A stretch of DNA of 58,711 nt, filler included, from Sphacelaria rigidula (GCA_964200075.2; 7 parts of 7 records of this genome joined end to end with filler, not necessarily neighbours in it); one strand, 5' to 3'. Counted from the first letter of the whole stretch, positions 1 through 58,711 are shown. Translations and numbers: made by a program. Notes: a model not told the origin generated them from the sequence alone.

Positions 1-3000
1 CGATACGCTCACGTCGCCTCCTTCATCTGCCACACCGGCCCCAGCCGCTATGCTCACAGCCCCACCCACCGTCGCTCCCAGTCCCGAAGTCACCGTCACC
101 GACCCGCCGGAGGCCGACGTGCCCTCGCCGGCCACCACTTCCAACGTCCCGCCCGTCGACCCGACGCCCGCCGCCATCGCCACCTCGCCGCCTGTGCCCG
201 TGCTTCCCGTCCCGGCCGCTAGTGATACGCCGCCTCCCGTCACGCCTGTCCCGCCCGTCAACGTCAACGCGCCGCCCGTCGCCAGGTCGCCGGTGCCCAC
301 CGTCAAGCTCACGTCGCCGCCCGACCCGGACGTGGCCGCACCGCTGCCGATCTGGACTGTGCCGGTGTTGCCGGAGCTGCTGGTGCCCGAGTTGAACACC
401 AGCACGCCGCTCACGCCGTCAGTGCCGGCGTTCGGCGAGCGGATCGTCACGGACCCGCTGGTGGTCTCTGTTCCCTCGCCGCTGAGAATGGTCACCGAGC
501 CTCCCGTACCGGCTGTGGCCGCAGTGGATGCTCCGGCCGTCAGCTGGACAAGACCGCCCTGGCCGGTGTCGCCGGCGCCAACCGTCAAGCTGAGCATTCC
601 GCCGGAGCCACCCAGGGCGGCCCCGCTTCCGATCATGATGTCTCCGCTGTCCCCTATGGTGGTTGATCCGGAGCTGAAGGTCATGATGCCGCTGTTTCCG
701 GAGGTACCGGCTGGAAGTGACATAACGTTGACGGTCCCGCTGTTCCCGCTTGTCACGGCGCCACTCGAAATCACCACGAGACCTCCACCTGTCTCACCAC
801 TGCCAGCGGCCATTGATACGTCGCCGCCAGCTGACGCTCCGGATCCAGCCGTCACGGTCACAGACCCGCCGGACGCTGTCGTGCCCTCACCAGCCATCAC
901 ATCAATCGCGCCGCCCGTGGACCCAACGCCCGCCACCATAGCCACCCCGCCACCTGTACCCGTGCTTCCCGTCCCGGCCGCTAGCGATATGGCGCCCCCC
1001 GTCACGCCTGTCCCGCCCGTCAACGTTAACGTGCCACCTGTCGCCAGGTCGCCCGTGCCCACCGTCAAGCTCACGTCGCCGCCCGACCCGGACGTGGCCG
1101 CCCCGCTGCCGATCTCAATCGTACCGGTGTTGCCGGAGCTGCTGGTGCCCGAGCTGAACACCAGCACGCCGCTCACGCCATCCGTCCCGGCGTCCGGCGA
1201 GCGAATCGTCACGGATCCGCTGGTGGTCTCGGTGCCCTCGCCGCTGAGGATCGTCACCGACCCGCCCGTACCGGCCGTGGCCGCGGTGGACGCTCCGGCC
1301 GTCACATGCACCGCACCGCCCTGGCCGGTGTCGCCGGCGCCGACCGTCAAGCTCAGTAGACCTCCGGAACCACCAAGGGCCGACCCGCTTCCGATCATGA
1401 CGTCTCCGCTGTCTCCGATGGTAGTAGAGCCAGAGCTGAAGGTCATGATGCCGCTGTTTCCGGCGGTACCGGCGGCGGGGGACGTGATGGTGACGGTCCC
1501 GCTGTTGCCGCTCGTCACAGCTCCACTCGCTACCGATATGGCACCGCCCCCTGTGCTGCCGCTGCCGGCCACCATCGTCAAGTCGCCGCCGGTGACCGCC
1601 GAGCTTACCCCGGCCGACACGCTCACGTCGCCTCCTTCCCCAGCCACACCGGCCCCAGCCGCTATGCTCACGGCCCCACCCACCGTCGCTCCCAGTCCCG
1701 CCGTCATCGTCACCGACCCGCCCGAGGCCGTCGTGCCCTCGCCGGCCACCACGTCGAACGCACCGCCCGTCGACCCGACACCCGCAGCCATCGCCACCTC
1801 CCCGCCGGTGCCCGTGCTTCCCGTCCCGGCCGCCAGCGACACGCCGCCTCCCGTCACGCCTGTCCCGCCCGTCAACGTCAAGGCGCCGCCCGTCGCCAGG
1901 TCGCCCGTGCCCACCGTCAAGCTCACGTCGCCGCCCGACCCGGACGTGGCCGCCCCGCTGCCAATCTGGACCATGCCGGTGTTGCCGGAGCTGCTGGTGC
2001 CCGAGCTGAACACCAGCACGCCGCTCACGCCGTCAGTACCGGCGTTCGGCGAGCGGATCGTCACGGACCCGCTGGTGGTCTCTGTCCCCTCGCCGCTGAG
2101 GATAGTCACCGACCCGCCTGTGCCGACTGTAGATGCGGTGGACGCTCCGGCCGTCAGCTGTACTAGACCGCCCTGGCCGGTGTCGCCGGTGCCGACCGTC
2201 AAGCTCAGTAGACCTCCGGAGCCACCAAGGGCCGACCCGCTTCCGATCATGATGTCTCCGCTGTCTCCTACGGTGGTGGAGCCAGAGCTGAAGGTCATGG
2301 CGCCGCTGTTTCCGGCCGTACCGGCTGGGGGCGACGTGATGGTGACGGTCCCGCTGTCTCCGCTTGTTACGGCTCCGCTGGTGACAGAGACGGCACCACC
2401 ACCTGTGCTGCCGCTGCCGGCCACCATCGTCAAGTCGCCGCCGGTGACAGCCGAGCTCACTCCAGCCGACACGCTTACGTCGCCTCCTTCATCTGCCACA
2501 CCAGATCCAGCCGCTATGCTCACGGCCCCACCCACCGTCGCTCCCAGTCCCGCCGTCACCGTCACCGACCCGCCGGACGCCGATGTGCCCTCGCCGGCCA
2601 CCACGTCGAACGCCCCGCCCGTCGACCCGACGCCCGCAGCCATCGCCACCTCGCCCCCAGTGCCAGTGCTTCCCGTCCCGGCCGCCAACGACACGCCGCC
2701 TCCCGTCACGCCCGTGCCGCCCGTCAACGTCAACGCGCCGCCCGTCGCCAGATCGCCCGTGCCCACCGTCAAGCTCACGTCGCCGCCCGATCCGGACGTG
2801 GCCGCGCCGCTGCCGATCTGGACCATGCCAGTGTTGCCGGAGCTGCTGGTGCCCGAGCTGAACACCAGCACGCCACTCACGCCGTCCGTCCCGGCGTTCG
2901 GCGAGCGGATCGTCACGGACCCGCTGGTGGTCCCGGTGCCCTCGCCGCTCAGGATTGTCATCGACCCTCCGGTGCCGGTCGTGGCCGCGGTGGACGCTCC

Positions 3001-6000
3001 GGCCTTCATGCGCACGAGACCGCCCTGGCCCGTGTCGCCGGCGCCGACCGTCAGGCTCAATAGACCTCCAGAGCCGCCGAGGGCGTCTCCGCTTCCGACC
3101 ATGATGTCTCCGCTATCTCCGACGGTGGTGGATCCGGAGCTGAAGGTCATGGCGCCGCTGTTACCGGCGGTACCAGCTGGGGGCGAGATGATGGTGACGG
3201 TGCCGCTGTTGCCGCTCGTCACGGCGCCACTCGATATCGCCACATAGCCCCCACTTGTCCCACCGCTTCCCGCAGCTATCGATGAATCACCGCCAGCAGT
3301 TGATCCAAGTCCAGCTGAAATCGTCACTGACCCGCCCGAGGCCGTCGTGCCCTCGCCGGCCAACACGTCGAATGCACCGCCCATCGACCCCACGCCCGCA
3401 GCCATCGCCACCTCGCCGCCAGTGCCCGTGCTTCCCGTCCCGGCCGCCAGCGATACGGCGCCTCCCGTCACGCCCGTGCCGCCCGTCAACGTCAACGCGC
3501 CGCCCGTCGCTAGGTCGCCGGTGCCCACCATCAAGCTCACGTCGCCGCCCGATCCGGACGTGGCCGCCCCGCTACCGATCTGGACCATGCCGGTGTTGCC
3601 GGAGCTGCTGGTGCCCGAGCTGAACACCAGCACGCCGCTCACGCCGTCCGTGCCGGCGTTCGGCGAGCGGATCGTCACGGACCCGCTGGTGGTCTCGGTG
3701 CCCTCGCCGCTCAGGATCGTCACCGAGCCTCCCGTGCCGGCCGTGGCCGCGGTGGATGCTCCGGCGGTGATTTGGACAAGACCGCCCTGGCCCGTATCAC
3801 CGGCGCCGACTGTGAAGCTTAGCAGGCCTCCGGAGCCGCCCAGAGCATCTCCGCTTCCGATCATGATGTCTCCGCTGTCTCCGATCGTTGTAGAGCCAGA
3901 ACTAAAGGTCATGACGCCGCTCTTTCCGGCTGTACCTGCTGGAGGGGACATGATTGTAATGATCCCGCTGTTCCCGCTCGTCACCGCTCCGCTGGTAATC
4001 GCCACGCCGCCGCCACCCGTGCTTCCGCTGCCGGCCACCATCGTCAAGTCGCCGCCCGTGACGGACGAACTCACTCCAGCCGACACGCTCACGTCGCCTC
4101 CCTCATCCGCCGCACCGGCCCCGGCCGCTATGCTCACGGCCCCACCCACCGTCGCTCCCACTCCAGCCGTCACCGTCACCGAACCGCCGGACGCCGATGT
4201 GCCCTCGCCGGCCACCACGTCGAACGCCCCACCTGTCGATCCGACGCCCGCGACCATCGCCACCTCGCCGCCAGTGCCCGTGCTTCCCGTCCCGGCCGCC
4301 AACGACACACCGCCTCCCGTCACGCCCGTGCCGCCCGTCAACGTCAACGCACCACCTGTCGCCAGATCGCCAGTGCCCACCGTCAAGCTCACGTCGCCGC
4401 CCGATCCGGACGTGGCCGCACCGCTGCCGATCTGGACCATGCCGGTGTTGCCGGAGCTGCTGGTGCCCGAGCTGAACACCAGCACGCCACTCACACCGTC
4501 AGTACCGGCGTTCGGTGATCGGATCGTCACGGACCCGCTGGTGGTCTCGGTGCCCTCGCCGCTCAGGATCGTCACCGACCCGCCGGTGCCGGCTGTGGCC
4601 GCGGTGGACGCTCCGGCCGTCACCTGCACCAGACCGCCCTGGCCCGTGTCGGCCGCGCCGACCGTCAAGCTGAGCAGGCCTCCGGAGCCGCCCAGAGCAG
4701 CCCCGCTTCCGATCATAATGTCTCCGCTGTCTCCTACAGTGGTGGAGCCGGAGCTGAAGGTCACGGTGCCGCTGTTTCCGGCCGTACCGGCGGCGGGGGA
4801 CGTGATGGTGACGGTTCCACTATTCCCGCTTGTTACCGCACCGCTTGTCACCCACACGGCACCACCCCCCGTGCTACCGCTACCAGCCATCATCGTCAAG
4901 TCGCCACCAGTGACAGCCGAGCTCACTCCAGCCGATACACTTACATCGCCTCCTTCATCCGCCACACCGTCACCCGCCGCTATGCTCACGGCCCCACCAA
5001 CGGTCGCACCAAGTCCGGCCGTCACTGACACCGACCCGCCCGAGGCCGCCGTGCCCTCGCCGGCCCCCACGTCCAACGCACCGCCCGTAGACCCGACACC
5101 CGCAGCCATCGCCACCCCGCCCCCAGTGCCCGTGCTTCCCGTTCCGGCCGCCAACGACACGCCGCCTCCCGTCACGCCCGTCCCGCCCGTCAACGTCAAC
5201 GCGCCGCCCGTCGCCAGGTCGCCCGTGCCCACCGTCACGCTCACATCACCGCCCGATCCGGATGTGGCTGCGCCGCTGCCGATCGCAATCGTACCGGTGT
5301 TGCCGGAGCTGCTGGTGCCCGAGCTGAACACCAGCACGCCGCTCACTCCGTCAGTACCGGCGTTCGGCGAGCGGATCGTCACGGACCCGCTGGTGGTCTC
5401 TGTGCCCTCGCCGCTCAGGATGGTGATCGATCCTCCCGTGCCGGCCGTGACAGCGGTGGACGCCCCGGCGGTGATTTGGACAAGGCCGCCCTCGCCGGTA
5501 TCGCCGGCGCCGACCGTCAGGCTCAGCAGACCGCCCGAACCGCCGAGGGCGTCTCCGCTTCCGATCATGATGTCTCCGCTGTCTCCGATGGTGGTGGAGC
5601 CGGAGCTGAAGGTCATGGTTCCGCTGTTTCCGATCGTACCGGCGGCGGGGGACGTGATGGTGACGGTTCCGCTGTTGCCGCTCGTAACAGCACCACTGGA
5701 CACTTCAACAGCACCGCCCCCCATTCCTCCGTAACCAGCTTCGATGAAGATTCCGCCCCCGGCCGTCGCTCCCACTCCAGCCGTCACCGTCACCGAACCA
5801 CCGGAGGCCGTCGTGCCCTCGCCGGCCACCACGTCGAATGCACCGCCCGTCGACCCCACACCTGCAGCCATCGCCACCTCGCCCCCAGTACCCGTGCTTC
5901 CCGTCCCGGCTGCCAGCGACACGCCGCCTCCCGTCACGCCCGTACCGCCCGTCAACGTCAACGCGCCGCCCATCGCCAGGTCGCCCGTGCCCACCGTCAA

Positions 6001-8302
6001 GCTCACGTCGCCGCCCGATCCGGACGTGGCCGCCCCGCTGCCGATCTGGACAATGCCGGTGTTGCCGGAGCTGCTGGTGCCCGAGCTGAACACCAGCACG
6101 CCACTCACGCCGTCAGTACCGGCGTTCGGCGAGCGGATCGTCACGGACCCGCTGGTGGTCTCGGTGCCCTCGCCGCTCAGGATCGTCACCGACCCGCCTG
6201 TGCCGGCTGTGGCCGCGGTGGACGCTCCGGCCGTCAGCTGCACCAGACCGCCCTGGCCCGTGTCGCCGGTGCCGACCGTCAAGCTCAGTAGGCCTCCGGA
6301 GCCACCAAGGGCGTCTCCGCTTCCGATCATGATGTCTCCGCTGTCTCCTACGGTGGTGGAGCCGGAGCTGAAGGTCACGGTGCCGCTGTTTCCGGCGGTA
6401 CCAGCTGGGGGAGACGTGATGGTGACGGTTCCGCTGTTGCCGCTCGTCACGGCTCCGCTGGTGACAGAGACGGCACCACCACCTGTGCTGCCGCTGCCGG
6501 CCACCATCGTCAAGTCGCCGCCGGTGACCGCCGAACTCACACCGGCCGACACGCTCACGTCGCCTCCCTCATCCGCCACACCGATCCCGGCCGCTATGCT
6601 CACGGCCCCACCCACCGTCGCTCCCAGTCCCGAAGTCACCGTCACCGACCCGCCCGAGGCCGTCGTACCCTCGCCGGCCACCACATCAAAAACACCACCG
6701 GTCGACCCGACGCCCGCAGCCATCGCCACCACGCCACCGGTGCCCGTGCTTCCCGTCCCGGCCGCCAGCGATACGGCGCCTCCCGTCACGCCCGTGCCGC
6801 CCGTCAACGTCAACGCGCCGCCCGTCGCCAGGTCACCTGTGCCCACCGTCAAGCTCACGTCGCCGCCCGATCCGGACGTGGCCGCCCCGCTGCCGATCTG
6901 GACCATGCCGGTGTTGCCGGAGCTGCTGGTGCCCGAGCTGAACACCAGCACGCCACTCACGCCGTCCGTCCCGGCGTTCCGCGAGCGGATCGTCACGGAC
7001 CCGCTGGTGGTCTCGGTGCCCTCGCCGCTGAGGATCGTCACCGAACCGCCAGTGCCTGACGTGGCCGCAGTGGATGCTCCGGCCGTCAGCTGGACAAGAC
7101 CTCCTTGGCCCGTGTCGCCGGCGCCGACGGTCAAGCTCAGTAGACCTCCGGAGCCACCCAGGGCGGCTCCGCTTCCGATCATGATGTCTCCGCTGTCTCC
7201 GATGGTGGTGGGGCCGGAGCTGAAGGTCATGATGCCGCTATTTCCGGCCGTACCGGCTGAGGGCGAAGTGATGGTGACGGTCCCGCTATTTCCGCTGGTC
7301 ACGGCTCCGCTTGTCAGAGACACGGCTCCGCCGCCCGCGCTGCCGCTGCCCGCCACTATCGTCAAGTCGCCACCTGTAAGGGTCGAGCTCATACCAGCCG
7401 ATACGCTCATATCGCCCCCTGCTCCGGTGCCTCCACTACCGGCTGCGATACTCACGCTGCCTCCAGTTTCAGCACCGGAACCAGCTTCCATACTGAGTGA
7501 TCCCCCGCTGTTCGCTGCTCCTGCCCCCGCTGCGATGCTCAACGCCCCGCCCGACGTAGACCCTACTCCCGCCTGCAGCGTAACAGCCCCACCAGTGCCA
7601 GATGTACCATCCCCAGCAGCAATACTCACTGGACCACCTGTTGCTGCGTCCCCAGCTATCACAGTGACTTCTCCACCGGTGCCCGCTACGCCTGTACCCG
7701 CAGCAATGTTTACAGGACCACCCGTGACCCCAGTGCCTGAGAACAAATGAAGTGTTCCGCCCGTCGCCAGGTCGCCCGTACCCACCGTCAAGCTCACGTC
7801 GCCGCCCGACCCGGACGTGGCCGCCCCGCTGCCAATTTTCACCGTACCGGTGTTGCCAGAGCTGCTGGTGCCCGAGCTGAACACCAGCACGCCGCTCACG
7901 CCGTCCGTGCCGGCGTCCGGCGAGCGAATCGTCACGGACCCGCTGGTGGTCTCGGTGCCCTCGCCGCTGAGGATAGTCACCGATCCGCCGGTGCCGGCCG
8001 TGGCCGCGGTGGACGCTCCGGCCATCACCTGCACTGCACCGCCCTGGCTCGTGTCACCGGCGCCCACCGTCAGGCTTAGCAGCCCGCCCGAGCCGCCGAG
8101 GGCGGCCCCGCTTCCAATCATGATGTCTCCGCTGTCTCCGATGGTGGTGGAGCCGGAGCTGAATGCCATGGTTCCGCTGTTTCCGGCTGTTCCTGCTGAA
8201 GGTGACGTGATGGTGACGGTTCCGCTGTTCCCGCTCGTCACCGCTCCACTGGCGACCACAACAGCGCCGCCGCCTGCGCTGCCGCTGCCGGCAACCATCG
8301 TC
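1..8302 (-). CDS. Partial giant Gly/Ser/Thr/Ala/Val-rich tandem-repeat protein (predicted beta-solenoid/beta-roll), open at both contig ends, >=2767 aa
   Basis: Reverse-complementing plus triplets starting at positions 1 mod 3 gives e.g. LTVGTGDLATGGALTLTGGTGVTGGGVSLAAGTGSTGTGGEVAMAAGVGSTGGAFDVVAGEGTTASGGSVTMTAGLGATVGGAVSIAAGAG. I found no stops in the stretches translated, including around 3245 and 7748 where the plus-strand Pro-rich ORFs stop. All repeat periods are multiples of 3, and differences between copies fall mostly at wobble positions of this frame. The ORF track omits it, consistent with no in-frame stop before the window edge. Confidence 0.9.
1..8302. repeat. Coding tandem array with 762/852/939-bp units and a 2466-bp higher-order repeat
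   Basis: Anchor CGTCAAGCTCAC (or a one-base variant) recurs at 301, 1063, 1915, 2767, 3529, 4381, 5233, 5995, 6847 and 7786. Spacings are 762, 852, 852, 762, 852, 852, 762, 852, 939. Confidence 0.95.
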
Positions 8303-8402
8303 NNNNNNNNNNNNNNNNNNNNNNNNNNNNNNNNNNNNNNNNNNNNTTAATTAATTAANNNNNNNNNNNNNNNNNNNNNNNNNNNNNNNNNNNNNNNNNN
8401 NN
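8303..8402. other. Artificial 100-nt contig spacer (also at 16705-16804, 25107-25206, 33509-33608, 41910-42009, 50311-50410)
   Basis: N runs with a central TTAATTAATTAA (stops in all six frames). The flanking contigs are all 8301-8302 bp. Confidence 0.98.
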
Positions 8403-8776
8403 CCGCCCCCCGCCCAGTTGTCCGTTCGTGAATAGGCATATGTACCCCCCCCCATATACACGAAAGCTGAAGTAGGAACCCCCCCCCCCCCCCGTCCCAC
8501 TAGTGCTCCATACGCCCATTTACTAACTTAGCGCCCATTCGTCTGTGTCGTAGTGGGGAACAACAGTGCAAAGAAAAAACAAATCGTCGCCCGTCGTCTT
8601 TGCAACAACGCAAAGAGAAATATATTCGCCTTTCCTCGCATTGATGTGAGGGTACTGCCCCCTCCACGCGCGCGCAACAATGGACGACGCGGTCAAGTCA
8701 ATTCCGATTGAAGTGTAACCGTTTTGTACCACCGGTTAGTGGGACACGACGGTAGATATCGACCTTGTTCAGGCCT

Positions 8777-11700
8777 CTAGACGGTCCTTCCATAGCTGGT
8801 ATCTTCAATGTCCTCTACGTATATCGTGTTCACTCTAACTTCCTTCCCATCTGAATGGCGCCTACACTTAATTCCTAGCTCTGATCCACCAAATGAGAAT
8901 CGCATCGATACATCGCGGCGAGTGAAAGAAGCGGTCATGTCCATTGGTACATCAACCGTGACTAGATTGTTCAACATCCTGTTGACGCCCCTGTCTTTCA
9001 CGTATTGGACATCTGCAGCGCACTGCTTTGTAACCAGAACCTCAAACCTCATGCTCTGTTGGCCTTCAGTCACGGGCGAAAATGTGTGTTCTTTTTCAGT
9101 TCCTACTGGAAGGTCTTGGCCCCTCTCGACGTATTTGTAGAACTTGTCGAGGTAAATTTTACCCTCGTAGGATTTTGTCTGACTCTCGCGTTTACTGTGC
9201 TCCGGATCGGCCGCATTGTACCTCGATACACCAGCGGTTCCGTATGTCAGGCGCGCTTTGCGAGAAATGATGGATCCTTTGTTCGCTCCAAACAGTGCTG
9301 CTCCAAGTACCTGACGTGTGTGTTTCGAGCGGGGGGTCTGAGGATCAGAGGGTAAATTACCCTTTAGATTGGGATGCGCGATAGTGCAGATCGAAGATAG
9401 CCACTGGTCATCGACTGCTCACCCGGTTCGTCGCCCCTATTTCGCTGAACACCACTTGAGAGCAAAGTGAAACGTTGTACGGAGGTAGACATTTCTTACT
9501 ACTCACATACCGACACACTACCTAACGACGTACGATTTCGTATCGGACCCTAGTGCCCTTCTCTCCTCTCGCAAACTACCTCAAATATTGTACTTACAAT
9601 CGCCAGACCAGGTCTGCGTGGAGCGATCACCCTCACAGCGCCATGGCCGTTCTTTAGCCCTCTGGTGACCGCCTTTTGCAGAAGGGGGCTTGAAGAAAAC
9701 CCCCCGACCAGGTATACCATGGATATCCCCGGATTCTTGTCCAGTACTTCCCGACTTACGCGTACGATTTCGTTAAAAACGTCATCAAAGAAGCTCGACA
9801 TCAATGCAGGCTCAATCTTCAGCGTGCGTCCGGTCGCCTTGACTCCGGTCTGTCAGGGATAATAGGAAATGTTCAAGAGATGCATGAAACCACTCGAGCC
9901 GAAACGGTTTTATCAAGGCCTTCTCAAACTTCACTCCTCCAGAGCGTTCATTACGTGGTTTCAACGCAAAAACAACAGTCAGCGAAGTCCAATGGTTTTA
10001 TTAAATACGTTGCGATGGGTGCAACACGAGTCTGTAGGGAACGCGATAGTGTCCGATATCCATGACATAAACGGTCAATGACGGTCACATGTTCGCGTGA
10101 TGTATATTCCACAACATGTCTCGGTTGTGGCAAAATCTAATAGCGTCCGAATACCGTCAATTGGGCTTGGAGCGGGATGTATCGGGATTTCGTTGGGTTT
10201 ACAATGCTTGTTCGATGTTGATCCACAATGAACGCGCGTTGCTCAACCGTTTCGTAGTATGTAGAAAGTCATGGGCAAGAAACAACATGCACCAGCTTCT
10301 TTTCATGTGGTCACGTCTCATACAATATATCTTGCATTACGTTGCTGAGATGAGTGACAGGACCGCATCGTAGTTCGAAGCACCTGAGGATCGACGTATT
10401 TCAAACCAAACCGGACCAAAACCTGCAGGGACCATGCCCCTTGCCCTTACTGTAGGGATATTCGAATTCCGATGCAGTCGTCTAAGCGCGCGGTCCTCTC
10501 ACGCATTACACACGCTGGGTGTGGGGCGAGTTTTCTCCGTTGGAGTGGCCCGTCGGAAACCGCCGCTTCAACGCCAGATATACTGTTACCCTCTTCAACG
10601 AAACGCGTACATGACCAAAGGCCAGGATTCATGTGGTTTACATTGCATCTCCAACCGTGCGCACAGTTGCACTTAGCGTCGACGGGAACTTCGGAGCAGT
10701 GTCGCATATGCTGCTGTCATTTACGCCTCGAACCCATGAGAACACCCACCACAGTTGAGTTGAAGTCTTCCACTGAAACCTTGAAGGTTATCACGTTCAT
10801 CTCGATCTGGTCCAGAATGTCACCGAGCTGAAGCCGAACTGATTGTCCCTCCTGGTAATCGGTCTTCTTGCTCTCCCAATCTCGCATGAGTGACAACATC
10901 TGTGCCGACCCACTTAGTTTGTTCCACGCTTCTTTGCTGCATCGTAGTATGTCCTATCAGAGACACATTATACATCCAAGGAGGGCACATGAAGGACCAC
11001 GTGAGGGGACGATGGCAGCAGTCATCGGGCATAGGTATTTGTCAGCAATATCCTCGGTGGTCGAGTACATCATTCGAGACTCTGGTATAGCCGCTGTTCT
11101 TGGTCGATGAAGCCACTCCAACAGTGTTCTTCGTACGAAGCATACCAAACGTCAACCACTGAAACACCAAATAAATGGTGCGAGATATCTAAATCTCGGC
11201 AAAACTGAGGGCTGGTGTGCACATCTCACCTTCAAGAATGCTTTGAACTTGGAATCCACCACAGTCGATCCCCACGGCCCGCCGGTCGGCTCTTCAACCT
11301 CCTTTAGCTCTAACGGCGAAGCACCAATGACTTCGTGAGTAGTGACATCGATGGTCCCCCCTCCGCAGTCCAAGATCATCACTTGAGTACCTTGCTCCCA
11401 GGGGTGGGCGTTGTCTTGTTCCACGGAGAGACAGGCAGCTTCTGGCTCCAGACAGAGAGCCAGATTCTATAAGCAAAGTTCGGGAATGCATGGGGTTTGG
11501 CCTTTGGACGGTCAGGACGCGGATGAAGGCACAATACATTGTTAGCCACGACACGAGTCAACACAAGGCTCTTAGGTGTGTGCTGCGACGTGTCGTGTTG
11601 GTCCGACACGGCATATTCGTAGTGGCCTCGTAAAGTGTCGCTGAAACTTCCTATCCAAGCGGATTGCACCTACCAGCCTCGCTGATAGAACATATTATAT

Positions 11701-12616
11701 ACCTCCTTGCACGTACCAGCCTCACTGGTAAAACATATACCTCACTACAGTTATCCCCTCTTCCCAGCTGTAAGCAGAGACGAGCTTCAGTATTGGTTTG
11801 CCCTTGACAGTCTCTACGATAGTCCCCTGCCGGTAGCAGCCCAACAGTGTCACGAAACAATAGTCATAAAGCGCTTGATGTTTGGGTTCAGGCTGCATGA
11901 AGCGCCTCACATAGGCGACATTGGCGAGAACGAACCCAAGCGTGGGAATTCCCAGCTATTCGTTGTGCTCGACTTTCTCCGTTTCGATGTATGTGAAGAT
12001 GTTGCCTTGCCAAGAAACCACGCACTTTTGAGGGGGAGCTATCGTAGAAAATGTCTCTTCTAGTTTCTCAAGCTCCCGATTGGCCGCTTCTACCCTGGGC
12101 CGGGAAGAGGTCCCAATCTCACCTCTTGGTCATGTTCGGAGTCGATTAGACCGCCCCTGAATGCCGCTGTACGCATGAAGATCTTGCCAAACTCGCTCCA
12201 GATGGCAGGGATAGTCAGCACGAAGCGGATATCCGACGAGCGTAAGGTGCCTTGATCGGAGCTGTTCAGGCGATCTATGATTTGCGCCTTGATGTGTTTG
12301 AGCGCCAGTGAAACGACGTATACCAGGGGGAGAGTAACTCTATTATCCGCCGCGATGCCCATAACATCGTCCACCTTCCTACCTCCTTTTCCCTCCCTGC
12401 CGCCCCGGAACAGCTCCATCTTGAAATATTTGAATAAGGCAAGGTCTTCGCCACCGTCGCCATCCGTCTTGGCGCAGATATACTCCCCTTCGGCACTATC
12501 TCCGAAAGTCTGCAGCCGCCACCCGCCTTCGTCTTTGTCGGACCTTTTCAGCAGGACCGTAGTTGCCGTCTTTCGTTCCACAGACATGGTGGTATCGCCG
12601 TGCCGGTCAGGTATAC
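8777..12616 (-). CDS. HSPA12: HSPA12-like atypical Hsp70, spliced, 5'-partial; exons 12616-12123, 11466-11230, 10953-10750, 9849-9598, 9310-8777
   Basis: Motifs KTATTVLL, FGDSAEGEY, FKYFKMEL, RFVLTIPAIWSEFGKIFMRTAA, LCLEPEAACL, ILDCGGGTIDV, GGPWGSTVVDSKF, YLVGGFSSSPLLQ, PGLAIVLGAALFG, SRKARLTYG and FSFGGSEL match the HSPA12 subfamily. The GT..AG boundaries join in frame (four phase-0 introns), with TAG at 8777-8779. The donor at 10749 is the least certain. The N-terminal IDFGT exon was not found. Confidence 0.88.
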
Positions 12617-12791
12617 CTTAAATATCGGGTGTAGCACAATTACGTATCAACAGCACTATACTTGAGCCCTTTGGAATGCTTGGATGCAAACGAAATTACC
12701 ACTACGATCACTATCGCCCTGAAACGTTGAATTTCTGATTCCAATTTCGTGACGATGGCGGTTTCGGTGAGCGAACTTCAGGGGGAGGTCG

Positions 12792-12996
12792 TGTAATGCG
12801 TGAGGGGACGGCGTGCTTAGGGGACCACTGCGTAGTCCAAAACACCCCAGGATCGACATCTTTTTACACCAATTGGGCCAGTCCCTGCAGGTACCACGCC
12901 CCTGACCCTAACCTCAACACAAACCCTCACCCCAACCATACGGATATTCAAATTCAGATGCGGTCCTCTAAGCACGCGGTCCTCTCAGGCATTACA
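12792..12996 (+). mobile_element. MITE with ~37-bp TIRs (TGTAATGCGTGAGAGGACCGCGTGCTTAGAGGACCGC), telomere-like CCCTAA core and 5-bp TSD
   Basis: Ends TGTAATGCGTGAG...CTCAGGCATTACA. Internal cctgaccctaacctcaacacaaaccctcaccccaacc. Flanks GGTCG/GGTAG. Degenerate or partial copies at ~10346-10510 and ~13044-13075. Confidence 0.85.
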
Positions 12997-14978
12997 GGTA
13001 GTTTCCGGAGTGTTTTCTGACGTGTTCCAGCCACGTTAGTTGTGTGATGCGTGAGGGGACCGCGTGCTTAGGGGTAGACCCCAGTGGAAGTCCTAAAATA
13101 ACGGGTGGTTTCCTTGGAAAGCAGTAGTTCATTGTAACGGGTATAAAGCGTTCAAGCAAGGAAATTTCGATCTTGAACAGGGAAAGATATACTACGATAT
13201 CCCTGAATACTATTCTGCATGTTTCATTCCGAGCAATATTCCCCAAATACCCCCACAGTTGTCACAAATCCTATCTGAGGGGGAGGGTGCCAGCGCTTTC
13301 CGCCCCTGGATCAGACCCCGGTTGGGACCGTCAGGAGGGATATTCAAACTACAGCTGATGCGGGTTCTAAATGAAGATAAACGGCTCAGATTTTGCAAGC
13401 GCGTTGCACAACAGTATGGTACTGTTCGACAGCCTCACCGCGGAACCGGTTCTCAACACAGCCACGGCGGTGGTGACCATACAAGGCGCGATAGCTGGTA
13501 TAGAATGGATGAAGCGCCTCGCATGGGCACTACTGGCGAAACAACCCCAACCGTGGGACTAACCCTTACCCCCGTTGTGCGTCTCTACAGCTTTATTGTG
13601 GGGCACCATTTTATCCAACTGACGACTGTACTGTAGTGATGCTGTACTCTGGTGGTGGTATATCTCGGCAGACTGCTGAATGATGCTACGTTTCAAAGAT
13701 CGCTGGTGTCTGTTCCCGGATTGGATCGTTCCGCTGACGGCGGTCGTCACCGGCGCAACAGTGTGAAGTCTCTCTCAGATACTCAACAAGAGGCGCTCGA
13801 CAACCCGATGACTAGTCCAAAGAAGTATGTTTTCAGCATTCTTTGTTACGTGCTCCTTAGCGCTTAGACGCAGATCCCGCTAAACAAATGCAGGACAAGG
13901 AATGACGGCGGTTTTTCTGTTTGACTGATTATCATCATGCTTGCGCTGCCGTGCAGAGACTTCTGGGTTTGGCTTACATGGTCGAAACCGGTTGCGAATC
14001 TCGAGCCTTTTGGACGAAGGAAGTGAAATTTCAATGGTCCGTTGAATCTCGCCCAAATGTTGAACCTCAAAATCAACTCCAGGCTGTCATAGGTAGCTAG
14101 CCTGTGACCACGGAAGGCGTCCGCATCAGATGCCCAGTACGAATTTACCGCTCACACATCGGAGCGGCTTTTAATGTGAAGACAACAACAACCTCAACTG
14201 AAGCCGGGTACAACGGCAAATTATCGTAGTGGAACGGAGCAGATTAGAATACACTGAAACCGAGCAGTGTTCACCACCACACTAGAAGACAAGCACATTC
14301 TGACCACAACACTGAAATGGTGTATATTTGGAACCACATGGCATCCACGTCATTTGACCTCACACTGAGCTGCAGTGATACAACATAAATAGTTGAGCAA
14401 TGATGAATAAAATCATGAGCCCAGAGGTGATCGTCGAAAGTTCGACCTTGAACGGGTGTTCCGTCCATCCCGTGCCCCTCCTCAACACGGACAATACCAA
14501 AGGGATCATCCTGCGGGAGAGGGGGGGTGTACTCATCATCATGCATGTCATTGTCGTTGCGGAGGGGGGGGCATTCCTTTATGAAAGCAGCAACGGTTCT
14601 TCGAACGCGCTCGTCGCCGATGAGTAACACCCAGCCATGTTGCTTCACACTGCTTCACCCAAATGCAAGCGCACCGTGTGTTGGGTCGTCTGACCCAAGC
14701 TCATCTGCTGGGCGCAACATACTTGAAGCGCCAACGATCACCACCCGCTGCGTAGCGGGCACCGCGAACAACGGTGCGTGCGGGTGAGTAAGCGGCAGTT
14801 GCTCGTGTCACATTGATCGACGAGCAACGCTATGGCCGTGATCGCAACGTAGATGTGTGCAGAGCGGACGACCATAACTTCACGCTACGCAAAATTTAGG
14901 AAGTCAACCAACGGTAATCAAGTGTACGACTGTAGTAGTGAGTTATTGAATATTGCGTAGAAGTCGGTGGGAGCAATG

Positions 14979-15220
14979 CTACGGTAGAAGTGCACTTTTT
15001 TCGCGAGAGTTTGTCTGGTTCAGGGGCTCCTAACGATTCCAGACGCACAAGATTATAGGTCAGGGCATCCCCGTTTGCAGATTCATTCGGGATATCCCCG
15101 GCACATTGGAATAGTAATCCTGGCGTACTCTCGCATATTTTCACCAGGAGTGGTTTGGATGACATAAAGGGCTCCTGACATTTTGACCTCAGAAATTATT
15201 TGTGTACCCCTATACCGTAG
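14979..15220. mobile_element. TIR MITE family (CTACGGTAG...CTACCGTAG); relatives at ~29295-29571 and ~29697-29824
   Basis: Inverted termini, plus internal sequence (ttcaggggctcctaa, attcattcgggatatccc..gcacattggaat) shared with 29335-29571. Confidence 0.65.
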
Positions 15221-15331
15221 CATCACTCGTGGACAGTGAGTGTGTGCCAAATTGACGGCAATCATACAGTGACTGGAGACCGTATTGATAGGAGTGAGGG
15301 GGGGGCGTGCTGTTTCGATCACGACGAGGCT

Positions 15332-15542
15332 TGTAGTGCGTGGGAGGACCGCGTGCTTAAAGGACCGCATCGGAATTTGAACACCCCTATGGGTAGGGTT
15401 AGGGTTAGGGTTGGGGTTGGGGTTCGGATCAGGGGCGTGGTACCTCCAAGGGCTGACCCGATTGGTTTTGAAAAGCGTTGATCCTGAGGTGTTTTGACCG
15501 ATGGCGCGGTCCTCTAAGCACGCGGCCCTCTCACGCAATACA
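15332..15542 (-). mobile_element. Telomere-core MITE, reverse orientation
   Basis: TGTAGTGCGTGGGAGGACCGCG...CTCACGCAATACA. Core gggtagggttagggttagggttggggttgggg. Perfect 5-bp TSD AGGCT/AGGCT. Confidence 0.9.
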
Positions 15543-15767
15543 AGGCTGATGCTCCCAAGCTACACTGCGGCGGGGTAATCGTGCAGGGACATCGCGTAGC
15601 TGCTATCGTGTGCATTGTGTTGCAAAACCCTTTTGAGAACGAAATGCTGTTCCCGGGGGACAGCGCCATATCCGCATAGAAGGCAAACAAATTCAGAATA
15701 ACAGCGCTTGCAACAAATGCAGAAGCAAAAAAATGATGGCGATAGTCAATGCGCACCGCACAGGATC

Positions 15768-16704
15768 TGTAATGCGTGAGAGAGCGCGTGCTCAGGGAAC
15801 CGCACCGGAGTTCGGAACACTTCAGGATCGACGTTTTCCAAAACCAATCGGGCCAGTCCCTGCAGGACCACACCCCTGACCGCAACCAAAACACCAACAC
15901 CAACACTATCCTGAACAACAGGGATGTTCAAACTCCGATGCGGTACTCTAGGCACGCGGTCCTCTCACGTGCGAATGGCCACTGGGGTACCTGCCACCTC
16001 AAATAATTTGGACGTTACGGACTTTGCACAACGTCTGTGACGTCCAAATTTGAGGTTGCAGGCACCTCAGTGGCCACCCGTTTACATTGCAGTATCGTCA
16101 GTACAAAAACAAAGTGGCAGAAAAAAAATGGTGTGTGCTTGTGCGATCCTAAGATGGGGGGGGGGGTCGCACGAACAAATAAATGATGTCATGTCTGAGT
16201 TGCACTCTAATAATACGTGAGAGAGCCGCGTGATGAGGGGACCACATCATAGTTCGACACACCTCAGGATCGAAGTTTTCCGAACCCAATCGGGTCAGTC
16301 CCTGCAGGACTACACCCCTGACCGTAACCCCAACACAATGGGGATGTTCGAACTCCGATGCGGTACTCTAGGCACGCGGTCCTCTCACGCACGGGTGGTC
16401 ACTGGGGTGCCTGCCACCTCAAATTTGGACGTTACAGACGTTGCACAAGGTCTGTGACGTCCAAATTTGAGGTGGCAGGCACCTCAGTGGCCACCCGTTT
16501 GCATTACAGTATCGTCAGGACAAAAACAAAGCGGCAGAAAAAAATGGTGAGTGCATGTGTGATCCTAAGATGGGGGGGGGTGTACTCATGATCATGGGGG
16601 GGGGGGGGGGGGTCGTCGCACGAACAAATGAATGTTTTCATGTCTGAGGTGCCCCGTATTACGTGGGATAGCCGCGGGGTGGGGGGGCCCCCTCATAGTT
16701 TGAC
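15768..16704. repeat. Tandem ~440-bp units, each a telomere-core MITE derivative + ~108-bp hairpin + G-rich tail
   Basis: Units start at ~15768, ~16208 and ~16655, the third running into the gap. Hairpins at 15971-16081 and 16391-16498. Confidence 0.85.
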
Positions 16705-16865
16705 NNNNNNNNNNNNNNNNNNNNNNNNNNNNNNNNNNNNNNNNNNNNTTAATTAATTAANNNNNNNNNNNNNNNNNNNNNNNNNNNNNNNNNNNNNNNN
16801 NNNNACATTGTTTACTCACGTTCTCACGCTTTCCACCGTGGAAATCATATATTACGAAGAAAAAA

Positions 16866-16941
16866 CCCAACGCATCGGGAATCGAACCCCCGTCCTCTCC
16901 GTCCTAATGGCAGCAGTCGGACCATTTCACCACCGGGGTGC
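16866..16941 (-). mobile_element. tRNA-derived head (SINE or tRNA pseudogene) with Pol III A/B boxes
   Basis: Minus strand has A box TGGTGAAATGG and B box GGTTCGATTCC at tRNA-like spacing, but no proper acceptor stem. Confidence 0.55.
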
Positions 16942-17713
16942 GGTGGCCTATGATTGCCCCGTGCTTTCTCGCGCAAGCGAACTAGGTTCGTGTAGTACAC
17001 ACCCCCACTAGGCGCACTGAAACTGCGTTCTGCAAACCCCAACACACACGCGATCAACCCTATCGGAACTCATTTTGTGCTCGCTAAGCTTTCTAACAGC
17101 ATGTGACTGACTCCAACAAGCAACTCGACACGATCTTGTGTTGGTGAGTGGAATACAGAGGAGCTGGGTTTTGAACGACCCGTGCGCTCCAACTGCTTGC
17201 GAAAGGTGCAAAGTGGGAAATGAGCATGAGATTTTTCAAACGCTAGACTAGCAACACGAAGCTTCGAGTCGATTCATTAGTGTGCGCAAAAAATAGATGG
17301 CTGCAAAGAGATGACCCGTCAGTATTCTCCGTGACCGCGATGATGTAGCCATGGTCATTATTCATATGTGATGCCGATACAGACGTTGTATGGGTGCTCC
17401 TCTAACGAAGACCCGAGAATTTCTACAGTCACAGGGCTGATGGTGTCACCGACATCCGGTCATATTGAATATAATATTATCTCGACAGAGGGTAGTATGT
17501 GTGTGTGTATGTATGTACGTATGAAGGGATGTATAGTATGCATGAATGCATGCATGCATGTTGATGTCACTGTGAATTGCTTGATTGTGGTGTACTAGTA
17601 GTCCCGCGTTGAAGATCCCGCTCGTTTCGTAGTCCATATCATGACTCCTTCCGTCAGCCTCTGTTTTGATCTGGTCCGGTTTACCCGATTTGTACCCGAT
17701 TTTACCTGGGCAG

Positions 17714-17825
17714 GTATTACTACGCGAGGGCAGTCGCGGCCAATCCATACCACGGGGTTGCGCACTTTAACCTGGGTCTTCTACTTCACGACGAAGACCC
17801 CGAAACAGCTATGGAGCATTACCAG
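17714..17825 (+). CDS. Isolated internal exon encoding a TPR-like repeat
   Basis: cag|G TAT...TAC CAG|gtac. Translates YYYARAVAANPYHGVAHFNLGLLLHDEDPETAMEHYQ, matching the TPR pattern Y..A...NP....AHFNLG.L......A..HY. Confidence 0.65.
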
Positions 17826-18499
17826 GTACAACAGCTGTTCGTCGTAGACAGTCGCCAAGCGTCCTATCGTTGGTAAGATATACATACCGTACACGATAGG
17901 CGACCCGCAGAAATGCAGGACGTGATTGAGGTAGAGTACCGTACCCTGAAGTACCCTGAATATGATGGATATTTGCCATACTGAGCATCCCGAAATACCC
18001 GGCGTATCGGCTGCACACCCTGGACAGTGGATTCTATAGTAAAAAAATGTACTGCGTACAGTATGGAATTTGTTGGCTGCAGTAGGCGCAATAGTCGATA
18101 CTGTACGCAGTACACTTTTTATTTGTGTATTCTGTTGTCCAGGGTATGATCGGCTGCGGTAAGTACTGTGCCATTGACTGATTTTACTGGTTAATAGCCG
18201 CGCATCATCTGAATCGCGACAATCCGACCATGGTCACAAGAGGGACGTGCGTACCCAAGGTGATCAAAGGAGGACAGCTGGCTCGAAAAACGCGAGGGGG
18301 GGAAGGCGGAGGAAGGGGGATGCGGGGGGGGGCAGTAGGAAAAGAAGGAGAAAACAACGGAAATACAGAAACCTGGAATCGAGACGAAGATTCCCGTGCA
18401 GAAGATGAGGGCCATGATTATCGATAGTGGCATGCTTCGTGGGACATTGTTTCTCCTGCCCAATTCTCCGAACAGCTACGTTTCTCATGAAACCTCCAG

Positions 18500-21400
18500 C
18501 GGTGTCGTGAAAGAAATTCGATTATGCATGTATATACACTTGGATCTTATCTCCTGCCCCCGACCGCGGCCCGCCTGAACATGGCTGTGTCGAGGTGATT
18601 TGGCCCCGATCAGCAACTAGACCATACGTGGGAGAGAGTGACAGGGGGTGATGCCGACTGAGAAAAACTCCAGACTCGACCCCGCGGAAGTAGAGTTTCA
18701 CTGAAATTCGGCCTCTGGCCCGAAACCACGCTGATGGAGATGAGAGACGTGCGAGTAAATTCCAGATTCGGCGGACTGGAGATCGCGACCGAAGCGGGTC
18801 GGAAAGGCTGCACCCTCCCCGCGCGACCGAAGCGCAGGTCAAGAAACACGACATGCCGAGGGAAAATGGGAACATGAGCAAAAGCTCGCGTGTACTACAA
18901 AAAAAACGAGAAATATTCCCAAACAGAGGGCGGAACAAGTGGAAACGCGTGTAAGTGCAGGTAAGGCTAGAGTTAGGTCGGGCATATGGGAGCTCAAGAT
19001 AATGACTACAACGTCCGTACACTGCCCATCACGGGAACGAACGGGGCTGACCATGCTAGGGTGATTCTGCGACAGTGTCAAGCGGTAGGACGTGATGTCA
19101 TCGGACTGCACCAGACAAGGAGACCGGGCCGAACCGGGTTCGTTGCTGAGGGATACCGTGTCTTCTGCGGCGGGGTGAAAGGGCATGGGAAGGGCCGGAC
19201 AGCATGGGATCTGTTCGGCGGTCAAGGAGTGGATCATCAATAAGGCGACGTCGACACGGGCACTCATCAGCGAACGCCTCGTGTCGATGACTTTGAAACT
19301 CGCAGGCAAATCGAACGCTGCCACCGTTGTAGTTGCATATGCACTTACGGACACATCGATGTAAACAGGAGCGAGATATATTTTGGACTGAGTTAAGTCA
19401 GGATCGTGAACTCGACCCCCCAACAAACACCACCTGTTTATTTCGAAGAATGCTTACCCTAGGACCAGGGTAAGAACAGGCGAGGAGGGATATGAAATGT
19501 TGGGGGCATAAGGCCGGGACTCCTGAACCGTCGCCAGCAACACGTCTTTGCTACATTTGCGGGTTTGCCCTGGACAACACGTCTTTTTCAACCCCCGAGG
19601 GAAGCGCGTGGCGTACATTCAACATTATTGCGAACCGTCCCGCGCACAACGAACACATAAACTACGCCATCACACGGCAAGATCACCGCCGGCTTCTTTG
19701 CAATATCACCGGCCGCGTCTAACCATCCAACTCGCCAGACTCTTCGAGCAAAGGTAGGGTAGGATAGGAGGAGTATTCTGAAGCTCCGAAGGAAGTAAAA
19801 AATATGGTAACAGAAGAAAAAGGAGCAAGTTTGGAAAGGTGTTGTGAAAAAAAACAAATGGAGATTTCGATGGCGGGATGAAACAAATGTGGGTAAAGTC
19901 GCAACATCGCATGCGCCTCAGTGCGTCTCCTTGATTGCTTCGCACGCAAGAGATACAGGTGAATCCTTGTTGTGTGCAACCTACTCGGCAGTCGTGCGAT
20001 AATATTTAACATTAGTAGACCTGAGCAACGCACGCAAGTCATCATCGGCGATACAGTCAGTACATTGACTGCGAACGGTACCGACGTATTTCTGAGTTCA
20101 GTGAGAGGCCGATGCCCCGTCAGATCCGAAAGCCACATATGGCGCGGGGGTTCGAGGGTGCTGCCATGTAAACGGAGTTCAAACAAACCTACAATGAGAA
20201 AGTGAGGGCGAGGCTGACGGTGCGACTGGGAACTGGGACCGAGAGACAAACCAGTATGGCACACACTGCAAGCGGCGTGCAGGAAACTCAGAGAGGCGAT
20301 CCAAATGGGGTGGACAGATACCTGCAGGTGTATGCGAAGGAAAAAGAGCCATGGATCAAAATTGAGGTAATGAAATCGAACAAACACATGAAAAGATGGA
20401 GGAGACTGGCGGGACAAAAAGTGGAGAGTTCGATGCTTATCAGAGACGAGTACGGGACCCTACTGCGAGACAAGGACCTAATCTGTTGAAAATAGGAACG
20501 GTTCGTCTCAACCTTGCTAAATGCCATCTCGAGACCTATTGATCCAGCCGTCATTGACAACATTTCGCAACGACCTCGGGCGTTGTCACTTGGAGACCCG
20601 CTAAGCCCATGTGGACCTGAGGAGGAATGAGAGCCATGTCGAACAGCAAAGCGATAGGTTAGGATGGTCTTACCCGCTGAACTCTTAGAAGCTTCGACTG
20701 AGCGGAGAGGGCTCGGAGATGGTGCATCATCCCCACAGCGTCATCGCTGCGGGTTGGACATCTGACGAGGTGCTGCAGAAATGTAGAGAAGCCGCTTTCG
20801 AAGTTCTACACAAAAAGGAGAGGACCGAGCGTGGTAACCGCAAGGGCATCTCACTCGTGGCGAACACTGTTGAAGTTACTTTCAAAATCATAGTTGACAG
20901 GCCCGGTAATTTCCTGCGAGGAGGTAGAGATTTCCCCGGAAAAGCAGTGCGGATTTCGGTGTCAAACACTGGCGACCGACATCAAGTTTGTAGCAAAATC
21001 GTGCTAAAGATGTGTTTCGTCGATCGGCAGAATGCATACGAAGTTGTAGATGTCACGCTCCTGTGGGCAGTGCATGTCGGATTCGGACCCCTGCCACGAC
21101 TGAATAGGGTCATCGCCATGTTTCACGACGGCATTCCAGCTCGGATTCAGCTGGATGATGACAAACCGCTGGCGTGGTTCCACGTGTAGCAGGAACTGAG
21201 ACACGAGTGCGTTCCGTACCCGCTGTTGCTCGACATCTTTTCGGCTCAGCCTTCGTCGACCTGATCAAGCAGCGGTTCGGGGAAAACCCAGGCATCGTCT
21301 CAGACTCGGTATTTGTAGATGATGCACCGAAATATGAAGATGTTGAACCTCTGGAAGAGACGACGCTGGAGGAGGTGCGGTGGGTGGTGTGGGCAGTTCT

Positions 21401-22830
21401 ATTTGCAAATGGCGCAGATACAGTCTCGAGGTTCACAGACGGGCGTACTCATTTGTTGCTTGCCTTGAGTACGCCCGTCTGTGAACCTCGAGACTGTATC
21501 TGCGCCATTTGCAAAAAGAACTGCCCACACCACCCACGGTTCACAGACGGGCCGGCTAGAATGACGGCCGTGGTAGCGGTGGCGTGTCAGGAGTTCCGGT
21601 TGATAGCAACGGAAGACTAGACAGAGTGCATACCTCTGTGGTCAGTGCCCATCGCCACGCGCATGAGCGTGGCAGGTCAACGGTATGATCAGGCGGCAAG
21701 TTGGTTCACCTCGGTGGCGCTGTTAGCATGGATATGAATATTTTCACCGAAGTCGACCGCCCTATCAGTGCTGTATTGGTATGGCTCCTAGCCGTTCAAT
21801 TGATCCGACGCCCAACTATCTGTGAAAATCAGGCTGCTTAAAGCGAAGAGGGTGGAAGTTACGCCGTACGGATGTGCTACTTGCGCGCTGCGTGCCGAGC
21901 AATTTTGAGAGCCTGCGCATTGCCCACCATGAGCGTTTGCTGCGGGTAGTTGGGATTCTGCAGGAAGGAGCAAACTGGCTACGAGACGTTTTCGTACAGC
22001 GGTGTGCTCGAGATGACCAATTGCGAATATATCGAGATGACCATCCTCAAGTGTCGACCCTCGTTCGCGTGGGGCCTTGTGCAGCACGACGAAACATGTC
22101 TTCCAAAACCCATTATGGTCGGATGGTTTGCTGCACAAGGGGCCAAGAAGGCTGTCTCCCCCCCCCCCCTTCAAACACTGGGGGGAACAACCGCCTCCGA
22201 GAACGTACGTGCACTTGGGGCTCTTCCACGCAAATGAGTATAACGGAAATGATTTGTCAACGAAGTGAAGGTTGAGGACGCACACGATTGGGTCACAGCG
22301 TCGAAGAACAGGGTAGATAGCATCTTGGAGTCGAGAAAGGGGCGAAAGCGTTCCGAAGAGACGTCGTGACACGAAGACAAACACGAATCGAACCTTCGCC
22401 GAAAACGAGAAGCTGCTGCGTCGAGACCTGCCGATCGGAGAGGTGCCGCCGCTAACACAACGTTAGCAACTCGCGAGGAATCCAAGATGGAAATGGCCGA
22501 GAGAGTATCCCGCTTCTGTACCCGACTAGGGATGAGTGGGGGAACCTGCCTCGACACGAAAAGTGATTTACCCCTGTCTTTTCCCATCAGTGATGATTTT
22601 TTCGTTGATTGATGGGCTTGCGGTGTTCACTGGATGGGGTTTTGTACCTGCTCTACCGTTCTGTCCTTGGGCTTGAACTTTTCCGGGGGTACTTTCTTCT
22701 CTCGTCTCTTCCCACACCCTATTTTTTTTTGTGTGTGTGTTCGTCCCTTCCGGTGTTTGCGAGTCGCAGTTTGGTGTCTGAATCCGCAGGTTTCACGGGC
22801 AGGTGGGTCAAATGAGCACCCCCCCCCCCT
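18500..22830 (+). mobile_element. Decayed non-LTR retrotransposon (APE endonuclease + RT, RTE-like)
   Basis: APE N-terminus YNVRTL...DVIGLHQTRR...GYRVFCGG (~19005-19180) and ISERLVSMTLKL...VVVAYA. RT remnants NRKGISLVA and MCFVD..AY..VD..LLWAV...FG...IAMFHDGIPARIQLDD...WFHV (~20840-21190). Many stops and frameshifts; ends approximate. Confidence 0.85.
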
Positions 22831-23499
22831 CCCCTCTCAGTATACCCCCAGCTTACTCTGTTTTACCCAACTGTTTTTTCATTTTTCTTCCGTTTGGAAT
22901 CTCAAATACGTTTATCGTGTGACCACGGCTCGATCCCTGAGAGGCCAATTAACGTTCGGCATTTAATCAGCCGGTTGACACATATGTGCATATATGCCTC
23001 AAGATACTAATCAAAACCTTAGCTGTGTTATTGCAGAGATGATATATACTTGCGAGGTCCCCCTTCGGGGGGCTGGTACGGGCCTCCCGGGGTGACGCAA
23101 GTCGCCAATATATGGTGAAGAGAGGCTGTTGTATCTCAATGTACATTAGTGATCGTGGCTGCTCAAATCATCGCATATGTTATCGGATTTCGTGCCGAAA
23201 TATGGGAATTCGGACGGAGGCCGACGGCGGAACCGCCGGCGTAGGATATGTGTGGTATTTCAGAGGTGCCAGAGTGCGAAGTACCTCTCATGCCACGAAG
23301 ACATGACAGCGGGAGGCACTTCTCGAAAAATTGGAATGCGTGGAAAATTCTTGGCACGTTCTTTGTACATCACAGCGGCTTCCACATCACCTTGCTTTTC
23401 CTTCAACGGGGTGATTGTTTTTTTGCGCCAAACATTCCTGTGCTGCCGTTCTGGTGTGCTTTGTTCAGCTCGCCAACAGCCAATTGCACGGTCTTGTGT

Positions 23500-23960
23500 T
23501 CGCTGCTGACTAAGGCAAAGGCAATGTTCAATTGTTTTCAATTGCTTTGCTTTCATTTATCTCGTGACAACAGTGGCACAACCGATGTGTCGTGCTCCCG
23601 AATGAACGAAAATACCACAAAGAGAAACACGGGGAAAAAATAACCCGCCAAGAGTAATCCTGTTTGAAGATTTTCATGACCTTCAACAGGCTTTTTTGTG
23701 GTTCGGGTTCCTGTTTCAAGTTTTCCATGATCTTGAAAAGGCTTTTGTGGTTTGGGATCGACACCCCGCGAAAAAGGGCCAGTTTAAGCGACTTTCGATG
23801 GCCAGCACATGCGCCACAGGGATCAGATGACGCCCACACCTGAACGGTAATGTACCGCTGAACCTTCTTGGTGCGCGGCGAAAAAAACGCGGGAAAATGC
23901 TGCCGCCAGAGAAAACTCGGCAACAGCGGTGAAAAATGTGAAATAATACACGTACACATA
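23500..23960. repeat. Dispersed repeat; inverted homolog at ~43700-44125
   Basis: E.g. ttttgtggtttgggatcgacaccccgcgaaaaag is near reverse-complement to ctttttcgcggggtgtcgatcccgaaccacaaa. Colinear over ~450 bp. Confidence 0.8.
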
Positions 23961-24257
23961 CGTAAACGTACGTATATTTCTTATTGCCAAACTTTTGACT
24001 CTTCCGGGGGATTTCCCATTTGGGCTGCTTGACTGTTGTTCACTTGACAGTCGCCCGTTATGTATATCGCTGCTTGCTTTCACACATTGCCATTCTGTAT
24101 TGCCGACAATCAGGTGAACCACAATCCCTACCCCCCCCCCCCCCACCCCCCGGTGGATTTTTGGGTCAGTGGTCAAACGACTAAGACAAGAAACGAATGA
24201 GGACGCCCCCCCCCCACTCATAACTATGGCGTGCAAGATCATCCGTTTCCCCCCCTC

Positions 24258-25030
24258 CTCCCATATAGTTGCGATAGGGCTGTATGGAAAAAAATTACGG
24301 AAGGGCAGGCTGGGAATAAGGTGAGATGGAGACGTCGGAAAAGTATTAAATCAGATGAAAGGAATCCAACACGACATAGTGTCCATAGGTTGAGACGCGG
24401 GGTACGAGACAAAAGTGAGGGACATGATGAAAAAAATGAAGAAAAAAAGGGCTTAGGCGCGAAGTAGACGAGGAAGAACACCTGAATATATACGGAGGGG
24501 ATTATATATATATATATATATATAGAATAGGGATGAAAGCATACCTGCATAGCCCAGTGGGCGCGGCGAAAAAAGTGAAACTGCGATTTCGGGTGGGGGA
24601 CCTGGGCCTCCCAGATTGAAACAGATGTACCAGGAGTCGAGAGGAGGAAGTAGACGCACCGAATTGCCCCTGTGGCAAGGCAATAGAGAGCAGAAGTCAT
24701 ATATTGGCAGAATGTGAACGATACAGGGAAGAACGGAACGTGCTAGAGGAGGATACGCGGGACGTAAACGAAGATAGCATGAAATCGTTTGATGCATTAG
24801 ACAGAAGGGAGAAAACGATGGCTATACTAGGAGATGGATGGTGGCCACAGACGGCGGAACGGGACGGTGATGAGATGTGTACAAGCTTTTTGTGTAGTGT
24901 ATGGAAGAAACGTGAATAGCGCCGGAATGCCGGGGGTTTCTCTATTAGGAGTAGGGACGGTGCTCCGTCGCAAAAGGGAAACGTGGTCAGTGGTCAAACG
25001 ACGGAGGCAAGTAACGAATAAGTACCCCCC
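24258..25030 (+). mobile_element. 3' fragment of a second LINE family with C-terminal Cys/His zinc motif
   Basis: Translates KLRFRVGDLGLP*...NCPCGKAIESRSHILAECERYREER (C-x-C...H....C, typical of LINE ORF2 ends). The 3' UTR gtcagtggtcaaacgac...gaataagta-C(n) also occurs as a short remnant at ~24163-24215. Confidence 0.7.
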
Positions 25031-25349
25031 CTCTGGTGGTGACGCACCCATGAGGCAATGTAATAGCCGTGGCTGTCTCTGGAAGTGGCGATACCAGACA
25101 ATAAAGNNNNNNNNNNNNNNNNNNNNNNNNNNNNNNNNNNNNNNNNNNNNTTAATTAATTAANNNNNNNNNNNNNNNNNNNNNNNNNNNNNNNNNNNNNN
25201 NNNNNNGGCGGTGACACCAAAGTGCCGCCGAGCCCCTTTGCTACATCTCCGATTCTTCCGTGGTTGAGTCGGACGAGACTCGTGCAGGTGGCGGCTAGGT
25301 CTGTGATGATGCGTTTCATTTCTGTTAGGTCTATGTGTGTGTTTGAGAG

Positions 25350-28300
25350 TTATTGCTGTTGCTGTTTCCATCGGGTATTGACGTTTTTGCTTGGGTGGTC
25401 TGTGTGTCCGGTTGGGCTTCGGTGGCGTGTGGTCCCAACTGGAGGTGAAGTTTTCACCGACCCGAAATTTCGCCTACCGATGATCTCCTTACTATAGGTG
25501 TTGTTCTTTTTCTCTGCGGGCTTCTCACTCGTCAACGCGTGCGAGCCGTTGTCTGGGGCTACCTGTGTGTAACTATTGGTCAATGATTTTGCGTTAGTGC
25601 ACCGGGTGCTGTTTTGAACTCGTGCACGCTTTCCGCTCGTCAACATGGACGTGCCGTTGTCCAGGGTTCCCTCGGAACTGCCAGACAACGGGTCTTCTTC
25701 TGCACCTCTATGGTCGTTTGCTCCCCTTAAGTAACTGGTTATCGAGTTTGCAAGCTTTGCGCTCGTCAACATGGACGTGACGTTGTTCAGGGTTCTCTCG
25801 GAACTGCCGAACGCCGGGTCTTCTGCACTGGGTGTGATTCGAATTTCACGGGGAGCATGAGTTCTGTTATTGTCTGATCCACCGACGTTCACGATTACCT
25901 GTGCGTAACTGCCGACCGCCGGATCTTCATCTGAACGATGATGGTTGGTTCGAACTCTTGCATACTTTGTGCTCGTCAACATGGACGTGCCGTTGTCCAG
26001 GGTTCCCTCGGAACTGCCAGACAACGGGTCTTCTTCTGCACCTCTATGTTCGTTTGCTCCCCTCAAGTCACTGGTTATCGAGTTTGCAAGCTTTCCGCTC
26101 GTCAACATGGACGTGACGTTGTTCAGGGTTCCCTCGGAACTGCCGAACGCCGGGTCTTGATCTGCACTGGGTATGATTCGAATTTCACGGGGAGCATGAG
26201 TTCTGTTATTGTCTGATCCACCGACGTTCAGGGATACCTGTGCGTAACTGCCGACCGCCGGATCTGCTTCTACACGTCTCCTGTCTGTGGGAATGTGCGA
26301 AGTGGTGTTGGCGTGGTGTCTGCGTGTACTGTTGTTTTCGTTAGTCATGGACGGATAGACTACCTGATCTTGTTGCTGACTTACCTGTGCGCGTTCCTGC
26401 TTTCCGTTGTACCTCAATGTCGACCGGTTACAGTGATCGTGCGGACCGTTGATCGCGTAATTATTGTTTTTCGTGTCATTGCGCGGGACGGTGTTCTCAT
26501 CGAGTATTTCATGCGTGTGAGCTCTGCCGTCCAATCTAGTGTACCCTGCCGGCCTTTGCTTGTTACAGTACGTCTTGGTGGAGTTGGTCATGGAAGTTGT
26601 TTTCGGTTGTGGGAAATGCGGAATGGAACTACGTGGTCTACCGCTGTGACGTGCATGTGGGTTGTTACGTGCGTTGGTACTTCTGCTCTCACCGTGAAAG
26701 AAGCTTGGCGCCACCGACCCCGGTTGGGGGGCCTGGGCGATACCCACCCACCTCGCTGAGTCCGTGACCGGTGCTCCTCCTCCCCCCAGACTGGTAGGCC
26801 CCGCCGACTGGCGGAGCCCGCACCCTCAGGTGCCCCGCCCAGCTCCGCCATTTCCGCCGAAGCTGTGGGAAAAACGCGCCACTGTACTCGCTGCGGTCGC
26901 CGGTGCTGCTGGCGTTAGCGGTTATGTCGTCGCCGCCGGCGGGGCTGTTGGAGCTGTCTGGAACGCCGCTGGCGGCTGGAGGGGAGGGCCTCCGCCGGCT
27001 TCATGCTTGCTTGTGTGCTACGGGAGGCGGCAGCCGCGCCCCCGTGGGCATGTGGGGCCCTGCCAAGCTCGTAAGCAGACGCCCGCCGGCGGGGCCCATG
27101 ACTACAGTTCAGTGTTGAAATCGGTGTTCGGTGGCGTGAGGTGTTGCCACTGGGGCGGGTACGGCGGGGGTCGGGGAGCGACGCGTTTGACCGCGTTGCT
27201 CGTGCCCCCGTCGGGGAATGCCTTTCGCTTGACGGCTGTCTTGGGGGCGGGCTGCGCGAGTGAGCCTGCTACCGCGAGCCCGGAGTTTTGGCGACCGATG
27301 AGGCTGCTGGGGTGGCCGTCGGCGGTTAGCGTTTTCACACGGGTTAACGATGGCACCGGCACCGCGGGGCCCTGCTTGTTGGCGGGTGGGGCGGCGGGAG
27401 ACTCCATGCGTAGGTTCAATCCCGCGTCCCTGCATTCTGTGAGCCATCCGTTGATGTCGTGGTTAAAGTCAGAAATGTTGCGGGTTTTGACGGCCGCGTC
27501 GTCTCTGTGTAGAGCGGCGTAATGTTTCCCCGTATACGCGTCCAGCGCCGACGCCATCCTCGTCAGCTCTCCTGTGATGAAGGCTCGCCTATCCCGCCCG
27601 CCGTCGTTGTCGGTGGTGCCGAAGTTGATGATGATGGTCAGCGCCTTGGTGAATGTTGTGACATGGACCTCAGCGCGAAAGTAGTTATTCTTTATGCCAG
27701 GCGGCACCGGGGACTGGAAGTTGGTGACGTCTACGTCGGTCAACGTCTGGAGATTGCTCAGCATGCCCCGGTTGGTGTCGGCCACGTCGCGGAGTTTTAG
27801 TTTCAAGTTTGCGTCAGACATGGGAATGGAAATGGAGACCCCGCCCCTGAGGATGTGGAAGAGTGCCTTGTTTTCGTTCGAGAGCCAGCTGTTAATCTCC
27901 CGCTTCTCCTGCATTTCTTCGACCTTCTTCGTACTGGCGGGGGCGGCGTTGGCAGCTCTCATTGCATGCATGAGTTGTTGGATCTGACCCCCTCCTCCGC
28001 CACTGAAAAGTTGAAGGAGTTGGTGGACCGGGGATTGCGGCTGTGCTTGGTGGTATTGCTGTGGTTGCTGTTGATGGAGTTGTTGTACGTGGTGCTGGTC
28101 AGGCTGCGATTGCTGTTGTTGCTTCGGCGGCTGAGGCTGTTGGTGTTGGTGCTGCGGTTGTTGGTGCTGCTCGTGCTGCTGAGGTTGATACTGCTGCTGC
28201 TGCTGTTGCGGTTGATGATGGTGATGTGGCTGCGACTGCTGGAGTTGGTGATGCGGTAGTGGCTCTCCGATGGGTGGCGGCAGTGGGACGCTGGGTGCAA

Positions 28301-28854
28301 GCAGGGAGGCCCCGTTTACTCTTCCTCCCGCCATGTGCTGTTGCTGCGCGGCGCTCGCCGGCTGTTGGTCGACCCCGCCTTGGACGGCCCCGCCTTGCTG
28401 TTGTGGTTGTTCGTACTGGAGAAGATGTACCTGCTGTTGAAGGTTCAAGATTGCCTGGCTCTGTTGCTGCTGTCGGTGAAGGTTTTGCTGGTGTTGCTGT
28501 TCCATGTTGATGTTCGTTTTCGCCTGTGCATGCAGGGTTTCACCTAGAATGTCTGATGGCTCACTTGGGCCAGGTGGGGGTCCGAGAGGCGGTGGGGGGG
28601 GGTGCAGGTGCGTTACTATTCACCTGGCCTGCACTACCTTGCGGGCGGGCATGCTGGTTGACGGAGATCGGGTTGCTGTGCAGGCCTCCGGCTTGTGGTG
28701 CCGAAGCTCGGCGTGGTTCCCGTCCTGCGGCCCTTCCCTCTTTTGCTCCTGCCGTTGCTCGAGCTCCTGATGTGCTGTGGGGGTGTTGGTCTTGGCTTTG
28801 CGAAGCTGCTCTTCCCGCTGCTACTGCTGCTCCCGATGTTGATGTTTTGTCCAT
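25350..28854 (-). pseudogene. Decayed intronless ORF cluster (Gln-rich ORF, degenerate CCCH-like finger, repeat-containing ORF), probably the gag-like 5' part of a retroelement (DIRS/Ngaro-like?)
   Basis: ORF 28854-28561 frameshifts at a C-run into the 467-aa polyQ ORF (28505-27102). Reading through its TAG gives CLRAWQGPTCPRGRGCRLP*H. A 465-aa ORF (26747-25350) with internal repeats follows. No RT or tyrosine recombinase motif is seen before the contig end, so the class is inferred. Confidence 0.45.
25635..26265. repeat. Two ~292-bp direct repeats (period 336), each with a 126-bp internal sub-repeat
   Basis: GCTCGTCAACATGGACGTG at 25635, 25761, 25971 and 26097. All spacings are multiples of 3. 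Confidence 0.9.
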
Positions 28855-31109
28855 TGTAAAAATCGATCAAGTGCCAGGGACTACTGTACTACTGAGACTG
28901 CTGGCGTGTCGCTGACTGGTCAACTGGTCTCGAGTGATGCTGTCTGCTTCTTTGGTGCTCTTGCATCAGACCAGTCTCGCCCGCTTGAACCAACTCTGCG
29001 GCGTTTGCGCCTTGGACACGCGATCCCTTATATCTTATTTCAACTTTGGCATACGCCAGAGTACATCCCTTATAAGTCGTCATCCGCCAACACAAACCTC
29101 GTATTCATACTGAACACACCCATTCTCTCATCGCACAAGCAAGTGTTTAATACCAACACTGCGCAGCAGCCTCTGCGAGCTCTCTTGTCAGAGCTGGGTT
29201 CACCAGCTGAACTAATTGTTCCTGTCACGTTGACAGTTGAACACTGTGTATTTTGTACCCAAGCCATGACAGCCATATATATTCCAACAAAGTGCCATGG
29301 TAAGGCTTGCGTATTCAGCCTTGAATGGATTTCATTCAGGGGCTCCTAAAGTTAGGAGCTACACGGAAAAATGGGTCAGGACATTCCCGTTTTCATATTC
29401 ATTCGGGATATCCCTAGCACATTGGGATAAAATTCATTCGGGATATCCCTAGCACATTGGAATGCTAATGATCGTAGCGTGCTCTCACATATTCGTGAGT
29501 CATGGTTTGGATGAGATAGAGGGCTCCTAACGATTCGAACCTCTGCAAATATTTGTACACCCCTACCGTAGCACCGCACTCTTGCTGTAAAAACTTAAAG
29601 GGCTGCAAAGGAACCACCACAAAAAGCCCTTTCGGGACTTTTTTTTACAGCTGCTGTCCGGCCGTGTCAGCTCTTCAGTTGAGGGGACAAGTGATTCCAC
29701 GGTAGGGGTGAAAATTTCAATCTAAAAGATTTGGTAGACTGTACACTTAAGGCCCAGATGTTTTGTCATCCAGAGACTCCGATATTGCAGGGCCTCAGAA
29801 AAAAATGATGCACCCCTACCGTAGAACACACCCTACCGTAGAACAACTCGGATAGAGACAACTGCAGAGACGACGGTGGCAGCAGCAACAGCTGCAACAG
29901 GAGAGGACTTGGCGACACCGGTCGGTGGTAGCTGCCTCTGCAGACGCTCTGCAGATGGGAGTCAGTAGAGTAGAGCAACGAAAGCTCCAAATTGCAGCAT
30001 TGACGCACCCCTCTGCACCACGCTATAGCAAACGTTAGGTCACCACCATAGGTATCTTTCTTCACTCCACATGTCAAGAAGGTCTCCACAAGTGTTTGAC
30101 CTCACACACACACACACACACACCAACTGGCCTGTGGCAGGCTCTCGTGGTCGGGTACGTATGTCATGTCACGTAAAATCAACGATGTATAATGTTGGAA
30201 AAATCTAGACGATGTATTCTATATTCATTATGTTTGAATGAAGTTGTTGCAACAAAAGATAGCGGTACAATCTGTTGCGTTTCAACGAAACAATGAACCA
30301 CGTAAGACCGTTTCATTAGTATCCTTTCCACGGAGAGTGCCTCTTCTGTGTTGATTTATAGTCTACGTTTCAGGTAGGATACTGCTACAGTAGACTTGTT
30401 GCCATGATTTGTCAATGAAAGATACTCTAGCAGAGTATTTAGGCCACGTAAGCTACAGGATATCTTGTGTGCAACTTTGCAGTTAATCTAAGCTAGCAAG
30501 GCCACCGCGTCAGCAATAGCGAGGTTGAATTGAATGATACGATTAGACCTTACGTACGTGTAGAGTGTTGGATTCTTCTTCCAGGATTAAGCATGGTTGT
30601 ATTCGGTGTTCTATCACCCTTGCAATCATTCTCCCAAGCTTACCAAGCTTACCCAGCTCTCCTTCATTTCCTCAGCGCTCTGCTTGCAAAAGAGGCTGCC
30701 TTGATTTTGTTCGGCCGAAGTGAATAGCCCCAAACACCATTTTTGTCTTTGGATTTTCTGTCTGCTGCAGAAGCAAGTGGTTTGACTACCACTGTGCAAC
30801 CTCTGCTAACCTACTGTCTCTGCGACGGTAGTCGGTGTGTTTCGAGAACAATATCCAACGCCACGAGCCACAAATATTATCAACATATAACACCCCCCAA
30901 GTTCAAACTGGATCTGTTATTTTTGCCGCCGCGCATCATCCGTGCTGACATGTGTGTGACAGAGAACAGTAGTAGCGGTGACGGGAACGTTGCCCTGTTT
31001 TTCAACGACATGTTTTTCAGCGCACAGAGGCGCGTCCTGTCCAAAAAGAGAGGCAGAGAGAGATTGATCTTCGCAATGGTGAGCTGCAGAGACAAAAAGT
31101 GAAGGAATC

Positions 31110-31643
31110 CAAGGGTAGGTCGAGTAGAGTATGTACTTTTGAGTACTCGAGTAAAATACTCGAGTATTTACTCTACTCGACGTTTGAGTAGGTCGAGTAG
31201 GGCCTGCGATACTCTACTCAATATTTGAGTAGATCGAGTACGACCTCAAGTACTCTACTTAAATATTGAGTAAGCACTCTCAGTAATACTTGAGTGTAGA
31301 GTATCACTTGAGGATGACCTCAATACTCTACTCAAATTTTGAGTACGTTGAGTATTGTCTCAAATTCTCTACTCAAAGTTTGAGTACGTCGAGTACGACC
31401 TCAAATACTCTACTCAACTTTTGAGTGAGTGCCCTCAGTAATACTTGAGTATAGAGTATAGCTTGAGTATGACCTCAATACTCTACTCAATTTTTGAGTA
31501 AGTCGAGTACGGTCTAAAATACTCTACTCAAATTTTGAGTAGGTTGAGTACGGTCTCAAATACTCTACTTAAATTTTGAGTACTAAAAGTATGGCTCTCC
31601 AAAAATACTGCGTATTGAGTATACTCTACTCGACCTACCCTTA
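31110..31643. mobile_element. Non-autonomous DNA transposon with 8-bp TSD, built of ~40-bp palindromic subrepeats
   Basis: TIRs (C/T)AAGGGTAGGTCGAGTAGAGTAT. Perfect TSD AAGGAATC at 31102-31109 and 31644-31651. Interior of repeated TACTCTACTCAA..TTTGAGTA. Confidence 0.9.
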
Positions 31644-31751
31644 AAGGAATCTCTCCGCAGCTCGATGTTCTTTGGGGGGCTGTGCACAGCACCATAACAA
31701 CATGCCTACCCGGCACATGAGAAGTTTGGTACGGGCTGGTAACATGCATGG

Positions 31752-33160
31752 TGTTAGAAAAGTGTCGCGATGACCCCTTTGACGTGATCGCTAGAGTTGG
31801 CGCAATGGCACTTAAGCCAAGCAAGCAGACAACCTGCTTCGGAGTGTAGACAGAAGATGATGTGCAAGGTGCCTCTTGCGGGCGAGACAGTCCAAACAAC
31901 CCACCGTGTTGAACTGTCAACCGAGTAGAGTGCTTCATGGATCACAGCTGCTATCCCACATTATTCGCCTCCACATCAGACCAAACCTTCGAGACCGGTA
32001 CCTGCGATCCCAACACTACATATATATAAAGTCAATACCACACGAAGCGTTGAAGAGCATGGCTCCACAGCCTCATTTTCTAACACTCCCCCTCAACGCA
32101 AGTATAACTCTTTACCATTCACACTCCCCCTTAATGCAAATACGTACTAGTTTCAAACATCCACATATGTCCCGGCACTCAAGAACGAAAGAAGAACTCA
32201 AAGCTACAACCAGGCTGTACTCATATTTTGAATGTGCTGATCAGCTTGGCGAGATGGCGGTGCCCGTGTTTGCTGAGGTACTTGGTCCCTATGTCTGCGA
32301 GTTGGTCTTCGGTCTTGACGTGACGAATGTCGATCCTTCCCTCCTTGACTAATTCCTGAATGAAGAAGTACCGTAGAGCTACGTGCTTCACTCTCGAGCT
32401 GTAAGTTCGGTTGCCTGCGACGTGGAGAGTTGAAGTGTTGTCGATGTAGACCGGAACGGAGTCGAAGCTTGTGCCAAATCCCATCTCCCGCATCATATTC
32501 GACCAAAATATGACTTCCTTCATGGTGAGTGCAGCGACCACGAGTTCTGCTTCCATCGTCGATTGCGCCCATAATCCTTGTTGTCCTACCTTGAAACTGA
32601 CGATGCCATTCGAGCGAAAGAGAAGATATGATGATGTTGATTTCCCGTTGTCGGGGTTGTTGCCCCAGTTCGCCTCTGAAAAAGCCGTCAATTGGAAACC
32701 ACCCTGGTTATAGGTGATGTCATGGTCCGTAATGCCGGCCAAATATCGAAGTAAGTGTTTTGCAGCTGCCACATGCGCCTTCGACGGTTTGGACATTGCC
32801 CGTGCCAGTTGATTCACGCCGTATCCAATGTTGTAGCGGGTCACTCGAGCGAGATACATCACACTGCCTGTGATGGGCTGGAAGCGCTGTTTGTCCTCCT
32901 CGTTGGGTATTTTGTCTCTCGGCTGGTCCAGTGACAGTGCTTGTCCCGCCCCAGGAGTGCACGCCGGGTTGCAGTTCTCTATCTCGTATCGTTCCTGGAG
33001 AGACTTATTGTAATTTGTGTGGCTGGTGTTGACTATCTTGCTATTACGGTCACGAACAGCCTCCATTCCCAGCACTAACGATACATCTCCCATGCCCGTC
33101 ATGAAAAATCGTCCCATTGGTTTATGTTTGATTATTTCCAGCACCTTGTTGTCAGTCTGT
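31752..33160 (-). mobile_element. 5'-truncated Ty1/Copia LTR retrotransposon: RT C-terminus/RNase H ORF (33144-32221), PPT and 334-bp 3' LTR (32085-31752)
   Basis: Copia motifs GSVMYLA, AAKHLLRYL, FSEANWGNNPDNGKSTS, AQSTMEAELV, VYIDNTS, SRVKHVALRYFFI and EDQLADIGTK. PPT GAGGGGGAG abuts an LTR with 10-bp inverted ends TGTTAGAAAA/TTTTCTAACA. Confidence 0.93.
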
Positions 33161-33289
33161 CACCGCTCCAGGTTGTACCCCCAAACTATTACCGACATCA
33201 TGCGGATACGCTGAATCCTGCAGGTCGGAATAACTGACGCAACCGAAACCGGGGATTTGTTTCCAGCCCAGCACTCCAACTCGAACCTT

Positions 33290-33508
<219 letters not shown>

Positions 33509-34020
33509 NNNNNNNNNNNNNNNNNNNNNNNNNNNNNNNNNNNNNNNNNNNNTTAATTAATTAANNNNNNNNNNNNNNNNNNNNNNNNNNNNNNNNNNNN
33601 NNNNNNNNCCAGAGTTGCTTAACCCTTGGACCGCGGTGCCCGTATTCCATCTGGACCACGCGGGTACTTTTTCCAAGTGAATATTGATGCCGATTCAGCA
33701 GGTGACCCACTCTCGCACTCAACGGGTAACTCCTGCTGCGGAGTTTGGGGGGGGAAGATACTTTCGCTCTGTGTTACTCTTTCGTATCTTCCCTGCAATA
33801 GAGAAATGGGACTTCAACCTCATTTTTTGTTTCAACCCCAAAAATTAGGACCGGCTGTTAAGTTCACACCCGTCTCTGACCAACTCTAAACAGACGTGCA
33901 GTCTTAAAAGAGCCTGGGATGAGATATAAAGCCGGACTGATCGACCCTCTGAGGTAGAACAACAACAGGCTAATATGCTTCTCATGATACTGACCCACCC
34001 AGACGAACCTGTAATACAGC

Positions 34021-37000
34021 TGCGAGAATTTATCCTCAGAAGCAGCGAAAACTAAAGCTTTTCTTCACTCGTAAAGTCATGAGCGGCTGATAAGGCACAC
34101 CTAAGAAGACACTCTCGCACCCTCTCCCACACCTCAGAAAATAACGGAAGTATATTCTGCTTCGAGAAGCAGAGAAAGTAGTGCTTCGAAACGCGGGAGC
34201 ACAAACTGCTTTTACGTGCTAGCGATCAACTAAGAACAAATATTGCTTCGGCGTACTAGCAAAACAAAGGGGAAAACTAGGGAGGTACAAGAGGGAGCAT
34301 AGCTTCTACATGGGGGATTCCAAAGAGAAAACGGCAAGATCAGTAAGCGACCAGCGCATGTTGGTCGGAAGCAAGGGAACATAATAAGAAAACCGGTCAT
34401 CCAACGAGATCGAGCGCCAGCCAAAAGGGGATACTAGGGCTCTAGTAGTCGAAGATAGTGGGTGGCTCCTAGTAGTCTCCGATCGTCGTCCGATGTAGGT
34501 GGTCCTGTTGTGGATGTAGAGTCGGGTCCTAGCGAAGAAGAGAAGGCAACAATAGTGAAGAAGGGAAGAAGCGTTGCATGGAAGGAGCGTGGTTCAAAGC
34601 GGGGCGTGGACGTCGTGGGTGTGGTCGGTATTGCGCTGGATACCGCGGCGAAGTCCTTTGAACTTGAGCCGCTGAAGGCACCGAGATCCGCGTGGTCCAG
34701 ATGGGCTCGTGGTATATAGTAGTGCTGGTCGGAGCTTGAGCTGTATGGGTCCAGGGTCATCGATGAAGCGCACAATGTATGTGTGGGCATAAACCAGGTT
34801 AGCGGAGTGGGTCTGACCCAACCACCAGAGGTTGTCGCTGCCTTTGAACCAAAGGTAGCTGCCCTTGGGTAGTATTCGCTGGCTTGCGAAGAATTTCGCC
34901 TTACAAGTCTTGGTGGGTACAAGTTCGTAGCCATCGGCGACAAAGCGTAGTCCTTGATCGCGGTGAAGTTCGCGGGCTGCTGCACCACGACGCATGTTGC
35001 GATATTTCTTGTTGTGAGCAAGATGCTGATGTTGGGATTGCGTCCAGTTCAGGAGGATTGCCCGGCGGTGCAATTGAAGGTCGGATTCGCATTCCCAAGA
35101 GGCTCTCCGGAGACCGTGCCAGTGGGTCTTATACATGCCAGCAATTTTGCCACCTTGACCACGGGTTATCCGGTGTCCGGAGATGGTGGACACGGTCAAT
35201 CGGAGGGGCTGTTCCGTCACGTCGTCGGTTGTAACTTGATATGGTGGGGATGTGATCGAGCAGCTGTTGAGAACATACTGTGTGAGTCCGGCAGGCAAGT
35301 ACTTGGGCATGTCGCCAGTATTATCCGGGTTCCTGCAGGGTTTGCACCTGTGCACGGAGAGGCGGGGCTGGGTGTTCTTGCCCTGGAAGTCGCGAGGCAT
35401 GTCGAGATAGAGCAGTTTGTCACCAACGGGTTCATCATGCGGTGATGATGGCGATGGTCCGACTGTCAGGATCTTGAATGGTCCTGTCCAATTGAGGGAC
35501 AAGTTTGTCTTCGAAATGTTTTCGTTGGCTGCCTTGCTGGTGCCTTAGCGGATGGTCGACAAACTGTTGTAGACCCAAACCCAATCGCCAACTTTCCAGT
35601 TGGGGCGTTTGTGCATGAGGTTGTGAAGAGCAGTGTTTAATCTCTCAAGACGCGAGGCGTTGATAGCGTGTTGTTCGCGCACGAGGGTAAACGCTTTGCT
35701 TTGTCGTGAATGCGCTAGTTCGTGATAGGATGTCTGATCCCGATCCAATCCTTGGTAGCCAGCGAACGTGTGTCGCTCGAACACGGTGATGGGCAGCCGA
35801 GGGTAGCGTCCAAGATGGATTTCGTTCGGGAAAAGGCTCGTGGCGGCGTTAACCGAGTTGTTGTAGGACAAGATAATGTGCGAGAGATGTAGGTCCCAGC
35901 CATTTTGGCGGTCATTGACGACCATAGAGAGCATCTAGGCCACGGTGTGATTGGCTCTTTCGGTACCACCGTTACCGTTCGGGTGGTAGGCGCTCGTGGC
36001 AATGTTTCGGATCCCCAGGAGCTTGTAAAGATCATCAGAGAGATCTGAGCAAAATTGCTGACCATTGTCTGAAAGGAGTCGTTTCGGGCAACCGTAGTGC
36101 TTGATATGTAGTCGTGGACCAACATATTGGCCGTTCCGGCGGCAGTGAAATCTGCAGCGATTACCACGTATATGGACGGTGGCGGCTGAAGCGGTCAGTG
36201 AAGAGTAAGATGTAGGTGTTGCCGCGACCTGTGGTCGGCAGAGGGCCAAAGTAGTCAAAGGACACAAGGTGGCGCCAGGTGTTGGGGAGTCCCATAGAGA
36301 TGACGGGGCAGCGTACTGTCTGCCGTGAAGTTTTTCGAGCTTGGTATTTGAAGCATCGCCAATCCAGAAGCGGGTGGGAGTCTCCATATCAACCCACCTG
36401 TAGGAACGTTCCAGGAGCGCTACGGTGCGAGTGACGTCAAGGTGACATGACAAGTCTGTGTGACAGCCTTTCATGACCCAGTAGCGCATTAATAATTAGA
36501 CATACATGCGCGTTGGTTCGTCATTGAGTAGTCGTGCGTGGCGTCCCGTGGTCGAGACAGAAAGTGCGCCCGTCAAAGGCATGGGGCGACGCACGAGTAC
36601 TTGTACGCCTTCATCCGAAATGAAAATGGTACCTTTACGCAAGAGTTCGTACACGTCAGAGATATCTGGTGATGGCAGTGTGCCAACCGGGGCCAGAAGG
36701 ACGGATATAAAAGGGACTGGGCAGTGTGACGGAATTACGCCGTCACGGTTGAGTATATAGTGGATCCTGGATGATGACCAGGGGACAAGGGCATCCTGTG
36801 GATGATGACCCTTGCTGTGTAGCCCAGGCTTGTGGCATGGGGCTACAGATGTTTACTCCGAGATAATGATAAGGTGTTGGAATGGCTGACAACTGAGAAC
36901 ATTGAGGCCAGTGGAGCTGGGGAGTCCCTCAACGGCATTTAGACGCTGCAGTACTAGCAAACCTGCTAGCGTCACAGTATCGATATTTGTGCTAGTGCTT

Positions 37001-38222
37001 GGGCGTGCTAGTAGGTACTATCGTTTGAGACTGCTAAACCTTTAGCAGGGAGAGTCTGGAAAACTTGTGATTGGCTTCGGGGCACAGGGCTTCAGGGACG
37101 CGTGAGAAGGCTCCAAGCTGAGGCAGCTGCAAAGACGGCTGGCCCGTGATTGATCCAGACTGGAGGCTTGCTGGAGCTGCGTACAGCGGGTGTTTATACG
37201 ACCCCAGGGCTATGTTGGAGCGGCGAAGACAGCAGGTGTGATCTGAAGTTCGAGAAGGTTTAGAGAAATCCTCGAGTTTCCGCTCAAGAAGGTCGACCGC
37301 GGAGGTCCCGGTCATAGAGCCAGCGGAAACAACCGTAACCCCAGTCGTTCTAAGGGAAGTGTTGCGGCCGCCCAGTTACGGGAGCTTGTTTTTTGAGGGT
37401 GCCTCTAGATCGTTTTACACGAAATACATGGAATACAAAAGGAGGGTGGAGCATGCGAATGCAGGGGGTGCGGTGAGGCATCATCAGGTGGTTTCGATGG
37501 GGCAATTAGTACCAACAGCCTTACATAGCGTCTTCGCGAGGCGGTTCCATGAAAAGCATACCATAACGCCGCTGCAGTGGCCACAGCGATAAAGAAGCAC
37601 GCAGAGCATGCGGCAGGCGCGGAGGTAGAGCTTACTCAGGCGTCCGCGGGAATGGCAAAGGCCGTCGCACTGAACCACAAGGGGAGGATCATGCGTGAGA
37701 AGGTGGAGCCCATAATGGGTAAGTTGGAAACCTATTTTGCGGAAAATCCCAACGTAGAGATGATGCATAGTTCGTCCGATGGGAAAATTCGCCCAGGGTC
37801 CGCTGCGGTGGTTACTAAAGCGATGGTGGAGGGTCTGGCCTGGGCAGAATTTAAGCAGGCCGTGCTTGTACAGTTACAGCGCGAGATAAATTGGAAGTCG
37901 GACCCGTATTTAGTCATGGATACGGTGGTGGCCGAAGCTCAGGCATGGCGGCGAGTCGAAGTGTTCGGAAAATCATCCACTTCATCACCGCAGTCTTCGA
38001 GCTCGCGTAACCGCGGACCAATACCCGTAGGCAGTGCCGCCTCCAATTTTACTTGTTTTTAGTGTGGCCAGGTCGGTCACATCGCACGAAATTGCCAAAC
38101 GCCCTCTGAGGGGGAGTCTGGGAAGACCAGTGCCGCGCGCCCTCACAAAGGGAAAAGACGAGGTAGTCGCGATGGTGGCGGTGGCGGATCCTCCAGCGGT
38201 GGAGGTACACAGTCGACTTCCT

Positions 38223-38253
<31 letters not shown>

Positions 38254-41200
38254 GCGGCGTCAGCAGGGGTCCGGTTCTGGGTTCGGTTCAGCAGTGGCAT
38301 GGGGCTACAAATGTTTACTCCGAGATAATGATAAGGTGTTGTAAAGGCTGACAACTGAGAACCTTGAGGCCAGTGGAGCTGGGGAGTCCCCCAACAGCAT
38401 TCAGACGCTGCAGTACTAGCAAACCTGCTAGCGTCACAGCAGTCGAGTTGTAAGTACCGGATGGCTGCGCAACATAAAGGTTCCGCGTTTCGTTCGCAAG
38501 CCCAATCGCGGTCAGAGTAGCTAGCGAGAAACTCACGCAGTTGGCCTTTCGCTGCAGAGCCGGTCAAACATGGTGGGGTAGGCAGCGGGGGAATAGGCGA
38601 CGGGGCAGAATTGCCGACGTCAATGTCTGCCCCGGGAGCAGGGGCCCAGTCGTCGGCTCCATGCTCGGGAGCGGTAGATGTTGGTGTCGCCGTTATGGGC
38701 GGCGGGGTCGTCGCAGAGCGCGGCGAAGATCGTACGCGGTGCGTGGTGCACGTTGCATTTGTTTTCGCGGAGCGTTGCGTGCGGGTCCGTGGGACCGGTA
38801 CTGCGTAGCTCGTGGGATTTGCAAGTGTTATCGGTGGCGGCGGAGCACTCGGGGGGGTGACGCGGGCGGCAGACCGGGAACGCGTGTTTTCGGAGATTAC
38901 GTGGGTGACCGAAGGTGTCTCCGTGAAACGCTTCGCGCGAGTACCAAAAGTGCGGAAATCGACACAATCGGAGGTAATGGGCGTTGCCCCATCCAAGACG
39001 GCGTCATCTGGTAGAGGGCGAGGTCCTCCCATGTGCATATTAGTTACTGGGCACTGAAGGTTGAGGGCATGAACGGGCCTTGAAAAAAGTCTAATAGAGT
39101 GAGCCCCAGGTTCATCTGCTTCCGTTAAACGGCAAGCCGGGTTGGAATCTGCGGCCGTAGGCGATAGCGGTAGTCGGGAAAGAAGATCAGCGTTCCGGTT
39201 AGTTTTGCCTGGACAGTGCTCACTGGTATACTGGTATGCTGTTGGAAACTCCAACCATCGTTGTACACGCGGGTTGTGTTCGCCAACCTTGGCGAGTTGT
39301 TCGAGTGCCCCAGAAATAGTGTAAATCTCAAATGGCACGTGAAACAGATGTTGCCGAAGGCGCTTAATGGCCCAGAGGATTACTCCGCCTTCCAACTCTA
39401 GCGGGCTCCAGTTCCTGGTCGGGCAGGGTTGCGCGGCTGATGTAGAGGGCGCGTCTGATGTAGAGGATGGGTCAAATGGAGCCATCGACCTGGGGTTGAT
39501 TCAAAACTCCTCCATATCCGTCTGTGCTGGCGTCAGTGTGGAGTTGGAAAAGGTGAGAGCCATCTTGTACTGCCTCCCAATCAGGAAAACAGAGTACCGG
39601 CTTTTCGGTAAGCGTTTTCAGCGATTCGCGGGTGATATTTTCCATGTCGGTGGTAAAGGCAAACACGGCTACTTTCTTGAGTGACTCAGTAAGGGGGCGA
39701 ATCCGTTTTGATAGATTCGGCAAAAAAATGCGGTAGTAGGATATTTCGCCCGACAATGAGCGAAGTTGAGAAATGTTGGTTGTCATCGACAAGTCAGTCA
39801 TCGCCCTGACTTTGTTTGTATCCGGATGTAGGCCTGCTGGCGAAATGGAATGCCCCCGGAAATCCAAGTCAGTCGCACCAAGGCGAGCTTTGGATGGAGA
39901 CAGTTTCAAGTCGTGTGTTCGCAGGCGAGAGAGAAACTCTCGTAGAGTGCGTATGTGTGCAATAGGTGAGGCATCGAAAGCGATAGCGTCATCCAGGTAC
40001 ATGATGATGTGCTCGGGGCCCTCGGTGACGCGTTTCATTAAGCGTTGAAAGCATCCCGGAGCAGTGGCAGCGCCTTGTGACATTCGAAGCCACTCGTACA
40101 GCCCGGAGGAGGTACAAAAGGCCGTAAGTGGGACTGCGTCACGGTGGATAGCGTTCTGGAAGAATCCAGAAGCGAGGTCGAAGGTGCTGACTATTTTTCC
40201 TTCGCCTAAGGAGTCGAAGACTTCATCAATGCGGGGGATTGGGAGTTTTCCATCCACAGTGACGCGGTTCAAGCGTTGGTAACTCACGGCTATGCGTATC
40301 TTTAAAAGCTTTTTGAGAACGACCACAAGTGGCGAGGCTCAAGGAGAGGAGGAATGTTGTATTAACCCCGCTCCCAAATATGCATCCAAGATGGCCTTTA
40401 CTTTTTTGGTAAAGATTGGGTTTGTCAGGTATGGTCGAGAAGAGATTGGCGAGACGCCGGGTTGGAGTGTATCCTCAAAGGGCGGCGTTTTGCAATATCC
40501 ATAATCCGTCTTGGATCGACAAAAAACAATTGAAACTGTAGCAGGGCATCGCTGAGTTTCTGGATGACTGCTGGTTCCCAGCCGGGCCCATGAAGGTCAA
40601 AATTGATATCACGCATGTGTGGCGGCAGTAGGTGCCACATTTGCAAGAAACTATTCCGAGAATCTGGTGATGAGCGTTGAAGCACTCCAGCAAGAGGATC
40701 GAAATTTGACTGGGCAGGATTCATGGCGTGGACCTGGAATGGAGTCGCAGAGGCAAGGTCGAAATATGGTTCATCGATACAATGGACTGACTCTGTCGGA
40801 AATGTTGCGTTGGGCTCGGCAGGCTCTGTTACGCACGTCTCGAGTGGGATGTGCATCAGGGGAGCAGCGGCGATTCCTAAAATATCGCCGAGTTCCAAGT
40901 TATCATAATCCGTAAGAGGGAGGAGTTGTTGTCCCGCCGAGACAAAAATGTCCTGTGTCGGCTGGTGCGCCAATAAGGGGTAACATTTCGGCAAGATAAT
41001 GACCCATAAGTGCAGGCATGCCATTTCGGCGAAATGTTGCAACTCCTAAAAGTTGAGGATCGTCGGAGAGTGTAATACCAACGCTACCGTTGTATCGTAG
41101 GCGGTAAGCAGCTCCGGTTGCTTGAGTATTCTTTTGGTAGGCCAGGGCGCCGTGGAGTGTACCACAGTGTTCAAGGTTGAATTCTCCACGAGGCGGGGAG

Positions 41201-41909
41201 TGTGGCGATGGTGGTGGAAGCGTGCGGTAGGTTCGTTGATTAATTCGCATATTATGGCTATCTCTGCCCAATAATATGGCATGATGCATAGTGCTGTCGG
41301 GGACAATCGATGCGCAGACGACCAGGCTGGCAGAAGAAGTTGTGTCGTGGGAAAATTGTACACTGAGACGTACGAAGTTTCGTGTCGTCAGGGGCGTGGT
41401 AGAACCACCGAGACCGCCCCATACTCGAGGCTGGGGGGTGATTTCGCAAGCTGCAGTAGCAGCGCCATCTCTTTTATGTGCTCCCATGTTGATTCTCGAG
41501 TGAATGTTTGCGGGCTTCCGCTGTCCAACAAGGATATGCATTTCGTAGGCGTGGTAGATTTTGGGCCAGAGTGGATCGCAACGCGTGTAGTGAAAGTGGC
41601 CGGGTCCACAGACACTTTACCGCCGACAAGGTCCGGAACGTCTTCCGGCAAGGTAAATTGGCCAGAAACAGCGGGGCTGACAGCAAAAACGGACGGCGGG
41701 TGATCCGCCGGTGGGTCAGATTCTCACCAAAGAAAGGGGTGGATGGTATATTATTTCCAGGTGTGGCACGATCAAAGTGATCATTAGCGATTTCGTAAAT
41801 GATCGTCTTCGGCTGACAAGGATCACCGTCCAAGGACACTTTCTACGATAGCCCCCCCCAAAAACCAGCTAAAAGTGTCAGGAAAAAAATGGCCATACAG
41901 CGCCTGATG
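34021..41909 (-). mobile_element. Decayed Ty3/Gypsy retrotransposon: protease (~41650-41390), RT (40326-39600), RNase H (~39560-39150), integrase (~36500-35540), GPY/F + chromo-like + Tudor-like tail (35502-34594)
   Basis: LLDSGSPQTF; PIPRIDEVFD..STFDLASGFFQ..TAFCTSSGLYEW..IMYLDD; LHTDAS; NWSPLELEGGVILWAIKRLR; LLSDNGQQF, SAYHPNGNGGTERANHT; WTGPF. Domain order is PR-RT-RH-INT, with stops and frameshifts. Tentative PPT GGGAGAGGG and a short LTR at 34119-34021 (TGCGAGA..TCTCGCA). Confidence 0.93.
36725..38438 (+). mobile_element. Nested, oppositely oriented, internally deleted LTR element: 252-bp 5' LTR (36725-36976), decayed gag with zinc knuckle, partial 3' LTR (38293-38438)
   Basis: Termini TGTGACG...CGTCACA with 4-bp TSD GCAG/GCAG. 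A ~146-bp direct repeat at 36831-36976 vs 38293-38438. Knuckle CF*CGQVGHIARNC at ~38054-38095. Removing the element restores the host frame RYLQLDCPVP. Confidence 0.92.
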
Positions 41910-44853
41910 NNNNNNNNNNNNNNNNNNNNNNNNNNNNNNNNNNNNNNNNNNNNTTAATTAATTAANNNNNNNNNNNNNNNNNNNNNNNNNNNNNNNNNNN
42001 NNNNNNNNNGGGGTGGGAGGTAAAGGTCAGGATGACTTGGGCTTGTTCAGGGGCCCCCCCCCCCCCCCCCTCCTCCCCCCCTCCGTCTTATGACTATGGC
42101 ATGCATGATCATGAGTACTCCCCCCCCTCGCGCGCGCGCTCTCCCGCCCCATGCGTGCAGCTACTGTTCCTGCACTTCGGGTATAAGATGGTCAAAGAGG
42201 GACTAGAATCCCAGGGTAGACCGTTGGAGGAGCTCACAGAGGTTATTTTGTTTGTCTTTATTCACCCCATACACGCATGCTACGAAATGTATTTTCTGGG
42301 CCGATGACAGGCCAACATCGATGACCTCGTCCACAGTGAAGGCCCCACCTTCGGAGGTCGCGCCCTTGGAAGTAGGTGGTCGAAATCTGTCGGTAAACGG
42401 GGTCTTATGGCAACACAGTCCGCGGCCGTCCCTACACTACGGAGAAGATCAGGGTTGGGTTCGTGTTCGATCGGGGTGATGATTGCACCCCGCATACACC
42501 AGTGGCTGCATTCGTTGGTTACACTTGGTTGTCGCTGGTGTGTGCGATGATGGTGTTGCTTCATGTAGTCAAACTCAACCGATGGCAACTTGCTCGGGGA
42601 TGTGTCCAACATACCCAAGAGGAAAGAGCGCGACATACGGTTTCTTGAGCTGGAAAACCTGGCCATATTGTGGTTGGGTCTGAGAATAGGAGTCCCGGGA
42701 AAGATAGCGGTCGAACACAGTATGTGACACGGTAGTATACCCACAGGTGATGAGCTTCAGAGGCTCGAGGATCCATCAGCCTGGCGTGTTGTGAAGGGGG
42801 CTGGTATACAACGTGCCCTGATGGAATATTGTGGATGCCAACATTCCGCCAGAAACTGAGCTAAGCATATATTACACAAGGATGTTTTTGCTTCTTTTGT
42901 AGCGTGCTCTTGTTGCACTCTACTGTTACCCCCGGTGGGACATCTGCTGCAGAAAGTGATATTATCCATGCCTGGTTGTAGTATGTCTAGTGTTTTCCTT
43001 CGCCGTGTGATTTGAGTGGACGGCTGGAATGATAAGAGCTGACATCATGAAGGAAGGGTAAAAAGAGCGAAGTTATGTGTTCTTGTTGGGGTGGCAGAGG
43101 GAGGCAGGAGAAGGAATCATGTTGCGTTGACATTTGAAACTTGAAACAGTTAAATCACGGCAGATGTTGAGTATGAAAGAGTGCCACGAATGTCGTCATC
43201 GCCCCTCGCGCGTCACTGGTAGTGGGCAGTCATACAGAGTCCATTTCCCTTGCTATGTGCTCCTCGTAACAAGACGAAAATGCTTGTGTGTATGCGCGCG
43301 GATGTCAGTCGCCAAAAATGATACGATCAATTCGATTTATGTTCCATTTATGACAGGTAGAGGAGGAACTCATCAAGAAGAGCGAAGGTCCAGCAAGAGC
43401 ACAGATGATGGGGACGTGGAGGGGGGGGATGGGCAGTCGCGTTAAAAACGGCCGGCGAGGGGATTTCAAGAAATCTCTCTCGCATCTATGTGCTAACATT
43501 TGTCATGTTTTTGGGCCATTCGTAGATTCTCTCTCTCCACGGGATGATCCTCGCATCTTCACCCCGGCACACTACGCGCCCTGCATTTTTTTCATTGAAC
43601 ATCGGATCAGCAATTTTGCCCAACGAATCATCACGAATCATCCACCATCGACGTTTCCCGAGTCTGCCGTTTTCAAAAGGCGAAGGCATATATATGTATA
43701 TATATATATGTACATGTATCATTTCACAATTTTCATCACTTTTGCCGAGTTTTCTCCGGCGGCAAGGCATTTTATCCCGCGCTTTCTTTTGCAGTGCACG
43801 AAGAAGGCGCAGCGGTACATTACTGTTCTGGTTTGGGTATCATCTATTACCTGTGGCGCATGCTCTAGCCATCGAAGGTCGTCCGCACCGCTTCTTTTTC
43901 GCGGGGTGTCGATCCCGAACCACAAACGCCTACCAAGTCCGTCGAAAACTTCAAATAAGAAGCACAAAAGACCGCTCATTATCTGGCGGGGTATTCTTTC
44001 GCCGTGATTTTCTTTGCGTTCTCGATGATTTGGGAACACGAAGACAGCGGTTATGTCACGAGAACATAAGAGCAAAGCAGTTGAAAACATCTGGATATTG
44101 CCTTGACTTAGCCAGCAGCAAGCACAAGTCGAATGATCTGAGATCCCTTATCATTTAGTTCTGACGTGAAGCCTCTAACGCGGTCATATCTGCGTAAGTG
44201 ATGTGTGCCCAATTATGCGAACATAACAATCCACAAAAGCATGGTGAAGCACACTGAAGAATATGTAGATCGGTATTAGAGGAAGGGGTCACAGTCACAG
44301 CTGCAGCAGGGGAAGTCGCTGATGGCCCGGTGTGCATTGATACCGTGGATACCTACGGTGCGTGGCATTTGTTTTTTTCAACACCCTACTGTCTGATGAC
44401 GGCTGGATAGATTGGGTACAGTGACAGTTGTTGAGCACGCAGGCTGCGACGGATCCTGCCGGCCTCATCATCAATCTTCGCCCAGCTACGGACGAACGCT
44501 CAAAGAAACCCAGCAAACAAGCATCGTTTATGGTCCGCTATATATGTGAGGGTTGGGAGCTGAACATTTCCGCTTCAAAAATCTCGACAGTCGAAGATTA
44601 AGCTCCTGTCGCGCGACCAGTGGGTAGTGCCACGGACCCTTGCCGGCGTACCTGGCACTGGGGGCGACATCTCGTGCAGAGTAGGTAACACTGAAGTTTG
44701 TAAGATTTTGTCCACCAGATGATCAATCACATTTTCCCAAGATTTTTCTCGCCTGTACGGTCACTGTCAGTGGCCTGTGGTGCAGAGTAAGCACCATGAC
44801 TCGCGCTCCCGGTCGTCGTTTTGTGTTGTCGCAACGCGTGTTATACCGTACTC

Positions 44854-44863
44854 GTGTGTGTGT

Positions 44864-44906
<43 letters not shown>
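44854..44906. repeat. (GT)n microsatellite
   Basis: Directly visible. Confidence 0.95.
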
Positions 44907-44907
<1 letters not shown>

Positions 44908-44986
44908 CAGGTATTTATATCGTGCTGTTACTAAAAGTACCAATTGGTCGCTGCACGCGCCCTAATGTGCGCGCCCTAAAAGAATG

Positions 44987-45264
44987 CAAGGGTCGGACAA
45001 ATCAATGATTCGTCTGGAAAAAAAACAAATTACTTGGTTTTAGTATCATTGATTCGAATCGTACGAATCAATCCCTAGACTTTGTTTTCAGCATTGCAAC
45101 CCAGGTACACGCAGCCCAGACACACCTGGAATGGCGCAAAAGTTGCGTGGATACCCCTTGGACCAGCGGTCAGCTTTTTTCTCCCTTTTGGGCAATCAGG
45201 CCTAAGAAAAGAAATCGTGGATTTGGTGGTTCGTAGTCGTGATGATTCGTCCTAATTAACCGTG
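44987..45264. mobile_element. MITE of the CACGGTTAGGACAAAT TIR family, 8-bp TSD
   Basis: CAAGGGTCGGACAAAT...ATTCGTCCTAATTAACCGTG. Flanks AAAGAATG/GAAGAATG. Shares internal blocks with 51947-52097. Confidence 0.75.
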
Positions 45265-48078
45265 GAAGAATGTGACGTTGTCAAAATGGCAACACGACAA
45301 TCATTTTGAAGTCAAAGCATTGTCGAAACGTGGGGTGGGTGTTGTCAAACAGGTGATATGGACAGCATCCACCATGGCATATTTAGCGGAATGTTGGGAT
45401 CGGTCTCAGATCGCCACGATAGCTCTGGCCACAACCAAGGACCCCGGCGGGGTAACGCTTGGGGGCATCATCGGGCACTCTTTGTGCACGGAAATGGCCG
45501 TCATCGGGGTCGAATGCTGGGGGCGCGGGTGAACAGTACATCCTTTCCATGAATACGACGTCCACGGCAGCGTCGAGGAGCTCTGCAGTTACTTCATCTT
45601 CACATCATGGTGGCCTCTGTTTTCATATTTCGTTCTTGCTCTCTAAATACTCATTTCAAGGCATTGGTGATTGTTTTCCCGTGCGATTATTCGGAGGAAC
45701 ACAAACCAGAGCAAAGGCATATCAATTGATTGGCGAAGGCATGTCTTGATTACAGGATCGTTCCTCCAACCTACATGTATATATTATCATCGCTTGCGGA
45801 TTCGATCTACCCTTCAAACCACTATTTATGAAACCAAAGAGACCAAAACATTTCATTTGTTTCGGGAGATGTTGAGATGTATCGATACGGGGGGATATAC
45901 CCGAAAACTCTCCATGCTACCACTCCGTTCACCTCTGACTGCAAGACAGTGTGGAACAGTCGGCGTGTTGTCACCAAGTGCTCAAGAAAGGACACACCTC
46001 CTTCCACAGCAGACTAAGACCAAAGAGTGTTCGAAGCTCTCACAACGGCAGAGTGGATCCGAGCAGCCCGTCTAGGCTGATGTGTAGGATGTCTATTACT
46101 GTTTTCAGTCGCAATGGTTGACTTGAACTCCCTCCCCCCTCTCAACGAGTCGGCCAGTATTTTTGGAATTATTGAGCCATCTCTATTCCCAGGCGTCTAG
46201 GGCTGTTATTTTCCTTTCAAGTATCCCAACCCTCCCCCTTTTTTTGTTTTTTGTTTTAGGTCGGCCATTTATTTCTCTGCTTTGCTTGTGTTGATTCTTT
46301 TTATTTGTTACGACTTAGTCTGCTATGTCGTTCTGTTCTACTTTTTTTTGTTCTGTTCCTTTTTTTTCCAGGGCGTGTGTCAGTTTCGTTTTTCTTGGGT
46401 ACGTCTATCATGAGACCACGGCTGGACCCCTGGATATCAGTTCAAGTGCGATATTCAATCGATCAAAATCCCCCCGACCTCGATTGTTGGCGAACACCTC
46501 GCTTATTTCTTTTTGCCGCTTTGATACTCGACCATAATGTATGACTGCAACAGACAGACAGAATGCCGGAGAAGACGATAAACCTTGCGAGAGGAGCAGT
46601 GTTGTTGTTCGGCGTGTTCGCGCGTGCGTGCCATGGGTTGGCAGTGAGCGACTTGTTGAGCCACATGCCGACACATTGTGAGGGTGGCGGGGGCGAGGGG
46701 TGGCGATGTTGCGGTAATCGTGGGTGGAGATAACCAAAAGAGGAAGGGAAGTTAGACAGATAGCTCGAACATGAAATCCTGGACACGTGCTGGCGTACAG
46801 GTAGCAGTCTTCGCAGGAGTGAGTGATTTCCGACATCCTGCGTAGTGGCATGGCTGACCATAGCGACATGCTTTTTAAAAGGGGCGTCGCTGAAATAAGA
46901 AAAGCTCGCTTCCTTGTCAGTGTGATGGGCGAAGTAGCTGTCTAGCTGATCGAAAGGAAGCGTTTTAGGAGGCGTGTCGGTGCACATTATCATCATTCTA
47001 TTGGTGTATGGTGTCGACAAAAGCGACAGATTGGATGGTCATCTCTTTTCGATTTTGTTTTTCGTAATTTTTTGTCGGCAAAGAGTAAATGGTAGGTAGA
47101 ACACTGCAGCGACACTCCATTCAATTTCGGTAGCGCTTTTACTTCCAAGGTGGTCACGTCGTGTGTTGGAAGTATTTGGGTTTTGCGTTTGTCTTTGCCA
47201 CGTGTTATTTTTCGTTCACGTGCGATGAGACAGATATGATGCGATGAATGAGAGCAGGGTTTCAGTGACTGAGCCACTCGCAGTCGGTCATCGTTTTGCT
47301 ACACGCGTACAGCATAGGTCAACTGGTTCCAAGAGGCACCATCTGCTCGCGTTGTGATTGGTTTAAAAACCACCACCATCGGGGCAGTCTGCGTATGTAT
47401 GTTGTGCCGTACAAGTATAACCTTTTACTACTTGAAATCTCGCAACCCCCACAGACTGGTGTCTTTTGTGCTGCTATCTTGTACGTGTGGGTGAGTGTGC
47501 GTCATGTTCTATGTACGTACAGGAGTAGCGCATGTTTTTGCTTGTTGGGCTTTTGCGACCGCCATCCGCACGGTTAGACTATTGCGGCAGTGTGCGAGAA
47601 AACTTCTTTGCTGTGATGGGATGACAGCAGTGGGCCAGCCAGTAGTTAGAACAATTGTTTTTGCAGGCTTTAGCAGCGGAGGCGGAGGAGCGATTGCGCA
47701 TGACGTGAAAGTTTCGAGACACGTGTGCTTTGAATATTCAGGTTGGATGATAGCCTGAAAGAAGGTCTAGCTTGGCCAGTCACAATCACGGTCCGATGAA
47801 CGGACAAGAATACAAAAATGCTCGGTGTAGCGCACCGTACCGCAGGTTGTTTTTCTGGGGTATCTCGGGTATCGATTGTCGGGACCAGTGAGAGTTTCAG
47901 GGTACACCTTTAGTATTATGGACTGGTGAAACACTAGGTATTTTACAGGATACCTTGTGTGTGAACCTCCCCGGAATATGGAAAAATGAACACTCCGTAA
48001 TGAATAGCCGTGGCGGTGCCGTACCCTTACGCCTGTTGTGTGGGATTACATGGGTCGCCAGTGGAAGTGTGTTGCATC

Positions 48079-48289
48079 TGTAATGCGTGAGAGGACCGCG
48101 TGCTTAGAGGACCGCATCGGAATTTGAACATCCCTATGGTCGGGGTTGGAGTTAGGGTTAGTGTTGGGGTTAGGGTCAGGAGCGTGGTACCTGCAGGGAC
48201 TGGATCGATTGGTTTTGAAAAACATCGATCCTGAGGTGTTTTTAACTACGGCGCGGTCCTCGAAGCACGCGGTCCTCTCACGCATTACA
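48079..48289 (-). mobile_element. Telomere-core MITE, best-preserved copy
   Basis: Near-perfect ~37-bp TIRs. Core ggggttggagttagggttagtgttggggttagggtcagg. Flanks GCATC/GTATC. Confidence 0.9.
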
Positions 48290-50454
48290 GTATCGATCGC
48301 ATTCTTTTTCTGAATAAGAGCCGCAAAGAGTCATGATGCTTAAACACGTGCATGCACATATGGCAGGCATGGCGAATTGCCCCGAGCCACGAGGAGACTC
48401 GTCACGCACACTACACATGGACAAAGCTAGGCTCGCGAGTATGGCCCTTTGGGTTATCCATGCTCCCATGGATGTATTCATATTTCACGTATATGTACAT
48501 CCTAGTGCGGAAGCGTTCGCCGGCATGTGTGTGTGACAGTAACACGTTGCTCTAATGAAGTGTCTACCCGGCGATGGTTAGGTTCGCGTTTGAAGCAGCG
48601 GATGGCTGCTGTTTATCCCTAAAAGAGCTGGTCTGCCTTGAGAAGCATGAAAAGGCGTAGAGTACAACAATGTTTCCGTGAAATTGAGAGTGAATTTCTC
48701 GCTCTGTGTGTATTTTTCTTTTCCCGCAACGCTGACGTCTGCTCACTCACAGCTACACGTCGTTTTCTTACTCAGGGATATCAAAAGCTTCAGTGACGAG
48801 CTACTACCGACAGCGTATATCGGGCCCCGTGGAGGGACATTTCGGAACTGAAACTATGCATTCATTAGTTGACCGGTTCTTACTCTCAAACATTGTTCTA
48901 CTCCGTGTGAACTCTCTCGACAAGGGTCAAGAGTCTTAACTTCAACATTTGCACACCTCTCGGTATGCGCGGAATGTAAAACGAGGATTTCAACATTGGC
49001 ACTCTCTCGAGACACCACCCACGTTTCCAGCAGCTGTGGTGATTCATTCGGAATGTTCTTTTTTGTTTGTGGTGCCGCAGAGCAGTCGAGATGTTGAGAA
49101 GTGTCCCAGGATATTATTTTCGATCGAAACTGTGCGGTGGAAAAGGATATCTCCGATCTGATGGGTCGTGATTGCAACGATCGTGATCTATGTTGACGGT
49201 ATGATAGGTGAACCACCACCCATCAGATCGGAGTTCTCGTTTTTCACTGCATTTTGATATGCGAAGACTCGGCCTTAAATGGCGCAGTAGGACTTGGAAA
49301 AAAAAGCAACAATCACGACCTTACTTCGTAACCTGCCTATTGTAGGTGAACAAAATTTCAAGTCAAGTCGTGAACATATCGAACACCATATTCGTGAGAT
49401 TCAGAGCGTAATGTCGGATTCAGAGTGGATGCTCTAGCGTTCCTTACAGGCAGGCAACTTTTTCTTTTTTTGCTTGAGCACACGTCCTGTGCATGCAGCT
49501 ACCGTACAGTACCCCATTCGAGGAATTCGGCGGTTTGGTTGGTGAGATACCGCACAAAGCATTTTTACGCCTGGGGGGGCATTTCGGAACTGAAACTGTT
49601 TCAGGTACTAATCACTTTTTCCTGATCGAGGGGATCTTTTGTTGCAATGGTCTGACTACGTCGTTGTGATCAAGCGATTTGTCAAATTGATCGTGTAGGT
49701 GACAGCTTTCATTAAAGCTACCGCTTCACCAGCTGGGCGCATTACTCCTCGGACTGTGGTGATGTCGAAATCGACGGGAAAGTGAATTGTTTCGGGTCTC
49801 ACTCTGGATCCGATGTTACACTCTGAATCTCACGAATACAGTGTTATCGGGGAGAAATGCGAGAGACGATGAAAATCCACTTTCTTATTGAGATATTCTG
49901 CAGATTCGACTGCTGTTACCTCATGGTGGTGGGGTTGCGGAAGAACGAAAAAATACTGTAGCCACGCACGCATGCGAATTATTAACATGATGTCTGCGCA
50001 ATGCTTCTTATTATATTCTAGTTGGAATTGATATCTTGGCAAAATGTTTTTCGATACCAATTTCACGATTATTTCCGTGACTCGCTGTCGGTTGCCGTCT
50101 CTCAACTCAAGATAGTGTGACATTCGTGGAAAATCAATGCGGTAGAAACAATCGTTACTCCCCTGAGACTGTTATATTTCCCTTGGGTACTGACCTATAC
50201 GAGCTGGGCCGGCCTACACGCGGATTTAAGCTCTCAGAGCAATATAATTACAGGGTTGCCAGAAAAATGAGAACATATTTTGAAATGAGAATCAACCGCT
50301 CCCCGGGATTNNNNNNNNNNNNNNNNNNNNNNNNNNNNNNNNNNNNNNNNNNNNTTAATTAATTAANNNNNNNNNNNNNNNNNNNNNNNNNNNNNNNNNN
50401 NNNNNNNNNNGGGGGGGGGGGGGGGGCGGTTCGTGGGGGGCGTGGGTCTTGTGG

Positions 50455-50489
<35 letters not shown>

Positions 50490-51236
50490 ACTGCTCTACC
50501 CGGCACTGCATCGTACTGTTTCGCACAGCCTAGGATTTCGATCTCGAATAGAGTTATGGTATTGTCGGCACGATAAACAGCATGCTCCCCGACACGGGGG
50601 CTATTTACCGTGGTAATTTGCAACTTTTGCGCTCAACGTTGGAGTTACAGCTTTGAGCAGAGTTTTCGCCACACACACATATTTTGGCAGTCACATTTCA
50701 CAACCTTGTTGAGGTGTTCAACCAACCTATAATAGTGCTGCTCCCTGTTTGACATCACGTTTGTCACCACCCCTCGAAAATCTGTGCACGACGTGGTCGG
50801 CAGACTCAATCAAGCATGAAGCCACAGCCATGTTGGTCTCCTACTATAGGCCATGCCCATGGCTGCCTCCGAGAACTCCCGCTCAACTATGTGTATCACA
50901 GCGCGTAAGTTGATGATCGATATTTTCCGAACGTTGGCAAAACAAGTACTTCGAGTACTTCGAGGTAAATATATATGTACAAGGCCCCTTGCCGGCCGCA
51001 GCGGTTCCTTTGTTAGCGGGTCACGCCTGACGCGTTATAAACAGCCAGGCTCTCGTGTTTTGTAGCAGTTGGTCTGTTTGTGTTGATGCGGGGGCTGAGA
51101 AGAGGATTATTTATTATGTGGAGCGGCAGCGGTGCACTTGCCAACGCAAACGCTTCGGAACGCAAACCTGTTCTTTCTGTAATAGCTTCGCCTTCTTTTT
51201 TTCTTTTCTTTTGTATCGCGTATGTGTGAATTTTTC

Positions 51237-51795
51237 CTGGGATGTCCATTACCCCAGATGCATCATGTCACCTACCGGTGATTACCTCAAATCATATATT
51301 GGTGTTACCAACCGGTAATTACCGCAAATTATCAGGGGTCGAACATGCCCCATCCCGTGAGTAGAGGGCGTGGGTTTTGTGCGCTACCCACCCCCGCAAG
51401 TATGGGCGTTTGTTAGCGCTTGTTTTCTGTGCTAGTTGTGACGGTGTCAGCGTGCTGCCTAAACAACCTCGCATACGACCGTGCAGGAGTGTTGTGTGGC
51501 GTATGACTTCAGTCTAAAGTTGGGGTAACTAGCAAGAGACTTATATCGCCCCCGACCAAACCATCGGACTCCCTGCTGGAGTGGGATGTTATGCATGATG
51601 TTTTTGTCTGTTTGCGCGTGGTCAATGCTGTGCGCTGTATTTATTGGACAATAGTTATATCAGGTAGAGCCTGCCTGTTGACATCATAGGGCACCGTCAG
51701 TAGGCAAAACCCGGGATATTACCGCGGAAAACCATGTTACCTACCTCGAATAATTGTTACCAGTAATTACCGGGACGGGGTAATGGAAATCCCTG
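51237..51795. mobile_element. hAT-like MITE
   Basis: TIRs CTGGGATGTCCATTACCCC / GGGGTAATGGAAATCCCTG (17/19). Perfect 8-bp TSD AATTTTTC. Subterminal ATTACCG repeats. Confidence 0.88.
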
Positions 51796-51904
51796 AATTT
51801 TTCTGGTGTGAAAAATCTCTTGAACAGTTATGCGGCAATCGACGTAGATCATCCCCCTGCGTGTTTTTGTCATGTGATTGATACGCGTGATCACCTGACG
51901 GGAA

Positions 51905-53160
51905 TCAAAATGGATCTGCCGAGATTCAAGCTCAAGTCAACACATTCACGGTTAGGACAAATAATGATTCGTCAGGAAATCACTTGGTTTTAGTATCATA
52001 AGTTGACTCGTGATGAATGNNNNNNNNNNTCGGGCAATCAGGCAGAAGAAATCGTGAATTTGGTGATTTTGAGTCGTGATGATTTGTCCTAACCGTGAAC
52101 ACATTACACCATCAACGAGAAGCACAAAACATGGTCTGGCTGGATTTTTTTACCGTGCTCGGTGTTAACTTGTGCAAACCTTGACCGTGCGTGTTCACTG
52201 CTCACAAGGCCCGTTCCCTCACGCAAATCCTCGCTCTATTTCATTGGTAATGAGGGGATGCACGGTGGGAGTGCCGCGTTGTGATCAAACAGATTTGGAA
52301 CAAAAGTTGGGGGCGCGGGGGACGGAGCTCATGTCTCGAGTGTGCAGGACTCAAGAACTACAACGAATAGAGTTTGCCTTCGGATCGAGACTTTTCCCGG
52401 ATGTTGATCGTCACCGTCTTTTGTCCTCGTGTTTCATCGCCGTCGATACGCACTGGTATAGTCAGGGCACATCGAAATGATGAAGCGAGCCTTCAGCGAG
52501 GGCACGGGCAGTAACGCGCAACGAACGTGCGCATTGGACCCCTGGCATTAGGAATTTCCCGCTTCTTCCGCGTGGACGCGCGGGCAGCATTTCAGTGCGT
52601 ATCTGCTCAGCCAAATTCATCAGACTTTGAATAACCTCAAGCACACAGTGTCCCCGCTGGCGTAAACCATCTACAATGTTTTTGTCATGCGGTAGATATA
52701 CGATATCACCCGACGGGAAACATAATGGATCTGCCAAGGTTCAAGCTCACCTCAGCACATTACACCACCCAACGAGAGACACAAAACGTGTTCTGCCCGG
52801 ATTTTTTCCCTATACTCAGTGTTGTGTTGTGAAAACCATCACCGTGCGTGTCCTCGGCTCACAGGGCCCGTCCCCTCACGCGGACACCCGATCAATTTCA
52901 TCGGTAATGAAGGCATACATAGTGTGAGTGCCGCGTTATAATCAAATAGACTTGAACTAAAATTGGGGGCGCCGGGGAAGGAGTTCATGTCTCAAGTGCA
53001 GGACTCAAGAACTCCAAGTGACAGAGTTTGCCCTCGGATCAAGAGTTTCTACGGACGTTCATCGTCAGCGTGTTTTGCCCACATGTTTCGTTGCCGTCGT
53101 AACCCATCGATATGGTCAGCGCACATCAAAATAATGAAGCGGTTGTCCGACTGGTGGCGA
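51905..53160. repeat. Old diverged tandem duplication, period ~656 bp after removing the MITE
   Basis: ATGGATCTGCC..TTCAAGCTCA at 51910 and 52725. Colinear blocks accgtgcgtgt..gctcaca.ggcccgt.ccctcacgc, gagtgccgcgtt and gtgcaggactcaagaact occur in both copies. Confidence 0.8.
51947..52097. mobile_element. MITE with 16-bp TIR and 8-bp TSD (contains a 10-N gap)
   Basis: CACGGTTAGGACAAAT / ATTTGTCCTAACCGTG. Perfect TSD AACACATT. Confidence 0.88.
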
Positions 53161-53174
53161 ACGCAAGTGTTCAC

Positions 53175-53660
53175 CGGGGTTTCAAAATGTTCGGAGGCTC
53201 GGTCTGCGGAAGCGCAGACCAGAGCCGAAGGCGATCTGCGGCCCTCCGCAGGAGCCCCCCGGGAGGGCCCCGCCGAGCGAAAAATTTGGCCCTTTCCTTA
53301 CAAAATACCCTCCAGAATCAGTTAAAGATGGGTATAGTATGTGGTAGAACCTATTCCAAGCGCCCTAACGCACAAAAATAGTACATTGAGAAAACAGTGT
53401 GAGCAAGGCACGGGATATTGTGTGTATATGGACGCAACATTCTTCGGATGCTGAACAAAAACAGACCACCCAGAAACAATTGTCGCCTCCGGCGACAAGG
53501 AATAAGCCGCAGATTTTTTTTCGCCTCCGCCGAAATGCCTGCGGCGCACAAAATAAAAATGCGGTAAGCCGCAGATAAGCCCGTCGGGACGCTGCGCAGC
53601 GCATAGATTTTCCTAAATATCTACGGTGCCGCAGCGCCGCAGGCACTTTTTGAAACCCTG
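53175..53660. mobile_element. hAT-like MITE
   Basis: TIRs CGGGGTTTCAAAA / TTTTGAAACCCTG. Imperfect 8-bp TSD GTGTTCAC/GTTTACAC. Confidence 0.7.
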
Positions 53661-56600
53661 GTTTACACCCACACAAAATGTAGCACGAATCCGCGCACTG
53701 AACCCCTAGTATTGGCGTTCGCCCGAAAACCCGCCCGTATCCGTCATCATCCATGAAAATACGGACTTGTTCGTTGAAAACTGTTTGAGAAAATAACCAT
53801 ACAAACAGCAGGCGCAACTCTGCAACGCCCGCATTGACTGAGGCCTTTCATGCCTGACTCTCTTGGACCGACCTTGGAAAGTGTCGTCTTCCCTTCCCTT
53901 AGCTTGAGCACTATTTTATCGACACGGGAAAGTTTGCTCATGTACTTCACCAGCCGCGATATCTCAAAACTACGGGAGATGCGTTCAAGTATGGGAATGC
54001 GCAATGACCGAGAGTACTTATGCGGTAGTAGTTGTTCCATCATGAAAGTATTGTAGCAATAATGGACGCAGCTCGTTACAAATGGCCCCGCCTTTTGTTT
54101 CGGCGTTCAAGTACAGTCACATGCAGACTGGAGCCAAACCCCAAGCGATATTCCAATCGACTCGGTGGTCATGCACAAACACGCGTATGTGGATGTCAAC
54201 GCAGGGCGGAATGATGCACGGCGAACGGGGAAAACTCGCATCCTCCTTCATGACCCATGGCAAAAAGACTTCTGCACACCTATTGGCTAAAAAATAAAAA
54301 AATAAAAATGCACCACTACTACTGCTGTACGCCCTAGCGGCATCACCAATTTTCAACCGTACGGGTTTGATGGACCCGCACGACTATTACTTGGCTACCC
54401 TCAGATCCCTTGCGCCACTGTTGATCATCACACCAACTCGACTCAACCAAACGCGACCCAAAAACCTGAGCCTCGTCTTCACCCTGAGCCCAACGAAGTT
54501 CAGACAATGAACACACGGGCACGAGGGGTCTGCAATAGAGACTCTCACAGTTCCAAGGCAAGTGTTCTCGCGGGCGGCGGAGGTCAAGCACCGCTACGCG
54601 GCGCCATAAACCAAAGCACGTGCCAACCAAACTGACGGATCCGTACGGGTGGAATTAGTGACTTCTGTATCCACCCGTGTCCTTTCAGCTTTCACATACG
54701 CTCATGAACACCAACCTCCATGAAATGGCGGGACCGCCAAACGGTTGAAGGTAAAAGGGTGGGCTCCAGGATGTTCGGAGGAGTTATCGAACGAAAACAT
54801 CGTAGACGAGAGCTATTTCCGAGAAAGTGGTGTATGAGAGGAAAAGCTGCGAGGCTCATAACCTGAGAGGAAAAGCTGCACCTAGTCACACCCGAGGTGT
54901 AGTGGTGCTATTCATGCCCTCCTTGGGGCTCGTGGGAGGCTCAGCGCTTGAACAAGAAGCTGCGAACAAAATACTGAATTATTCATTATACACGCTCACA
55001 TATAAGTGTCTCACTACAGATAGTTCTATGTAACTGTGAGAAATAAAAATTATGTGTCCATACGAAAACCATAACTAACGCTTGATAGTCTCGCATCAAT
55101 GCACGTACACTTCAACAGTGTACGCAGGACTCGGGCGGTGTCCAGGCGCGTACAAATCGCGCCAAGCTCGGTAGAGTTCGCAACTTCTTCGGGGGGACAT
55201 ATGGATAGTACTGTACCACCACAAACGAAACCCAGTGAGCACGGATCGATTCAAACCTGTCGGGCTCCCTCCCGTGGGTGGTAATGTTAGATTACTAGTC
55301 TTAACGTCGTTTTTTTTTTCAACTTTTGGGTGACGATGAACCAATCACGTCAGCAAAGGGTGGAGCGACCGAGCGGCCAGCGACCTAAAACGAGCAGTGT
55401 TCTGCGTTTATTCTAGAACAGCATGCCGAGGCGACTGCACTGCAATACCTTCCCTCGCCATACTTTAACCACGTAACTATAACGAGGCTAACATGACAAG
55501 GGTGTATGTACTATTATTATACAGTGTTCAGATGATCTGGGTCCTACCGGTGTGTAAAATAGAGCTCTACTTGATTATGGTTCGAAAACAAAATGTCTTT
55601 TTCTTGTGCGATCGTTCATTATCTGGTTTTAGAGTAGGGGCAGGTCACGAAAGAAGCTGCGCCTGTACACACCTCTCTGTTGGCTAAAAACAACGCCAAC
55701 CCGTCCGATGTACGAACACCAACAAGCACCTGGAAAAAATCAAGGGAACCTCCAGTACAAGGCGGCTACAACGCACAGCAATAGCAGAGTCTGCACTCCT
55801 CCGCACCGGGCACGGCGGGCAGCAGCATGATCGGGGGCACAAGCCGCCAGCAGCTACCGTACACAAACTGGTGTTGACATGAAGTGGCTGAGGCACATCT
55901 CTCCACATTTGTATTGGCTGTGTTGGACTGTGTCCTAGCGTCGTTATTGATGGGAATTCTTGTTTAGACTTTTTCGACTTTTTCGCAAAAATTTCAGACT
56001 ACTCAAAAAAAATCTGAAGCAAAAACCCAACGCTGCTACTCGTAGACTTTCCGGGTAATACGTAGCCAATCTTAAATTCATATTTTGCTTGACCTGGTTG
56101 AGAAATCTGCCGTCACATTTGTCGGGGAGAAAGCTTTTTCCAGCCGTGAAAGTCGGAAAAGTCTGAAAAAAAAAAAAACGCGTTCATAACGACCCTTACT
56201 GTACTATACACCCGTTGTTGGCATGACTCACATAAGACACATCGTTGCTGCCATGACATCGAGCTGAGAGGACTGTCAGTGATAGGCTCAGACAGGATGA
56301 ACATATTACCATATCATGCGGTGCGGTGCGGTGCGGTACGGTGCTGCGCTTTACCTTAACGGGTCCAGATTATACATGCACACTGCTCTCTTTTCGGTGT
56401 ACCTGGGTTGCCTTCGACTATATGCGTCATTCACTATACTGCCGACCAGCCAGCCAGCAAAATTCGCTTTCGGTTGTGAGTGAGCCTGGGGCTTCGGGCG
56501 TGTCTTCGCACATCGTTTTTCGATCAAAAAATTGCGGCGGAAGAGAAATATTCCACACGTGGGACAGCTCACGATCTACCTGAAGTAAGTAATCCAAGAG

Positions 56601-57564
56601 GACTCTCAGACCCGTTGTCCAAGAACACCGTCCAGCGCTGTAGGTAGCACATGTGGGGAAAGGGGCCAAACGAGCTAGCTCATAACCTGGATCAGTACAC
56701 TTATAAGGGGTAATATGCAGGTAGATCATGAACTATCCGACGTGTGGAAAATTCCAATCTGATAGGCCGTCATCTCAACACGGTTAAATGACGAGATTAT
56801 AGTTGGAATCACGACCCTATCAAATATAGGATTTTTTCTTTCCCACAGTACATTTTCGATCGGAAAATACTGTGATGAGACACGCCCTCGGAGAGAGGTC
56901 CATGTGCGACAATCAACTATGTTAATCCATCGATGAATCAATCAATCAACAGCTATTATGAAACAGAAACAGCTTAACGGCGTGGCGCATTCGGTGGACG
57001 TGTAGGTGCTGAAGGGAAGCAGGGAGTCCAAGTGTGGTTAAGTGTTGCTTTGATTCTTTGTGTCTGAGTATATACACAAGAATTTTCCCCCCAACCCTCA
57101 CAGTAAACTGAGCAGGATGGGCACAGCTAGTCGAGACACAGAACCAATGCGCATGAAACCGGAGCTGTGACTTTATCCCCCCTCCAAACCCCTGCTGCCC
57201 AAGGGGAACTCATGGCGTCTAAAGGTGGGCAAGTGAGGGCCATCTAGATCGACTTTGTCCTGCGTTTCGAACATGTAGGCTTGCCACCGTTCCCCTGGTG
57301 GTTGATCTCAAGATTGTACAAGCGGAACGAATCACAGCGGAAAGCTGAAAGCTGCGAGTCCGAACCCTGGAAGATATGGTTCCAGGGTTTCGTTCTGAAC
57401 AGCGTCTGATATTCTGTCGTTGAAACATGGGGCCATGTGAAGGAAAGCCTACTCGACGAGAGTCGACACGGTGCGGGAGTGCCTATCCAATCCGCAATTC
57501 AAAAATGTGACGGGGGTATTGAGGAGTGGACGGGTTGATGTTTTGGGACTACTCACGCATCACA

Positions 57565-57617
57565 AGGAGGAGGAGGAGGAGGAGGAGGAGGAGGAGGAGG
57601 AGGGGGAGGAGGAGGAG
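57565..57617. repeat. (GAG)n microsatellite
   Basis: Directly visible. Confidence 0.95.
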
Positions 57618-57636
57618 TATTCACTACTCTCGTACC

Positions 57637-57992
57637 TAAGACTGTTTTGTGTGGCAAACAATCCGTATTTGTGCAAATATGAGGATTTGAGCCCGTCTAC
57701 AGCCGATTTTCTCCCGTGGATGGATTTTCGGACACCAGTCCGTTGGACAATGTTTTTCGCCTAGCTCTGAGGAAACCAGATCAACTCCCGATCTGAGCAG
57801 AAGGGTGATGAACCAAAAGTCAACATCCAGAGAATCGGAGAACCGAACTGGTTTCCTCAGAGCTATTATAGGCGAAAAACATTGCCCAAGGGACTGGGGT
57901 GCGAAAATCCATCCACGAGAGAAAACCTGCTGTAGACGGGCCGAAACCCTCATATTTGTACAAATATGGATTGGTTGTCATACAGAGGTCTA
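57637..57992. mobile_element. Foldback element with ~140-bp imperfect inverted arms and ~70-bp loop
   Basis: 57648-57779 (caatccgtatttgtgcaaatatgagg...agctctgaggaaaccag) is near reverse-complement to 57848-57985 (ctggtttcctcagagct...cctcatatttgtacaaatatggattg). Confidence 0.8.
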
Positions 57993-58711
57993 ACCCTACC
58001 CTTTTCGTGTAACGGGTTAGACGTACGACGGAAAATGAACAAACAAACAAAAAAAGAAGGGAACGCCTCGCAGTTGAGCCCTGGAATCTATTGGTCAAAA
58101 CAAGGGTCTGTCAAGAAAGATTTCTGGACACGTGGTACCCAAGATAAAAAAAAATCGAGTTTTTAGGGGGGGGCACCCAGCCTGCTGTCCCCTAGTTTAT
58201 TGCCGAGGTGTTGGAGGGTGCGGTCATCTACTGTGTACAGAGATCCTTGGCATTGATAACGATGAGATGGCGGACACGCGCCCCCCCCAAGCTCATCACT
58301 TACCATTATTACGTTTATGGGATCATGTTCTGTGTCGTGGGCCTCGAGTACTGTGGCGAAGCGTGCGATAAAGTTGATCATCCTTTTGGGACTGGGCCTC
58401 CAGAACTACAAACTAGGCTGGTTAGGAAAGTCGTGTCCTGCATATGCATGAAACAGTGAATTCATGTTGCTAAAAATCAACGTATGCATGTAACGGCAGG
58501 GCTAGATGAAGACCGAAAGTTTAATTCCATCTATTTTCAGGTGCAGGTACAAACTGTTTGTACTATAATTCGGGTGTTGTGAGAATCAGGCAATGTACAG
58601 ACGTATCAAGCAGTATGGATCGCCGTGGAGAGCTTTCAACAGGATGTGCCAACCGCCGCCCGCCACATGTGGCCTTGGATATGGTCCCCATCACCTTGCC
58701 ACACAGCCCTT

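Follow-up and report, generated by a model that had tools for sequence, protein, structure and literature searches.

Long extracellular proteins built from short Gly/Ser/Thr-rich rungs are familiar from the ice-nucleation and antifreeze beta-solenoids and the RTX beta-rolls, in which rungs of about 15-16 residues (15-16 in the insect antifreeze and ice-nucleation solenoids) are strung into very long arrays. Also relevant here are those tail fibres and tailspikes of phages whose C-terminus carries the intramolecular chaperone Peptidase_S74 (PHROG tail-fibre families phrog_1980, 6921, 5481), and the streptococcal phage hyaluronidase HylP (2c3f, 6wv2, 2yvv, 6x3m), which we take to form triple-stranded beta-helix trimers. 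The Lpv genes of Phytophthora are intron-free tandem-repeat genes. Their products, the large peripheral vesicle (Lpv) glycoproteins of this stramenopile, exceed 400 kDa according to the available part of the source (PMC3869178). In the MYRF/MrfA membrane transcription factors the phage ICA (S74) domain trimerises and self-cleaves, as stated in the available parts of two papers (PMC8326128, PMC3742443). Fibre proteins of polinton-like viruses (PLVs), which are protist-associated elements, are described in the accessible sections of PMC12220804 as modular, up to 3.9k aa long, with repeats and a C-terminal S74 domain, and a 1529-aa S74 protein appears in the accessible text on Heterosigma akashiwo virus (bioRxiv 10.64898/2026.02.06.704369).

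The Sphacelaria rigidula locus considered here resembles the ice-nucleation, antifreeze and RTX proteins in rung size, Gly/Ser/Thr richness, long tandem arrays and, plausibly, extracellular location. However, it has no sequence or Pfam match to them, and AlphaFold2 predicts no monomeric solenoid. With the Lpv glycoproteins, compared by published description, it shares the character of a very large stramenopile protein.

The open frame and its repeat units

The window is the whole stretch of 58,711 nucleotides that was analysed. Its positions 1-8302 are a stand-alone contig, all repeat, joined to unrelated contigs by linkers of N44, TTAATTAATTAA and N44. These lie at 8303-8402 and at five more sites, with a spacing of about 8.4 kb, and the neighbours of the contig in the window are therefore not its genomic context. 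GC content is 0.69-0.71 in this contig and 0.45-0.60 elsewhere in the window. One minus-strand frame is free of stops over all its 2767 codons; the remaining minus frames have 33 and 205. The original prediction of an uninterrupted minus-strand frame of at least 2767 aa, with neither terminus in the window, thus held on full translation: start and stop are absent and both contig ends fall inside the repeat. Where this frame is listed as 1..8346, it extends into Ns only. The best explanation is that the contig comes from the interior of one very large exon without introns. Its features are as follows.

1-8301, minus strand: ORF fragment of 2767 codons without start or stop, recognised by its 0 stops and by homology; both ends exit the contig within the repeat
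8251-8301, minus strand: tail of a preceding unit, final 17 residues, clipped by the contig end
7312-8250, minus strand: unit 1, 313 aa, which diverges most among the copies and has two additional 15-aa rungs in its tail
6460-7311, minus strand: unit 2, 284 aa
5698-6459, minus strand: unit 3, 254 aa, short-tail type
4846-5697, minus strand: unit 4, 284 aa
3994-4845, minus strand: unit 5, 284 aa
3232-3993, minus strand: unit 6, 254 aa
2380-3231, minus strand: unit 7, 284 aa
1528-2379, minus strand: unit 8, 284 aa
766-1527, minus strand: unit 9, 254 aa
1-765, minus strand: unit 10, 255 aa present, clipped by the contig end
4348-4590, minus strand: example of the conserved family signature of about 70 aa, unit 5 copy (alignment A3)
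8303-8402, no strand: artificial joint (N44, 12-base all-frame stop linker, N44), with an unrelated contig beyond

The minus frame thus holds ten tandem units of 313-, 284- and 254-aa classes, starting at residues 17, 330, 614, 868, 1152, 1436, 1690, 1974, 2258 and 2512 and measuring 313, 284, 254, 284, 284, 254, 284, 284, 254 and 255 aa in order, with a super-period of 2466 nt. Unit 1 shares 77-80% DNA identity with the others; unit 5 served as the query for fold prediction, searches and read comparison. Rungs are about 15 aa long. There are 161 matches to a strict pattern for the rung, which gives about 180 rungs in total, near the figure of roughly 190 that had been claimed, with spacings of 15 (70 times), 13 (21), 16 (19), 14 (17), 18 (10) and 30 residues (20, one rung having been missed). 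A rung is best explained as one short strand with alternating V/I/L/M, followed by a Gly-rich turn, 13-16 residues in all, and each unit of 254-313 aa as a string of such rungs.

The 2767 residues comprise 27.4% G, 15.0% S, 14.9% T, 11.8% A and 10.0% V. Acidic residues (D+E, 147) greatly outnumber basic ones (K+R, 15), Cys is absent and F/W/Y number 29/1/2, as expected from the predicted net acidity and scarcity of Lys, Cys and aromatics. Every unit contains an aligned copy of the signature, which has invariant N-A-G and G-V-S-G cores and 9 invariant columns among 16 sequences (alignment A3). Judged by eye, the first half of each unit (residues 1-70 in unit 5) resembles a looser second copy.

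Coding strand and selection on the units

Codons 1-225 of all ten units were compared in 45 pairs. In the Gly-rich frame the differences are 2870 synonymous and 1253 non-synonymous (pS 0.33, pN 0.058, pN/pS 0.175), and the variable columns at codon positions 1/2/3 number 53/35/166 of 225. Median identity among units is 91% for protein and 88% for DNA, the latter leaving out unit 1. The unit copies are under purifying selection, and the differences between them are mostly synonymous, as had been claimed.

A second long frame runs along the opposite strand.

2-8302, plus strand: Pro-rich shadow frame that has its wobble position in common with the coding frame; ORFs at 2-3247, 3248-5734, 5735-7750 and from 7751 onwards (1081, 828, 671 and 199 aa)

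Openness and dN/dS barely distinguish the two frames: the ratio is 0.175 in the Gly-rich frame and 0.223 in the plus frame, in neither case near 1, and shuffling the plus codons leaves a stop-free minus frame in 25% of 200 shuffles. The strand is decided not by openness but by homology. In the database, 672 representatives match the Gly-rich frame with E<=1e-3; E is <=1e-10 for 125 of them and <=1e-30 for four. Furthermore, the real unit matches 152 of 156 retrieved proteins and the reversed unit and three shuffles match none, so that the homology is not compositional. The plus frame contains 3 stops where shuffling of the minus-frame codons leads one to expect 3.9 +/- 1.7. Since codon composition alone predicts these stops, the openness of the plus frame is a by-product of the minus codons. 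Its translation has no Pfam match and matches 0 of the 156 family proteins at E<=1e-3. The Pro-rich ORFs are judged to be non-coding shadows, in agreement with the original prediction. Homology, composition controls without matches and a pN/pS of 0.18 together support the Gly-rich minus frame as a real, selected coding frame.

Relatives, predicted fold and the tail-fibre link

Homology places the window protein in an uncharacterised family of eukaryotes, with members in brown algae and oomycetes, in one green alga and in numerous uncultured protists. It shares with this family both a whole-unit similarity beyond composition and the signature with its N-A-G and G-V-S-G cores. The relatives include CAB1099194.1 of Ectocarpus sp. 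CCAP 1310/34 (46% identity, E 3e-104), located on a 268-kb contig, the 3798-aa CAMPEP_0182854040 from the transcriptome of Nephroselmis pyriformis (E 3e-101), proteins of the oomycetes Lagenidium giganteum, Aphanomyces euteiches and A. astaci, and two from a marine metatranscriptome catalogue. The homology search that had been proposed yielded eukaryotic relatives, stramenopiles among them, and no match when the unit was searched against a collection of viral contigs. A Pfam scan of the 2767-aa fragment gave no real match and no family that covers the repeat, a GAF_3 line having 0 passing stretches. Literature and database searches found no paper, Pfam model or solved structure for the Gly-rich repeat family.

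Hydrophobic N-termini were read by eye in relatives P0002, P0009, P0054, P0070 and P0111, and extracellular-type domains occur among the 32 long relatives (EGF_2 in three, PSI in two, Kringle in one). Because these fuller relatives have such N-termini and domains, an extracellular location of the window protein, as in the "extracellular rod" of the original prediction, is plausible. In P0054 an N-terminal hydrophobic stretch is followed by EGF, the family repeats and a Peptidase_S74 domain at 2065-2139.

Peptidase_S74 (PF13884) is present in eight relatives, namely six of the 32 long ones, P0010 (three copies) and P0113 (partial); the other 26 long relatives scanned lack it. The S74 of P0010 matches the MYRF ICA domain 7dc3 (E 4e-7), which makes MYRF/MrfA a eukaryotic parallel in the use of this phage domain; MYRF differs in having a DNA-binding domain and a short stalk, in lacking a Gly-rich array and in not being secreted. 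The tail-fibre profile phrog_1980 aligns with residues 55-450 of P0010, Gly-rich shaft and S74 included (E 2e-40). Tail-fibre profiles match this relative and not the window shaft: the 822-aa super-unit of the window has 0 PHROGs at E<=0.01 and, by tblastn, no match in phage records. Four PHROG families are each matched by one of the 52 sequences of alignment A2. Peptidase_S74, EGF and a signal peptide are absent from the 2767-aa fragment, the two termini of which lie outside the contig.

AlphaFold2 modelled one 284-aa unit as an extended chain (pLDDT 73.3, pTM 0.56; pLDDT 70-90 at 188 of 284 residues). The proposed structure prediction thus gave a model with no DSSP secondary structure and no solenoid. 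A second run, on a rung-only stretch, was of low confidence (pLDDT 45.2, pTM 0.28). Compared with 48,161 PDB representatives, the unit model has only four matches with Z>=2: two streptococcal phage tail-fibre hyaluronidases, one Streptomyces hyaluronidase and one tailspike. The resemblance to HylP is weak: Z is 3.9, with 14-15% identity and an rmsd of 4.9-5.0 A across 183-189 residues. A Z of 3.9 lies under the level that the fold-search tool rates as common for unmatched models. Foldseek returned three PDB rows only, all of the same phage hyaluronidases and also weak (E 3.3-9.1). HylP therefore resembles the unit model in two independent searches, whereas a sequence search of PDB chains found no match. 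In BFVD a protein from uncultured Caudovirales ranks first (257 columns, 29% identity, E 1.4e-5), and matches there have an rmsd of 16-20 A.

The S74 domains in eight relatives, the PHROG profile over the shaft of P0010 and the tail-fibre look-alikes favour a phage-tail-fibre architecture. As in phage tail fibres, a Gly-rich shaft is paired with S74 in relatives of the window protein, and the BFVD look-alikes are Caudovirales. In contrast to phage fibres, the window fragment has neither S74 nor a PHROG match, and the family is eukaryotic, with EGF/PSI/Kringle heads, thousands of residues in tandem units of 254-313 aa and, in some relatives, several internal S74 domains in a polyprotein-like arrangement.

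Competing readings and a candidate extracellular fibre

The regular 15-aa periodicity, alternating hydrophobics and Gly turns would suit a rod of the beta-helix or beta-roll type in which a single chain stacks its own rungs, as originally predicted. This part of the prediction found no support: neither AlphaFold2 run, both being predictions and not measurements, gave a monomer with stacked strands, Pfam profiles of solenoid families (RTX nonapeptide, Chlam_PMP and similar) do not match, and no solenoid is among the four PDB chains. We consider such a rod unlikely. A secreted protein of mucin-like or gel-forming character, largely disordered, with heavy O-glycosylation and repeats that lack a defined fold, seems quite unlikely as well. 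The Ser+Thr content of 30%, the abundant Gly, the near absence of aromatics, the low-confidence rung model and the lack of secondary structure in the unit model all agree with disorder, but strict hydrophobic alternation and invariant N, G and A columns across distant taxa are unusual for disordered mucins. Furthermore, every unit is under purifying selection, about two-thirds of the modelled unit reaches a pLDDT of 70-90, and the family is associated with a fibre-folding chaperone domain.

It is improbable that the protein is a virion fibre of an integrated or co-assembled algal virus (giant virus, phaeovirus-like element or PLV). Fibres of PLVs and algal giant viruses are, in the available parts of their sources, large modular proteins with terminal S74 (PMC12220804; bioRxiv 10.64898/2026.02.06.704369); the GC content of 0.70 sets the contig apart, and the look-alikes in fold and sequence are phage proteins. 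However, the same partial sources give laminin-G, collagen, adenovirus-fibre or FhaB-like modules and, in the text available, do not mention the window signature, and S74 genes were not found in ochrophyte PLVs according to the accessible sections of PMC12220804. The viral collection held no relative of the unit, EGF/PSI/Kringle domains and transcriptome-derived relatives suggest cellular secretory proteins, the Ectocarpus relative lies on a long contig, and DNA runs contain many variant unit copies. Finally, an isolated, all-repeat contig of 70% GC might be a bacterial contaminant or a GC-rich satellite, or might encode a Pro-rich plus-strand protein, given a plus frame with only 3 stops and a pN/pS of 0.22 and a minus frame whose openness, taken by itself, is not significant when the plus codons are shuffled. 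All of these readings seem highly improbable. The closest relatives are eukaryotic, synonymous divergence accompanies a conserved protein, the plus frame has the openness expected of a by-product and no family or Pfam match, and real domains occur in the relatives in agreement with the Gly-rich frame.

Probably, then, the contig is a fragment of a secreted, tail-fibre-like and presumably trimeric extracellular fibre of the Gly-rich repeat family. Secretion, the trimeric fold and a structural or adhesive role in cell coat, wall or zoid surface are what we infer. Judging from the fuller relatives, the whole protein would be made with a signal peptide and enter the secretory pathway, to become a long extracellular fibre. 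The shaft most likely folds in the manner of phage tail fibres, with three chains intertwined as a triple-stranded beta-helix, and the abundant Ser/Thr are likely to be heavily O-glycosylated. In relatives that retain Peptidase_S74, this intramolecular chaperone would aid folding and then cleave itself off. A more tentative proposal, which we hold possible but doubtful, is that brown algae, oomycetes and some green algae took over a phage tail-fibre module (Gly-rich intertwined shaft plus S74) for giant secreted cellular fibres, the shaft unit having been amplified here until its selected copies numbered many dozens or hundreds. If so, the contig would represent a small part of a gene that ranks among the largest for extracellular fibres in an alga. 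The product of this gene would build a surface structure, for example an adhesive, a coat around the cell or an appendage of flagellum or zoid.

For annotation, the lesson is that giant repeat genes fragment assemblies into all-repeat contigs and that giant Gly-rich genes yield long Pro-rich antisense ORFs, which are open to being mis-called as genes. To our knowledge, the S74 chaperone in cellular eukaryotes has until now been known mainly from MYRF. If our interpretation is correct, an entire family of giant surface proteins of eukaryotes has been overlooked, apparently built on the phage tail-fibre plan and with some members keeping the self-cleaving trimerisation chaperone. The family would then illustrate how cells reuse viral structural modules, and in brown algae and oomycetes it would be a concrete candidate for fibrous material at the surface that is so far unexplained.

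A Gly-rich repeat array and the choice of strand

The contig at 1-8302 covers an interior stretch of a giant coding repeat that is free of introns and under selection. Full translation of its minus frame (window 1-8301) meets no stop in 2767 codons, with 33 and 205 stops in the remaining minus frames, and the frame resolves into ten tandem units, which confirms the giant Gly-rich minus-strand frame of the original prediction. The encoded fragment is dominated by G (27.4%), S (15.0%), T (14.9%), A (11.8%) and V (10.0%). It is acidic and nearly free of Lys, Cys and aromatic residues, as had been noticed from partial translations: Asp and Glu number 147 versus 15 Lys and Arg, there is no Cys, and Phe, Trp and Tyr occur 29, 1 and 2 times. 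No N-x-S/T sequon is present in the 2767 residues, against 30% Ser/Thr and about 39 Asn; the second position after every Asn is occupied by Gly or another residue that is neither Ser nor Thr. Since the units are copies of one another, the missing sequons amount to few independent sites.

The units start at residues 17, 330, 614, 868, 1152, 1436, 1690, 1974, 2258 and 2512, with respective lengths of 313, 284, 254, 284, 284, 254, 284, 284, 254 and 255 aa (the last one cut), and these lengths give the array a super-period of 2466 nt. The 254-aa units lack two 15-aa tail rungs, and unit 1 has two additional ones. The array escaped Tandem Repeats Finder because that program handles periods only up to 500. 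The strict rung pattern matches 161 times, with a spacing of 15 residues in 70 cases, of 13, 14 or 16 in 57 cases together and of 30 in 20 cases; the proposed array of rungs is therefore borne out, with a total of about 180, mostly 15 residues apart. A signature of about 70 aa recurs in every unit, the first half of each unit resembling, as judged by eye, a looser second copy of it.

Median identity between units is 88% for DNA (unit 1 left out) and 91% for protein. Over the first 225 codons of the 45 unit pairs, 2870 synonymous differences stand against 1253 non-synonymous ones (pS 0.33, pN 0.058, ratio 0.175), so that copy differences are mostly synonymous, as anticipated, and variable columns are distributed 53/35/166 over the three codon positions of these 225 codons. 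Every unit is under purifying selection, unlike a young satellite. The original prediction had also looked to the substitution ratio in both frames. Selection is indeed seen in the Gly-rich frame, but the Pro-rich plus-strand frame opposite to it has a similar ratio (0.223; the four other frames have 2.2-3.6) and looks selected too, because the wobble position is common to both frames.

The openness of the frames leaves the choice of strand undecided as well: the plus frame contains 3 stops versus 3.9 ± 1.7 expected from shuffled minus codons, and when the plus codons are shuffled 200 times, the minus frame comes out free of stops in 25% of cases. At the level of sequence comparison it is homology that settles the strand, in favour of the Gly-rich minus frame. 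Of 156 fetched proteins compared locally as a control, 152 are matched by the real unit and none by a reversed unit or three shuffled units; the relatives, moreover, bear ordinary domains consistent with the Gly-rich frame. The plus-strand translation is without a match at E<=1e-3 among the 156 proteins, and the Pro-rich frame is without a Pfam match. A contaminant, a non-coding repeat or a plus-strand reading is most improbable.

Window composition and copies in sequencing reads

The window is not one locus. Joints of 44 N, a 12-base all-frame stop linker and another 44 N at six places (8303-8402, 16705-16804, 25107-25206, 33509-33608, 41910-42009 and 50311-50410) reveal seven contigs of about 8.3 kb placed end to end. 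As these joints are artificial, adjacency in the window is biologically meaningless and there is no genomic context to the right of 8302. The contigs are ordered by size, and the studied region is exactly the first one, with a GC content of 69-71% versus 45-60% in the remainder. Apart from the joints, there is a gap of 10 N at 52020-52029, and several of the small contigs are repeat-like in appearance. At 8403-8530, the end of the second contig adjoining the linker, there are poly-G/C runs of up to about 14 bases, possibly an edge effect of sequencing or assembly. Three further open frames stand out:
39472-40338, minus strand: retrotransposon frame by domain match, RVT_1 (E 1e-18) and RT_RNaseH_2
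38049-39500, minus strand: retrotransposon frame by domain match, RT_RNaseH (E 1e-7)
27102-28619, minus strand: open frame of 505 aa with abundant Gln, Pro and Ala (75 Q and 53 P in 506), GC3 0.69, no Pfam match; the AT skew of the surrounding stretch is marked (-0.29)

About 40-45% of the sampled words of the studied contig are present in four sequencing runs of two studies, one labelled as an algae metagenome and three carrying one organism; no RNA run is listed among the runs that share these words. Reads were compared over one unit (3994-4845, minus strand, 284 aa) at a likeness of at least 85%. From the two DNA runs X1 and X2 come 426 and 383 contigs, all short and as many as 37 of them at one place, and the tandem junction is found in contigs of both. 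With ten units in the window contig, this hints at many more unit variants in the genome. The summed depth of the unit contigs, which is not a copy number, is 484-15,908, where listed records taken singly in X2 have 46-153. Besides the normal junction, contigs of both runs contain variants that skip 150-270 bases, and the genome probably has units of still other lengths in other places. Two further runs, whose RNA nature is a guess, yield 5 and 3 short contigs, all less than 95% alike and with a depth of 2-7.

An uncharacterised family of eukaryotic repeat proteins

The profile search for relatives that had been proposed retrieves, with the Gly-rich frame, 672 of 1.84 billion representatives at a threshold of E<=1e-3; 125 pass <=1e-10 and 4 pass <=1e-30. 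A word-indexed protein search gives 3 matches among 3038 scored candidates. Six relatives carry an organism name among 30 matches looked up by cluster and one name from the word search:
Ectocarpus sp. CCAP 1310/34: unnamed protein product of 1158 aa on a 268-kb contig (46% identity, E 3e-104)
Nephroselmis pyriformis: transcriptome protein of 3798 aa (32% identity, E 3e-101)
Lagenidium giganteum
Aphanomyces euteiches
Aphanomyces astaci
Methanosarcinales metagenome bin: relative annotated as tail fiber domain-containing protein

Two further relatives come from a marine metatranscriptome catalogue and the remainder are metagenome or run-assembly proteins; two additional word-index protein searches give 5 matches each and no other named relative. 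The Lagenidium gene model is joined to importin-like repeats, probably through a gene-model error. The top ESM Atlas clusters (score 0.98) are unnamed and mostly from Oomycota; recognition is low (1029), and these neighbours serve as a lead only. The protein is a member of an uncharacterised family that spans stramenopiles, one green alga and uncultured protists. In an alignment of 16 sequences, the family signature of about 70 aa has nine invariant columns, and its N-A-G and G-V-S-G cores do not vary.

The repeat has no counterpart in Pfam, in NCBIfam or among PDB sequences: NCBIfam has no family for the 822-aa super-unit of the window or for the related database protein P0010, and the family profile finds no PDB sequence at E<=1. 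A Pfam line for GAF_3 (E 1.4e-12, with no passing stretch) is dismissed as summed noise of the repeat. With a single unit as query, 597 pattern matches in metagenome contigs and 69 in viral contigs contain no confirmed relative. Full-text literature searches gave no description of the eukaryotic repeat family; supplementary proteome tables might list members.

The Gly-rich family may be linked to the Lpv glycoproteins of Phytophthora. The latter exceed 400 kDa according to PMC3869178, in whose examined passages no sequence features are given. Mastigoneme proteins are described only as EGF-like domain proteins in the examined passages of bioRxiv 10.64898/2026.09.11.750887, and these passages on mastigonemes and Lpv contain no sequence or domain link to the family.

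A probable tail-fibre-like architecture

AlphaFold2 modelled one 284-aa unit from a 52-row alignment with a pLDDT of 73.3 and a pTM of 0.56 (188 residues at 70-90), and DSSP assigns essentially no secondary structure to this model. Foldseek against the PDB returns no more than three rows, each of them a hyaluronidase tail fibre of a streptococcal phage, with E 3.3-9.1. Independent structural alignment finds Z>=2 for only four of 48,161 representative chains, look-alikes that score weakly by the alignment tool's own yardstick:
2c3f: Z 3.9, rmsd 4.9, 183 aligned
6wv2: Z 3.9
4ufq, Streptomyces hyaluronidase: Z 3.5
24qj, tailspike depolymerase: Z 2.8

The streptococcal phage hyaluronidases are triple-stranded beta-helices. 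In such a helix a lone chain is without partners for its strands, which would explain a fairly confident unit model devoid of secondary structure. In a comparison with predicted viral structures, an uncultured Caudovirales protein ranks first (E 1.4e-5, 29% identity over 257 columns, rmsd 18 A), followed by two rows near 2e-3.

A secreted, probably trimeric, tail-fibre-like fibre seems the best explanation and, on balance, the probable one. A three-copy prediction of the 284-aa unit, made without the family alignment, scores 0.02 versus a mark of 0.32 and speaks neither for nor against a trimer. The monomeric solenoid expected in the original prediction is unlikely, as neither AlphaFold2 run produced it; the second run, on a rung-only stretch of 153 aa with 16 rows, was poor, with a pLDDT of 45.2 and a pTM of 0.28. 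Both runs are compatible with disorder, and neither establishes an oligomer. A disordered, mucin-like protein is quite unlikely, and it is very unlikely that the contig carries a viral fibre gene. In viruses, large modular fibre proteins ending in Peptidase_S74, the self-cleaving chaperone domain of phage tail fibres (S74), are reported from polinton-like viruses of many protists, ochrophytes being an exception (PMC12220804), and a 1529-aa S74 protein is reported in Heterosigma akashiwo virus (bioRxiv 10.64898/2026.02.06.704369).

Fuller members of the family look secreted and keep, in part, this chaperone. Hydrophobic, signal-peptide-like N-termini are seen by eye in the relatives P0002, P0009, P0054, P0070 and P0111. 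In a set of 32 long relatives, Pfam assigns Peptidase_S74 to 6, EGF_2 to 3, PSI to 2 and Kringle to 1. The most complete plan is that of P0054 (2250 aa): a hydrophobic N-terminus, an EGF region (29-187), family repeats, Peptidase_S74 (2065-2139) and a short tail. P0113 contains one S74 domain, which is cut. The S74 domain of P0010, a protein outside the 32, aligns with the solved MYRF ICA domain 7dc3 (E 4e-7) and has a Ser, followed five residues on by a Lys, at the site of the catalytic dyad. The use of an S74-type domain by MYRF is described in PMC8326128 and PMC3742443. The PHROG tail-fibre profile phrog_1980 matches residues 55-450 of P0010, Gly-rich shaft and S74 together, at E 2e-40; among the 32 long relatives, tail-fibre PHROGs match 4, 3 and 3 proteins, and in the family alignment of 52 sequences four PHROG families match one member each. 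The window super-unit itself has no PHROG match, and tblastn matches it to no phage record.

P0010 contains three S74 domains that alternate with Gly-rich arrays, and P0105 contains two. Both are polyprotein-like, with internal Peptidase_S74 domains between Gly-rich shafts, an arrangement for which no description was found in the literature examined. If each internal S74 domain cleaves, one precursor of this type would give rise to several fibre segments.
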